This document shows, piece by piece, positions 1-64,000 of a stretch of 64,000 nt of DNA; within the stretch, counting starts at the first letter, position 1; each line of letters begins with the position of its first letter. A model generated the notes under the pieces. That model worked only from the letters and a program-made list of their open reading frames with translations, did not search any database and was not told the DNA's origin. The stretch is taken from positions 1 through 64,000 of the IMG/VR virus record IMGVR_UViG_3300020388_000011, one strand, 5' to 3'. The DNA is from a virus (lineage: Duplodnaviria > Caudoviricetes). Position numbers and translations under genes: made by a program.

Positions 1-57
1 CGATTCCATTTAAAGATCGTATGGCGAGCATATAATACCCCCTATCAATTTTTTGAT

Positions 58-83
58 AACCCCCCTCGGAAAGGGGTTTTTTT
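58..83 (+). terminator. Rho-independent terminator of upstream gene
   Basis: AACCCCCT-CGGAA-AGGGGTT hairpin followed by a T run. Confidence 0.75.
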
Positions 84-84
84 A

Positions 85-93
85 TGCTATAAT
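85..93 (+). promoter_or_regulatory. Extended -10 sigma70-type (early) promoter for glycan cluster
   Basis: TGCTATAAT directly after the terminator, 23 nt before the gmd ATG. Confidence 0.65.
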
Positions 94-116
94 GTATTTT
101 AAGTATTCCATTTGTA

Positions 117-1118
117 ATGAAAGTAGCACTTATTACGGGTATCACGGGACAAGACGGATCTTACCTAGCTGAACTTCTCCTTCAAAAAGGTTATGAAGTT
201 CACGGTATTGTCCGCCGTGCCTCTTTGATTAACACCCATAGAATTGATCATATTTTTGACCGCATCACTCTCCACTATGGAGACCTAACAGATGCCCTAG
301 GTATTGTTAAGATCATTAAGGAAGTCCAACCAGAAGAGATCTATAACCTAGGTGCCCAGAGTCACGTTAAGGTTTCTTTTGATCAGCCAGAGTATACAGC
401 AAATACCGACGCACTAGGCACTCTACGTGTCCTAGAAGCCGTCCGTTTACTTGGTATGGATGATTCAGTACGAATCTATCAGGCTAGCACCAGTGAGCTT
501 TACGGGCTAGTACAGGAGACACCACAAACAGAAACCACTCCGATGTATCCACGTTCTCCTTATGGAGTTGCTAAACTATACGGGTACTGGATCATTAAGA
601 ACTACCGAGAAAGCTATGACTTACATGCCTCTAGCGGAATTCTATTCAACCACGAGAGCAGCCGCCGTGGAGAGACGTTCGTCACGCGCAAGATCGTCCG
701 AGCCTTGTCCAGAATTAGTGTGGGACTCCAAAGTGATCTCCAACTTGGAAACCTCAATGCCCGACGTGACTGGGGACACGCGCAAGACTTCGTTGAAGCA
801 ATGTGGCTTATGCTCCAACAGGAGAAGCCCGATGACTATGTTATCGCAACTGGTGAGCAGTATTCGGTCAAGGATTTTGTAGATGCTGCTGCTCCATACT
901 TTGGCTTCAACATTGAGTGGAGAGGAGAAGGTCTAGATGAGTTTGGTTACTGCCTAAACACCAGTAGAACAGTCATCAAAGTCCATCCTAAATATTTTCG
1001 ACCAGCAGAAGTGGAAACTCTTCTCGGCGATCCAACCAAAGCAAAAAAAGTTTTGGGATGGGAGCCTAAATTTACATTTGATGAACTAGTTGAAGAGATG
1101 GTACTTAATGGACAATAA
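117..1118 (+). CDS. gmd: GDP-mannose 4,6-dehydratase
   Basis: [54 protein letters not shown] motifs. Confidence 0.97.
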
Positions 1119-2031
1119 TTCTACGATTGCTATTTTTGGATCGGGTGGTTTGGCGGGAGGAGCAATCACCAGACAGTTTATAAACAAAAGACACAAACTA
1201 CTCCTACCCCGTAGCAAAGATCTAGATTTACGTGAACAAGCAGATGTTCGTGCTTGGTTCAAAGCTAATAAGGTTGATTATGTTATCCTAGCCGCTGCCC
1301 TAGTCGGTGGTATTATGGCTAACAAGACTCGTAAAGCAGAGTTCTTACACGACAATCTAATGATGCAGTGTAATGTAATTGACTCATCATATTATTCAGG
1401 TGTTAAGAAGCTCCTATTCCTAGGAACATCTTGCATCTATCCAGCTGGACGTCAACACCCACTAAAAGAAAATGAACTCCTTACGGGGGCTCTTGAGCCT
1501 ACTAACGACGCATACTCAATCGCAAAGATCGCAGGAATCAAACAGTGTGACTTCTACAGGGAGCAATACGGATTTGATGCTATCTCTATTATGCCTCCTA
1601 ATCTATATGGTCCTGGAGACAATTTCCACGAGGAATCAGGTCACGTCCTCGCATCATTGATGAACCGCTTCCACAACGCCAAGGTGGCTGGTGAAGACAC
1701 TGTTACCTGCTGGGGTGACGGAACACCTATGAGAGAGTTTCTCTTCGCCGAAGACCTTGGAGAAGCCTGTATGTTCTTTATGGATAACTATAGCGACTAC
1801 GGTCACATTAATGTTGGAACTGGTGAGGACATTACTATCAAACAACTTGCAGAAAGTGTGGCAGAGGTAGTTGGGTTTACTGGAAAAATCCTATGGGATA
1901 CAACAAAACCTAATGGTAATCCACGCAAACTACTTGACAGCACTAGGGCTAATCAGCTAGGATGGAAGCCTAGCACTGCTTTTAAAGACGGTCTACAGCA
2001 AACTTATCGTTGGTATTTGAAGAATGTTTGA
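1108..2031 (+). CDS. fcl: GDP-L-fucose synthase family epimerase/reductase (Fcl/WcaG; possibly acting as ColC GDP-colitose synthase)
   Basis: [51 protein letters not shown]; start chosen at ATG 1108 overlapping gmd end. Confidence 0.92.
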
Positions 2032-3190
2032 TTACAACTGGAAACTTATGGACGATACGGTTACCTTACGGGATCGTATGAGGATGGCACGGTTTGTTCT
2101 AACTACCAGTCGATTAACACAAGGACCACAAGTACGTAAATTTGAAGAACAATGGAGTGAGTGGCTTGGTGTAAAGCACTCACTATTTGTTACTTCAGGA
2201 TCCACTGCAAACTCATTGCTAGTGTCTGCTTGGAAAGACCTCAATGATATTCCAGATGGAGCAAAGGTTATTGTTCCTGCCTGTACTTGGGTGACTAACA
2301 TTGCCCCCATTATCCAGAACAACTTAACACCAGTATTCTGTGATATTAATTTAAAAGATTTTAGTTTTAATATTAGGGCACTAGGAGATATTGCGGTAAA
2401 ATATTGTAATGATCCCGATCCAATTAGAGGAGTCTTTGTTACTCACTTGCTAGGATTCCCTGCTGTTGTTGATCATTTACGTGGCTTTTTTCCTCATGCA
2501 GACATCCTAGAAGATGTATGTGAGAGCCACGGTGCATTCCTACTAAACGGTGATAGAGCTGGAACATTAGATGTTGGTGGAACATTCAGCTTCTACTTTG
2601 GTCACCATATGACTACCGTTGAAGGTGGTATGGTTTCAACCAATAACACAGAGCTATATGACCTAATGCGCATGAAGCGCTCACATGGTCTAGCTCGTGA
2701 GTCAACACACTTTGATGCATACAAGAAAATGTATTCGGACATCAATCCACAGTTCTTATTTGTAACTGATGGATATAACTTCCGTAATAATGAGATTGGT
2801 GCAGTTCTGGGGCAGTCTCAGCTCAAGCGTTTGGACTCAATGATTTATAAGCGTAATGAAAATTACCGGTCATTCTTTAATCTACTCCTAGACTATGAGG
2901 ACCTATTCTATCTACCAACGATCAACATTAGAATGAGTAGCTTTTGCTTTCCATTAATTTCTAGGGACAAGAAAACTCATATCAAACTACAAGAACTTTT
3001 GGATGAATATCTAGTTGAGTATCGCCCAGTAGTTGGAGGTAACTTACTTAAGCAACCATTCTTAAGTGGTTATAAAGCACACTGCCCTAACGCAGATATA
3101 CTCCATGATAGAGGTCTATATATTGGTAATAGTCATTTTGTTGATGATGGGCATTTGAATATGCTTGAAGAAATTTTGGAGCAACTTTAA
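2024..3190 (+). CDS. colD: PLP-dependent DegT-family sugar enzyme, ColD-like GDP-4-keto-6-deoxy-D-mannose 3-dehydratase
   Basis: SGSTAN, EDVCESHGA, FSFYFGHHMTTVEGG with His at the position of the Schiff-base Lys, GYNFR, YRPVVGGNL. Confidence 0.8.
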   Translation: MFDYNWKLMDDTVTLRDRMRMARFVLTTSRLTQGPQVRKFEEQWSEWLGVKHSLFVTSGSTANSLLVSAWKDLNDIPDGAKVIVPACTWVTNIAPIIQNNLTPVFCDINLKDFSFNIRALGDIAVKYCNDPDPIRGVFVTHLLGFPAVVDHLRGFFPHADILEDVCESHGAFLLNGDRAGTLDVGGTFSFYFGHHMTTVEGGMVSTNNTELYDLMRMKRSHGLARESTHFDAYKKMYSDINPQFLFVTDGYNFRNNEIGAVLGQSQLKRLDSMIYKRNENYRSFFNLLLDYEDLFYLPTINIRMSSFCFPLISRDKKTHIKLQELLDEYLVEYRPVVGGNLLKQPFLSGYKAHCPNADILHDRGLYIGNSHFVDDGHLNMLEEILEQL

Positions 3191-3191
3191 T

Positions 3192-3806
3192 ATGGGAATC
3201 TATAAGGGAAGAGATTTTGCTTTTTATATCTCACCCAAAACTGGTGGAACAACTATTCGTTCATGGATCGTATATTCGCAGACAGAGACTTTAGAAATTC
3301 AGACTCTGGATAAAAATGAATATTCAGTACAGAATGGTATTGGTCAGCAATTAATAACCAATATGGGTTATTATTATAAGGGCTTTAAGGAAGTTAATTC
3401 GCCTGTTAAAGTTTGTGTTAAGAGAGATCCAGTAAGTCGTTTCTTAAGTTGCTATACGGATAAAATTTTACGAGAAAAATGCGCCAATCTTAGTATTGAT
3501 GATATTCTAGATGATCCAAACTGTCTAAAGCAGGGCAGACTTGACGGTATTAATCCTGGATACTATATGGAGAATCACTTCCTCCCACAGTCACATTATC
3601 TAGGTAATGACAATTCATACTATGATATTGTATTTGATACTAGTGAAGTTAGTACTTCTATTAGAGCCTTCTTATCCGAGAAGCTTGGGTGTGAGCTACC
3701 CAATCTTCACACAAGAAAACAAAAAAAGAAGCCTGACCTTACTCAGGATCAAGTTTCAAAGATTAAAGATTTATACGCAACAGATTATGAAAACGGATGG
3801 TTCTAA
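3192..3806 (+). CDS. Carbohydrate sulfotransferase (Sulfotransfer_2-like)
   Basis: 5'-PSB-like PKTGGTTIR, 3'-PB-like KRDPVSRFLSCY, HFLPQ, terminal LYATDY. Confidence 0.75.
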   Translation: MGIYKGRDFAFYISPKTGGTTIRSWIVYSQTETLEIQTLDKNEYSVQNGIGQQLITNMGYYYKGFKEVNSPVKVCVKRDPVSRFLSCYTDKILREKCANLSIDDILDDPNCLKQGRLDGINPGYYMENHFLPQSHYLGNDNSYYDIVFDTSEVSTSIRAFLSEKLGCELPNLHTRKQKKKPDLTQDQVSKIKDLYATDYENGWF

Positions 3807-3807
3807 C

Positions 3808-4359
3808 ATGAAAAAACTTATTGAATTAATTAGAGAGTTTAGTCTAAATAAAACTGATAAACATACTGCGCATTCTTACATTGAGCATTTCTATCAAGAC
3901 TTTTTTGAGCCTTACCGAGATGGAGAACTTAACGTATTAGAGATTGGAACTAGAGAAGGTGATTCATTAAGACTTTGGGAACACGCTTTCCCAAAATCAA
4001 AAATTTATGGAGTTGATAACAACAAATCTAAAAAATTTAAAGATGTCCTATCAGAAAGAATCATAGTTACTTTTGGTGATGCCTATACGGAAAAGGTTGT
4101 AGAGTCATTGCCATCTTTTGATATCATCATTGATGATGGTCCCCACACTGTAGAATCTCAAATTAAGTGTCTTGAGTTTTATCTTTCAAAATTAAATGAT
4201 GGAGGAGTACTTCTTATTGAAGATATTCAGAAGTATGAGTACATTGCTATGCTAGAAAATAAGTATAAGGAGCTTGGGGGTGAAAAGGAAGTTGAGTTTT
4301 ATGACTTAAGATCTATCAAGCATAGATATGATGACATTATTGTGGTGTTTAGAAAATGA
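3808..4359 (+). CDS. Class I SAM-dependent (sugar O-) methyltransferase
   Basis: TDK..HSY, VLEIG, IYGVD, DIIIDDGPH, GGVLLIED; start at ATG 3808. Confidence 0.8.
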   Translation: MKKLIELIREFSLNKTDKHTAHSYIEHFYQDFFEPYRDGELNVLEIGTREGDSLRLWEHAFPKSKIYGVDNNKSKKFKDVLSERIIVTFGDAYTEKVVESLPSFDIIIDDGPHTVESQIKCLEFYLSKLNDGGVLLIEDIQKYEYIAMLENKYKELGGEKEVEFYDLRSIKHRYDDIIVVFRK

Positions 4360-5636
4360 AAAATCTCATTGTTCAAGTATTCTTTGATAGGTCATTAATT
4401 ACTGGACACGAGAGTTTTATTGATGACGGTACTAGAGGTTCAATGCTTTCTGCGAAGACATTAAACCGAGATCTATATCAGCACTCACAAATCCTTGCCA
4501 AGCGTTATGCTGAAAGATGTGGCGCTGAGTATATTTTATTTGACTCTCCTTATATTGACTTTTTTAATCCCACTCAAGAGAGATTTAGATTAGTCGTTGA
4601 AGAAAAATGGGCTAATGAATATGATAATATTCTTTATCTAGACTGTGATGCATTTGTGTATGACGATTGTCCCAATATCTTTGAGCTATATCCTCAAGAA
4701 AATATGCGAGTTGTTAGGGATATGAACCCAGCAATCCCATATACAGAGACCAAAATTATGAATGAGTGTGGGATTGATAAAATCAGACGTTCATACTTCA
4801 ATGCTGGTGTTATTCTTTTTCATAAATCCAGTCTATTAGCACTCAGAGATCTTATTCAATATAAAGAGAGATTCCATGAATTTCCCTATGGTGATCAGTC
4901 CGAACTTAATTATTGTGTGCTAAAATATGGTGTGCCTCATACAGTAATGGATCAGGATTATAACTCCTTCCAACCAAGTGCGAAGATTGCACACTTATAT
5001 GGACCCCAAAAACTAAACAACAAATTTCATTTACAAAAAGCAGAAATTCAAGCAGGAGAAACTATGGATAACTTACCAGAGCATCTAGGCGGACAAGTAA
5101 GAGGTAATATTGATGTTGCCCTAATGGAGTATATCAATTCAACATTCACAGACATTGAGTCTATGATTGACTTGGGCTGTGGTGATGGAAAAGCATCAAA
5201 AACTTATGGTGAGAAGTTTGGTTATGAGTACTATGGCTTCGATGGTGATTGGATCAGACTCCCTAAAACTGAAGAATATATTCTTCATGACTTTTCTCAA
5301 GGTCCCATTGAGTTTGATCCAGAAGATACTTCATTCGATCTCGCATATTCAGTTGAATTCCTTGAGCATGTTGAGGAGGAGTATCAAGATAACTATATGA
5401 GCCTAATTGCTAGATGTAAGTATGCGGTAGTAACTGCAGCGCCTCCAGGAACACCTGGTCACCATCATGTAAACTGTAGAACAGAGCAGTATTGGGTTGA
5501 TGTATTTGCTAAGTATGGTTTTGAATTTCTCCCAGAAATTACCAAAATTGCAAGAGAAAAATCTCTAAACAGATGTAATCAAGGTAAGGAAAAAAATCAA
5601 TTCTTTAAGCTATCTGGTATGGTATTCAAAAAATAA
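4356..5636 (+). CDS. GT8-like glycosyltransferase fused to SAM methyltransferase
   Basis: N-half YLDCD, YFNAGV, GDQSELN, HLYG; C-half IDLGCGDG, FDLAYSVEFLEHV, PGHHHVNC. Confidence 0.8.
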   Translation: MKNLIVQVFFDRSLITGHESFIDDGTRGSMLSAKTLNRDLYQHSQILAKRYAERCGAEYILFDSPYIDFFNPTQERFRLVVEEKWANEYDNILYLDCDAFVYDDCPNIFELYPQENMRVVRDMNPAIPYTETKIMNECGIDKIRRSYFNAGVILFHKSSLLALRDLIQYKERFHEFPYGDQSELNYCVLKYGVPHTVMDQDYNSFQPSAKIAHLYGPQKLNNKFHLQKAEIQAGETMDNLPEHLGGQVRGNIDVALMEYINSTFTDIESMIDLGCGDGKASKTYGEKFGYEYYGFDGDWIRLPKTEEYILHDFSQGPIEFDPEDTSFDLAYSVEFLEHVEEEYQDNYMSLIARCKYAVVTAAPPGTPGHHHVNCRTEQYWVDVFAKYGFEFLPEITKIAREKSLNRCNQGKEKNQFFKLSGMVFKK

Positions 5637-5637
5637 T

Positions 5638-6567
5638 ATGAAAGAATTCTACGAATCAGATTTATTTGATGTGTGGGATGTTGGGGCTTTGAGGACACTC
5701 AATCAGAGCCCCACTTTAAATGTTTATACCGATGCTACTATCACTAAAAATGGGTGTGTTAGTACTGATGGCAAAATTATTGAAGAGTCTATACACATTA
5801 GAGGGGCTAATAAACTTGTATCGGGTAAGCCATCACCTTCAGTAAAGGCGACTCATACTAGTGAACGTGCGTATTATTTTGGTTATTCCAACTCATCACA
5901 TTGGGGACATTACCTCACAGAAACCGTTGCTAGATCTGGTCATCTTGATATAGATCCAATAGATGTATACCATTCTGGGGATATTTCTAGAATTAAAAAG
6001 TTCTACCCCCAACATAAGTACATACATATTTCCAATGCAGTTAAATGTGAGACTTTATATGTTCCTGTTCCAACCATGGTAAATCTATGGAATATATTTC
6101 CAGAACATATTAAAGTTTGCCAAAAAATTGGAGATATATATGGAAGAGATTTTCTCCCAAACAAGAGAGTATATCTATCAAGGACCACTCAACCAAAACA
6201 TCGTAGATGGACTGAAGGTGAACCAGAGCTAGAGGAATTATTATCTACTGCTGGTTGGAAAATCGTACACTGTGCTCACTTATCACCTAGAGAGCAAATT
6301 GGATACATTGAAAATACCCAATACTTAACTGGATGTATTGGATCATCGTTTCATAATCTTATGATGACTAGACAAAATCCTGGAAAAGTTGTGTATTTGA
6401 CATGTGATATTGATAATACCAATCCAAATTACGCATTACATGATAGAATATTGGGTAATGATAGTGTATACCTAGACTGTCAGGTTGTTAGTAATCCATC
6501 TAATCGAACCAAAAAAATACTCAATCCCATAGAAGTTTTTGAGTATCTTCAAGATACATGTATTTAA
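5638..6567 (+). CDS. GT61 (DUF563)-like glycosyltransferase
   Basis: HWGHYLTE, RVYLSR, LSPREQI, GSSFHN motifs. Confidence 0.7.
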   Translation: MKEFYESDLFDVWDVGALRTLNQSPTLNVYTDATITKNGCVSTDGKIIEESIHIRGANKLVSGKPSPSVKATHTSERAYYFGYSNSSHWGHYLTETVARSGHLDIDPIDVYHSGDISRIKKFYPQHKYIHISNAVKCETLYVPVPTMVNLWNIFPEHIKVCQKIGDIYGRDFLPNKRVYLSRTTQPKHRRWTEGEPELEELLSTAGWKIVHCAHLSPREQIGYIENTQYLTGCIGSSFHNLMMTRQNPGKVVYLTCDIDNTNPNYALHDRILGNDSVYLDCQVVSNPSNRTKKILNPIEVFEYLQDTCI

Positions 6568-6576
6568 TTTATTATT

Positions 6577-7473
6577 ATGAAAAAATCTTTAGTTACGGGT
6601 GGAGCAGGTTTTATTGGCTCCCATATTGTTGATCGCTTACTTGAACTAGGACACGATGTTGTCGTTATTGATAACGAAAGTTCTGATGGTCATGATGCAT
6701 ACTATTGGAATAATCGATGTGAGAATCATAAAGTAGATATTCGTAACTTTGATTCTATAGCTTCAATATTTAATGGTGTTAATTTTGTTTATCATCTAGC
6801 AGCTAAGGCAAGCGTACAAGCATCTGTAGACAATCCATTACCTACTTTATTGACACAAGTTATGGGTACCGCTAATGTACTTGAAGCAGCCCGTCTAGCT
6901 GGTTGTGAGAAGCTTGTGTACTCATCTACATCTGCTTGTTATGGAAACAACAATCCAATTCCAAACGTAGAAACAATGCGTGAGGATCCTTTGAATGCAT
7001 ATGCTATAGGTAAGCTGTGTGGTGAACAACTAGTTCGTTCATACTATCATCTATATGGATTAAAGACAGTAGCATTTCGTTATACTAATGTGTATGGTGA
7101 GAGGGCGAGGCACGTTGGAACATATGCCCCAGTAGTAAGTAAGTTTATTAAGTGTCGTAATGAAAACTCCCCTTTAACAATTTTTGGTGATGGCTTACAG
7201 CGTAGAGATTTTATTCATGTTAGTGATGTTGTAAATGCAAACGCAAGTATTGCCTTTACCGAGTTGGATTCATGGGGAGAGACCTTCAATATTGGTTTCG
7301 GTGAAAATTGGTCAGTTCAAGAGTTGGCTGATCTCGTATCAGATAATCAAGTACATTTGTCTGCTAGAACAGGAGAGATGAAAGAAACTCTTGCACATAT
7401 TGGAAAAGCTAAAGCCGAACTATTTTGGGGTCCAAAAGTAAGAGTAACCGATTGGATTAAGAGTCAACTATGA
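6577..7473 (+). CDS. NAD-dependent nucleotide-sugar epimerase/dehydratase
   Basis: LVTGGAGFIGSH, YSSTSACYG, YAIGK (YxxxK), RYTNVYG, GDGLQRRDFIHV. Confidence 0.92.
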   Translation: MKKSLVTGGAGFIGSHIVDRLLELGHDVVVIDNESSDGHDAYYWNNRCENHKVDIRNFDSIASIFNGVNFVYHLAAKASVQASVDNPLPTLLTQVMGTANVLEAARLAGCEKLVYSSTSACYGNNNPIPNVETMREDPLNAYAIGKLCGEQLVRSYYHLYGLKTVAFRYTNVYGERARHVGTYAPVVSKFIKCRNENSPLTIFGDGLQRRDFIHVSDVVNANASIAFTELDSWGETFNIGFGENWSVQELADLVSDNQVHLSARTGEMKETLAHIGKAKAELFWGPKVRVTDWIKSQL

Positions 7474-8273
7474 AACCCAATTTAACTGATACTACCTTTA
7501 TTATTCCATTGCGTATTGAAAGTGGTGATCGTATGCGCAATGTTATTACATCATTGTGTTATCTCTTAGACTCTTTTGATACTAATATTATTATTAAAGA
7601 AGGCGACAGTACATCTGTATTTCTTGATAGCGTTCTCCCTCAAGTCAAAGAGTTTCTTGAAGTAGATGATATACCCAACCTCACTCACGTCTTTGAAAAT
7701 ACTGATGATAGTGAATTTCATAGGACAAGATATCTCAATGAGATGACTCATATGGCTACTACTAAAGTGGTAGTGAATTATGACTGTGATATAATCCTTC
7801 CTCTAGAGTCCTACATAAAGGCACAGGAGATGATTATTGATGGACTTTCTGATGTGGTCTATCCATATGGTTTCGGAGACTATGCTCGTATGGCGCAAGT
7901 TGATGATGAAACTGTTTCTGAATTCTTGACTGAAGGATTTAGTATTGATCTCTTGGAATCCAAATCAGTGGCAAACAATGCTCGTTTTGGTTTCTGTCAA
8001 TTCTTTGACAGGGAAGTATACATCAGTGGTGGCGGGGAAAACGAAAGATTTATTGCGTATGCTCCAGAAGATGAGGAAAGGGCTTACCGATTCAGCACTT
8101 TGGGGTATAGGGTGGATAGAATTGATGCATTTGTTTATCACTTGGAGCATTCAAGAACACCTAATTCGTGGTATAATAATCCACATATGGCAAACAATTT
8201 TGCCTTATGGGAAGACCTACAGAAAATGGACAAGCAGGAACTAATTCAGTACTACAACTTATACAATGGATAA
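7470..8273 (+). CDS. GT2/GT7C-like glycosyltransferase
   Basis: TFIIP, NYDCDIILP (DxD), GGENERFIAYAPEDEER, YHLEH. Confidence 0.78.
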   Translation: MKPNLTDTTFIIPLRIESGDRMRNVITSLCYLLDSFDTNIIIKEGDSTSVFLDSVLPQVKEFLEVDDIPNLTHVFENTDDSEFHRTRYLNEMTHMATTKVVVNYDCDIILPLESYIKAQEMIIDGLSDVVYPYGFGDYARMAQVDDETVSEFLTEGFSIDLLESKSVANNARFGFCQFFDREVYISGGGENERFIAYAPEDEERAYRFSTLGYRVDRIDAFVYHLEHSRTPNSWYNNPHMANNFALWEDLQKMDKQELIQYYNLYNG

Positions 8274-9093
8274 AAACAAAGCAATCGGTAAGTTACGTGG
8301 GATCCCTAGGATCTTCTACATAAATCTGGATGATCATACAGAACGTCGTCAATATATGGAAGACCAGTTTGAATACTGGGGTATTCCTGAAGACAGATAT
8401 ACTAGAGTCCCTGCTCACGATGGGCGAGGAGATAATGATCTAGGTCATATTTTAAAGGGAACATATCCAAAATTAATGACCTCGGGTGAAGTTGGGTGTA
8501 CTGTTTCACATTTAAGGGCACTCAAGCATTGGGTAGATAATTATCCAGAAGAAGAATATCTTGTGGTTATGGAAGATGATTGTGACATTTCACCAGCTGC
8601 CTTCTGGGGATTTACATGGAATGATTTTGCGCGTAAAGTTCCTTATCACTTTGATGTGATTCAGCTTGCGGTCATTAATCCAGTTGAAGTTCATATCAAA
8701 TTACATTTGCGATTTGTCAACGACTTCTCAACTGCCTGCTATATTATCCGTAGACACCACGCAGAGAAGCTAGTCAAACTTCACTGTCGTGGGGATAAGT
8801 ATAAGCTTGACCAGAACGTCAAGCCTCGTGCTGTTGCCGATGACCTCATCTACAATTCTGGATTATCTTTTGCTATTCCACTATTTCTATATAAGATTGA
8901 TTTAGGTTCTAGTATTCATGATATTCACGTGAATACTTTTCATAGAAGTAGTCATGATGGTCTATGGCAATTTTGGAGAGAACAAGCACCATCTATTCAG
9001 GAGTGGGATCCATTCTTTGATTATGATCCTTATTATGGCACACTTCCCCCTAGCCTAATCTCTAAACAAGCCATCGCCGATCATAATAAATAA
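8266..9093 (+). CDS. GT25 family glycosyltransferase
   Basis: [30 protein letters not shown]. Confidence 0.88.
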
Positions 9094-9131
9094 GATATCA
9101 AGAACTAAGAAAATACTCTCTCCTTTATACT

Positions 9132-13550
<4,419 letters not shown>

Positions 13551-13584
13551 ATAAATCATAGCGAAGTACTGTTACCATTAGATC

Positions 13585-15765
13585 ATGGCAGCCTTTAATT
13601 TTCCAGCGAACCCAAGTATAGGAGACCAAGTAACAAATGGTGGAGTTACTTATACTTGGGATGGTTATAAATGGAACACCACAACCGCACCTTTTAACGT
13701 AGGTGCTACTGGCGCTACGGGCTCATTGGGATTTGGAATCTATGCATTTTGTAGAACTACATCTACTGGTGTCTTACTTCCAAATTATGGTAGCGGTATT
13801 TTTAGTGTAAGTAGATTATCAACGGGTGTGTATAGATATACACTTTCCCAACCATATAATAGCGCGGATTATATGGTTCAGATTTCGTTAGTATCTTCGG
13901 GTAATATTAATCCATCTGACTGGAATACTATTGTTGAGAATATAACACCATCAACATTTGATGTATTTACATATAGAGCAAACAATACACCCATCAACCT
14001 AGAACACGCAGTTTCTGTTTATGGTGTAGATGGTCCTACAGGTACTGGTAGTGCTTATCAGTCTTGGTTGGAAGTTGGTAACTTTGGAACAGAGCAGCAA
14101 TTCATTGACTCATTACAAGGTCCTACTGGTGGTAGTGGAGTTTCAGGTGCTACAGGCGCTACAGGTCCTATTGGTCTTAATGGAGCTACAGGTCCTCAAG
14201 GTCTGGATGGAACATCTGTTGCTCTAAAAGGTACGGTTCCTGACGCAAGTGATCTACCATCAATCCCAGGTACTGTTGAGGGGGATTTGTATGTTGTTCT
14301 TAATAGTGGAAGTGGTTTTAATGCTGGTGATGGTGCCGTAAAAAATGACCTAAACACAGGTACTCTAGCTGATTGGAGTAATGTAGGTCCTCTACAAGGT
14401 CCTCAAGGTGCTAGCGGTCCTATTGGTGCCACTGGTTCTCAAGGTGCTACTGGTATTCAAGGTATACCTTCTACTGATGGCGGCTTCTTTGTTCTTTCAG
14501 GTGAAAGAAGTGGTCCTCCTGGCATCAATCAATTCTTCGCGTGGGGTAATGGAGACAGTGCTGATAATGGAGTACAAATCCAGGAAGGATGTTTCCTTGA
14601 TTATGTTTCTGTTGTAGCTGAAAGACCATTTGGAACTATCCCAGTAGAAGTTACTGCTTATGTAAATGGTTCGGCTACAGGTATTACTGCTACAGGTATC
14701 ACTGGATCAAAAATATCTACTTCTTCAGGTAGTCCTATTCAAATTTTTCCAGGTGATTATTTAAATATTAGATGTAGTCAAAATGGTAACAACTCAACTG
14801 CTGGTGGATCCATTGGTGGTTGTGTGGGTTCTCTACTACTATCAACAGCAGGTGCGCGTGGTGCTACGGGAGAAACAGGTCCTCCTGGACCCCCTGATGG
14901 TGCTACTGGCGAGAGGGGTCCTTTAGGTCCTATCGGTCCCGTTGGTCCAACTGGTCCTATTGGTGCCACAGGTCCTCAAGGTCCCACTGGTATTGGTGCT
15001 CCTGGTGCCTCTGGTCCCCTTGGTGCTACTGGTCCCAATGGTCCTGCTGGTCCTGTGGGTACTATTGTCTTAGGTACTGTTGCTGATGTTGCTAGCCTAC
15101 CCCCAAGTGCTAATGTGGGTGAAGGTTATGTAGTAACTGCCGAAGCTAATGATGTATATGTTTGGAATGGTTCCTCTTGGAATAGTATTGGTCCAGTTCA
15201 AGGTCCCCAAGGTCCTCCTGGTCCTTCTGGTCCCCAAGGTGCTACTGGTATTAAAGAGCAGTCTTATATTAAATCAACATTCTTATCCGAATCAACAGTA
15301 AACACATCAACAACATATCAGACATTTAATGTACTCAATAATTCAGCAATCCTTGAGGCAGGTGGATATAAGTATGCGGCAGAAGTACCTGGAAGACAAG
15401 GTATTGGTGCTGGCGGAATTATTGTCCCAGAAACTGGGATATATATGATTAGTGCTTCTCTATTTTACTCAACTAATGTACAGAGGGCTAGTATTGGATT
15501 GAAATTTGCTATTGCATCTGAAGCTGATCCTGAAGTTACTAACTCCGAAGGAGTTGCTCTACCAGAAGAAGCTGCTATGGGATATATTAGATCTGCTTCT
15601 GGTCATAATGAAGCATCAGTCACTCTTACAACTATCGCTAGTTTAGAATTCATTTCTGGAATTAGGGAAGATCAAGTTCAAATACAGTTGGCTAGATTGG
15701 CTGCAAGTGGTACTGTTACTTTAGAGCCTAATAGAAGTATTATTACGCTTACAAAAATTGCGTAA
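13585..15765 (+). CDS. Collagen-like fibre protein, paralogous to the C-terminal part of 9132..13550
   Basis: Gly-X-Y tracts; shared GGFF..ER.G, TAGARG, W..VG..QGPQG and GYIR...HNE.S motifs. Confidence 0.75.
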
Positions 15766-15774
15766 TAAAATCTG

Positions 15775-15782
15775 TATAAATA
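15775..15782 (+). promoter_or_regulatory. T4-type late promoter TATAAATA
   Basis: Exact gp55 consensus in the intergenic gap; same motif at 17113, 18032, 22711, 25728, 28675, 47005, 52938, 53373. Confidence 0.75.
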
Positions 15783-15806
15783 GAAAATGATGGGCACAAA
15801 TATATC

Positions 15807-16397
15807 ATGACAATCAAAATACACCGAGGCATACTCGGGGAACTTTCTCCTCTTATTTATTTTACGGGGAGATCTTCAGATGGCACTTCTTCCTCAAATG
15901 GTGCAATAGAAATTGACCAATTCACAATATCATATAATTCTGAAGATCCTGAAGCTATTGATATTATTGATAACAGATTAACTATAACTAATGAAGCCAC
16001 AACATATGACGTATATAACGTTCACTATAGTGAATGGGTAGATAGTGATGAGTTTACTTTCGGTGACGCCGATGCTGTTGTTGAGTATATACTTGCGGAA
16101 ATAGCATCAGTTACATCTAATATCACTGGAGATAACTCTTTACCACAACCTCGCATAGGTGGTCAAAATAATATTTTGGTATCAGCTAACTCACCATTCA
16201 TATATGACGCAACATTTAATAAAGGCATTGGATATTATTGGGATGAAAGTACATTTCCTGCAGGAGTAGAAGTGTCGAGGTATGATCGGCGTAAAATAGG
16301 AGGAACAATAAGTCAAGTGGGAACATATGTAATAAATCTTGAAATTGCAAATAAAACCGGAATCGTTCTAACGAACGTCACCATTGAAGTTTTATAG
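15807..16397 (+). CDS. Hypothetical protein, probably structural (Ig-like C-terminus)
   Basis: Late promoter upstream; C-terminal FPAGV...IGGT...GTYVI..N resembles Ig-like repeats. Confidence 0.55.
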   Translation: MTIKIHRGILGELSPLIYFTGRSSDGTSSSNGAIEIDQFTISYNSEDPEAIDIIDNRLTITNEATTYDVYNVHYSEWVDSDEFTFGDADAVVEYILAEIASVTSNITGDNSLPQPRIGGQNNILVSANSPFIYDATFNKGIGYYWDESTFPAGVEVSRYDRRKIGGTISQVGTYVINLEIANKTGIVLTNVTIEVL

Positions 16398-16403
16398 AAT
16401 CTA

Positions 16404-16412
16404 TGTTATAAT
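16404..16412 (+). promoter_or_regulatory. Extended -10 promoter for hli pair
   Basis: TGTTATAAT upstream of ATG 16441. Confidence 0.6.
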
Positions 16413-16440
16413 ATCTAAGTACTTCACAAAAGGTTATACT

Positions 16441-16557
16441 ATGTTCGGTTTTACCCCTGAAGCAGAAATTCTAAATGCTCGTCTAGCAATGCTAGGTTTC
16501 GTCATCGCTGTCGGTACCTATGCTGTGACAGGCGAGATTATTCCCGGTGTATTCTAA
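16441..16557 (+). CDS. hli: High-light-inducible protein (38 aa, not in ORF track)
   Basis: MFGFTPEAEILNARLAMLGFVIAVGTYAVTGEIIPGVF: ExxNxRxAMxG chlorophyll-binding motif plus TGxIIPG. Confidence 0.93.
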   Translation: MFGFTPEAEILNARLAMLGFVIAVGTYAVTGEIIPGVF

Positions 16558-16742
16558 TGAGTACTGTAACCGAGGACGGGGGACGTACTAATATCTACGC
16601 CAAAGAGCCAGATATGTATTACGATTCTTCATCTGCATACGAACAGAAGGAAATGTATAATGGTCGTTGGGCTATGATCGGTATTATATCTGGTCTAATC
16701 TCCTATGCTATTACAGGTAATTTCTTTTTTGGAATCTTCTGA
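16557..16742 (+). CDS. hli: High-light-inducible protein with TEDGGRxN N-terminal extension
   Basis: EMYNGRWAMIG...TGNFFFGIF; start overlaps the previous stop (TAATG). Confidence 0.9.
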   Translation: MSTVTEDGGRTNIYAKEPDMYYDSSSAYEQKEMYNGRWAMIGIISGLISYAITGNFFFGIF

Positions 16743-16774
16743 CACAGACCAATAACAACTAAATACATATAATA

Positions 16775-16797
16775 AGAGGGATACACCCTCTTTTTTT
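16775..16797 (+). terminator. Rho-independent terminator after hli pair
   Basis: AGAGGG-ATACA-CCCTCT followed by a T run. Confidence 0.75.
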
Positions 16798-16904
16798 GTA
16801 GGGGAAAATAATGACTTTATTGCTTTGTTTTCTACCACTTATTATAATCTTTATACTAATGAAGTTTGTATTGCTGGTAGAAGAGTCCCATAAAGAATAC
16901 GATT

Positions 16905-17111
16905 ATGTACGACAAGAACCAACCAGAGAAAGAACATTTTTGGAAAATGTCTATGAAGACCTTGATGGTGAGGAAAATCGTGATTGATATTGAAGAGAAG
17001 CTCCCAGGTCTCATTGATGAATGGTACCGTGAGCACGGGTTAGATACTCCACTATGGAGACAACCCAAGCCATACTTTGATGACGATGGAAATATCGTAA
17101 GACCTGAGTAA
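16905..17111 (+). CDS. Hypothetical protein
   Basis: 68-aa ORF on the coding strand with TATAAT upstream. Confidence 0.55.
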   Translation: MYDKNQPEKEHFWKMSMKTLMVRKIVIDIEEKLPGLIDEWYREHGLDTPLWRQPKPYFDDDGNIVRPE

Positions 17112-17147
17112 CTATAAATATATCGGAATAATATATTATCCTTTATA

Positions 17148-18026
17148 ATGTCGCAAATCATATTTCCTTTAAATCCAATAGAAGGTGAGGTGTTTATAGC
17201 AGGTTCTGTTACATATACTTGGCATACTGATAAATGGGTTTCTACAGGACCATCATTCGCCTCTATGGGAGCCACTGGACCTCAAGGTACATTTGGATCT
17301 ACTGGTGCTACAGGTAGTATGGGATCCAGTGGAGCTACAGGTGATCCTGGCTTAGGTGCTATGTGCTTCACCTATAGGTATGATAGTTCCACTAATACTA
17401 ATAGCGAGCCATCAAATGGTCGTATAAGATTTAATAATTCAAATCCACAAGACGCAACTGCCATTGCCATCAATGATACTAATGCAGATGGAGTTGATAT
17501 CTCAAACTTCTTTGGTCTCTTTGGTACTGGGGCGCAAGTTTATATCCAAGAGGAGAGAGATGCTAGTAGCTTTATACTTCTCACACTAAACGCAGCGGCT
17601 TCCAATCAAGGTAGTTGGTATAAGTTTACTAACTTTACAGTTTACCTATATGGTAATGTTACCTTTAATAACTTAAATAAGTTGATGGTTTGCGTTCAAC
17701 CACAAGGTCCAACTGGTCTAACCGGGGCAACGGGTCTTACTGGAGCTGGAACATCAGCAACATCATTCCAATGGAACGATCACATCATCCCCGATACAAA
17801 TGAGTCTTATGATATAGGTTCAGCAGAGTATAAAGTGCGCCATCTATTTTTAAGTGATAACTCTGTTTATACTGATAGTGGTGAGGTTAGAGTTGGGTTC
17901 TCAACCCAAGTTGGAACATCCACCAAAATGCTAAAAGGCACAAAACTACAAGAGATTGTGGCTAATTCTGTTGACTTTCAAGATTTTAAAGTCAAAATGG
18001 CGTCAGAAGATTTTGGCTCTTTATAA
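17148..18026 (+). CDS. Short fibre/virion protein with small collagen segments
   Basis: Late promoter at 17113; FP.NP..G....TYTW N-terminal motif; IIPDTNESYDIGS motif; GATG triplets. Confidence 0.7.
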   Translation: MSQIIFPLNPIEGEVFIAGSVTYTWHTDKWVSTGPSFASMGATGPQGTFGSTGATGSMGSSGATGDPGLGAMCFTYRYDSSTNTNSEPSNGRIRFNNSNPQDATAIAINDTNADGVDISNFFGLFGTGAQVYIQEERDASSFILLTLNAAASNQGSWYKFTNFTVYLYGNVTFNNLNKLMVCVQPQGPTGLTGATGLTGAGTSATSFQWNDHIIPDTNESYDIGSAEYKVRHLFLSDNSVYTDSGEVRVGFSTQVGTSTKMLKGTKLQEIVANSVDFQDFKVKMASEDFGSL

Positions 18027-18069
18027 TATGGTATAAATAGCCATAGGGAATCCATAGTATGATTACAAG

Positions 18070-21000
18070 ATGGCTTACAAGATTAATGGCGTTATCCGCC
18101 TGAGCGATGCTGGTGATGCGGATCTAGGAATAGTAACCGCAACTAATATCAACTCCACTGGAGTAGCTACTGCTACGGAATTTGATGGCAAGGTTTCAGA
18201 GAAAGCCATCACAGAACAAACAGCTGGGGATGAAGCCGACGTTACTGGTGCCGATGAGCTGTTGATTTATGATCAACAGACAGACTCATTGCTGCGAGTA
18301 TCTGTTGATGACTTCATAAGTGCTTCTGGTATTGGAACTCTTGTATCTAATTTTACTCACATAGATAGTAACTCTCTAGTTGTAACTGGATTATCAACTC
18401 TCGGTGGAGCGGAAATTGGCGCTGGTATTATTACAGCAGCATCTCCAACGGGAATTGTAACTTTCTATGGTGATGGACAATATTTGGAGGGTGTAACCAC
18501 CACACCTTCAATCATATCTACGACCGAACCAACTCAAAGACCAAATGGAACTCCCCTACAAGAGGGTGATTTATGGTTCTTTACTGGCACTGGTGCAGGT
18601 CAGTTAAGACAATACACTTATTATAATTCGGCATTTGTGGATTCCAATCCCGCCCCCGCTATTGATCCAGTTGAATTCGCAGGAGATATTGGAACTGGTT
18701 CTGTTGCTTTAGGATCAACCATTACTATTGCGGGCTCTGCAGATATTGAAACAGTTGCTTCAGGGAGTACAATTACAATCTCTCTAAAATCAACCCAAGC
18801 ATCTATTGCTGGCACTGTTAGTGGGTCATTAATACCTGATACTACAGAGGTTTATGACTTAGGTTCATCAACAAATCGTTTCAGAGATATCTATCTAGCT
18901 GGTAATACTATTGATTTAGGTGGTATTGAGATCCAAAATACTTCTGGAAAATTAACTGCCGATGGTTCTGATTTAATTATTGAAGGTTTGGATACACAGT
19001 TAGGTGTAGTCACAACTTCGGATCTTATAGTGAGCGCTGGTGGTTCAGTAACTGCCCCTACTTTCTATGGTAGTGCTGCTGGCTTGACTGATGTCCCTCA
19101 AGGTTCTACGGGAGCTACTGGTCCTGATGGTCCCACTGGTCCTGACGGTCCTGATGGACCCCCTGGTCCAAGCGTCACTGGTCCTCCTGGTCCTGATGGT
19201 CCCACTGGTCCTGACGGTCCTGATGGACCCCCTGGTCCAAGTGTCACTGGTCCTCCAGGTCCTGACGGTCCTGATGGTCCCACTGGTCCTGATGGTCCTT
19301 CTGGTCCTCCTGGTCCAAGCGTCACTGGTCCTCCTGGTTCCCCTGGTTCCCCTGGTCCTGACGGTCCTGACGGTCCCGATGGTCCTGATGGTCCTCCTGG
19401 TCCAAGTGTCACTGGTCCTCCTGGTCCTCCAGGTCCTAGTGTAACTGGAGCCACTGGTCCTATTGGACCTGGTAATCCTCCACCTGGTCTTCAATACACT
19501 TTTAGTACTAGTACTGGAATTAATGGCACCGCAAATGGACAGCTTCGACTCAATGCAACTCAAAGTGGATTGGGAATAAACGTTAATGACAGGAATCTCG
19601 TAAGCCAAGCAAACTTCTTTGCTTCAATTAGTACTGGAGTTGAATATATCATCTACATCGCATATGATGGTGGTGTTTGTTACTTCCAGGGGACTTATAC
19701 AGATAATATAGCCAACTCATTTAGATTTACTAGTGGATCATTAACAGGAACTCTTCCTGGAGCAAATGATGATTTAGAAGTCATTATTACTCCTGTTTCT
19801 AGTGGAGACACTGGTCCTCCAGGTCCTGACGGTCCTGACGGTCCTGATGGTCCCACTGGTCCTGATGGTCCTCCTGGTCCTAGCGTAACTGGTCCCCCTG
19901 GTCCTCCTGGTCCTAGCGTAACTGGTCCTCCAGGTCCCGATGGTCCCGATGGTCCTCCTGGTCCTAGCGTAACTGGTCCTCCAGGTCCCGATGGTCCTGA
20001 TGGTCCCCCTGGTCCTAGCGTAACTGGTCCTCCAGGCGCCTCTGGTCCCTCTGGTCCTCCTGGTCCTAGTGTCACGGGTCCTCCTGGTCCCGATGGTCCT
20101 GATGGTCCCCCTGGTCCTAGCGTAACTGGTCCTCCAGGTCCTCCTGGTCCCGATGGTCCCGATGGTCCCGATGGTCCTGGTGGTTCTCCTGGTCCCAATG
20201 GTCCTCCAGGTCCTGCTGGTGTTTCAGCCACACTAACAAGTGGAACTTACATAAATGGCAACAATTATAATGGCAGTACAAATAGAACTTGGTCTGTTGA
20301 TGCTACTACAGCGGCAACTGCATCTAAAATTGTTGCTAGAAATGGTTCTGGTGATGTCAGTGTAAATCAAATTACGCTCGCTAATATTGAGACTACAACT
20401 GATACAATTAAGATTGGTAAGGCAGCTGGTAATGCAGAAACAGTAGATGGTGGAAACGTTTTTATCGGTCTTAATGCTGGTGAGGATGCTGTAAACGCAA
20501 CTAGAACCACGTGTGTTGGAAAGACTGCTGGCTTTGGTGCTGGTGGTGATGGCAACACGTACATTGGTGCTGATATTGCATCTGCTAATGTAGGTCAAAC
20601 TGCTTTCTCCAATACCGTTATTGGTGCGGCAGCTATGAACAAAGTCACTTCTGGTGCTGGTAATTTTATTGGCGGTCTCTCTGCTGGAAATAATTTGTCA
20701 TCAGGCAATGCCAATGTTATGATTGGACAAGTTGCAGGTCAGAATACTACTATCGGAGCAAGTAATGTTTTTGTTGGATCTCAAGCTGGATCCAATATAA
20801 TTACAGGAAACTCTAATACATTTCTTGGTGAGTTAGCTGATACTTTAAATACTTCGGCAATTGGGCACCTTGCTATTGGTTCTGCGGTGGTAACCCCTAA
20901 TGTCGCAGGTGCGCAATTGGCAATTGGTGCAGGTGCTAATAGGTGGTTTACTGGTGATGATTCTTATAATACAAATACTAATGAGCTCAAATGTTTAGCA

Positions 21001-21465
21001 ATGGCAAGTTGCTATCCATTACCAACTAACGCCACTAATATTGGTGGAGCAACTTCATTACAGACTGGTCATCAATTTATTACTTTCTATAATCCAGGAG
21101 GAAATTTCGGACAAGGATCACAGCTTATTGTAACAACTTTACCAGTCAATAGTGATATTGCGTGGCTTAAAATTACCACTATTCTCAAATTCTCTAGTAC
21201 TGGAGGAATAACTTCCGATATTATTATTGCTAGAGTGGTAAATGGTACTTTGGTAATTACGGATGAGTTCGGCAATGCTCAAGCTTTCAGTACAATTTAC
21301 ACATCATATCCATCAGTCGCATCCAACCCAGCTAACTTTGGACCATTCTATACGAATAATCCAGCTGGAACAATCAATATTGGTGTTGCTAACTTCAGTG
21401 GTGCTACAGTGAACGGTGTCCAAGTTGCCGTAGATGTCGAAGCTTGTTTCGCTGATTTCCCATAA
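18070..21465 (+). CDS. Collagen-like tail fibre with C-terminal NxxIGxxAG beta-solenoid repeats
   Basis: Late promoter at 18032; two [11 protein letters not shown] tracts; repeated N-x-x-IG-x-x-AG units. Confidence 0.75.
19110..20220 (+). repeat. Two collagen-coding repeat tracts ([14 protein letters not shown])
   Basis: ggtcctgatggtcc / ggtcctagcgtaact repeats at about 19110-19470 and 19810-20220. Confidence 0.85.
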
Positions 21466-21498
21466 GACTATATAGTCTAATAGAACATATAAAATAGA

Positions 21499-21669
21499 AT
21501 GAACAAGGACAAACGATTTGTCGTTGAGTTACAAGAAGATGTTTCCTCGGGTGACCTTATCGTTCAACTTCCACCCGAAATTCTTAATGAATTTTGTTGG
21601 TATGAAGGAACTGAATTAGAATGGGTCATAGAGGGAGATGAAGTATTCCTCCGTGAACTAACAAAATGA
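21499..21669 (+). CDS. Small AbrB/MazE-like protein (56 aa, not in ORF track)
   Basis: MNKDKRFVVELQEDVSSGDLIVQLPPEILNEFCWYEGTELEWVIEGDEVFLRELTK: G.L...P..I....W.EG..LEW pattern. Confidence 0.6.
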   Translation: MNKDKRFVVELQEDVSSGDLIVQLPPEILNEFCWYEGTELEWVIEGDEVFLRELTK

Positions 21670-21851
21670 CTGACAAACTCTATCACATCTATGTCAATAA
21701 TACTTGTATTCGGTCTTGCTTATGCGAAGCTGAATTTAAAAAAGAGATGGTTGGCATTAAAACATATTTGGAGTTGACCAATCACTCTAAAGATGCTAAA
21801 CTTGAATATGTAGAGTGTGAAGCACCTACTTATACAGATGCTTCGTACTAA
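21666..21851 (+). CDS. Hypothetical protein
   Basis: ATGA overlap with previous ORF. Confidence 0.6.
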   Translation: MTDKLYHIYVNNTCIRSCLCEAEFKKEMVGIKTYLELTNHSKDAKLEYVECEAPTYTDASY

Positions 21852-21897
21852 CTACAGTACTAGTATGAATTGAAACGTTTCATTATTAAAGAATATT

Positions 21898-22665
21898 ATG
21901 GCTAAAGGATTTACGGTAAAGGCAAAAGAGCCACCCAAGGGTAAGGTTGCTAATCAAGCAGAAGAGTGGGATTATGCAAAGGCAAAGGAGATGCTTAAAG
22001 GTAAAAGCATTGTCTTCTGTCTTCCTGGTCGTGGCGTAAGCTACACCTACTTAAAGAACTTTGTTCAAATGTGTTTTGACTTAGTTCAAATGGGAGCATC
22101 TATTCAGATCTCCCAAGACTACAGTTCAATGGTAAACTTCGCACGTTGTAAGTGCCTCGGTGCTAACGTTCTACGTGGTCCCGATCAGATTCCGTGGAAC
22201 GGTAAGCTACATTATGACTATCAGCTTTGGATTGATAGTGATATCGTATTCAACACCCAGAAGCTTCTTCAACTAGTCCTTATGGATACAGACATCGCTA
22301 CTGGTTGGTACTCTACTGAAGATGGTCGTACCACTTCCGTAGCTCACTGGCTAGAAGAAGATGACTTTGCCAAGAATGGTGGTGTTATGAACCACGAAAT
22401 GGTTGAAGGAATCCAAAAGCGTAAGAAGCCTTTCACTGTTGACTATGCTGGCTTTGGTTGGATCCTACTCAAGAATGGTGTGTTTGAGCACCCTGAGATG
22501 AAGTACCCCTGGTTCGCTCCCAAGATGCAAATCTTTGATTCAGGTAATGTACAAGATATGTGTGGTGAAGATGTTAGTTTCTGTCTAGATGCTATCGCTG
22601 CTGGCTTTGAGATCTGGTGTGATCCTCGCATCCGCGTAGGACACGAAAAGACCCGAGTCATCTGA
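21898..22665 (+). CDS. Conserved cyanophage GT-A fold glycosyltransferase-like protein
   Basis: IVFCLPGRG, VNFARCKCLG, WIDSDIVF (DxD), GEDVSFC, VGHEK. Confidence 0.75.
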   Translation: MAKGFTVKAKEPPKGKVANQAEEWDYAKAKEMLKGKSIVFCLPGRGVSYTYLKNFVQMCFDLVQMGASIQISQDYSSMVNFARCKCLGANVLRGPDQIPWNGKLHYDYQLWIDSDIVFNTQKLLQLVLMDTDIATGWYSTEDGRTTSVAHWLEEDDFAKNGGVMNHEMVEGIQKRKKPFTVDYAGFGWILLKNGVFEHPEMKYPWFAPKMQIFDSGNVQDMCGEDVSFCLDAIAAGFEIWCDPRIRVGHEKTRVI

Positions 22666-22683
22666 TCACTTTATAAACTGTCC

Positions 22684-22711
22684 ACCACCTCCTACGGGGG
22701 GTGGTTTTTTT
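22684..22711 (+). terminator. Rho-independent terminator
   Basis: ACCACCTCC-TACG-GGGGGTGGT followed by a T run. Confidence 0.75.
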
Positions 22712-22764
22712 ATAAATATTAATATGATCTTTTTTTATTATGGTAAAATAATAAAGGGACACGA

Positions 22765-24090
22765 ATGGATCTTACTCCAAAGCAACAGATAGAAGCACTA
22801 TTTGCCGAATATGGCGATGGTAAAGACTACATAAGAGTAGTAAGAGATAATTCAGACTATGTTATTACAATGGTAGGAAGCTACCAGTATCGCGGTAAAT
22901 TTAAAGTTAAGCGTACCAATTCAAATGGTTATTTAATATATGAAGGACCTCTTTCAGGTACTAAGGGTCAATGGCTAGTAGCGGCAGAATTACGTGATTA
23001 CGAATCCCTCTATACATTTACGTTCCCAACTGAGGGGTTAGATGACTCTCCGTCACCAATATATAAACCCAACCTAAGCAATATTACAGGCGATTACAAC
23101 ATTATTGATGGTTTTGGTGAGGCTTCAGTTGAATTTGCTCTTGAGGATTTAACAAATGTGGACATACCACAACAACCTCCAGTTGCTTTTGACTATGCCC
23201 CCGGTACAAATATGTACAATCTAGATGCTATTGGTGCCCCCGAAGCTTGGGCTGTTGGATTAACTGGTGCGGGTATCATTGTTGCTGTACTTGATACTGG
23301 TGTAGACATTACTCATATTGAATTAGATGATAACATCTGGATAAATATTGGAGAAATTCCAAACAATGGTATTGATGATGATTTGAATGGTTACATTGAT
23401 GACGTCAATGGTTGGGACTTTGTAAATAATGATAACTCCTTAGAGGACTTGGATGGTCATGGTACTCACGTAGCAGGCACTGTCTCTGCTGAGGATAATG
23501 GAATTGGTATTGTCGGTGCAGCATTCAATACACAAATCATGCCAATAAAAATTCTTCCCGGAACTGATCAGGGTGGATCATACTTGAATCTAGCTTCAGG
23601 CATCTATTATGCAGTTGATAATGGTGCCAACGTAATTAATATGTCTCTTGGCGGTGGTTATGTTCCCCCTCAAATAATTAGAGATGCTATTAAGTATGCA
23701 AATGACAATGACGTCATCTGCGTAATGGCTGCTGGAAATGCCTTTGATACTGATCCAATTGCGGCTTCAAGTCCTGAGGCACCTGGATCATACGCATCAG
23801 AGTATGGGATTGTTGTTGGAGCCATTGATGAGGCTGGTGATATGACATCATTCTCAAATAGAGCGGGTGAACCAGTGGACTGGGATAATGATGGCACTAA
23901 AGAGCTGCTATATGTGACTACATCTGGCAAAACAATTTGGTCAACCTTACCAGGTAATCTGATAGGCACAAAGAGTGGTACCTCTATGGCTTGCCCCCTA
24001 ATCGCAGCAGCAGTTGCGATATTACTTCAGGCTGATCCATCCTTGAAACCGGATCAAATTAGAGTCCTATTGGCAAATACATCAAAGTAG
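22765..24090 (+). CDS. Subtilisin-like (S8) serine protease
   Basis: Triad motifs VAVLDTG, HGTHVAG, GTSMACP; oxyanion AAGN; GIDDDLNGYIDDVNGWDF Ca-loop. Confidence 0.92.
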   Translation: MDLTPKQQIEALFAEYGDGKDYIRVVRDNSDYVITMVGSYQYRGKFKVKRTNSNGYLIYEGPLSGTKGQWLVAAELRDYESLYTFTFPTEGLDDSPSPIYKPNLSNITGDYNIIDGFGEASVEFALEDLTNVDIPQQPPVAFDYAPGTNMYNLDAIGAPEAWAVGLTGAGIIVAVLDTGVDITHIELDDNIWINIGEIPNNGIDDDLNGYIDDVNGWDFVNNDNSLEDLDGHGTHVAGTVSAEDNGIGIVGAAFNTQIMPIKILPGTDQGGSYLNLASGIYYAVDNGANVINMSLGGGYVPPQIIRDAIKYANDNDVICVMAAGNAFDTDPIAASSPEAPGSYASEYGIVVGAIDEAGDMTSFSNRAGEPVDWDNDGTKELLYVTTSGKTIWSTLPGNLIGTKSGTSMACPLIAAAVAILLQADPSLKPDQIRVLLANTSK

Positions 24091-24206
24091 GTTATAGGGG
24101 GGGCTGAATGCCCCCTAAACAACCATTAAACTGTCCACCACTTCTCACGATGTGTTAAAAAAATCTCATATCTTTAACACATCAAAGACAACGTGTTAAG
24201 TGTCAC

Positions 24207-24243
24207 ACCACCTCTTCACAGGGGTGGTTTTTTAATGTATAAT
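24207..24243 (+). promoter_or_regulatory. Terminator-like hairpin joined to a -10 element
   Basis: ACCACCTC-TTCACA-GGGGTGGT, T run, then ATGTATAAT. Confidence 0.6.
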
Positions 24244-24267
24244 AATAATGCAATACTTATATTGAAT

Positions 24268-24762
24268 ATGCATACACACAACGAACATCCTGGGTTCTAC
24301 GATAAGTGGTTTAAGATTTGGTCGGACTGTGCCCCAGAAGTACTAGACGCCACTGCTATTATCCGTGTGATGGAATGCACTAATGGTTGCGTTCAGTATG
24401 GTTTCCGTGGAGAGAGCCCTAACGCACTATCAGTAGAGCAGACCCGTGAGTGTATGAAGGTCTCTATGGGGGCTATAAAGAGTAAGAAGCTACCTCTACC
24501 AACGGGAGAGGTAATCTATATGCCCGAAGGAGCAATCCCCCTTATGGACCAAGCTAGGGACCTCTACCAGAAAATGAAGGCAAAAGATATTGATGCTTAT
24601 GATGAGTTCTTTGCACTCTCCACAGCACACTTCCATGTTCTTGGTAAAGAGATTATTGATGAGAAGTTTGCATTCCTAACAGAACATTTTGGAGATGTCT
24701 TCACACCTTATTGGATTGATAGGGGTAGGGAGTATATCTATGATGCTCTAAATCTAACCTAA
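24268..24762 (+). CDS. Hypothetical protein
   Basis: Start moved to ATG 24268, downstream of the promoter element. Confidence 0.7.
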   Translation: MHTHNEHPGFYDKWFKIWSDCAPEVLDATAIIRVMECTNGCVQYGFRGESPNALSVEQTRECMKVSMGAIKSKKLPLPTGEVIYMPEGAIPLMDQARDLYQKMKAKDIDAYDEFFALSTAHFHVLGKEIIDEKFAFLTEHFGDVFTPYWIDRGREYIYDALNLT

Positions 24763-24786
24763 ATAATAGTAACCGTCGGTATCAAC

Positions 24787-24966
24787 ATGTCTGATTCTGC
24801 TTCACGTGTTTATGATGCCGTTACTCAGGCTGGTATGAGTATTACACCCGAAGCCATTGCTGCCGCTATTAGGTGTGCCGCAATGGAATGCCGGGATGAT
24901 GAGGGAAACATTAGCCTAACTAAGATGTATGAATTAACCTGTGAATTAGAAACTATTATATTATGA
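24787..24966 (+). CDS. Hypothetical protein (59 aa, not in ORF track)
   Basis: MSDSASRVYDAV...ETIIL; ATGA overlap with next ORF. Confidence 0.55.
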   Translation: MSDSASRVYDAVTQAGMSITPEAIAAAIRCAAMECRDDEGNISLTKMYELTCELETIIL

Positions 24967-25217
24967 ATCAAATTTATTATCTCGACGCCGCACTTCTTAT
25001 CATTGTAGTTATTGCTATTATGGATAATAATGTGGCTCCTTGGTTAGGGCTACAGTTTAAAGTATTGACTGTAGAATTACGTAGGCAGTGGCTTCTTCTT
25101 AAAATGAAGCCAGACCTATGGTTGATGAAGTGGAGAATGAAAAGAGTTCTTAAGAAACTACAGCAGGATACAGAGTTACAGGCTATAATCAAGGAACATC
25201 AAGAGAATGAAAAATGA
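24963..25217 (+). CDS. Hypothetical membrane-anchored protein
   Basis: N-terminal hydrophobic stretch; translational coupling on both sides. Confidence 0.6.
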   Translation: MNQIYYLDAALLIIVVIAIMDNNVAPWLGLQFKVLTVELRRQWLLLKMKPDLWLMKWRMKRVLKKLQQDTELQAIIKEHQENEK

Positions 25218-25393
25218 TACTTTTAGCGGCAGCAGCCACAACAATGCTTACTTGTGCTCAAGTACAGCACGTTGAGAGGGGTGTTTTAGTACACCCAATG
25301 CTAACGTACACACAAAGAGCAGAGATTATATTAGAGCTTGATATCGCAACAAACGAAGAATGTGATTTGGGTTATAACAATGGGGATGTTTGA
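25214..25393 (+). CDS. Hypothetical small protein (59 aa, not in ORF track)
   Basis: MILLAAAATTMLTCAQ...EECDLGYNNGDV; ATGA overlap. Confidence 0.5.
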   Translation: MILLAAAATTMLTCAQVQHVERGVLVHPMLTYTQRAEIILELDIATNEECDLGYNNGDV

Positions 25394-25736
25394 TGAGGTA
25401 AAATGCTCTGCCCCCATTGGAGAGCTTACTAATGTCTTAACACAGACAAAAGATATATCAGATGATTACTGGGAGGGGGGCACAATGTCCTTCTACTGGA
25501 TTGACCCATCAGGTCAGATGTGGGGATCAGATTATACAGGAACGTATGACTTTGTGTTTAATGGTGCAAGGTATACTACAGTAAAAACTAATAATAGGGG
25601 AAAGTTATATCCGTTATTGATTACTAGAAAGATAGAAATATATAATTATACGACACAGGCAGATGGTTATGTTGAGGGTGTGGTATGTGAGCTTAGGATA
25701 TGCGAAGGAAAGCTAATAAATTACAAGTATAAATAA
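25380..25736 (+). CDS. Hypothetical phage protein (MGMFD family)
   Basis: MGMFDEV..QTKD...YWIDPSGQ pattern typical of phage ORFans. Confidence 0.65.
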   Translation: MGMFDEVKCSAPIGELTNVLTQTKDISDDYWEGGTMSFYWIDPSGQMWGSDYTGTYDFVFNGARYTTVKTNNRGKLYPLLITRKIEIYNYTTQADGYVEGVVCELRICEGKLINYKYK

Positions 25737-25760
25737 ACCATACGGATTTATTTTGTTACG

Positions 25761-27842
25761 ATGGACCTCAATTCTTATATTCAGCTCAAAGAGGCATACG
25801 CTCAGGTAGGTAAGCCACAACAACTAACCGAGAGTGTTGACTCTATCTGGGAAGAAGTTGAAGCATTTGCTCACCACTTGGTAGAGGAAGAAGGACTTGA
25901 CCTAAGCGATATGACTTGGGATGAGGTCCATGAAGCTTACCTCACCGAAGTCGAAAAGGGTTGGCGTGGTCTAGAAAGAATGGGTGGTCAAATCAAAAGA
26001 GCTGGCGCAAAGATGTTCGGTAATGCGTCCCAAAGAAATGCCGCAGTGTCGTGGGAAAAATCAAAGAACGATATTGATAAGCGCAGAGGACAGAACGCAC
26101 AGAGCTCAACTGCAACTCAAGGTGAGATTGACGCAGAAACCGCTGGTCGTCGTAGGGCAGATTCCAAATACAAGCCTGGTCAAGGCGTAGATAGTGGTAA
26201 GCCACTATCTGCTAATAAGCCTAACAAGCCAGATCCTAAGCCCGATCCTAAGCCCGATCCTAAGCCCGACCCCAACAACGGTGGCGGTGGAACCCAGAAG
26301 GTTAAACCTAAGCCTGCTGCAACTGGCGCTAATGATCCAAGAAATAAAGCATACGTTGCAGCAAGAGAAAAAGCAAACGCTAAAGATGCTACTGCTGGCG
26401 ACAAAGCTGCGGCAAAGAAAACTGGTATGGATGCTTGGGCAAAAGCTAATTCAGGACTAGCAAAAGCTAAAGCAAAGAGAGACTCTACAAGAGGAACTAG
26501 TGCTACAACTAACCCCTTGATGAACGACTTGAAGAGGCGTATGCCTAAGCCTGCTGCACCCAATCCAGCCGTCCGTCCCGCAAGAACTGCACCTAAAACT
26601 GGCGCTGCCGCAAAGGCTACTCTGAAGAACTTTGCATCAGCAGGTTCTACGGCAACACCAAAACCAGTTGCTTCTAAGCCCCCTGGTTCAACATTCAATC
26701 CCAATGCACCTAAAATTATGGTTAATAATTCAGTAGAATATAGTGATTTTGATTCAGTCCTAGAGAGCCTAATGGATAATGGGTTCGGACTTGACGAAGC
26801 TCTTGCACTTATGGTCAATATGTCTGAAGAAAAAGACTGGATTCAAGGGGCTATCAAAAAGCCCGGTGCTCTTCATAGAGAAATGGGAATACCCGAAGGG
26901 GAAAAAATTCCAGAAGCTAAGCTAAAAGCCGCTGCTAAAAAAGGTGGTAAGTTAGGTGAACGTGCTCGCCTAGCAATGACTCTTAAAGGTTTTCATAAAG
27001 AAGCAAACTTTGAAGAGTGGGTAGATTTTCTACTTGCTGAAGGTGAAGATTTAAGTGACTTTAGTGTAAATGAACTTAATGATTTACTTACAGAGATGAG
27101 TAAATCTGAAAAAGAAGATAAGGAAGGTCATGCTATAGCTCTCTATAAAGATCAGTGGAAAGATCGTAAGATTGCCGATTACGATGAAACTCACGGTAGA
27201 AAAGGTAGAGCCAAAGAAATGAGAGCGGATGCTGGTGAAGACCGCAAACGCATGAAAAACATCTATGGTAAAGATTGGAAGCATAGTAAGTACTCTACTG
27301 GTGAAAATAAAGACAGTAAACAGCCTATGGAAAAGGGGATGAAGAATGAAGAGTACGGTGAAAAACGTAAAGAAGGTCATGCAATAGCTCTCTTTAAAGA
27401 TCAAGAAACAGATCGTAGAGAAGCTGACTATGATAAAGAAAAAGGTAAAGACAAAAGGTCTAGCGAATTACGTGCTGATGCTGGTGAAGACCGTAAACGC
27501 ATGAAAAAAATGTACGGTAAAGATTGGGATCATAATAAGTACTCTACTGGTGAGAAGGAAGATAGTAAAGAGCCTATGGAAAAAGGCATGAAGAGACAGA
27601 AAACCCAAAAGGAAGAAGTTGATTCTCTCTACCAGGCATACCTTTCTATGATGAGTGAGGAAGGCTGTGACGCTCGTAAGGACAAAGAGCAAGAGCGTAA
27701 GGGTACTGATGCTAGAACCGACTACAGCAAGCCCCCTGCTGCTAGTGATGGCTTCGGTAAGAAGAAGCCTTTGAGTGATGAGGATCGCAGTGCTGCTATG
27801 GCTAAGGTCGTAGCTAAACTTAAGAAGCAGGGTGGTAAGTAA
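25761..27842 (+). CDS. Lys/Glu-rich modular late protein (possible internal head protein)
   Basis: Late promoter at 25728; LKEAY, repeated acidic EG.DLSD modules, PKPD repeats, 83-aa tandem duplication. Confidence 0.65.
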   Translation: MDLNSYIQLKEAYAQVGKPQQLTESVDSIWEEVEAFAHHLVEEEGLDLSDMTWDEVHEAYLTEVEKGWRGLERMGGQIKRAGAKMFGNASQRNAAVSWEKSKNDIDKRRGQNAQSSTATQGEIDAETAGRRRADSKYKPGQGVDSGKPLSANKPNKPDPKPDPKPDPKPDPNNGGGGTQKVKPKPAATGANDPRNKAYVAAREKANAKDATAGDKAAAKKTGMDAWAKANSGLAKAKAKRDSTRGTSATTNPLMNDLKRRMPKPAAPNPAVRPARTAPKTGAAAKATLKNFASAGSTATPKPVASKPPGSTFNPNAPKIMVNNSVEYSDFDSVLESLMDNGFGLDEALALMVNMSEEKDWIQGAIKKPGALHREMGIPEGEKIPEAKLKAAAKKGGKLGERARLAMTLKGFHKEANFEEWVDFLLAEGEDLSDFSVNELNDLLTEMSKSEKEDKEGHAIALYKDQWKDRKIADYDETHGRKGRAKEMRADAGEDRKRMKNIYGKDWKHSKYSTGENKDSKQPMEKGMKNEEYGEKRKEGHAIALFKDQETDRREADYDKEKGKDKRSSELRADAGEDRKRMKKMYGKDWDHNKYSTGEKEDSKEPMEKGMKRQKTQKEEVDSLYQAYLSMMSEEGCDARKDKEQERKGTDARTDYSKPPAASDGFGKKKPLSDEDRSAAMAKVVAKLKKQGGK
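26226..26273 (+). repeat. 12-bp tandem repeat x4 (KPDP)
   Basis: aagcc(a/c)gatcct units. Confidence 0.85.
27120..27592 (+). repeat. 249-bp (83-aa) tandem duplication
   Basis: gaaggtcatgc at 27123 and 27372; both copies read KEGHAIAL...ADAGEDRKRMK...KYSTGE...PMEKGMK. Confidence 0.9.
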
Positions 27843-27873
27843 GACTAAATAAACTGTCCAACTGGAGTGTCCT

Positions 27874-28032
27874 ATGACCGTTCCACGCAATTACTTAATG
27901 AGATATTGTGTGATAGGTTACAAAGACGATGAAAAACGCGAAGAGATCTTCAATTCAGGCAGAGATGCCTGGATTATGGAGAGCTACTTAAAGCGGAATG
28001 GTTACCGAGGTGTTAGAATCTCGGTTAGATAA
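27874..28032 (+). CDS. Hypothetical small protein (not in ORF track)
   Basis: GGAG upstream of ATG; MTVPRNYLMRYCVIG...RISVR; alternative start at 27898. Confidence 0.45.
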   Translation: MTVPRNYLMRYCVIGYKDDEKREEIFNSGRDAWIMESYLKRNGYRGVRISVR

Positions 28033-28039
28033 ATAGAGT

Positions 28040-28074
28040 CTCCCTATATGGGAGGTTTTTTTTTGTGTTATAAT
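28040..28074 (+). terminator. Terminator followed by extended -10
   Basis: CTCCC-TATAT-GGGAG, T run, TGTTATAAT. Confidence 0.6.
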
Positions 28075-28112
28075 AAACATATTCCTAAATAAAATATACG
28101 CAAGTATAACTT

Positions 28113-28514
28113 ATGGATACGTATGGTTCACCCGAAGGTTATCTTTTTAACCTCCACACCTGTTCATCTTCTGAAGCAAAACGAATGTGGAAGACAGCTA
28201 TTAAGAATCAATGGAATAATAAATGTGCCTACTGTGGCTCAGATACAAACCTAACATTAGATCATATAGTTCCACGTTCAAAAGGAGGAAGTAATCATAC
28301 GACAAATGTATTATGTGCATGTGAATCATGTAATTCAGATAAAGCATATACCGAATGGATCATCTGGTATATCGAACAGCCATTCTTCACTGAAGAGCGC
28401 CGCGAGGCAATCGAAAAATGGATGTTCCCTACAGAGGAAGTAAATCCAAATCTATTTGTGCAAGAGCAACCAAAGAAAGTTTCTTATGGTCGCCGTAGAA
28501 CTAGATCATACTGA
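28113..28514 (+). CDS. HNH endonuclease
   Basis: CAYCG...TLDHIVPRSKGG...NVLCACESCNSDK. Confidence 0.9.
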   Translation: MDTYGSPEGYLFNLHTCSSSEAKRMWKTAIKNQWNNKCAYCGSDTNLTLDHIVPRSKGGSNHTTNVLCACESCNSDKAYTEWIIWYIEQPFFTEERREAIEKWMFPTEEVNPNLFVQEQPKKVSYGRRRTRSY

Positions 28515-28538
28515 CTCTTATCCTTTACATATTTTTAA

Positions 28539-28652
28539 ATGGACTCACATCCAAGCAAATTAGAAACAGAAATAGACGAATTACAAAAGGGCTTTATGGG
28601 CTCTATACTTGGAGCAATAATGTACATACTTCCCTTTATCATATTTCTTTAA
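28539..28652 (+). CDS. Small membrane peptide (37 aa, not in ORF track)
   Basis: MDSHPSKLETEIDELQKGFMGSILGAIMYILPFIIFL. Confidence 0.4.
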   Translation: MDSHPSKLETEIDELQKGFMGSILGAIMYILPFIIFL

Positions 28653-28740
28653 AAAAGTCAAGTCAAATTAGGTGTATAAATAATCGTAAGGAGATTATAT
28701 GAATGTGATTTCTTTACATTAGCCTGAATCTGACGTAGCA

Positions 28741-31700
28741 ATGATTTCATCAGAAACCAAAATTATACTAAAGCGCTCTGGTGTACAGGGGCGTATCCCA
28801 TCCTTAGCTGATCTAAAACTAGGGGAGCTGGGAGTCAATTATTATGATGGCAAACTATATTTTCGTCAAGAAAATGAAAGTGTGGGGGCTCGAATTATTG
28901 AGCCTGGTCAAGGTGACGATATTGGTAGGACTATTTTCGTAACCGTAAATGGTAACGACAACAACTCAGGTCTTAACGAGAGAGACTCCGTAAGAACTAT
29001 TAAGAAAGCTGCCGAGTTAGCAGCATATGGTGACGGCATTAAAGTTTTTCCAGGACATTATATTGAAGACAACCCCATCGAATTCCGCGATCTAGTTGCG
29101 GTTGAGGGTATGGATCTTCGTAACGTTCTAGTTACTCCAGCAAATCCAGAGAAAGATTTATATTTAGTTGGTGACGGTTTCCACGCAACTAACCATTCAT
29201 TCGTCTCTAATGTAGATTCACGTGATGGTGCTGCCATCATCTCATTCCGTCCTCTAGAAGGCACAGCATCTGATCGCTACTTTGATGCTGCTCGTCTAAT
29301 CAGAGATAACCTAGACTTCATTGCAAGTGAGACTGTCGGATTCTTAACAAGTGGGTATTCAGGTTTTGCCGCTGGTCAAAGGTCCCAAGATGCTGCGCGT
29401 GCTCTGGAGTTAAATACACAGTTCATTACTGAAGAAGCTTTCCAATACATCAATAGTCCTGATTATAAAGGACCTTCCTATGTAAATCCAGATATCAATC
29501 AGTGTCGTAGGGATCTTAAAGATATTCTAAACGGTTGGAGATATGATTTAATCTCTGATGGTAACTCTGAGTCAACGGGTGTAGGTTTAACTTATTATGC
29601 CCCTGTCAAGTTTATCAACTCAACTAATATCACTGATTTAGTTTATGACAATACTACTGGATTGCTAATACTTGAAACTGAATTAAGCACCCAGGTACTT
29701 CCTGGGCAGGAGATTAAGCTACGTGATATTCAGCTTGATTGCCCACCATATAATAATACATTCTTTATCGCAGGATTTAATTACAACAATATTAGTGGTG
29801 TTGGTACAGTAACTCTACCATTTATTCACGATATTCAAGCTGGTGATACAATCAAGCTAGATGATCTAAAGTTTGACTGTCCCCCATATGGTGCTCAATC
29901 ATATCCAGTATCTAACTTTGTTTATGATGAAACAACAGGTTCAAGTACAGTAACTCTATCTTCCGAGCATAACTTGAAGATTGGTGAAAAGATTGAACTA
30001 AGAGATCTTCAGTTTGATTGTCCTGCTTATGGTGGAACGTTCACTGATATTGTAAATCTTGAATATAATAATGTAAGTGGTGAAGCCACACTCACATATG
30101 CTGATGCTGCTAATCTAGACGTTGGTGATATAGTACTACTCTATGATATCAAACTATCTTGCCCATCATATGGCAACGCAATCTCAATTACTGGATTCGA
30201 TTACGACAACTTCACTGGTATAACCGAGACCACATTTGCGACCCCACATAATCTACGTACTGGTGATCTAGTTAAGTTTGAGAATCTTAAGTTTAGCTGC
30301 GATAGTTACTTGAGTGAGTCTTATAATATCATCGCGTTTGATTATAATAATTTAACTGGAGAAGCCCTAGCAACATTTAATACTGATCACAGCCTAACAG
30401 GTGGTAGTGATGTTACTCTAGATGACCTAGTATTTTCTTGCAATAGCTACATTCCAACGGGAATTGCTATCACATCATTCATCTATAATGAAGCTAGTGG
30501 TAACAGCATAATTGGATTGAGTCATCCTCATGATCTACAAATTGGAGACCGTTTCCAGTTAGATAATCTTGTATTTGCATGTAATAGCTATAGTTTCACA
30601 GACATTGACATTTTAAATGCTTCATATGATAATGTAACTGGCTTTGTAAACATTGCTCTAGTATCTAATCATGGCAGTCAAGTAGGTCAGCTTGTAAAAC
30701 TAACTGGTCTTGAGTATTCCTGCTCCAACTCCGGTATCACCACAACAATTTTCCCCGATGGAACGATTGGAGACGAGTTTGAGATTCTTTCAGTTCCTGC
30801 ACCCAATCAGATGATCGTCAATGTGGGTGTTTCTACTATTGCACATAGCTATGTGGATGGTGGAACCGCTACTGTTGGCATCACAACCACAGTATTCCCT
30901 GATGGAACACAGGGATTTGATTTCACTGTGACTGATTTGGTTGATTCATTGACACTCGTCACGAATGTTGGAGTGTCAACTATTGCTCACACATATGTTG
31001 GTAATGGCACACTAAAAGTTGGTTTCACGACAACGGTATTCCCAGATGGAACCCAAGGTGATAAATTCCCCGTTTTAGGAGTTCCTTCCGCCAATTCTGT
31101 CGTTATTCAAGTCGGCGTATCCACGATTGCCCACACCTACGTTGGTGGTGGCACTGCATCCAATGAGAATAATTTCTTAAGAGTATCTGATTTTGATTAC
31201 AATGATACTGACGGTACGGGTCTAGTAACCTTACTAAGGGATCACGACTTAATTGTTGGTGATAGTTTTATCCTAGAAGATCTTAAGTTCACCTGCGATA
31301 GCTATAGATCTACAGCTAATACATTGGATATTACGGACTTCCAGTATGATAATGCTACTGGGCAGTCTGTTATCACTCTAGCCTCATCTCACAATCTACA
31401 GCTAGATGACACCATAGCATTATATGATATTGAGTTCACTTGTCCAAATGGATCGGGAGTTAGTACATCTATCTTCCCTGACGGTTCTGTTCCCAACTTT
31501 TACGATGTACTTGCTGTTCTAAATCCAAACACAATCGTCACTAATGTTGGTGTATCATCAATCACCCACACATATTTTCAAGGTGGAAAGCTACAAGTTG
31601 GTATCACTACTAACATCTTCCCAGATGGAACTCTCCCAGCAGGAAATTTCTTTAGAGTAATTTCAGTTCCTGCACCAAATCAAGTTCTAACTAAAGTTGG

Positions 31701-34700
31701 AGTTAGTTCCATTGCTCATACCTATGCTTCTGGTGGAAAGTTCTATACAGGTATCACAACTAATATTTTCCCACAGACATTTGAAGATCCTAATGTAAGA
31801 GTTACTAACGCAACTTATGACAATGTGACTGGTGTAGTCACCATCATCTGTGATGATGCTCACGGTTTAGTTTCCAGTGACCTAGTACTTCTTCAGGGAC
31901 TAGAGTTCTCTTGTGCTTCAGGTGGTCCTGGTGGTGCTCCTGGCGTATTACTATTCCCACGTAACCAAGAAACTTATGAGGTTGTCAGTGTAATAGATCC
32001 TTTCAGCTATACCATTGATGTTGGTCCAAATTCTATCCCACATACATATATTTCTGGTGGTATTTCCACTCGTCAAAATATTATTGATGCAGTATATAAC
32101 AGATCCAGTGGAGAACTATCCGTTACTCTTGATAGACAGCACGGTTTGGTTAAGGGAGATAACGCAAGTGTAGTTGATTTATTATTCTCCTGTGCTTCAG
32201 GTGGTGCAGGTAATGCACCTGGACAACTATTATTCCCACGACCAACTGATGAGTTTGAAATCATAAGTTCAAATGCTTCACAATTCACAATCAACGTAGG
32301 CTCATCAATTGGGCTACCACACACATATGTTAATGGTGGATCTGCTAGTATCGGGGGAGTGACTTCTTCAATTACCAATGCATTATATGATGACGAGACA
32401 GGTTTACTTGTAGTAACAACCAGCGCCGCCTTAGCAACAACACCTGGAGCTATAATTAAAGTTCAAGGTCTAAACTTTGCGTGTAATTCTGGTGGTCCTG
32501 GTAATGATCCAGGCACAGTCATCTTCCCACGTCTAGATGTTCCAGTATTTGAAGTTGTTAATGTAGTTAATGAAACAACATATGTAATTGATGTAGGTAC
32601 TTCAACTTTAGCACATACATATATCTCTGGTGGTTTCTCTAGCCTCAAGAAAAAAATTAACGATCAAAATATCTTTGAAGTTATTGGTACACCAACACCT
32701 AACACGATCATAACTAATGTTGGCGTGAGCTCTATCCCCCACACTTATGTGAGTGGTGGTAATGGTTTCGTTGGAATCACTACTAACATCTTCCCAGATG
32801 GAACTCGTCCTACAGGAAGTCGTTTTGAAATTCTAGGTAAGCTCTCACCAAATAAAGTAATTATTGAGGTAGGAATCTCTAGCATCCCACATAATTATCA
32901 AAGTGGTGGAAGAATGCAATATGGAGAAACCAATGAGCGTGCTATTTTAGATGTTGATTATAACAACCTAACGGGTGGAGCTACGGTTATTGTACGTGGT
33001 CCTCACGGTCTATCCACTGGTGATAATGTCAAGCTCACTGGTATGGAGTTTGAATGTACTAACAGCCCAGGTATTACCACCACTATCTTCCCTGATGGGA
33101 CAGCTGCCAGTCTCAATATCTTCCCAGTAACTGGTATTATAAACAACACAACATTCACAACTAATGTGGGTCGAGTTCCTTTTGCTCACACCTATGTTCA
33201 GGGTGGAGATGCTTTTGTTGGAATCACTACTAACATCTTCCCTGATGGTACGCAAGGATATACCTATATTGTAGATTCTATTCCTTCCCCCACTCAGGTT
33301 AATCTAAATGTTGGTGTCTCCAGTATCCAGCACAATTATATTAGAGGCGGCTTACTCTTCAGTGGACAAACTAATGAGCGTGATATCGCAAACTTTGACT
33401 ATGATTTTAAATCAGGTCTAGCAATTCTAACATTTAGAGAGCCAGAAGCAAATCTCTTTACGGGTGATCTAGTTAAGCTAAAAGATCTACGCTTTGAATG
33501 TCCTAATAGTACTTCCATAACCACTAACATCTTCCCAGATGGTTCACAAGGAAACCTCTTTAAAATTACGGAGAGATTAAACCCAACGCAGTTCCAATTA
33601 GATATTGGTACATCATCATTTGCTCACATCTATGTACAAGGAACAGGAGAAGCATTCGTTGGTATTACTACTAACATCTTCCCTGATGTGGGAGGTAATC
33701 CTGGTCAGCAACCAACAAAATTATTCAATGTAATTAATATTCCAACCCCAAATACTGTTGCTGTTCAGGTTGGTCCTTCTTCCATTCCACATATCTATGA
33801 GGGTGGTGGTACACTATCAGTTGGTATTAACACAGATATTTTCCCTGGCGATAGTCAAGTATCTCCACGAGGAGACGTATTTATTGTTGATGCAATCACA
33901 GAATCTGGGGAGTTAGTAATCAACGTTGGAACTTCCACAATCACTCACGATTATGAGAGAGGTGGTCAAGTTCTATATGGTCAGAGTGCTGGTGGAGAGC
34001 TACAGCATATCACTGGTCCTGGTGTTAAGCAAGCAACCATTGCTGCTATTGATTTTGAGCGAGATATTTCCAAGTATGCTTTAAATAATCGCCCATGGGG
34101 TTCATTTATTGCTGCTGAAACGGGTCTGGTTCAACAACTTGGTTATGATAACATCAGTGGCTTCGCCACAGTAACCGTACCTGGAATCAATGTTCAGCGT
34201 GGGGATATGATAAGGATGAGTGATATTCAGTTTGTCTGCTCCGATGAGTATGCTGGACTAACTACTACATTCTTCCCAGACAATACTCGCCCAGAAGGTC
34301 AGTACTTCACGGTTGATAATCGTATTGATGAGAATAATTTTGAAACTTTCATTGGCATCTCTACGATCAAACACAACTACTTTAAAGGTGGCAACGTATA
34401 TCGTTATCGCCAAGCTCTTGATGATATTTTATACGATAGATTTAGTGGTGTAGCCAGTGTAACTTCACTAGATCACGGGTATAAGGTAGATGACGTTATT
34501 GAGATGGGTGAGATTCGTTTCTCCTGTCCAGTATTTACACCCGACTATGATATTGAAGACTTTATTTACGACAATACAACTGGTTTATCTACAGTAACAA
34601 CTACCGTTGATAATGATGTGAAAGTTGGTGATCTAATTCGTTTGGATGACATTGAACTTGATTGCCCTCCATACGGTAATGATAAAAATATTATTGACTT

Positions 34701-37700
34701 TGATTACAATAATCTTACTGGCGTATCATCAATCACTGTACTTCAGCCACATGGTCTAACATTAAACGCAAGACCACCTGTAGCAATTTCAACAGCTGTT
34801 TATGATAATGTCTCTGGAATTATTACCGTAACTACTGTAGTACCTACTAATGTTGATCTATCAATTGAAAGTGGTGTTCAGCTATCAGGTCTTGGATTCT
34901 CTTGCCTTGGTACTTCTGGTATAACAACAACAATCTTCCCAGACGATTTAGGTTTAATCTATCCTATTAAGGAGATCAATAATAGCACTACCTTCTCAGT
35001 TAAGGTTGGCGTATCAACAATCCCCCACATCTATCAAGGTGGTGGTGATGTAACTAAAGTAAGTAGGTATAGCATTAAGCTAGCTGACATTAAATTTGAC
35101 TGTCCATCTTATGGCAATTCTATTGATGTTTCTAACTTCGTATATGATAATACAACTGGAAACTCACTAGTATCTGTGGTCTCCCCACACGGTCTTAATG
35201 TTGGGGACAATATTAAGTTGTCTGATATTAAGTTCCAGTGTCCTCCATATGGAAATCAGTATAATGTTGTGGCTGCTGACTATGACAACCTTAGTGGTAT
35301 CATAACCATTACTACTAACCGCGATCTAGGTGGAATTGATATTGGCGAGACCTTAAGAATTAGAGACTTGCAGTTTGATTGCAACTCTGGAACTCCTTTC
35401 GCAATTCAGCAGATCACTTTTGACCCATTCAATGGACGTATAGCTACACTCACACTCAATGCCGATCCAAGAATTAATCCAGGTGATAGGATTAAACTAG
35501 CAGGTCTTCTATACAGAAATGCGGCTGGTGATGAGATTCCTTATCCTGATGGAAGAGATCCTAGCTATAACCTATTTGATGCTAGAACAGTAACACAAGT
35601 AAGTCCTGGTGTTTGGGAAGTTCAAGTTCAGTTTGTTAACATCACTGATACATTTGTAATCTTCCTGGTTAATGGAAATGATTACGGTACATTATTCACT
35701 GGCGTAACAGGAAACATATTCCCAGAAGATGTAGGTCCTGAAGGTGGATTCTATGATGTTCTAGGTCTTCCAGCTTCCAATCAATTCACCGCGCAAGTTG
35801 GAGTCTCAACTATTGCTCACACATACATTAGATATGGTGAAGTATTCTCTGGAGTAACTACAAACTTCTTCCCAAGCCCAAGCACACAGAACTCACCCAA
35901 AGGAAATATCTATGAGGTTATTGGAGTTCCAACTCCTAATGAAGTTAGAATTAATGTTGGCATCTCAAGTATCACTCACGTATATGGTTCAGGTGGTTCC
36001 TTATCTGTAGGTATTACTACTAATATCTTCCCTGATGGGACAGATGGTAACATATTCCCAGTCATTAGCATTGGTAGTTCAACTGAAGTTCGTGTGAAAG
36101 TTGGAACTTCTACTATCCCACACAACTATATTAGTGGTGGATTGATGGCTGTAGGTATCACTACAAACATTTTCCCAAGCAACAATCCACAAAACTCACC
36201 TCTAGGAAATATCTTTACTGTTCTTAGTAAGGATGATATGTGTCCTGATAGATTCACTATTAATGTTGGTGTATCTAGCATCCCACACTCCTATGTTGAG
36301 GGTGGAACTGTAACCACAGGAGTAACAACTGATAAGTTCCCAGATGGAACTAATGGTTTTGAATTCCCAGTTACTGAAGTATTAGATGAAGATACCTTCC
36401 TGGTGAATGTGGGACCCTCTACCATCAGCCACACTTACCTTTCTGGTGGATTTACTAGACGCATTGAAAGTCCTATCAATGACTTTATATACAATAATGA
36501 GTCTGGAGCTGCGTTGGTTGGAGTAACTAGTCATAGACTTAATGTTGGTGACCTAGTGAGGTTACGTGACATCAAGTTTGATTGTGACCCATATGGTGAT
36601 GAGAAGATGATCAGTGGGGCAAATTACAATAACTTAACAGGAAGACTAATTGTAACCACTGATACAGCACACGGGCTATCAATTAATGAGACTATCAAAC
36701 TTGCTGGCATACAGATGGATTGCCCTGCCTATGGCAATGACATTGCCATTACTGGTGCCAACTATAATAATATAAGTGGTGACATTAATGTAACAGTTGC
36801 TGCCGCACATGGTCTATCAATTGGTAGCAATGTCAAATTAGCTGGATTAGATTTTGTATGCCCCGGTGGCTCTGGTATTACTACCACAATCTTCCCCGAT
36901 GATACGGCAGCTAGCCTCAATATCTATAGAGTAACAGCAGTTCCAGCATCCAACTCATTGACAGTTAATGTGGGCACTTCAACTATCACGCACACGTATG
37001 TTGGCGGTGGAGATATCTTTGTCGGTATTACTACAAACATCTTCCCAGGTAGTGCTCAAAACTCACCACTCGGCAGTTTCTATGAGGTATTAGATACTCC
37101 CTCCCTAACAGAATTTACTTTGAATGTTGGTGTCTCATCCATCTCACACGAATATATACGTGGTGGATTGGTACAGACTGGAGTCACTACTGATATGTTC
37201 CCTGATGGAACTCAAGGTGAGTACTTTGAAGTTAATGATGTTATTAGTACCGATACATTCTCAATCAACGCAGGTATTTCTTCCATCGTCCACCGATATA
37301 ATTCAGGTGGATTCAGTTCTAAGTATTCTACTTACCAATCAAGGACTCCACAAGTTGTTGATATGTCCGTAACACGTGTACCTAGGGGCTGTGAGGCTGT
37401 AGCTGCCCGTGTAGATCAGTTGTCTAACATTGTAACCTCCATTATTAACGAAGGTCCCTCAGCGGCTCCTGGTGAGGTTCCAGTGAATGTAACTTCAGCC
37501 TCTTATAATAAACTAACAGGAGATCTTTCAGTAACTACTAATAGAGAAACTGTACTAGCTCCTAAAGATATTGTGAGGATGGAAAATCTAATCTTCCAAT
37601 GCAGTAAGACTAGCACGGTTGTAGGTGCTACTTATAATAACTTAACAGGTAAGCTTGTAATAACGACCGAAGCTAAAAACGGTATTGTTATTGGTAGTAG

Positions 37701-40700
37701 CGTTACTATGGAAGGTCTTGTATTTGGATGTAGTGATGGTAGCTTGATCTACCCATCAAATGTTGATCAAGTATTCCCTGTAGCTGAAATCCTATCACCA
37801 ACTAAGTTTGTATTGAACCTAGAAAAATCTAGCAAAGTTCATACCTGGACTAGTGGTGGTACAGTAACAACTGTAGCAACCCAACGTGTATTCCCAGACA
37901 ATGGTGTTGTACTATACCCCGTTAAGGCTGTTCTATCCCCATCAACATTTACAATTAATGTTGGACCTTCTGATATTGATCATTCCTATATCAATGGAGG
38001 TACTATTTCTCCTGGATTAAGATACGAGGTAGAAGATGCAGACTATAATAAAATCTCTGGTCTCCTAACAGTAACAACAGAAAAAGATCATCTCCTAGTA
38101 GCTGATACAGGTGTGCGGTTGAATGGTTTGATTTTCTCTTGCCTATCTGGAGGTACAAATAATCAGGCAGGCTCACTACCTTTCCCCGATGGAAGACCTG
38201 CCAATGTTGTTAATGCTGTATTCAATCACATTACTGGATCACTTCGCATCACAACAGAGAAGCCACATCAAGCATATCGTGATGCCAAAGTTCGCCTAGA
38301 AAATCTTGAGTTCTCTTGTGTAGCTGGGGCAGAAGTATATCCACTCAATCCAGATAAACTTCTCCGCGTGGTTGAGGTAGAAGATTTCTATACATATAAA
38401 GTTCAACTAAAGCCAACTCCCAAAGTTCATACTTATGTACAGGGAGGGACTTCTACTGTAGGAACTAACGTATATAATGTTAATTCGGTAGTTAACGCAC
38501 GTACATTTACAGTACAGATGGCACCTAATAACTTATCTCATACGTATGAGGGTGGTGGTACTGTAGCTTCAGTATTCTGTGAGCAGATTCAAGATGGTAT
38601 TAACTTACGCACTAAACTATGTGCCAATGACGTTGGTAAGATTTATCTAGCAGTTGTTTATGACATCACACGTGGCGGTAATATGAAGTCTGTAGAGGCA
38701 GCACAACTTTATTATGATGCTGTCGGTCAGTATCAGCATCTTGCTGGTGGTGAAGTCAGTCAGACAGTAGAAGCACTAGACTACTCACTCAATATTGTAC
38801 GTTGTATCATCAACAATGTAACTTGGGGAGGCATTCCACGTGGATACTTTACCAAGCGTGAAAGAGCGTTTATTCCAACCAAAGCCAATTTGTCTGCACC
38901 CCTTCTAAATAGATCTCTATCTCGTGATCTACTACGCTTGGCTGATATGCCACCTTCTACAACTCAATCTGTTGTATGTATTGAAAAGGCGTATGAGAGA
39001 GGACAGTATACAACCAAGAAGAAGTTTATTGAGGCTCTCGATTACAATAATATTACTGGTATCGGATCATTTACAACCAGACAGGCTCATCGCTTAATCA
39101 AGCAGGATGCCATCCGCCTAGCAGATATCCAGATGCGTTGTGTGGGTAGCCCAAGAGTCACCACTAACATCTTCCCAGATGGTACACAAGGTGATATCTT
39201 TGAGGTCATGGAGACCTTCCAGGACAATCCAGCTAATGTTGTCGGTACTGCTGACTACAATAATGTAACTGGTAACTTGATTATTGGATGCCCAGGTGTT
39301 GATTTGGAATATGAGGTTGGCACACTTGTCAACTTAAGAAATCTACGTTGGGTATGTGGATCATTGGATATCAAAGTATATCCAACCAATCCCGATTATG
39401 TCTACGAAGTTAAGCAGTTACTATCTTCCGACTCATTCCTAGTTAATGTAGGGGTCTCAACAATACCCCACACGTTTGTGGCTGTAGGAAATGAGTCTAT
39501 AGTCCCCATTGTTCAGGAGCTTCCTAGGAAGTTCACTGCTCACGTAGGAACAGTCAACTTCCCCCACATTTATGAGAGTGGTGGAAGCGTATGGAAGCAA
39601 GAGCCTTTCAGTACACCATCTACTCAAACTCAGTTACGTGATGTTTCTATTCAAGATGATCCAAGACAATTCTCTAACGCCACACCAAATGCTTGTGCGA
39701 ATGTCTTCTCCGCAATTGAGAACGCAGTTGGTGTTGTAACAACCATCATTGACGTTGGCTTTGAAGATTCTGGCATCGTTATTAGCTATCCAGGAAACGA
39801 TGGTAAGGGAGTACCAACAATTGAACAAATGGCATCACAAGGTGTCGGTAATATTGTCAAAGGTCCATACATCAGAAACTGCACCAACTTCGTTCCTAAG
39901 TCAATTGGAATGAGAATGGATGGTTTTGATGCTGAACCAGGCGATGAGATTCCTAACGGTGTTCAAGGTTCATCTAACGTTGACTCCTTTACCCAGTTCA
40001 ACCCAGGTGGTATTGGTTGTTCCATCTCCAATGGTACATATCAACAGCTCGTTTCTATCTTCACCATCTGTTGTGATGAAGCTATCGTAGCTGACTCTGG
40101 AGCACAGCTTGACCTTACTAACTCCAACTCATCCTTCGGTACTCTGGGTCTAGTTGCTCGCGGTATCGGTGACGCAAACTCCAAGTGTATTGACCGATAT
40201 ACTGGTGTGGTAGCTGAGCAAGCAGAGCTTGATGACGATGTAGTCATCATCCGGGGTATCGGTAACAAACGTCCATATGATGGTCAAGGAATCTTCTTCG
40301 GTGAGTTGTACCGTGAGGTTACCGAAATTCAAGTTACGGATGGGGGATCTGGTTATAGTGATGAAAATCCACCGATAGCATCTGTTTCTATACCAGAAGG
40401 TCCTTCTGGAATTAAAGCTGAGGTGTCGCCTACAGTACTTGATGGAAAGGTTGTTTCTATTGAACTGATCTCCAATGGTAATCAGTACCTGGTGGTAAGT
40501 CCAACCGTTACGATTGCTCCACCAGTAAGACCTGACGGTAGGCAAGCTAAAGCTATCGCAATCACTGAACCAATTTACTATGACGTTGATAGTTCTACTG
40601 CCCCAGATGAGGGAACTGTACGAGTCATTTTCAAACAAAGGCTAAATAATACAGTATCTGTAGGTACCACCGTATTCTTCTCCCGCTTGAGTCTACAAAT

Positions 40701-40968
40701 CGCATCATCACACTCCTTTGAGTATATTGGTTCGGGTAATAGCATTGACGGCGCGAGACCTTCACAGGGCGGGGTTCCTATTAAAGCTAATGAAATCGTT
40801 AAGCAAAACGGCGGTCAAATCGTCTATACCTCAACGGATCAAGCAGGTAACTTTAACATCGGTGATGATTTCGTAATTAACCAGTTCACTGGCACAGTTA
40901 CGGGAAGGTCCTTTGATCAATCGGTGCTAAATAAAGTAACGCCACTCATCATCGCATTGGATAGCTAA
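28741..40968 (+). CDS. Giant 4075-aa virion structural/fibre protein with about 32 beta repeat domains
   Basis: Late promoter at 28675; gp34-like N-terminus IILKRSGVQGRIP..L.LGEL.VN.YDGKLY; pectin-lyase-like motifs; repeats YDN.TG..H.L..GD..KL..F.C and IFPDG...VNVG.S...H.Y..GG. Confidence 0.85.
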   Translation: MISSETKIILKRSGVQGRIPSLADLKLGELGVNYYDGKLYFRQENESVGARIIEPGQGDDIGRTIFVTVNGNDNNSGLNERDSVRTIKKAAELAAYGDGIKVFPGHYIEDNPIEFRDLVAVEGMDLRNVLVTPANPEKDLYLVGDGFHATNHSFVSNVDSRDGAAIISFRPLEGTASDRYFDAARLIRDNLDFIASETVGFLTSGYSGFAAGQRSQDAARALELNTQFITEEAFQYINSPDYKGPSYVNPDINQCRRDLKDILNGWRYDLISDGNSESTGVGLTYYAPVKFINSTNITDLVYDNTTGLLILETELSTQVLPGQEIKLRDIQLDCPPYNNTFFIAGFNYNNISGVGTVTLPFIHDIQAGDTIKLDDLKFDCPPYGAQSYPVSNFVYDETTGSSTVTLSSEHNLKIGEKIELRDLQFDCPAYGGTFTDIVNLEYNNVSGEATLTYADAANLDVGDIVLLYDIKLSCPSYGNAISITGFDYDNFTGITETTFATPHNLRTGDLVKFENLKFSCDSYLSESYNIIAFDYNNLTGEALATFNTDHSLTGGSDVTLDDLVFSCNSYIPTGIAITSFIYNEASGNSIIGLSHPHDLQIGDRFQLDNLVFACNSYSFTDIDILNASYDNVTGFVNIALVSNHGSQVGQLVKLTGLEYSCSNSGITTTIFPDGTIGDEFEILSVPAPNQMIVNVGVSTIAHSYVDGGTATVGITTTVFPDGTQGFDFTVTDLVDSLTLVTNVGVSTIAHTYVGNGTLKVGFTTTVFPDGTQGDKFPVLGVPSANSVVIQVGVSTIAHTYVGGGTASNENNFLRVSDFDYNDTDGTGLVTLLRDHDLIVGDSFILEDLKFTCDSYRSTANTLDITDFQYDNATGQSVITLASSHNLQLDDTIALYDIEFTCPNGSGVSTSIFPDGSVPNFYDVLAVLNPNTIVTNVGVSSITHTYFQGGKLQVGITTNIFPDGTLPAGNFFRVISVPAPNQVLTKVGVSSIAHTYASGGKFYTGITTNIFPQTFEDPNVRVTNATYDNVTGVVTIICDDAHGLVSSDLVLLQGLEFSCASGGPGGAPGVLLFPRNQETYEVVSVIDPFSYTIDVGPNSIPHTYISGGISTRQNIIDAVYNRSSGELSVTLDRQHGLVKGDNASVVDLLFSCASGGAGNAPGQLLFPRPTDEFEIISSNASQFTINVGSSIGLPHTYVNGGSASIGGVTSSITNALYDDETGLLVVTTSAALATTPGAIIKVQGLNFACNSGGPGNDPGTVIFPRLDVPVFEVVNVVNETTYVIDVGTSTLAHTYISGGFSSLKKKINDQNIFEVIGTPTPNTIITNVGVSSIPHTYVSGGNGFVGITTNIFPDGTRPTGSRFEILGKLSPNKVIIEVGISSIPHNYQSGGRMQYGETNERAILDVDYNNLTGGATVIVRGPHGLSTGDNVKLTGMEFECTNSPGITTTIFPDGTAASLNIFPVTGIINNTTFTTNVGRVPFAHTYVQGGDAFVGITTNIFPDGTQGYTYIVDSIPSPTQVNLNVGVSSIQHNYIRGGLLFSGQTNERDIANFDYDFKSGLAILTFREPEANLFTGDLVKLKDLRFECPNSTSITTNIFPDGSQGNLFKITERLNPTQFQLDIGTSSFAHIYVQGTGEAFVGITTNIFPDVGGNPGQQPTKLFNVINIPTPNTVAVQVGPSSIPHIYEGGGTLSVGINTDIFPGDSQVSPRGDVFIVDAITESGELVINVGTSTITHDYERGGQVLYGQSAGGELQHITGPGVKQATIAAIDFERDISKYALNNRPWGSFIAAETGLVQQLGYDNISGFATVTVPGINVQRGDMIRMSDIQFVCSDEYAGLTTTFFPDNTRPEGQYFTVDNRIDENNFETFIGISTIKHNYFKGGNVYRYRQALDDILYDRFSGVASVTSLDHGYKVDDVIEMGEIRFSCPVFTPDYDIEDFIYDNTTGLSTVTTTVDNDVKVGDLIRLDDIELDCPPYGNDKNIIDFDYNNLTGVSSITVLQPHGLTLNARPPVAISTAVYDNVSGIITVTTVVPTNVDLSIESGVQLSGLGFSCLGTSGITTTIFPDDLGLIYPIKEINNSTTFSVKVGVSTIPHIYQGGGDVTKVSRYSIKLADIKFDCPSYGNSIDVSNFVYDNTTGNSLVSVVSPHGLNVGDNIKLSDIKFQCPPYGNQYNVVAADYDNLSGIITITTNRDLGGIDIGETLRIRDLQFDCNSGTPFAIQQITFDPFNGRIATLTLNADPRINPGDRIKLAGLLYRNAAGDEIPYPDGRDPSYNLFDARTVTQVSPGVWEVQVQFVNITDTFVIFLVNGNDYGTLFTGVTGNIFPEDVGPEGGFYDVLGLPASNQFTAQVGVSTIAHTYIRYGEVFSGVTTNFFPSPSTQNSPKGNIYEVIGVPTPNEVRINVGISSITHVYGSGGSLSVGITTNIFPDGTDGNIFPVISIGSSTEVRVKVGTSTIPHNYISGGLMAVGITTNIFPSNNPQNSPLGNIFTVLSKDDMCPDRFTINVGVSSIPHSYVEGGTVTTGVTTDKFPDGTNGFEFPVTEVLDEDTFLVNVGPSTISHTYLSGGFTRRIESPINDFIYNNESGAALVGVTSHRLNVGDLVRLRDIKFDCDPYGDEKMISGANYNNLTGRLIVTTDTAHGLSINETIKLAGIQMDCPAYGNDIAITGANYNNISGDINVTVAAAHGLSIGSNVKLAGLDFVCPGGSGITTTIFPDDTAASLNIYRVTAVPASNSLTVNVGTSTITHTYVGGGDIFVGITTNIFPGSAQNSPLGSFYEVLDTPSLTEFTLNVGVSSISHEYIRGGLVQTGVTTDMFPDGTQGEYFEVNDVISTDTFSINAGISSIVHRYNSGGFSSKYSTYQSRTPQVVDMSVTRVPRGCEAVAARVDQLSNIVTSIINEGPSAAPGEVPVNVTSASYNKLTGDLSVTTNRETVLAPKDIVRMENLIFQCSKTSTVVGATYNNLTGKLVITTEAKNGIVIGSSVTMEGLVFGCSDGSLIYPSNVDQVFPVAEILSPTKFVLNLEKSSKVHTWTSGGTVTTVATQRVFPDNGVVLYPVKAVLSPSTFTINVGPSDIDHSYINGGTISPGLRYEVEDADYNKISGLLTVTTEKDHLLVADTGVRLNGLIFSCLSGGTNNQAGSLPFPDGRPANVVNAVFNHITGSLRITTEKPHQAYRDAKVRLENLEFSCVAGAEVYPLNPDKLLRVVEVEDFYTYKVQLKPTPKVHTYVQGGTSTVGTNVYNVNSVVNARTFTVQMAPNNLSHTYEGGGTVASVFCEQIQDGINLRTKLCANDVGKIYLAVVYDITRGGNMKSVEAAQLYYDAVGQYQHLAGGEVSQTVEALDYSLNIVRCIINNVTWGGIPRGYFTKRERAFIPTKANLSAPLLNRSLSRDLLRLADMPPSTTQSVVCIEKAYERGQYTTKKKFIEALDYNNITGIGSFTTRQAHRLIKQDAIRLADIQMRCVGSPRVTTNIFPDGTQGDIFEVMETFQDNPANVVGTADYNNVTGNLIIGCPGVDLEYEVGTLVNLRNLRWVCGSLDIKVYPTNPDYVYEVKQLLSSDSFLVNVGVSTIPHTFVAVGNESIVPIVQELPRKFTAHVGTVNFPHIYESGGSVWKQEPFSTPSTQTQLRDVSIQDDPRQFSNATPNACANVFSAIENAVGVVTTIIDVGFEDSGIVISYPGNDGKGVPTIEQMASQGVGNIVKGPYIRNCTNFVPKSIGMRMDGFDAEPGDEIPNGVQGSSNVDSFTQFNPGGIGCSISNGTYQQLVSIFTICCDEAIVADSGAQLDLTNSNSSFGTLGLVARGIGDANSKCIDRYTGVVAEQAELDDDVVIIRGIGNKRPYDGQGIFFGELYREVTEIQVTDGGSGYSDENPPIASVSIPEGPSGIKAEVSPTVLDGKVVSIELISNGNQYLVVSPTVTIAPPVRPDGRQAKAIAITEPIYYDVDSSTAPDEGTVRVIFKQRLNNTVSVGTTVFFSRLSLQIASSHSFEYIGSGNSIDGARPSQGGVPIKANEIVKQNGGQIVYTSTDQAGNFNIGDDFVINQFTGTVTGRSFDQSVLNKVTPLIIALDS

Positions 40969-40973
40969 GTATC

Positions 40974-41330
40974 ATGGCAGCAGTAGCACTAAACAAATTT
41001 CTAACGGTAAGACATTTGGTTACCGACTCCAAGGTGGGGATTTATACTGCACCCATTGGAGTTGCTTCCATTGTTCTTTTTGCTCAAGCCACTAATGTTG
41101 GTTCGGGCGATCAAGCAGGAATTAAATTCGTCACCTTTTCTCACGCCAGACCTGGTGACATTCCTGAAGACTTTCAAATTATCAATGATGGTCCAGTCAT
41201 CCCCAATGATGCATTGAACTTAATTATTGGTAGGCTCGTTCTTGAAACGGGTGATGAGTTAGTCCTTCAAGGCGACTCGACCGGAGATGTGAAGGTTGTA
41301 GTCTCTATTCTAGAAACAGCTAAGAGCTAA
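40974..41330 (+). CDS. Small virion structural protein
   Basis: IYTAP.G...IVL..Q.TN, G(R/K)LVLETGD pattern seen in cyanophage fibre loci. Confidence 0.65.
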   Translation: MAAVALNKFLTVRHLVTDSKVGIYTAPIGVASIVLFAQATNVGSGDQAGIKFVTFSHARPGDIPEDFQIINDGPVIPNDALNLIIGRLVLETGDELVLQGDSTGDVKVVVSILETAKS

Positions 41331-41358
41331 AAACCGTTCGCATTATTATCCTGGGTCA

Positions 41359-44300
41359 ATGGCATTATTTTATCAGTCTGGCAGAGTAAGTAGATTCGCA
41401 GTAGGTACACCTGGGTTTTCAACCAATAGGGACCTAACTCTTAGTGTGTCTGGGTCACTTGGTGTTGAAACATCTAACCCAAGAGCAAGTATTGATACTC
41501 CAGAGATCAGTATTAGAGGACCAATATATGATGCTGGTATTCAAACTGGTGGATTAGGATATTTTTTATCACAAGATATAGAAGGTGTTAAATGGGTAGC
41601 AGCATCACCACTTGACTTAACCTTTGTAAGAGTATATGAAGACGATGTACAAGTAGGTTTAAGTTCTTTCAGTGGATTGAACTTTAAGTCAAACGACCCC
41701 ACACTAATTACTATTAATGAGAGTCCAATTGGACCAAATATTGCAGATATTAATTTTAATACATACTGGATTAGAACCCAGTACGGTAATAATTCAGGTA
41801 TTTCAACTGGTTATGGACCAGACGGCACCTATGCTTCCCTCCCTGGTTATGGAACTAGCGAAGCAGTAGGTGTTACTTCTGTTGGTATTGGTACCGATAA
41901 ACCAGAGGATGACTTCCAAGTTGGTATTGGATCCACTGGTGTTACTATCAATGGACCCCTAGGTAAGTTAGAAGCCGAAATTATTAAGGCAAAAAATATT
42001 GAGATTGAAGGTAATATTACCGTAGAATCTTTAATTGTAGACCCAGGTATTGCTACATTCCGTGGTAACATCGATGCGCAAGGCATCTCTAGCTTTACCG
42101 GGGATATTATAGCTGGATTTGCTACGATACAAGAGCTGTATGTAAATGATTTAGAGGTAGAAGTTTTTAGGGCTGGCGTAGCAACCTTAGGTTTGGGTAG
42201 GTCTGCCGCATCATTCACGGTAGTTGAGAATGGTCTAGAAGTTCAGGGTGACATTGGCACCTTCTTTAATGATCTGTATGTTGGGAATGATCTATATGTA
42301 GCTGGTGATACGTTCTTCAATCAGATTAATGCTGAAAATATCAGAGTCAGTGGTGTTGCCACATTAAATGCTGTTGAAGGAAACACAGGAATCTTTACTA
42401 GCTTTAAAGTAACAGGGATCACCACACTAAATCAGCTTGAGTTTAATACGGGAGTAGGTACTAATTTACAGTTAGAGTCTTCAACTATTGGAGTTCTAAC
42501 AGCTACTGATATAACTGCTGGTATTGCTACGCTTGGCTTTGCTAGTATTAAAGATGCCAATATCACTGGTATCGTAACCGTAACCGAAGTTGATGTAGAA
42601 CAGATTGATATTGAACGTGCTCAGGTGGGCGTTCTAACTATCACCCAAGCCCTGTCAGTCAGTGGAACTAGTACATTTGTTGGTCTAGTAACTGTAACTG
42701 GAGAAGTATTTGTTGATGGTGACTTAACTGTAACCGATCAGTTCACCGTAAAAGATCTAGGAGCAGAGAACCTAGAGGTAACTGGTATTGGTACCATTGT
42801 AAATCTAGAATCTAATGTTGGTATTATCACCACATTGTTCACAGAAGGTTCTGTTAATACTGGTGTTGGTACATTTAATGTTGTTGATACCAATGATATT
42901 CAGGCAGGTACTGGTACTATTGGTGGTATTGGTTTTAATTCTGGAAGAATTGACGGAACAGAACTAGACTTTGACCGTGGACGCATTGGTATTCTAACGG
43001 GTGACCTACTCAGTTATGGCATTGGTACATTTAGAGATAGATTCGACAGTCCAGGCATCTCTAATATTGCTGTTGCTATTGGTAGCAATCTAAACTACAG
43101 TGGTTTCTCTCAAATTAATGGAGTAACTTTCGGTGATGAGTTAGTAGATGTTGTCAACAGAGACCTTAGAGTTAGTGGCATCACTACCTTTGCTGGTGTG
43201 GGCACATTCGGAGAAGATCTATATGTAAAGAATGACCTATTTGTTGGGGGTGAACTATCTTTTGAGCAGCTAACAGGTACCAACCTACTAGTTCTAGGCA
43301 TCGCAACAATCAATCAGCTAGATCTAAATACAGGTATTGGCACCTTCCTAGACCTAGAGTTCCTACAAGTTGGTGTTGCTACTATCACCAACCTAACGGG
43401 AACGATTTCAACAATCACCAGAATGGATTCTGGTACTGTTGCTGTTACTACAGATCCATCCAAGTATCCAACATCAAACGGTCAGTTCTATGCTGACAGA
43501 GCATTCACTGAATTCTTAAATTCAGTAGAGACATTCACTACAGATCTAACAGTATTTGATGAGACTGTTCTAGGGGGCAGACTAGAAGTTGCTGGTGTAT
43601 CAACATTTGGATCTGACATTGATCTTAATGGAGACATTGATGTATCTGGTCTAACTACAACCAACTTCCTATTCGCTGGTGTAGGCACAATCTTACTCTT
43701 AGATACAGACTTCATTGAGTCTGATGAGATCAACACAGGTATCATTACAGCTCAGGATTTAGTTGTTACTGAATCTGCTGACTTCCAAGGTGATGTTGTT
43801 GTAGACATTGGTGGTACAGCTAACATTGCTAATGCTAACATTGGTTTCGCTAGCATCTCTCAAGAGGTCGTAGGAACCTCTACAGTAGGCTTCTTAAGTG
43901 TAACTGATGCTAATGTTGGTGTAGTAACTGTAGGCGTTGTAAGTGCTACTGAGGTTGATATAGATGACCTAGAAGCTAATACTGCTAGCATTGGGGTTGC
44001 TACCGTAGGATTTGGTTCATTCGGCACTGATGAAAATGAAGGTGCCTTATTTGTAACAGGCATCAATACATTCATCGGTTTCACTACCTTTACTGGTGAA
44101 GTATATATTGATGGTGACCTTACTGTAAGTGGAGTCACTACATTCAGACAGCTTGACGCAGAGCAATCACAGATTGGTATCCTAACTACCAAGACTCTAT
44201 TAGATTCTAATGGTCTACTTACCGCAGAGAACGTTTCTATTAGCACAAGCCTAACGGTAAATGGTCTCACAACTCTAACTGGGTTCACTACAACTGCTGA

Positions 44301-46995
44301 TGTTATCGTTGGCGGTGCCCTAACTGTTGTTGGAGATACCACATTCCTAGGAATTGTATCTATTACTGATACATTATTCGTCAACCAGGAAATCACTGGT
44401 GTTTCCACAGTAAATAGACTGGAGTTTAATGTAGGTATTGGTTCTACGTTGACTGTGGGCTTCCTCAGCACCAAGGACTTATATGTTGCTGGTGTTTCCA
44501 CCTTCGTTGGTGTAGGCACGTTCCAGAACGATCTATACGTCTCTAAAGACCTCTTCGTAGAACGTAATGTTTTAATTGGTAGTGCTCTAACAGTACCTGA
44601 TTTAACAGCAACTGGTAATGCGAACATCACAGGTGTTGCTTCTATCACTAGTGGTACTATTGGAATTGTCACAATCGGCATTGCTTCTATTAGCAATGGC
44701 ACAATCGGGGTTGCCACTGTTGGTTTCTTAAGTGCTGCTAGTGGTGATGTTACTCTAGAGAATGCTGATATTGACAACGCGACTATTGGAGTTGCCACTG
44801 TCGGTTTCTTAAGTGTAACTGATGGTAGTATTTCAGGCATCGTCACGTTCACAGGTGAGATTGATATTAATGCGAACGTTGACATTGAAGGACTGCTTCG
44901 CGTTGATGACCTCATCGTAACAGGAGTAACCACACTCAACATCGCAGATATTAGTGATGCTGAAATTGATACCGCATTAATTACTGCCGCTACCATCAGC
45001 ACATCCCGTATTGGATTCTCTAGTGTTGGTATTTTAACTGTTGGATTTGGTGAAACTACAGCCGGTTCATTCTTCCGCACAGGTGTTGGTACTATTGTAG
45101 GATTTACTACAATCACTGGTGACGTATTCATTGATGGTAACCAGACAATTACTGGCATCTCTAGCTTCTCCCAGTTAGATGCGCAGCAGTCACAGATTGG
45201 TATCCTAACGGTATTTGATTTACTAGATTCCGACTTCATATTCTCCGCTGGTCCTCTAGGATTTGCTACACTCAATAACTTCTCAGCAAATATCGGTGTT
45301 GTTACTGGTCTCGCTATCAGTGGTGTACTGACTGCCCAGGATCTTGAGGTAGAAGACTTGCGAGTGACCAGAAACCTTGAGGTCAATGGAATCAGTTCAT
45401 TGGGTGCTCCTGGTCCTCTTGGATTCACTACAACTAGAGGTGACCTATATGTTGGAGGTGACCTATTCGTACTAGATGACATTTTCTATGATGAAATTTC
45501 TGGTCGTAACTTATTCATTAGTGGTATTGGTACAATCAATACACTATTTGCCAATACTGGTATTGTCACCACACTATTGGTAGAGAACCTTAATGCGAAC
45601 ATTGGGGTCGTAACAGATCTACGTGTTGAACAAGCTTCTGTCGGTGAGTATATTGGTACTTCAATCACAGCAGATTTCTTAGATATTACTGGACTCTCCA
45701 CATTCCGTGGCACTTCCGACTTCAGAAATGATGTTCTAGTTGACCGCAATGTAGATATTGCTGGTATTCTTACCGCATCTACTGTAGAAGCAACAGGAAT
45801 CTTCACAGGTCCTCAGGCATTTATTGATAATATTAGAGCATCTGTAATAGATGTAGACGATTTAACTTCTCTGCGTCAAACCACAGGAGTAGCTACAGTA
45901 ACTACATTCCTAAACCTACTAGGCAATTTCCAAGCAGTTGGGATGTCTACGATCAATATGATCGAGTCTGTAGAGATAATGAACTCAGGTTTAGTAACTA
46001 CTGGGTCACTATTCGTAGACACACTAGCGGAATTTGAAGATGTAATTATCAACGATACTCTTACCATTGATGGTATTGTTTCTATTAGCACTGATGTCTT
46101 CATTACTAATGGTAATCTTATTATTACTAATGGCAATCTTATCGCGGAAGATATCACCGCCACTAGAAACTTATTCGTAAGTGGGATTGGTACAATTCTT
46201 GCCATTGAATCCTCTAACGTTGAGGTTTCTGGATTCCTAAATGTTAATGGTATTACTACTAGCACCCAGATATATTCCTCGCTATTATATGCCAATACAG
46301 GTATTGTAACAACACTTATTGGTGATACCTTAACTTACAATACGGGCATTATAACCTCTCTAACGGTGCTGGATAGTGCGGTTATAGCTAACGATCTTCA
46401 AGTTATTGGTATAACTACTACTAATAATTTAAATGTCACCAACGACGCAGAGATAACAAACTTAAATGTGGTCGGCGTTTCTACATTAGCTAGCGCAGAT
46501 ATCAACCTCGCTAATATAGTAAATCTAACTTACAATTCTGGATTTGGAACTAGCCTCACACTTGAGTTTGGAGATATTACCGATGCAAGTATCGGTATTG
46601 CCACCATCACCTATGCTGATGTAACCAATTCACAAGTCGGAATTGAAACAGTTACTGTTAATCTAGATATCAAAGATATAACTAGACATTCGGCATTCAG
46701 ATTGAGTACCGCATCACAGTTCCCAACTCCTATGGTCATAGCAGATGATCTAACATATGATACATATGACATTACATTACAGGGAGTTGAAGCTGGAAAC
46801 GTACATACAACTAAAATCTTGGCAATTCAAGATGGCACAAGTCCATTCTTCAATGAATACTCCACGGTATTTAATAATGTTGAAGTTGGTACTTATGAAG
46901 TTATCATCAGCGCAGGAACTGTAGCAATTCAAATTACCCCAACATCTTCCAATCCATCTACGTTTACAGCAACAGTTGTCGCCACAAAGACATAA
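41359..46995 (+). CDS. Large beta-rich fibre/virion structural protein
   Basis: Repeated VTGIST/VGVATF/DLYVGGDL units; C-terminal HTTKILAIQDG...NEYSTV domain. Confidence 0.75.
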   Translation: MALFYQSGRVSRFAVGTPGFSTNRDLTLSVSGSLGVETSNPRASIDTPEISIRGPIYDAGIQTGGLGYFLSQDIEGVKWVAASPLDLTFVRVYEDDVQVGLSSFSGLNFKSNDPTLITINESPIGPNIADINFNTYWIRTQYGNNSGISTGYGPDGTYASLPGYGTSEAVGVTSVGIGTDKPEDDFQVGIGSTGVTINGPLGKLEAEIIKAKNIEIEGNITVESLIVDPGIATFRGNIDAQGISSFTGDIIAGFATIQELYVNDLEVEVFRAGVATLGLGRSAASFTVVENGLEVQGDIGTFFNDLYVGNDLYVAGDTFFNQINAENIRVSGVATLNAVEGNTGIFTSFKVTGITTLNQLEFNTGVGTNLQLESSTIGVLTATDITAGIATLGFASIKDANITGIVTVTEVDVEQIDIERAQVGVLTITQALSVSGTSTFVGLVTVTGEVFVDGDLTVTDQFTVKDLGAENLEVTGIGTIVNLESNVGIITTLFTEGSVNTGVGTFNVVDTNDIQAGTGTIGGIGFNSGRIDGTELDFDRGRIGILTGDLLSYGIGTFRDRFDSPGISNIAVAIGSNLNYSGFSQINGVTFGDELVDVVNRDLRVSGITTFAGVGTFGEDLYVKNDLFVGGELSFEQLTGTNLLVLGIATINQLDLNTGIGTFLDLEFLQVGVATITNLTGTISTITRMDSGTVAVTTDPSKYPTSNGQFYADRAFTEFLNSVETFTTDLTVFDETVLGGRLEVAGVSTFGSDIDLNGDIDVSGLTTTNFLFAGVGTILLLDTDFIESDEINTGIITAQDLVVTESADFQGDVVVDIGGTANIANANIGFASISQEVVGTSTVGFLSVTDANVGVVTVGVVSATEVDIDDLEANTASIGVATVGFGSFGTDENEGALFVTGINTFIGFTTFTGEVYIDGDLTVSGVTTFRQLDAEQSQIGILTTKTLLDSNGLLTAENVSISTSLTVNGLTTLTGFTTTADVIVGGALTVVGDTTFLGIVSITDTLFVNQEITGVSTVNRLEFNVGIGSTLTVGFLSTKDLYVAGVSTFVGVGTFQNDLYVSKDLFVERNVLIGSALTVPDLTATGNANITGVASITSGTIGIVTIGIASISNGTIGVATVGFLSAASGDVTLENADIDNATIGVATVGFLSVTDGSISGIVTFTGEIDINANVDIEGLLRVDDLIVTGVTTLNIADISDAEIDTALITAATISTSRIGFSSVGILTVGFGETTAGSFFRTGVGTIVGFTTITGDVFIDGNQTITGISSFSQLDAQQSQIGILTVFDLLDSDFIFSAGPLGFATLNNFSANIGVVTGLAISGVLTAQDLEVEDLRVTRNLEVNGISSLGAPGPLGFTTTRGDLYVGGDLFVLDDIFYDEISGRNLFISGIGTINTLFANTGIVTTLLVENLNANIGVVTDLRVEQASVGEYIGTSITADFLDITGLSTFRGTSDFRNDVLVDRNVDIAGILTASTVEATGIFTGPQAFIDNIRASVIDVDDLTSLRQTTGVATVTTFLNLLGNFQAVGMSTINMIESVEIMNSGLVTTGSLFVDTLAEFEDVIINDTLTIDGIVSISTDVFITNGNLIITNGNLIAEDITATRNLFVSGIGTILAIESSNVEVSGFLNVNGITTSTQIYSSLLYANTGIVTTLIGDTLTYNTGIITSLTVLDSAVIANDLQVIGITTTNNLNVTNDAEITNLNVVGVSTLASADINLANIVNLTYNSGFGTSLTLEFGDITDASIGIATITYADVTNSQVGIETVTVNLDIKDITRHSAFRLSTASQFPTPMVIADDLTYDTYDITLQGVEAGNVHTTKILAIQDGTSPFFNEYSTVFNNVEVGTYEVIISAGTVAIQITPTSSNPSTFTATVVATKT

Positions 46996-47056
46996 TTTAT
47001 ACAGTATAAATACATTCATACAATATAATTTTTAATTATAGGGGGAATGTGAACCC

Positions 47057-50000
47057 GTGGCGAATCAGAATTTCCGCGTCAAGAAAGGTTTAGAAGTAGG
47101 AGTAGGTGGAACGTCTCTATTCGCAGACGACACCGGAGTTGGTATTAATAGTACAACACCTAGAGGTGCCCTTGATGTAAGGGGAGATGCTTACATTGAA
47201 GATCTTAGGGTAGGACCTTCAACGGCAGGGATAGGGTCAACTTCCCTCTTTGTAGATGGTGGTACATATATTGATGGGGATGTATTTATTACTGGTGATC
47301 TCATCTTTGATGATGCGATCCTAGATGATCTAGTCGTCACTGGAATCTCATCACTTAATGAGCTAACATTTAATGTTGGCATTGGATCTACTCTCACTCT
47401 GCAATACCTCAATGTTACAGAGAGCGCAAAAATTAATGGCGCAGGTATTGCTACTATAGGTGGCGATCCAATATTCGAGACTATTGAAGTAACTGACTAC
47501 TCCATATTCGGTGGGCTGAATACAACTGGTTTCTCAACATTCTACCAGAACCTAGACATAAAAGAAGACCTATCAGTTGGTGGCAACATCGTACTGGAGG
47601 ATCTAGATGCTGGTAATATTACTGTTGGTGGTACAGTATTCACTAATGGCTTAGATTTTAATGTAGGTATTGGAACCACACTCACTCTTCAGTTTCTTAA
47701 AGTTACAGACAGTGCGGAAATTAATGGCGCAGGTATTGCTACCCTTGGTGGTGATCCAGTATTTAATTCATTATCAGTCACAGGATTCTCAACTTTCGGT
47801 GGACTGAATACAACTGGTTTCTCTACATTCTATCAGAACTTAAGAGTAGATAAAAATTTACAAGTTGGTGGAGATATTTCACTTGACGACCTAACCTCAG
47901 GTAATATTACTGTTGGTGGAACTGTAACTACCAACGGATTAGTATTTAATGTAGGTATCGGCACTACAGCTCAGTTTGAAGACTTAATTGTAACTGGAAT
48001 CTCTAGTCTTCAAACTATCACTGGTTTTGGCTCGGACCTCCAGTACTTGCCAGCAGGATCCATAAGTACAGCTATAGGTATTGGGTCAACGATTCCCCCC
48101 ACTCTGCGACCGACAGGGGAACCAATCCAAGCTGGCGATCTATGGTTTGACGCCCAAGGTTTAAGACAATACACATACTATATTGATCCTAATGGTGACG
48201 CACAGTGGGTAGATTCTAATCCACCCCCAACTGAACCAGCATTACGATTTAGTGGTGATGATGGTGAAATTGGTGAAGTTGATCTTCAACTAGCAGTATT
48301 TAATATTGTAGGTAAAAAGAACCAAGTACTTACTGATGCTGTAGGAGCAGGAACATCTCTTATTGTTGGTCTATCCACAAACGTTTCCATCGATGGAAGC
48401 CTTTCTGTAGGAACAACTGCTAGTTTTGGTGGTTCTGTTTCTATTGGAGATACATTATTTGTTACGGATAATGTTGTTATTGGTGGTGGTATTACCTTCC
48501 AGGGTGATGTTACTATTGAGATTGATGTAGAAGTAGAAGGTAATATTAATCAGAGTCCATCTGGTATTGCAACCTTTGGTGAATTAAACTTCAATGTCGG
48601 CTTTGGAAACTCACTTACTGTAGATGATCTATTTGTAACTGGTACTATTGAAGCAGATGGTGCGGGTATCGCTACTATTGGTGGCTCACCTGTCTTTGAG
48701 AACCTAACTGTCACTGGGATTACTACACTAGGTTTCACTACAGTTCAAGGTAACTTGAATGTTACTGGTGACTTAATTGTCGGTGACGATATTGTATTTG
48801 ATGAAGCCACTCTAAGGAATATTAATGTTTCTGGTCTAGCATCACTCAACCAACTAACTTACAATGTTGGTACAGCACAGACTCTAACTATACAGCAGAG
48901 ACTATTTGTAGACAACGCTCCCACAGATCTAAATGGAGATTTGCGTGTTGGTGGAGCATCTACATTTATTGGTATCGCCACCTTTAATGATAGAGCATTT
49001 TTTGGCGGTACTGTTGACATAAACGGAGATCTTATAGCTGATGATGCTAGTTTTGTAGATCTCACAGTAAGTCAATCACTGATTTCTTCTGAGATATTTA
49101 CATATAATGTGGGAACTGGTGATACATTCACTGCCACTACAGATCTTAGAGCTCCTGGAAACTTAACTGCCACCGTAGCAGGCATCTCAACTGTAAATGT
49201 TGCTACTGAGCTTGAAGTCTCTGGGGTTAGTTCCTTTATTGGTGACATTGACTTCACTAAGGCAACTGGGTTTGACCTAACAATAAAGAACCTCACAGTA
49301 CCTGCTGGTGGTAGCGCTAATATTCCTGGCATCGCACTCACCACTAGTGATGCTGTATTCCCTAACCTATTAGTAACTGGAGTATCTACATTCCAGGGTG
49401 AGGTAGAAGCAGATGCCAATGTATCTATAGCAGGTACGATATTTGTAGGAGCAGATGGAAGTCCTGTTATTACTTTAGATCCAAGCCAAAAGCTTGTTCA
49501 GGTAGGTGATTCTTTCATTCAAGGATCTAACTTCGCCACATTAACCCCTGCCAAAATTAAATCGGGTGAAGCAGAGTTTACTCAACTCAATGTAACAGGT
49601 TCTACAAATTCCGTATTTGCTGGTGATGTTGAAGTACAGGGTAATCTCATAGTAAGTGGAGACATTGACTATGATGAAGTAACCGGTCGTAATCTAAACA
49701 TTACTGGCATCGGCACAATTGAAGATCTATTTAGCACCAACTTGACTGTAGCAGAACTTACAGAACTAAAGGATCTAAATGTTAGTGGTACTGCTAATAT
49801 TTCTGGTGTTGGTATTGTTACTCTAGGTGGTGACGTAACATTCAATTCAGTAGTAGTAACTGGTTTCTCCACTTTCAGTGGAATAGGTACATTCCAAAAT
49901 GACCTATTCGTTTCCGATAATCTATTCGTTTCTGAGCTAACATCAACTACAAACTTAATTGCTAGTGGAGTTTCTACCTTAAGTATAGTTGGAGCCGACA

Positions 50001-51049
50001 CTATTGGGTTTGGAACTGCTACGGGTAATGAGATAACAATAAACAGTCTTACTGTACCACCTGGTGGCTTTGTAAGTCTTCCAAACATTCCAGTCAGCGG
50101 AGGAAGTGCGACATTCGCTGAACTAGAAGTTACTGGCGTATCTACATTCGCTGGTATCGCAACATTCTCTGCTGATATATATGTAAATGGTGACCTAGTA
50201 GTTGAAGGTAATCAAGTATTTTCTGGCATTAGTGGTATAAACATTGATGTCACGGGAATCCTCACAACTAATCAGTTTAGGGCTACTGGACTATCAACAT
50301 TCACTAGTGATCTATTTGTAGAAGATGATCTATTCGTAAAGCGTAATCTTCTAGTTGGTGGCATAGCAACTGTAGGCACTCTAACCGCAACAGATGCTCG
50401 TGTCCTAAATCTAATTATTGATGGCAACCTTACAGGTGGTTCCGATGGACAAGCAATTATTATTGATGGTGACTCTATCATCAGTGGTATTGTAACTATT
50501 GGTCCAGCTTCAATTACATTGAACGGTCTTCCCGGTCAAGAGAAGATTGAAATTGGAACTGGTAGTGGAAATGTTATTGCTGGTCTCAATACCTTTACAA
50601 ATGACCCATCCCACGTCCAGGTTGATGAAGGAAGATTCAACACATTCATTAGCGTAGCTGGTGTGGGTTCAACCTCAACCTTCAGTGGTGATGTAGTTGT
50701 TGGAGGTCAGATACGAGCAGACAGTGCAAGTATAACGGGCACTATTAGTGCTGGGGACTTTAATTCCCTCTCGGATATTAGAGTCAAGGATAATGTGAAG
50801 CCCATTGAGGGAGCCCTTGATAAAATTTGTAAATTAAATGGTATTACCTTTGAATTTATAAATAGCGGGAAACAATCTGCTGGTGTCATAGCACAAGAAG
50901 TTCGGGAAGTTTTCCCAACAATGGTTGTTGGAGATTTCCCCAAGTCTGTTAATTACAACGGATTGATTGGTGCTTTGATTGAATCCGTGAAGGAACTCAA
51001 AGAAGAAAATAATGAGTTAAGATCTAGGATAGAGAGGCTAGAAAGTTAA
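47057..51049 (+). CDS. Tail fibre with C-terminal peptidase S74 intramolecular chaperone
   Basis: SDIRVKDNV..I..AL..I..L.G, AGVIAQEV, VNYNGLIG.LIES + coiled coil; GTG start; late promoter at 47005. Confidence 0.85.
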   Translation: MANQNFRVKKGLEVGVGGTSLFADDTGVGINSTTPRGALDVRGDAYIEDLRVGPSTAGIGSTSLFVDGGTYIDGDVFITGDLIFDDAILDDLVVTGISSLNELTFNVGIGSTLTLQYLNVTESAKINGAGIATIGGDPIFETIEVTDYSIFGGLNTTGFSTFYQNLDIKEDLSVGGNIVLEDLDAGNITVGGTVFTNGLDFNVGIGTTLTLQFLKVTDSAEINGAGIATLGGDPVFNSLSVTGFSTFGGLNTTGFSTFYQNLRVDKNLQVGGDISLDDLTSGNITVGGTVTTNGLVFNVGIGTTAQFEDLIVTGISSLQTITGFGSDLQYLPAGSISTAIGIGSTIPPTLRPTGEPIQAGDLWFDAQGLRQYTYYIDPNGDAQWVDSNPPPTEPALRFSGDDGEIGEVDLQLAVFNIVGKKNQVLTDAVGAGTSLIVGLSTNVSIDGSLSVGTTASFGGSVSIGDTLFVTDNVVIGGGITFQGDVTIEIDVEVEGNINQSPSGIATFGELNFNVGFGNSLTVDDLFVTGTIEADGAGIATIGGSPVFENLTVTGITTLGFTTVQGNLNVTGDLIVGDDIVFDEATLRNINVSGLASLNQLTYNVGTAQTLTIQQRLFVDNAPTDLNGDLRVGGASTFIGIATFNDRAFFGGTVDINGDLIADDASFVDLTVSQSLISSEIFTYNVGTGDTFTATTDLRAPGNLTATVAGISTVNVATELEVSGVSSFIGDIDFTKATGFDLTIKNLTVPAGGSANIPGIALTTSDAVFPNLLVTGVSTFQGEVEADANVSIAGTIFVGADGSPVITLDPSQKLVQVGDSFIQGSNFATLTPAKIKSGEAEFTQLNVTGSTNSVFAGDVEVQGNLIVSGDIDYDEVTGRNLNITGIGTIEDLFSTNLTVAELTELKDLNVSGTANISGVGIVTLGGDVTFNSVVVTGFSTFSGIGTFQNDLFVSDNLFVSELTSTTNLIASGVSTLSIVGADTIGFGTATGNEITINSLTVPPGGFVSLPNIPVSGGSATFAELEVTGVSTFAGIATFSADIYVNGDLVVEGNQVFSGISGINIDVTGILTTNQFRATGLSTFTSDLFVEDDLFVKRNLLVGGIATVGTLTATDARVLNLIIDGNLTGGSDGQAIIIDGDSIISGIVTIGPASITLNGLPGQEKIEIGTGSGNVIAGLNTFTNDPSHVQVDEGRFNTFISVAGVGSTSTFSGDVVVGGQIRADSASITGTISAGDFNSLSDIRVKDNVKPIEGALDKICKLNGITFEFINSGKQSAGVIAQEVREVFPTMVVGDFPKSVNYNGLIGALIESVKELKEENNELRSRIERLES
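47365..47960 (+). repeat. 288-bp (96-aa) internal tandem duplication
   Basis: attaatggcgcaggtattgctac at 47432 and 47720. Confidence 0.8.
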
Positions 51050-51121
51050 AGTTACATAAATATAAAGAGGCTTATTTAGCCTTTTTGTACGTACACAAAG
51101 ACTTTAAGGAGAAAAATTTTA

Positions 51122-52801
51122 ATGGCATACCAAATACAAGGTGATGTTATTATTAATGATACAAGAGATCTTATTGGGATTAATACCGCTGGTATTGATG
51201 CCGCTCTCTTTGTAGGTGATCAGATTCAGCTAGATGCTGGTTCTGGAATCGTAACTGCGGTTGAGTACCGTGGTGATGGTTCACAACTAACTGGTATCAT
51301 CACCGCTGGTGGTGGTGGCGGAACAGTTATTGATTTAAATGTCACTGGCATCGCTACAATTGGCGAACTAAACGTCACTGGTGTAGCTACATTTAATGGA
51401 GATATTGATCTCAATAATAATGATATTCTAAATGGTGGTGTAGGCAACTTCACCTCATTGGAGGTTGCTGGTCATATTGAAGGTGACACACTACAAATCA
51501 GTGGTCTATCCACATTTGCAGGTGCTGCCGAGTTCACCCAGATTAGTTTCACTGGCGGAGACGCTGCTGAATTCGCATCTGGAATCACAACAGACCTAAA
51601 TGAGTCTGCTGGCGCTAACGAGCTAGCAACTGCCGAAGGTACAAAGGATTATGTTGACTCCAAGATTGGTGGTGGTTCACTACTAGAGATTGTTGGTGAT
51701 AATGGTGTTCAAGGTGAGATTGACCTAGCAAATGACGAAGTATTTGAACTCTCAGGTACTTCTAATCAGATTGATACTGATATTGCTGGTGTTGGTTTCA
51801 ACACCGTCACATTCTCACTCTCATCCACACTAGAGCTTCCTGGCTCTATGGCGTTTGCTGGTGGTGATGCTGACGAGAACTTCACTGGAATCACAACAGA
51901 CCTAAATGAGTCTTCTGGCGATACTGAAGCAGTTACTGCTGCAGGAGTTGTCAACTATGTTGCTGGTCAAGTTGGTGGAAACTCCAATCTAACTATTGTT
52001 GACGATGCTGCTGGCATTGGAACAATTGCTCTAGGTACAGAGAGTTTTGTAATCAATGGGACTCCTAATGAAGTCACAGCTGTTGTCTCTGGCGTTCCTG
52101 GAGTTCTTACTCTTGGCTTGGCTGAAGATGTAACAATTACTGGTAGCCTAACCGTTACTAACGACTTCAGTTTTGCTGGTGGTCAAATAGTTAACGTTAT
52201 TGGTATTGAGACCTCATTGGTCGATACTGTAACCGGAATTGCTACTAACAGCAGCATTCCTACTCAACTAGCTGTTAAGACTTACGTCGATGCTGCTATT
52301 ACCGAGACTGGTGGCACTCTAAACTTTGGAGGTGGTACTGGAACTGGTTCTGTTGACTTAAGCAGCCAGACCTTCAGCATCGTAGGTACTAATCTAGAAG
52401 TAGAAACAGTTGGTGCTGGTCAATCTATCACGATTGGTCTACCTGACAGTGTATCTATTACTAGCTTGCTAACCACAGGTGCTGGCGCTGTTATTACTGG
52501 TGTCTGTACCGCTACTGACTTCAACTCAACTTCTGATATCCGTAAAAAGGATAACATCGTTGAGATTGACGAAGCTGTAGCTAAAGTTCAAGCACTACGC
52601 GGTGTAACTTTCGATTGGAAAGATGGTTCAGGTTCTTCAGCTGGTGTTATCGCACAGGAAGTTGAAGCTGTTCTTCCTACTCTAGTCAAGGAAGGTGCTG
52701 ATCACAAGACTGTTGTTTATAACGGTCTAATTGGTCTACTCGTTCAGGCTGTTAAAGAACAGGCTGATCAAATTGCTGCTCTTCAAGAGAAGCTTGGTTG
52801 A
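51122..52801 (+). CDS. Tail fibre with C-terminal peptidase S74 chaperone
   Basis: SDIRKKDNI, AGVIAQEVEAVLP, VYNGLIGLL; AAGGAG RBS; internal GITTDLNES repeat. Confidence 0.85.
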   Translation: MAYQIQGDVIINDTRDLIGINTAGIDAALFVGDQIQLDAGSGIVTAVEYRGDGSQLTGIITAGGGGGTVIDLNVTGIATIGELNVTGVATFNGDIDLNNNDILNGGVGNFTSLEVAGHIEGDTLQISGLSTFAGAAEFTQISFTGGDAAEFASGITTDLNESAGANELATAEGTKDYVDSKIGGGSLLEIVGDNGVQGEIDLANDEVFELSGTSNQIDTDIAGVGFNTVTFSLSSTLELPGSMAFAGGDADENFTGITTDLNESSGDTEAVTAAGVVNYVAGQVGGNSNLTIVDDAAGIGTIALGTESFVINGTPNEVTAVVSGVPGVLTLGLAEDVTITGSLTVTNDFSFAGGQIVNVIGIETSLVDTVTGIATNSSIPTQLAVKTYVDAAITETGGTLNFGGGTGTGSVDLSSQTFSIVGTNLEVETVGAGQSITIGLPDSVSITSLLTTGAGAVITGVCTATDFNSTSDIRKKDNIVEIDEAVAKVQALRGVTFDWKDGSGSSAGVIAQEVEAVLPTLVKEGADHKTVVYNGLIGLLVQAVKEQADQIAALQEKLG

Positions 52802-52829
52802 TCTATCTATTATAACATAGATATGGGGC

Positions 52830-52858
52830 TTGACAAAGCCTCTTAAATCAACTACAAT
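52830..52858 (+). promoter_or_regulatory. Near-consensus sigma70 promoter
   Basis: TTGACA-17 nt-TACAAT. Confidence 0.75.
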
Positions 52859-52905
52859 CAGCCTTGTCGGGGTTGATAAGTCACTCTAAGTACTTAGAGA
52901 ATCAT

Positions 52906-52932
52906 AGAAGGACTTTAAAGTCCTTCTTTTTT
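52906..52932 (+). terminator. Terminator (22-bp perfect palindrome + T run)
   Basis: AGAAGGACTTTAAAGTCCTTCT followed by TTTTT. Confidence 0.7.
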
Positions 52933-52966
52933 ATGTCTATAAATAATTATAGTCATTAATATGTAA

Positions 52967-53098
52967 ATGGGATTTTCTATTAGAGGAAAAGAAATTATTT
53001 CAAGTGGTGATGAAGAGCTAAAGTCAAGTAGCACTGAAGAGTCTACTGAAGAAGTGGTATTACCTATCCCCACCCCTACTGAGGAAGAAGCACAATAA
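52967..53098 (+). CDS. Small acidic hypothetical protein (43 aa, not in ORF track)
   Basis: Late promoter at 52938; MGFSIRGKEII...EEEAQ. Confidence 0.5.
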   Translation: MGFSIRGKEIISSGDEELKSSSTEESTEEVVLPIPTPTEEEAQ

Positions 53099-53140
53099 GC
53101 TTATTGTATGTTATAATAGTACCTTGGTGAATCATATCAA

Positions 53141-53377
53141 ATGTTAACAGTATATTCTAAAACTAAATGCCAATACTGTGAAGCTATAACTAAGCTTCTT
53201 AAGTTAAAAAATATTGAGTATAAAAAATTACTATTAGCTGTTGATTTTACTAGAGAAGAATTTATTGAGAAATTTGGATCTAACACCACGTTTCCAAAAG
53301 TTTTAAAAGAAGATGGTACCATCATCGGAGGTGCTACTGACACAGTTAATTATTTAAAGCTTGAGGGACTATTATAA
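53141..53377 (+). CDS. nrdC: Glutaredoxin
   Basis: VYSK..CQYC, TFPKV, IGG; TGTTATAAT upstream at 53109. Confidence 0.9.
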   Translation: MLTVYSKTKCQYCEAITKLLKLKNIEYKKLLLAVDFTREEFIEKFGSNTTFPKVLKEDGTIIGGATDTVNYLKLEGLL

Positions 53378-53405
53378 ATAACTAAAAGACCTTGGGGGAG
53401 AGCAA

Positions 53406-53636
53406 ATGCTTACTCTATCGATTGTATTTGGCGTCATAATGCTCCAAATGTTTCTTCTGTTAGGGGGTGTCATAGGCTATCTAACTTATGGTTACATTTC
53501 AGCTCAAGCTTCAGCATTACCAAACCACCCAGAGTTTTACGATGAAGAAGGTAACGTATTACCAGATGAGATTCTTGCTATTCGTTTTGAGAATAGCTAC
53601 GATAACCTGGGTGATTGGGAAGAAGAAGACCTTTAA
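53406..53636 (+). CDS. Conserved cyanophage membrane protein
   Basis: TM helix then HPEFYDEEGNVLPDEILAIRFEN. Confidence 0.75.
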   Translation: MLTLSIVFGVIMLQMFLLLGGVIGYLTYGYISAQASALPNHPEFYDEEGNVLPDEILAIRFENSYDNLGDWEEEDL

Positions 53637-53656
53637 AACATTATTTTTTAATTATC

Positions 53657-54268
53657 ATGGCAGAAGCGACAACGAAAACAAGGAAGCCTTCCGCTTCCAA
53701 AGCAACTACTTCACCTAAAAAGAAGCCACTTTCGATGGACCTACCAAATAGTCCATTGATGTTTGAAATTTTAGATCTAGCCTCTCGTCAAAGGAGTAAG
53801 GCTAAAAAAGTGGAAGTTCTTAAAAAATATGAATGTATGACTCTTAAGTCTTTATTCATTTGGAACTTTGATGACACTGTAATCAGTGTATTGCCTGAAG
53901 GTGAAGTACCTTACGGTGATCCTGAAGATCAGCTAAAATATAACGGTACATTGTCTGAAAATCTAGCGGATAAGTCTCGTAAAATGTATACTGACGGAAA
54001 CTTTTCACTAGGTAGTTCTGACACTAACGGTAGAACTACTCTTCGTGCCCAGACTCGCAACTTCTATCATTTCGTTAAGGGTGGTAATGATGACCTATCT
54101 GGTATGCGTCGTGAGTCTATGTTTATTAACCTTCTACAGTCAGTTCATCCTCTTGAAGCAGAGATTATGGTCCTTGTAAAGGATGGTCTTTTAGAAAATA
54201 CTTATAAAATTTCTAGAGAAATAGTTGAGCAGGCTTATCCCGACATCAGTTGGGGTGGAAGGGGTTGA
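53657..54268 (+). CDS. Conserved T4-like cyanophage hypothetical protein
   Basis: IWNFD...LPEGEVPY, FYHFVKGGN, RRESMFI.LL..HP.EA; start at ATG 53657. Confidence 0.8.
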   Translation: MAEATTKTRKPSASKATTSPKKKPLSMDLPNSPLMFEILDLASRQRSKAKKVEVLKKYECMTLKSLFIWNFDDTVISVLPEGEVPYGDPEDQLKYNGTLSENLADKSRKMYTDGNFSLGSSDTNGRTTLRAQTRNFYHFVKGGNDDLSGMRRESMFINLLQSVHPLEAEIMVLVKDGLLENTYKISREIVEQAYPDISWGGRG

Positions 54269-54335
54269 TTTTCTCCACCCAAAATCTTCCATAAACCTTA
54301 AGAAATTATAAAGCTTCCTAAATATGTGGAGAGTA

Positions 54336-54344
54336 TGCTATACT
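54336..54344 (+). promoter_or_regulatory. Extended -10 promoter for riboswitch leader
   Basis: TGCTATACT about 7 nt before the first aptamer. Confidence 0.6.
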
Positions 54345-54351
54345 CTTTATA

Positions 54352-54455
54352 CGTTCATCACACAGAAGGCTGTGTGACGCAAGTAGGATGACGCGGAACG
54401 GATTATCGTTCATCTTCTGCGAGAGTGGGAGACGCAAACGCCACCCGAAGGAACG
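54352..54455 (+). ncRNA. Tandem glutamine riboswitch (glnA/Downstream-peptide-type motif)
   Basis: Two units CGTTCAT-hairpin-GACGCAA...GGAACG (54352-54400, 54407-54455); P1 CGTTC/GAACG; upstream of a YRG peptide. Confidence 0.82.
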
Positions 54456-54491
54456 GGGTTTTTATTAACCTTATTTCTTAGGAGCAAACAA

Positions 54492-54626
54492 ATGCTAGCA
54501 GTATACCGTGGTGTCGCTTATGACACCGACCGTAACTTAACGAAAGAATCAGATTACAAAAAAGTAACTGAAACTTATCGTGGTATTGAGCACACCGAAA
54601 CCGTTAAGGTAGAGGTAGCAAAATGA
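54492..54626 (+). CDS. DUF4278-like YRG-repeat peptide (44 aa, not in ORF track)
   Basis: AGGAG RBS; MLAVYRGVAYD...TYRGIEH. Confidence 0.8.
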   Translation: MLAVYRGVAYDTDRNLTKESDYKKVTETYRGIEHTETVKVEVAK

Positions 54627-54727
54627 ATACCCTAGACATCATCCGTCAAAAAGAGCTAAAAGCAAGAAAGCTTCACGAAGCTCGGTTGCTTATGGCAAGA
54701 CTAAACAACAAAGCGAATATCGCTTGA
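54623..54727 (+). CDS. Small basic peptide (34 aa, not in ORF track)
   Basis: GAGG RBS, ATGA overlap; MNTLDIIRQKELKARKLHEARLLMARLNNKANIA. Confidence 0.65.
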   Translation: MNTLDIIRQKELKARKLHEARLLMARLNNKANIA

Positions 54728-54732
54728 TTTTG

Positions 54733-54765
54733 GGAGCCGCAAGGCTCCTTTTTTTATGCTATAAT
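54733..54765 (+). terminator. Terminator followed by extended -10
   Basis: GGAGCC-GCAA-GGCTCC, T run, TGCTATAAT. Confidence 0.8.
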
Positions 54766-54785
54766 ATCCTTGAATACATAATACT

Positions 54786-54977
54786 ATGGACCGAGAAAAG
54801 GTAAAGTTTCTGATACAATCTATTGAAGTTCTCATTGACGAACTTAAAGCAGAGGTTTACACCGACTCTGAGACCCATAAGGTTTCTGAGACTGCTTATA
54901 GCGACGAGGAGGAAGCAATTTCCACCGATAATCTAATCCAAACAATGTTCACCCAAGTGATTGACGATACACTATGA
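54786..54977 (+). CDS. Conserved cyanophage hypothetical protein
   Basis: MDREKVKFLI..IE.L.DELKAEVY.D. Confidence 0.7.
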   Translation: MDREKVKFLIQSIEVLIDELKAEVYTDSETHKVSETAYSDEEEAISTDNLIQTMFTQVIDDTL

Positions 54978-55726
54978 AACCAGTAAAAGCCGCAGACCTA
55001 CTTCGCCTTGATCCATATCAGAAGGTAGAGATGATCAGGTGTACGCCTAATCCACAACAACTTGTGTATATGGGTGGTAAAAATGATTACAGTGAACTTC
55101 CCATTGAAGACACCAATATCCCTCATGAGAAGGATGCTGGTGAGTGGGTAATCAATCAGCTTTTAGCAAACGAACGCGGTCATTGGGGACCACTAGAGCA
55201 CCCAGCAATCTCATTCAGTTGTTCTGGTTTCGTTCACAACGTAATCGTACAGGCACGTACTCACCGTGTCGGAGTGAGCTTTGACGTTCAGTCACAACGC
55301 TACACCTGCAAGCGCGTCCTTAAAGTAGCAGATGGTGAACTATTACCACAGAAGGTCTTCTATGTGCGTCCTCCTGGCTTCTACACCAACCGTAAAGGTA
55401 AGAAGTATGAATGGACCCCTGATGACTATGAGACCCAGCTAGGGCTCTGTCAGGCTGCCTCACAGCGCTTTGCTATACAGTTTGAGAATGGTGTATCAGA
55501 AGAGCATTCTAGGGACTACCTTCCCCAGAACATTCGTCAGAACTTCGTGGTTACATTCAGTCTCCGCGCATTACTTCACTTCCTTGATCTACGAGCCAAG
55601 CTTGACGCACAGCTAGAAATCCAGGCACTATGTGAAGCAATGGTTAAGCCAACAAAGGTATGGGTTCCCCAGATCTTTGAGTATTATGAAGAGAAGCGTC
55701 TCCACAGAGCGCGTCTTGCCCCCTAA
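54974..55726 (+). CDS. thyX: Flavin-dependent thymidylate synthase
   Basis: GHWGPLEH, QARTHR..SFDVQSQRY, LHFLDLR...AQLEI. Confidence 0.92.
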   Translation: MKPVKAADLLRLDPYQKVEMIRCTPNPQQLVYMGGKNDYSELPIEDTNIPHEKDAGEWVINQLLANERGHWGPLEHPAISFSCSGFVHNVIVQARTHRVGVSFDVQSQRYTCKRVLKVADGELLPQKVFYVRPPGFYTNRKGKKYEWTPDDYETQLGLCQAASQRFAIQFENGVSEEHSRDYLPQNIRQNFVVTFSLRALLHFLDLRAKLDAQLEIQALCEAMVKPTKVWVPQIFEYYEEKRLHRARLAP

Positions 55727-55755
55727 ATAACATTAAGACATGGAGTTTAAAATCT

Positions 55756-56001
55756 ATGGCGACATATCATGTAGTCCAAAAAGAGACTAAAGAAACCCAA
55801 GTAATTGAGTGTAGCGTACACGAAATTATGGATTGGTACGCGGAAAACCCCTTATGGGAACGCGATTGGTCTTATGGATGCGCAACTACCACATCGGAAG
55901 TTGGTGAATGGAAAGAGAAACTAGTTAACAGGAATCCAGGATGGAACGATGTTCTTGATCTGGCTTCTCGTGCTCCGGGGTCAAGGGTCAAAAAGATCTA
56001 G
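55756..56001 (+). CDS. Conserved cyanophage hypothetical protein
   Basis: MATY.V....T.E, W..ENP.W.RDWS, PGWNDVL...PGS. Confidence 0.75.
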   Translation: MATYHVVQKETKETQVIECSVHEIMDWYAENPLWERDWSYGCATTTSEVGEWKEKLVNRNPGWNDVLDLASRAPGSRVKKI

Positions 56002-56049
56002 GTGCCCCTTTTTTGTGCCTTTTTCAATGTTGTTACCTTTATTAAAAAA

Positions 56050-56838
56050 ATGCCTACAAGAAAGAATCGTAAGTCTGCTAACCCCATTGGGGTCGGTCTC
56101 ACCGCAAAGCAGATGAAGAGAAGAAAGCCTATTGATCAGAGCCTTTTAGCTAAAATTGATGCCATCACAGAAAATCAACAAATACTGTTTGATGAGTATG
56201 ATAAAGGACAGAACATTGTAGCTTATGGGTGCGCTGGAACAGGAAAAACTTTCGTTACTCTTTATAAAGCACTACAGGAAGTTCTAGATGAAAAAACTCC
56301 ATATGAAAAAGTTTATCTTGTCAGATCTTTGGTAGCAACTAGGGAAATTGGTTTCCTACCAGGAGACCACGATGATAAATCAGCACTATATCAAATTCCA
56401 TATAAGAATATGGTCAAATATATGTTTGATTTAGATCTACAGACTATTAATTCTACAGGTCAAACATCTCCATTCGAGATGCTTTATGGAAATTTGATGG
56501 CTCAAGAGACATTAAAGTTCTGGTCTACTTCATTCTTACGTGGAACTACACTTGATGGAGCAATAATCATTGTAGATGAGTTCCAAAACTTAAACGCACA
56601 CGAATTAGATTCTATTATGACTCGTGTTGGTGAAGATTCTAAAATTCATTTCTGTGGAGATGCTACGCAATCTGACCTAACAAAAGCTTCAGAACGCAGT
56701 GGTATTATGGACTTTATGTCTATCCTAGAGCGTATGCCTTCTGTTAGTAAGATTGAGTTTGGTTTAGATGATATTGTTCGTTCTGGTCTATGTAAGGAAT
56801 ATTTGGTAGCCAAACACGAATCTGGCATAGAAATATAA
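56050..56838 (+). CDS. phoH: PhoH-family ATPase
   Basis: GCAGTGKT, REIGFLPG, FLRGTT, IVDEFQN, CGDATQSDL, DIVRSG; start at ATG 56050. Confidence 0.95.
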   Translation: MPTRKNRKSANPIGVGLTAKQMKRRKPIDQSLLAKIDAITENQQILFDEYDKGQNIVAYGCAGTGKTFVTLYKALQEVLDEKTPYEKVYLVRSLVATREIGFLPGDHDDKSALYQIPYKNMVKYMFDLDLQTINSTGQTSPFEMLYGNLMAQETLKFWSTSFLRGTTLDGAIIIVDEFQNLNAHELDSIMTRVGEDSKIHFCGDATQSDLTKASERSGIMDFMSILERMPSVSKIEFGLDDIVRSGLCKEYLVAKHESGIEI

Positions 56839-56873
56839 TTTATGCTATAATAAGAGTATCTTATTATTGTTAG

Positions 56874-57554
56874 ATGCCTTTTACTCATAATCCAGTTGAG
56901 ATACCAAGCTTAACTAGAGAAACCATTGATGGAGTCAGATATTATACTGCTCCTAATTATGATGGTGAACTAGTTAAGCTTATTTCTATTACCTCTATTA
57001 CTTCTCATTGGAGTAGAGAAGGTATCATGAAGTGGAGAGCCCGTGTTGGTGATGAAGAAGCCAATCGTGTATCTAAACGAGCGACCACTAGGGGTACGGA
57101 TATGCACCTCTTAGCGGAACATTACTTACAGAATGAACCGTTGCCCAAAGCGAAGGTTCCTATATCACAGATCTTATTTAATACTGCAAAGCCAGCCCTT
57201 AATAAGATCGATAATATTATTGTCCAAGAACGAGCAATGTATAGCTTGCGTCTTGGCATTGCAGGAACACCTGATTGTGTCGGTGATTATGATGGAGAAC
57301 TTTCCATTATTGACTTTAAGACTTCTAAGTCTCCCAAGCCATTAAAGTGGGTTGAAGGATACTTTGTTCAAGCATCTGCGTATGCGTGTATGCTATATGA
57401 ACTAACAGGAGTCAAAGCTAAAAAACTTGTTATTATTATGGCTTGTGAAGATGGTGAGCTTAAAGTATATGAGGAAAAGGATGTATACAAGTGGGTTAAG
57501 AAACTTGATACATACATTCGCAAATTTGTAAACGACAAACTGGAAGTCTTATGA
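56874..57554 (+). CDS. PD-(D/E)XK exonuclease (Cas4/RecB-like)
   Basis: SITS, RGT.MH, AGTPDC, IIDFKTS, YFVQ..AYA. Confidence 0.88.
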   Translation: MPFTHNPVEIPSLTRETIDGVRYYTAPNYDGELVKLISITSITSHWSREGIMKWRARVGDEEANRVSKRATTRGTDMHLLAEHYLQNEPLPKAKVPISQILFNTAKPALNKIDNIIVQERAMYSLRLGIAGTPDCVGDYDGELSIIDFKTSKSPKPLKWVEGYFVQASAYACMLYELTGVKAKKLVIIMACEDGELKVYEEKDVYKWVKKLDTYIRKFVNDKLEVL

Positions 57555-57817
57555 GTATCAAAAATGAATTAGAAGAAGCCTTACAGCAAAAATTTCTAAC
57601 ACCGATTAAATTTTCTTATATTATTGAAAAAATTGTTCTGAATGAAAAAATAAATTACATAGAGGCAATTATTCACTATTGCGAAAAGGAGAATCTTGAG
57701 GTAGAATCAGTATCCAAGCTTATGACAAAGCCACTAAAAGAGAAACTTAAAGTTGATGCAACCAATTTAAACTTTATGAAAAATGTTGGTGCTAGCAAAG
57801 CTAAACTACCCATATAA
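57551..57817 (+). CDS. gp33: Late transcription coactivator gp33
   Basis: IE..V....NYIEAI..YCE...E.ESV.KL..KPLKEKLK.DA..LNF; synteny with gp59 and gp32. Confidence 0.88.
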   Translation: MSIKNELEEALQQKFLTPIKFSYIIEKIVLNEKINYIEAIIHYCEKENLEVESVSKLMTKPLKEKLKVDATNLNFMKNVGASKAKLPI

Positions 57818-57852
57818 CCTACAGAATGAATAGCAGACTACGCCGAGGAATT

Positions 57853-58443
57853 ATGTCACCGTATGACGTCTACACAACATACCTTGCAATGAAAAAGCAT
57901 TTTACAGATGCTAAATTTGATTTCTTTAGATACAACGGCAAGACAAGAGCCTCGGTAACTGCTTTCAATAAAAGAAGAGACAAATACTTCTTTGAACGTA
58001 TGAGTCGCAAACTATCAGACGATGAAGTCAAAATGTACTTCATCGCAAACTTTGTAGCCACCGAGAATCCTTCTGCGGTCTGGGTTGGTGAAATTATGCA
58101 GAGTGGTGAACGAAACTACACCGCACTAAGTAAGAAGTATCAAAGTCTTACATATACATTCAGTCAAGAGTGCTCTACATTATTTGACGAATACACATTA
58201 CCTCAACTATTTGATATAAGCAAGGGGCACCCACCAATACTAAAAAGATATTTGGGCGGAGACATATCAATCGAAACTTTAACAATACTGGATATAATTT
58301 TTGGTTTTTGTGCTAAAATAGACACAAAGTTAACTGATCCTGTTTGGGAAACTGTGAGCTTTAAAGTGAAAAAGTATCGTCCGTTTATTAACATTGACAT
58401 TACTAAATGCAAAATTATTTTGAGAAACCTTATCAATGCCTGA
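57853..58443 (+). CDS. gp59: Helicase loader gp59
   Basis: Y..YLAMKKHFT...DFF.Y.GK, F.KRRDKYFF, HPPILK, ISIETL, KKYRPF. Confidence 0.9.
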   Translation: MSPYDVYTTYLAMKKHFTDAKFDFFRYNGKTRASVTAFNKRRDKYFFERMSRKLSDDEVKMYFIANFVATENPSAVWVGEIMQSGERNYTALSKKYQSLTYTFSQECSTLFDEYTLPQLFDISKGHPPILKRYLGGDISIETLTILDIIFGFCAKIDTKLTDPVWETVSFKVKKYRPFINIDITKCKIILRNLINA

Positions 58444-58843
58444 AGACAATTTTTTTGAATCGGAAATAGTAGCGGATTCTATTAGGGAGATACTTAAGTT
58501 GCAAGACTCCGTATTGGTTTTTGCTCAGTATAGTAATGGTGCTACTATCCAAGAGCAGCAAAATAATCTTGACATTCTCCGTAAGCTAATGTCTAAACAG
58601 AGAAATATGTGCTTTCGTTGTCAATTAACAGATTCTCCAGACGCTAAAGCTTTATTGAATGAAATATTAAAACATTTTGAGGAGTATGGTCATACTGTTG
58701 ATAAAGAGAACCCAATGGGAGTGTTTGATGAAATTGCCTCTAATCTAGATGAAATTGAATTTGAACTAGATTATTTTAGTAAGTATGGGCGATATCCAGA
58801 TGATGAAGAGCCTGGTGGAGAAACACCGCCCACTATGTTCTAA
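58436..58843 (+). CDS. Conserved cyanophage protein (DUF1825-like)
   Basis: FFESEIV...I..LQ, L..KQ.....R..L.D.PDA; position between gp59 and gp32. Confidence 0.65.
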   Translation: MPEDNFFESEIVADSIREILKLQDSVLVFAQYSNGATIQEQQNNLDILRKLMSKQRNMCFRCQLTDSPDAKALLNEILKHFEEYGHTVDKENPMGVFDEIASNLDEIEFELDYFSKYGRYPDDEEPGGETPPTMF

Positions 58844-58865
58844 TCAACAAAGTGTCTAAATGGGC

Positions 58866-58894
58866 TTGGCATCCCACCTATTATGCTCTATAAT
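58866..58894 (+). promoter_or_regulatory. Sigma70-type promoter for gp32
   Basis: TTGGCA-17 nt-TATAAT. Confidence 0.6.
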
Positions 58895-58935
58895 AAACAA
58901 GTTCAGCCAGTTATCCAATCAATCCGAACAAATCT

Positions 58936-59877
58936 ATGTCATTCAAAGATCTCAAGAAGCAATCATCTCTCGGCGCACTTACTCAGAAGCTCGTCAAGGA
59001 AGTAGAGAAGATGAATACAGCTGGCTCAAGCGGTGATGACCGCTACTGGAAGCTAGAATGTGATAAAGCCCAAAACGGTTATGCTGTGATCCGTTTCCTT
59101 CCACAGCCCGAAGGTGAAGATATGCCTTTCGTCAAGATGTACTCCCACGCCTTCCAAGGTAAAGGTGGCTGGTACATTGAGAACAGCTTGACTACACTAG
59201 GTCAGAAAGACCCATTGTCTGAGTTCAACTCTGAGCTTTGGAACAACGGTACTGATGCTGGTAAAGAGCAAGCACGTAAGCAAAAGCGTAAGCTCACATA
59301 TATTGCTAACATTATGGTCGTCAAAGACCCAGCAAACCCCCAGAACGAAGGTGGAGTATTCCTCTACAAGTTTGGTAAGAAAATCTTTGATAAGCTTATG
59401 TCTGCTATGCAGCCTGAGTTTGAAGATGAAGAAGCAATCAACCCATTTGACTTCTGGGAAGGCGCTAACTTCAAGCTCAAGGCTAAGAACGTTGCTGGTT
59501 ACCGCAACTATGACTCCTCTGAGTTTGCTAAGGTAGAGCCCCTCCTAGGAGGCGATGATGAAGCACTTGAAGGACTATACAATAAGTTGAACTCACTATC
59601 TGAGCTTGTTGCTCCAGATCAGTTCAAAGAGTATGAAGTTCTTAAGAAGCGTCTTAATCAAGTCCTAGGCTTAGGTGCTCCTAGCAGCCGTCCAGCTCCA
59701 CAAGAGGATTCTGGTGACGAAGACATTGAAGAGCAGTTAAGGTCCGCTAGACCTGCCTTTAAGAAGGAAGTAGCTGCTTATTCCGAACCCGAGCTACCAT
59801 CAACAGCAACGCCAGAGCCTGCCTCTAGCGAAGACGATGATGCCCTTAGCTGGTTCCAAAGCCTAGGGGAAGAGTGA
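58936..59877 (+). CDS. gp32: Single-stranded DNA-binding protein gp32
   Basis: GYAVIRFLP, HAFQG.GGWYIENSLTT, KFGKKIFDK, PFDFWEGANFKLK, acidic C-tail. Confidence 0.96.
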   Translation: MSFKDLKKQSSLGALTQKLVKEVEKMNTAGSSGDDRYWKLECDKAQNGYAVIRFLPQPEGEDMPFVKMYSHAFQGKGGWYIENSLTTLGQKDPLSEFNSELWNNGTDAGKEQARKQKRKLTYIANIMVVKDPANPQNEGGVFLYKFGKKIFDKLMSAMQPEFEDEEAINPFDFWEGANFKLKAKNVAGYRNYDSSEFAKVEPLLGGDDEALEGLYNKLNSLSELVAPDQFKEYEVLKKRLNQVLGLGAPSSRPAPQEDSGDEDIEEQLRSARPAFKKEVAAYSEPELPSTATPEPASSEDDDALSWFQSLGEE

Positions 59878-60309
59878 TTACACTCCGAGTTCTTTCTCGG
59901 TCATAATTTTAAATTCCCAACCTTGATCTAAACAGAATTCTCTAGCAGCATTCCATTTAGCCTGGTTCTGAGAATACATAGCCTCTGCAATAAGAACGTT
60001 CTTTGTACGACGTTTGTATTGTGGGGGCTTTGTTTCTCTTAGGGGTTTTACTTCAATCAGTATCTTTTTTAAGTTGCCTTGTTTGTCTATGGATTCAATG
60101 TAGAAGTCTGGATAATACCTGGCACGTCTTTTCTTTACTGGATTATAATATGGTATATTAATTTCCTCTGATGCCCAACGCTTTATAGCCTCTTTGGTGT
60201 CACAATATACGCAAAACTTTCTTTCCCATAGGGATCTATATATAATTTGATTTGGATTGCCAATATACTTTTTTGGGTTTTGTGGTTTATAGATTCCTTT
60301 ATAGGACAT
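59878..60309 (-). CDS. gp4: Head completion nuclease gp4
   Basis: YKG.YKP.NP.KY.G, YRSLWER, WASEE, YYPDF, IEVKP, NQAKW.AA; start at ATG 60309. Confidence 0.9.
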   Translation of the reverse strand: MSYKGIYKPQNPKKYIGNPNQIIYRSLWERKFCVYCDTKEAIKRWASEEINIPYYNPVKKRRARYYPDFYIESIDKQGNLKKILIEVKPLRETKPPQYKRRTKNVLIAEAMYSQNQAKWNAAREFCLDQGWEFKIMTEKELGV

Positions 60310-60340
60310 AAATAGAGTAGGTAGTTTATCAGTATTTAGC

Positions 60341-61102
60341 GTGCCTAGACAGCTAAACATAGAAGATGTCAAACCCCTGATAGGTAATTTGTCAAGATCA
60401 AATTACTATCAAGTACAGTTTGGTGGGTTATCCCCAAGACTCAGGGGATATCTTGGGTCTCGTGGAGTAGATAGTGCATTTATATCCGAAGATTCTGGTT
60501 TGTTGTGCTACAGCGCTCAACTTCCTGGTTCATCTTTGGCAGGAACTGAGTCTACTAATTTTACGGGAATTACAGAGACAATGGCGCATAGAAGGGTATT
60601 TACATCCCTTTCATTGGAATTTTATTGTGACAGTAACTACAGGTCTTTAAAATTTTTAGAGCACTGGATGGAATATGTTGCTAGTGGAAACGGATTCCTA
60701 GACTATGCTGATAGAAACTATACATATAGGATGAATTATCCAAATGATCCTGTCAGTGGATACAAATGTGATTCCACAAAAATCTATAAGTTTGAATCTG
60801 ATGTTCAAAGAGTGATGGAATATTCATTCCTTGGGCTATTTCCAATCAATCTATCATCAACTCCAGTTAGGTATGGTCCTACCAGTGAGCTAACCAGAGT
60901 TACTTGTGAGTTTAGATATGATAGATATATTGCAGGCTCTATCCTATCATATGATACGGTTAGAGGATTTGGAAATAATTTAGAATCAGGTCTGACTAAT
61001 GCATTCTCTGATTTAAATTTCAATGGATTTGGCAACACACTTAACACAATTAACCGAATAGCTGGACCTGTTTCAGATATTTTAAACTTATTCACCAACT
61101 AA
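60341..61102 (+). CDS. Tail tube-like baseplate protein (gp54/gp19 fold)
   Basis: LLC.SA.LPG, FYCD..Y, W.EY, Y.F..LFP.N.SS.PV.Y, F.YDRY; divergent from gp4. Confidence 0.7.
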   Translation: MPRQLNIEDVKPLIGNLSRSNYYQVQFGGLSPRLRGYLGSRGVDSAFISEDSGLLCYSAQLPGSSLAGTESTNFTGITETMAHRRVFTSLSLEFYCDSNYRSLKFLEHWMEYVASGNGFLDYADRNYTYRMNYPNDPVSGYKCDSTKIYKFESDVQRVMEYSFLGLFPINLSSTPVRYGPTSELTRVTCEFRYDRYIAGSILSYDTVRGFGNNLESGLTNAFSDLNFNGFGNTLNTINRIAGPVSDILNLFTN

Positions 61103-61123
61103 ATATAAAAAAGCTGAAGAACT

Positions 61124-62047
61124 ATGGCATTAAGTAAAACACTTCAGTATCCCACCAATATTGCTTCGGGCAATAATGATTATTTTATGGTGGGTGTTTT
61201 TAATTATGAACCACCTAATAGTGGGGAGCAGAATAATGGGAGAAGGACTCTTTCCCAAATTTTTGCTGGTGGAGGAAGTAAAGGTACTAGAAATTTAAAA
61301 AAATCATTATCAAATATTATTTTGCCAATGCCTGATAATATTTCAGACTCAAATGCTGTTACTTGGGATACTGATACTTTAAATTCCCTTCAACTTGCAG
61401 GTGTAAAAGCTTTAGATGATATTTTAACTAGCGTAAAAAAGAATAACGCAGATAAGAAGCGGCAACTAACAGGTGCGGTTGATACGTTCATTAATGGTGC
61501 TGGGGCAGCAGCTCTAGATCCTGCAGTACGTGAAGCTGTTAAAAAGGCATTAATTGGTGAGGCAGTTAATATTTTTGGTGGTAATATTGATTCACAGTCT
61601 TTGGTTAGTAGGACTACTGGGCAGGTATTAAATCCAAACCTAGAGCTCTTATTTAAAGGTGTTATCTTGAGAGAATTTAATTATTCATTTACTCTGACAC
61701 CAAGAGACGCTAGCGAATCGAATGAGATTCGGCAAATTATTTCTACCTTAAAACAGTCTATGGCTGCCAAAAGTACTGCTTCTAGTGGGGGTGGTAGAGG
61801 TATATTTATCAAAGCACCAGATGTTTTTCAGCCTGTTTTTATGCAAGGTCCTAGAGCACATCCGTTTTTATATTCTATAAAACAGTCTGCTCTAGTTGGG
61901 ATGAATGTTAATTATGTTGGAACGGGATCATATGCTACTTATAGTGATGGCACACCAGTAAAAATGCAAATGCAACTAAGATTTAGAGAGTTGAGTCCTG
62001 TATATAATGAAGATTATAGATCTATTGATAGTGGAGTTGGATTCTAA
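61124..62047 (+). CDS. gp48: Baseplate tail-tube cap gp48
   Basis: IILPMP..I.D.N.V.W, NPNLELLF.G..LR.F, PR...E, Y.TY.DG.PV, F.EL.P. Confidence 0.85.
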   Translation: MALSKTLQYPTNIASGNNDYFMVGVFNYEPPNSGEQNNGRRTLSQIFAGGGSKGTRNLKKSLSNIILPMPDNISDSNAVTWDTDTLNSLQLAGVKALDDILTSVKKNNADKKRQLTGAVDTFINGAGAAALDPAVREAVKKALIGEAVNIFGGNIDSQSLVSRTTGQVLNPNLELLFKGVILREFNYSFTLTPRDASESNEIRQIISTLKQSMAAKSTASSGGGRGIFIKAPDVFQPVFMQGPRAHPFLYSIKQSALVGMNVNYVGTGSYATYSDGTPVKMQMQLRFRELSPVYNEDYRSIDSGVGF

Positions 62048-62694
62048 TGTCATATTTTAGACAGTTACCAAATATTGAGTATCAAAACTTTTTAACTTCT
62101 AGTACTGGATCGCAGGATTACTTATTACTGAAAAATATTTTTCTCAGGGGTAAGTTAAGAGACGACCTGCAGAGTAATTTTACTGTTTTTCAGAAATATA
62201 ATATTCGTGGAGATGAGAGACCAGATCAAATAGCATATAATGTATATGGGGCTTCTGAATATGACTGGGTTGTTTTAGTGACAGCCAATATCATAAATTA
62301 TCAAAACGATTATCCTATTACCGTTCAGCAACTCTATGATTATGTTATTGATAAGTACGGTACTGCCGCAAATAATATTAATCACTATGTGAGTACAGAG
62401 GTTAGGGATAGTAGTGGGAGATTGATTTACCCTGCGGGAGTTGTTGTTGCTCCTAATTTTACAATACAAAATCCAGACAATCCCTTTCAAACAATTTCAC
62501 CTATAGTGGGTATTACAAATTTTGAGTATGAAACTAATAAAAACGATAAGAAGCGAGAAATTTTTATATTAAGACCATCTTACTTAAATCAATTCCTCAA
62601 CGATATGCGAGACATTTCCAAGTATGGATTTAACTCCGAATATGTAAATGCAGATACCATTAGGGCAGCCAATACTAAAAATACGAGTCCCTGA
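62047..62694 (+). CDS. gp53: Baseplate wedge protein gp53
   Basis: YFRQLP, KNIF.R, ERPDQIA...YG...YDWVVL, NFEYE...ND.KR.I..L.P.YL. Confidence 0.88.
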   Translation: MSYFRQLPNIEYQNFLTSSTGSQDYLLLKNIFLRGKLRDDLQSNFTVFQKYNIRGDERPDQIAYNVYGASEYDWVVLVTANIINYQNDYPITVQQLYDYVIDKYGTAANNINHYVSTEVRDSSGRLIYPAGVVVAPNFTIQNPDNPFQTISPIVGITNFEYETNKNDKKREIFILRPSYLNQFLNDMRDISKYGFNSEYVNADTIRAANTKNTSP

Positions 62695-63065
62695 TGGCTA
62701 AAAAGAAGAAAAAATCTCCTGATAGGATTCGCCCATTATTGGATGAAATAGATGGTACGGAATATGCTGAAGATATAATGGATGATTTAATTCCATTATT
62801 GAGTGATACTCAAACAAATATGCCTATACCAGGAAAAGTATATGTATATGTTTATTTTGCCTTTACTCCGAACATATTAAGTGATAGGTACCCAATCGTT
62901 CAAATTACGGGGGTTTATGATTGGGGTTGGTCAGGTGTAAATCTTCATATAGGAAAACCGAGGAATTATAATTTTAACGGTAATACAACTCCATTCTATA
63001 TGCTTAAGCCAATGGAAGTTCAATCTGCTTTAGCTCTACCTTTGATGAGATTATATCAAAATTAA
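62694..63065 (+). CDS. gp2-like DNA end protector homologue
   Basis: PGK.Y.Y.Y...TP....D.YP.V......WG..G.NLH pattern. Confidence 0.55.
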   Translation: MAKKKKKSPDRIRPLLDEIDGTEYAEDIMDDLIPLLSDTQTNMPIPGKVYVYVYFAFTPNILSDRYPIVQITGVYDWGWSGVNLHIGKPRNYNFNGNTTPFYMLKPMEVQSALALPLMRLYQN

Positions 63066-63101
63066 CCTCCTAAATAACTATAGCATTCCTTTTACTATAT
63101 T

Positions 63102-63812
63102 ATGGCTCTTCCAAAGATCGCCAAGGTGACCCATGAAGCCATTGTGCCTTCTACGGGTAATAAAATTAAGTTCCGTCCTTTCCTTGTTAAGGAAGAAAAA
63201 GTTCTTATTTTAGCTCGTGAGTCTAATGATCAAGCTGAAATGGTTAGGGGAATTAAAGATGTTATTGAGGCTTGTGTACTTACTAAAGGATTTTCTACAG
63301 AAAATCTAGCAACTTTTGACATTGAATACTTATTCCTATCTATCCGTGGCAAGTCTATTGGAGAAGATGTTGAAGTTATTATTACTTGTCCAGATGATGG
63401 TGTTACTCAAGTAACCCAGACAATTTACTTGGATGAGGTCAAAGTTGTTTTTGATGATGAGCATTCAGACAAAGTTAAAATTGATGATACGTACTCTATC
63501 CAGATGAAGTATCCTAATATTGAAACTGTTATGGGTGCAGATCAAGAAGACATCAGTATTACGGATAGCCTGGAACTAATCGCATCCTGCATTAGTATGA
63601 TTTTCTCTGAAGAAGAGTCCTGGGCAGCAACCGAATCATCAAAGGAAGAGTTGATTGAGTGGATAGAAGATTTAGAGCCAAAGCAGTTTGAAGGAATTGA
63701 AAAGTTCTTTACAACAATGCCCAAACTAAGTCATACCATTCAGGTTACTAATCCAGAAACTAAGGTGACTAGTGATGTTGTACTTGAGGGGCTAGGATCT
63801 TTTTTCGCATAA
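63102..63812 (+). CDS. gp26: Baseplate hub/tail assembly protein gp26
   Basis: MALPKI, FRPFLVKEEK.L, FDIEYLFL.IRGKS.GE, FF.TMPKL, LEGL.SFF. Confidence 0.88.
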   Translation: MALPKIAKVTHEAIVPSTGNKIKFRPFLVKEEKVLILARESNDQAEMVRGIKDVIEACVLTKGFSTENLATFDIEYLFLSIRGKSIGEDVEVIITCPDDGVTQVTQTIYLDEVKVVFDDEHSDKVKIDDTYSIQMKYPNIETVMGADQEDISITDSLELIASCISMIFSEEESWAATESSKEELIEWIEDLEPKQFEGIEKFFTTMPKLSHTIQVTNPETKVTSDVVLEGLGSFFA

Positions 63813-63814
63813 GT

Positions 63815-63985
63815 ATGGCTCATGAAGATCTTGAGTCATACTATAAAACAAACTTTGCACTTATTCAACACCATAAATACAGTCTTAGAGATATTGAAAA
63901 TCTAATCCCATGGGAAAGAGATATTTATGTCACTCTACTAAAGAACTGGATTGAGGAAGAAGAACAGCGCATAGCACAACAGTAA
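63815..63985 (+). CDS. gp51: Short gp51-like baseplate hub assembly ORF (not in ORF track)
   Basis: L..YYKTNFALIQHHKYSL..IENLIPWERDIYV.LL. Confidence 0.8.
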   Translation: MAHEDLESYYKTNFALIQHHKYSLRDIENLIPWERDIYVTLLKNWIEEEEQRIAQQ

Positions 63986-64000
63986 TACTACAAATGAGTT

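What the first reader, a model, noticed from the sequence alone, without database searches (positions are those of the whole stretch)
29629..39585. Recursive 'matryoshka' protein: repeat half-domains nest like balanced parentheses
Seen (manual parse): the repeat has an N-half (YDN.TG...H.L..GD.IKL..[LI].F.C) and a C-half (GITTNIFPDG...F.V...VNVG.S.I.H.Y..GG), and they do not simply alternate. The first block (about 29629-33966) opens eight N-halves in a row, closes three, opens and closes sub-branches, and returns to exactly zero after 15 pairs. Later blocks (about 34138-37311, 37480-38560, 39030-39585) each also balance, giving 32 N- and 32 C-halves with maximum depth 8. Most insertions fall just after the Cys; a few fall inside a half (after IFP/FPDG or HGL) and the interrupted half resumes after the guest domain. 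Inference: domains were repeatedly inserted into loops of the same domain, so one chain folds out and back as a branched, tree-shaped appendage rather than beads on a string. I know of no description of this architecture at such depth.
Basis: partly seen in the sequence, partly recalled or inferred. Interest (0 to 1): 0.92.

Follow-up and report, generated by a model that had tools for sequence, protein, structure and literature searches.

The report
Recursively nested barrel domains, cyanophage fibre
A 4075-residue tail-module protein of a T4-like marine cyanophage is built from 32 copies of one small beta-barrel domain, inserted into one another up to eight deep like balanced brackets. This is deeper than the six-level example given in a 2026 survey of protein domain insertions.

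Summary
ORF 28741-40968 (+, 4075 aa) holds 32 N-halves (38 aa, ending in a Cys) and 32 C-halves (44 aa, GITTNIFPDG...HTY..GG). Their order is a perfectly balanced bracket word with maximum depth 8. Depth returns to zero exactly at the three long non-repeat linkers (chance about 9e-6).

Four halves are themselves interrupted and resume after a balanced guest.

In homologues, 24 of 31 orthologues and 48 of 62 complete proteins sharing the same end domains parse as balanced. There are 22 distinct balanced architectures and depth never goes negative. Orthologues differ by matched N+C gains or losses.

One N plus one C makes a roughly 80-residue barrel like the E1 FCCH domain and the phage endosialidase barrel (Z 9-10). 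In the AlphaFold models, non-adjacent matched halves form this barrel around their guests at three successive levels.

The whole 3500-residue repeat region is itself an insertion in a probable beta-helix, which is unsplit in one relative.

The gene lies among tail-fibre and baseplate genes. Relatives occur almost only in marine cyanophages.

The principle is already known: hybrid-motif domains are nested six levels deep in cyanobacterial RNA polymerase Si3. This fold, host protein, depth and domain count appear undescribed.

All 3D evidence is predicted. The function, a multivalent adhesion or spacer appendage, is inferred.

The parts
28741..40968 (+). Giant gene, 4075 aa (P0001): frame domains plus 32 nested barrel domains
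   Evidence: PHROG 3442 (unknown function) and the 'tail fiber' PHROGs 17885 and 5342.
28741..29253 (+). N-terminal fibre-type motif and the N-part of a probable DUF1565-like beta-helix (aa 1-171)
   Evidence: Pfam DUF1565 is sub-threshold (E 0.017). Residues 65-155 align to P0249 34-122, where the helix continues without a break.
29254..29628 (+). First helical linker region (aa 172-296)
   Evidence: Non-repeat sequence with a weak Phycobilisome-like Pfam hit at 209-275. Helical nature is inferred from sequence and was not folded.
29629..33966 (+). Block 1: 15 barrel domains, trunk 8 deep with four side branches (aa 297-1742)
   Evidence: HMM parse. AlphaFold model of aa 483-1340 with structural alignment ranges.
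31750..31779 (+). Head of the split C-half (aa 1004-1013, GITTNIFPQT). Its tail resumes at 32665-32760 after three guest domains
   Evidence: HMM positions 1-10, then 13-44.
33967..34128 (+). Linker 1 (aa 1743-1796), non-repeat, homologous to part of linker 3
   Evidence: BLAST of the linker segments.
34129..36450 (+). Block 2: 8 domains. It includes a split N-half (head 34690-34764, tail 35071-35103) and a degenerate Cys-less domain (aa 2227-2320)
36475..37311 (+). Block 3: NNNCCC, three domains nested (aa 2579-2857)
   Evidence: AlphaFold model m47c899056586. Structural alignments at 41..237 and 87..185.
37312..37488 (+). Linker 2 (aa 2858-2916)
37489..38559 (+). Block 4: NNCC, plus N with a split C holding one guest (aa 2917-3273)
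38560..39027 (+). Linker 3 (aa 3274-3429), non-repeat module
   Evidence: It is conserved in shorter family members.
39028..39585 (+). Block 5: N with a split C holding one guest (aa 3430-3615)
39586..40965 (+). C-terminal frame: the C-part of the beta-helix (aa 3672-3809 = 39754-40167) and a conserved C-terminal domain
   Evidence: Residues 3672-3809 align to P0249 123-239, directly after the N-part. The frame is shared by 62 complete family members and 130 phage records.
40974..41330 (+). Small conserved downstream ORF (118 aa, PHROG 1276, unknown function). Possibly an accessory of the giant gene
   Evidence: A 116-120 aa gene follows the orthologue in loci L003-L009; in L002 (S-CAM7) a 54-aa gene follows instead.

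Best explanation
The gene encodes a tail or baseplate-associated structural protein of a T4-like marine cyanophage, near Synechococcus phages S-CAM7 and ACG-2014f.

Its repeat unit is one roughly 85-residue beta-barrel domain of the E1-FCCH / endosialidase-barrel type. The N-half ends in a conserved Cys. The C-half starts at GITTNIFPDG. The two are normally joined by a 3-7-residue loop.

During evolution, further copies of the same domain were inserted, mostly into that loop and sometimes into other loops. This happened recursively. The chain therefore lays down the N-halves of up to eight domains on the way out, completes the innermost domain, and supplies the C-halves on the way back. Side branches are added on the return path.

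Each trunk junction is crossed by two short linkers (8-9 and 4 residues). This should give a stiff, two-stranded, branched array, not beads on a single thread.

The five repeat blocks are separated by non-repeat linker modules (helical by sequence appearance only), and the whole 3500-residue assembly is an insertion in a probable beta-helix frame.

Inferred function: a long multivalent adhesion or reach appendage for the cyanobacterial surface. The same barrel type is a sugar-binding module in endosialidases (my own knowledge) and an outward-facing decoration on phage tail tubes (PMC13576161).

Shown: the sequence grammar, its conservation, and the predicted fold and pairing. Inferred: stiffness, overall shape, virion location and ligand binding.
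For: - Grammar: the parse into 32 N and 32 C is balanced, with depth 8. The probability of balance with zeros at the linkers is 8.7e-6.
- Conservation: 24 of 31 orthologues are balanced. Of 62 complete proteins with both frame ends, 48 are balanced in 22 distinct architectures, and depth is never negative.
- Orthologue differences are matched pairs: NC versus NNCC, three versus four NC guests, NNCC versus NC or NNNCCC.
- Fold: 48 and 57 chains at Z >= 8, E1 FCCH or endosialidase barrels in all rows shown.
- Discontinuous pairing in the models: 41..237 with 79 residues aligned, Z 9.8-9.9, rmsd 1.8-1.9. 85..279 with 78 aligned, Z 6.7, and 328..523 with 77 aligned, Z 5.8. 43..329 with 72 aligned, Z 5.2.
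- A BFVD model of a nested region in a cyanophage ACG-2014f protein superposes at TM 0.67 over 291 columns.
- Coupling test: p = 0.012 for P0001.
- Regular linkers.
- Frame split shown by P0249.
- Tail-fibre and baseplate neighbours.
- The family is confined to cyanophages plus one pelagiphage.
Against: - No experimental structure exists. The models have pLDDT 72-75 and pTM 0.34-0.49, so domain-to-domain geometry is uncertain.
- The outermost pairs (model 1: 1..279; model 2: 1..858) did not appear in the match lists.
- In the tandem-guest region, model 2 packs a C-half with the following N-half (685..762) into something that matches other small barrels at Z 6-7.5.
- The coupling test was weak in some proteins (p about 0.2 for P0007 and P0027).
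- 14 of 62 complete homologues parse with surplus N-halves. I attribute this to the less sensitive C-half model, but that is unproven.
- Virion presence, oligomeric state and ligand are untested.
Confidence: 0.8

Rival explanations
1. Domain-swapped oligomer. The N-halves of one chain pair with C-halves of another chain in a dimer or trimer, so the balanced word reflects intermolecular complementation and not an out-and-back fold of one chain.
For: Equal numbers and mirrored order of N and C would also be needed for an antiparallel swap. Most phage fibres and beta-helix tailspikes are trimers (my own knowledge).
Against: - Monomer models already complete the barrels within one chain at three levels.
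- The innermost pairs are joined by only 3-7 residues, which forces pairing within the chain.
- Guests inside split halves are hard to reconcile with a simple swap.
Confidence: 0.08
2. The halves are independent mini-modules, or each packs with whichever half is next in sequence, forming a continuous beta-rod. On this view the balance is a by-product of duplicating larger blocks.
For: Model 2 shows a C-half plus the next N-half (685..762) resembling other small barrels at Z 6-7.5. Long strands run across the linkers in both models.
Against: - Halves of 38 and 44 residues each match only half of an 80-residue FCCH barrel.
- Discontinuous pairs align as one barrel.
- Balance holds in 22 different architectures, and depth never goes negative in 62 proteins. 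Block duplication alone would not guarantee this.
- Split halves resume after their guests.
Confidence: 0.06
3. Assembly or annotation artefact of repetitive DNA.
For: Long repetitive genes are prone to mis-assembly.
Against: - The ORF is uninterrupted over 12.2 kb.
- Repeats are only 20-34% identical at protein level.
- Orthologues of the same architecture occur in four complete S-CAM7 isolate genome records, many ACG-2014f records and independent metagenome contigs.
Confidence: 0.01

Closest known systems
Si3 insertion of cyanobacterial RNA polymerase beta' (RpoC2): nested sandwich-barrel hybrid motifs
   Same: One small beta domain family is inserted recursively into copies of itself. Several domains are built from distant chain segments, and the result is an elongated body with branch points. 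It is described as 8 domains at 6 levels (PMC10895346, PMC13114784).
   Different: - Different fold: hybrid motif there, FCCH-like Greek-key barrel here. The Si3 crystal structure 8emb matched only at Foldseek probability 0.04.
- Cellular enzyme versus phage structural protein.
- 8 domains at 6 levels versus 32 domains at 8 levels (10 counting the linker and beta-helix hosts).
- Here the half-domains are regular enough to be read as a bracket grammar from sequence alone.
E1 ubiquitin-activating enzyme FCCH domain (PF16190) and the beta-barrel domain of phage endosialidases (K1F, phi92)
   Same: Same predicted fold: 75-82 residues aligned, rmsd 1.8-2.5 A, Z 8-10. Faint sequence hits to PF16190. 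From my own knowledge, both reference domains are themselves inserted into a host domain and so have adjacent termini.
   Different: Pfam score 13.4 against a cutoff of 29.5, so there is no sequence-level membership. The known examples are single copies and host no further copies.
FCCH-type decoration domains on siphophage tail tube proteins, and related small barrels in lambda gpJ and in N4, T1 and FCWL1 tail proteins
   Same: Outward-facing small barrels on phage tails (PMC13576161). Structural matches at Z 5.4-7.9.
   Different: Those are single appended domains, not nested arrays.
Shorter members of the same cyanophage frame family (727-2200 aa; for example the P-SSM2 'tail fiber-like protein' and S-CAM9 'tail fiber protein')
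   Same: Same N- and C-terminal frame and the same barrel, with 2-7 domains in balanced arrangements such as NNCC, NCNCNC and NNNNCCCC.
   Different: The window's protein and its orthologues are the expanded extreme, with 32 domains at depth 8.

Membership tests
E1_FCCH (Pfam PF16190) / FCCH-like Greek-key barrel | Sequence score at or above the Pfam gathering threshold | tested here: not met
   13.4 bits against a cutoff of 29.5. 14.2 bits in P0206.
E1_FCCH (Pfam PF16190) / FCCH-like Greek-key barrel | Compact roughly 80-residue closed beta-barrel that superposes on solved FCCH domains | tested here: met
   On predicted models only: Z 8-9.8, rmsd 1.9-2.7 A, 74-80 residues aligned, over 40 E1 chains.
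Recursive (nested) domain-insertion architecture, A1-B1-C-B2-A2 | Host domain formed from two chain segments that flank a complete guest domain | tested here: met
   Discontinuous alignments at 41..237, 85..279, 43..329 and 328..523, each with 72-79 residues aligned to a contiguous barrel. These are predicted models.
Recursive (nested) domain-insertion architecture, A1-B1-C-B2-A2 | Segments obey a balanced, never-negative order in the protein and its homologues | tested here: met
Sandwich-barrel hybrid motif (SBHM) of RNA polymerase Si3 | SBHM fold | tested here: inconclusive
   8emb_A appears only at Foldseek probability 0.04. The best matches are FCCH-type barrels. This is analogy of architecture, not shown homology.
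Phage tail fibre / baseplate-attached protein | Gene lies in the tail-fibre and baseplate module, with profile matches to tail-fibre families | tested here: met
   Neighbours hit tail-fibre and baseplate-wedge PHROGs. The protein itself hits PHROGs 17885 and 5342. Relatives are annotated as tail fibre or baseplate.
Phage tail fibre / baseplate-attached protein | Presence in purified virions and attachment site | not testable with these tools
   No proteomic or imaging data were examined.
DUF1565 / right-handed beta-helix (frame domain) | Pfam match at or above threshold | tested here: inconclusive
   E 0.017 in P0001 and E 0.0035 in P0249, both below the cutoff. ESM Atlas nearest cluster is DUF1565 at 0.94.

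The most novel reading that the evidence does not exclude
This may be the deepest recursive self-insertion of a protein domain yet seen: eight levels of one barrel, about ten counting the linker hub and the split beta-helix. It would define a class of cyanophage host-contact appendages built as two-stranded branched trees. Recombination between repeats would add or remove whole bracket-matched domains, giving a grammar-preserving way to vary length and valency.
Probability: 0.5. Interest if true: 0.82.

Novelty: new variant of a known kind. Interest (0 to 1): 0.72.

Why it matters
- **Depth.** A 2026 survey of 2.7 million classified domains presents six-level nesting in cyanobacterial RNA polymerase as its example of extreme complexity (PMC13114784). 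A phage protein with 32 copies at depth 8, readable as a bracket grammar from sequence alone, extends that limit.
- **A natural series.** Family members from 2 to 34 domains offer a way to study how nested domains fold, for example inner before outer. They also allow study of how two-linker junctions affect stiffness, and how insertions and deletions keep the grammar intact.
- **Phage biology.** The protein is a large, widespread and unannotated component of the tail module of abundant marine cyanophages, and may contribute to host recognition.
- **Methods.** Tools that cut long proteins into pieces will break such nests, so these architectures are likely under-counted.

Tried and rejected
- A strict stack parser that required explicit heads and tails of split halves failed on nearly all proteins, because short heads (10 aa) fall below HMM detection. 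I replaced it with a rule that counts N heads and C tails.
- The search for related loci with a single protein returned only one near-identical locus. Orthologous DNA was obtained through the look-up of encoding contigs instead.
- Model coordinates are not exposed, so contacts could not be measured directly. Pairing was inferred from the alignment ranges of structural matches.
- The outermost domain of each model (1..279; 1..858) never appeared in those lists.
- Profile-profile comparison of N-half against C-half found no homology (probability 0.2%). An ancient internal duplication is therefore not visible in sequence.
- PDB sequence searches with the N- and C-terminal frames gave nothing.
- Foldseek against the PDB gave no hit at E <= 0.001. 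The all-against-representatives aligner was needed.
- Seven literature searches found no description of this phage architecture. The library lacks most subscription journals.
The oligomeric state is open.
- Descent from host RpoC2 Si3 was considered and not supported, because the fold differs.
Full report
**What is there**

The finding lies inside one uninterrupted ORF, 28741-40968 on the + strand, of 4075 residues. Pfam gives nothing above threshold, only a faint E1_FCCH hit of 13.4 bits. PHROGs place the protein in family 3442 (unknown function) and, through its repeats, in 'tail fiber' families 17885 and 5342.

The DNA is closest to the T4-like cyanomyoviruses Synechococcus phage S-CAM7 (76% over the first half) and ACG-2014f. 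Flanking genes match tail-fibre, collagen-like fibre, baseplate-wedge and long-tail-fibre families. An HNH endonuclease gene lies directly upstream.

**Checking the observation**

I built separate profile HMMs for the two halves:
- N-half: 38 positions, I..F.YDN.TG......H.L..GD.I.L..L.F.C.
- C-half: 44 positions, GITTNIFPDG...F.V........NVGVSSI.HTY..GG.

Every unit is found with a per-unit E-value of 1e-10 to 1e-23. No other ORF in the window carries them.

- Eight N-halves open block 1 and three C-halves close.
- A two-deep branch opens and closes.
- One C-half begins (GITTNIFPQT, residues 1004-1013), is interrupted by three complete N+C domains, and resumes at 1309.
- The word returns to zero at residue 1742 after 15 pairs.
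- Blocks 2 to 5 (residues 1797-2570, 2579-2857, 2917-3273, 3430-3615) each balance.

The total is 32 + 32, with maximum depth 8. Four halves are split, one N and three C, and each resumes after a balanced guest.

Depth zero coincides with the three long non-repeat linkers. For a random order of 32 N and 32 C this has probability 8.7e-6. Spacing is strikingly regular: 8-9 residues between successive N-halves and 4 residues between successive C-halves.

**Homologues**

A search with residues 2579-2857 returned 120 large proteins. A profile of 13 contiguous N+C domains found 551 representative proteins among 1.84 billion.

For parsing I counted N heads and C tails, because 10-residue heads of split halves escape the HMM. 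The results:
- 24 of 31 orthologues are exactly balanced. The rest are off by one or two surplus N, and none goes negative.
- Orthologues differ by matched gains or losses. The guest inside the split N is NC or NNCC. The split C holds three or four NC guests. NNCC alternates with NC or NNNCCC. A shorter subgroup has a five-deep trunk in place of eight.
- 62 complete proteins share both the N-terminal and C-terminal non-repeat regions, at 727 to 5709 residues. Of these, 48 are balanced in 22 distinct architectures (NNCC, NCNCNC, NNNNCCCC, NNNNCCCNNCCC and others). Depth is never negative.

**What the unit is**

I folded two sub-trees with alignments of nine orthologues.
- Model 1: residues 2579-2857, NNNCCC, pLDDT 75.
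- Model 2: residues 483-1340, a four-deep trunk, a two-deep branch and the split C with three guests, pLDDT 71.5.

Each N-half shows four strands and so does each C-half.

Structural comparison gave the following:
- Contiguous N+C units (model 1: 87..185; model 2: 136..231, 373..472, 532..630) match the FCCH domain of ubiquitin E1 enzymes and the beta-barrel domain of phage endosialidases. Values are Z 8-10, rmsd about 2 A and 75-82 residues aligned. There were 48 and 57 chains at Z >= 8.
- Weaker matches are riboflavin synthase, ferredoxin-reductase FAD domains, elongation-factor domain 2 and small barrels of phage tail proteins.
- The same barrel also aligns to discontinuous stretches of the models:
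  - Model 1, 41..237: 79 residues aligned, Z 9.8-9.9, rmsd 1.8-1.9. This is N2 + C2, skipping the inner domain.
  - Model 2, 85..279: 78 aligned, Z 6.7.
  - Model 2, 43..329: 72 aligned, Z 5.2.
  - Model 2, 328..523: 77 aligned, Z 5.8.

In the models, therefore, bracket-matched halves close one barrel around their guests at three successive levels of the trunk and in the branch. A BFVD model of a nested region in a cyanophage ACG-2014f protein superposes on model 1 at TM 0.67 over 291 columns.

As a sequence-only check, I learned residue couplings between N and C on 207 non-redundant contiguous pairs. The true partner beat a random one in 77% of cross-validation trials. I then scored the non-contiguous pairs. 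Bracket partners beat permuted partners in P0001 (p = 0.012) and in some other proteins, but only weakly in others.

**Higher levels**

The repeat blocks are separated by non-repeat linker modules. Linker 1 and linker 3 are homologous to each other.

The ends of the protein belong together. In P0249 (1179 aa), the segment matching P0001 65-155 is followed directly by the segment matching P0001 3672-3809. About 3500 residues of the window's protein are therefore an insertion into that domain.

The domain looks like a DUF1565-type right-handed beta-helix. The Pfam hit is sub-threshold and the nearest ESM Atlas cluster scores 0.94. Its identity is probable, not shown. I tested the split of the frame but not the linker hub.

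**How it most likely works**

Shown: a bracket grammar, its conservation, and predicted barrels made of matched halves.

Inferred:
- The chain runs out through N-halves and back through C-halves, so both ends of each sub-tree sit at its base.
- Each trunk junction is bridged by two short linkers, which should make the array stiffer and more nick-tolerant than a single-thread string of domains.
- Branches arise where extra domains were inserted on the return path.
- Recombination between similar repeats can add or delete whole domains without breaking the fold of the hosts. This would explain the family's size range.

The function I favour is a long, multivalent, low-affinity adhesion or reach appendage of the baseplate or tail. 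This rests on three things: the gene's neighbourhood; annotations of relatives as tail fibre or baseplate proteins in 130 phage records, almost all marine cyanophages; and the roles of the same barrel type elsewhere. That barrel is a sugar-binding module of endosialidases (my own knowledge) and an outward decoration of siphophage tail tubes (PMC13576161). Virion presence, oligomeric state and ligand are untested. The complex predictor was closed.

**Comparison with what is known**

Recursive insertion of a small beta domain into itself is established for the Si3 insertion of cyanobacterial RNA polymerase. Its eight hybrid-motif domains include four built from distant chain segments (PMC10895346). 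A 2026 survey of 2.7 million classified domains describes it as a six-level nest and uses it as the example of extreme complexity (PMC13114784).

The present case works in the same way but is not a member of that family. The fold is FCCH-like, and the Si3 crystal structure matched only at Foldseek probability 0.04. It differs in host protein, number of copies (32), depth (8, or about 10 with its hosts) and regularity.

Seven literature searches found no description of it. The library lacks most subscription journals.

**Weak points**

- Everything three-dimensional is a prediction of moderate confidence.
- The outermost pair of each model was not seen in the match lists.
- One region of model 2 (685..762) packs a C-half with the following N-half.
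- A domain-swapped oligomer cannot be excluded.

**Verdict**

This is a new variant of a known kind, of considerable interest to protein-architecture and phage-structure specialists.

Noticed in passing
window 40974-41330 (+): A 118-aa ORF directly downstream matches only the first 113 positions of PHROG 1276. The giant protein matches later positions of that profile through its barrels. A 116-120-aa gene follows the orthologue in seven of the eight loci fetched, L003-L009. It may be an assembly factor, or a detached piece of a fused form.
   Followed up: partly
window 29365-29565 (aa 209-275); P0249 residues 307-351: The linker modules between repeat blocks give Pfam Phycobilisome (PF00502) hits. 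The hit is above threshold in P0249 (27.7 bits, E 3e-6) and weak in the window's protein (E 0.096). Several large relatives carry precomputed PF00502 hits. Whether this is a globin-like helical domain is untested.
   Followed up: partly
P0032, P0033, P0126 and other proteins carrying Pfam PF14240 (YHYH): A second family of giant proteins (4400-7000 aa) carries the same barrel. It has runs of eight or more N-halves followed by C-halves, possibly nested even deeper. The parse is incomplete because the C-half model misses divergent copies.
   Followed up: partly
model of aa 483-1340, model residues 685-762 (window 32241-32474): In the three tandem guest domains, the model packs the C-half of one domain with the N-half of the next. 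The result matches other small barrels (phage distal-tail/baseplate proteins, Pbp11, AlaX) at Z 6-7.5. This may be a model error in a lower-confidence variant domain, or a real inter-domain packing.
   Followed up: no
window 35419-35700 (aa 2227-2320): One domain is degenerate. The N-half lacks the Cys (LLYRN in place of F.C), and its C-half (IPYPDG...) is too divergent for the HMM. It still sits at a position that keeps the brackets balanced.
   Followed up: partly
window 28113-28514 (+): An HNH endonuclease gene lies immediately upstream of the giant gene here and in all eight orthologous loci fetched.
   Followed up: no
barrel domains throughout 29629-39585: Across 13 contiguous domains the invariant residues are Gly11, Cys37 (end of the N-half), Pro50 and His82 (C-half). 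Tyr6 and the final GG are nearly invariant. The Cys and His come from different halves. A shared metal or structural site is possible but could not be tested without coordinates.
   Followed up: no
window 9132-13550 and 13585-15765 (+): Two further large tail-fibre genes with collagen-like segments share a C-terminal region with each other, seen as PHROG 28263 and 33894 cross-matches.
   Followed up: no
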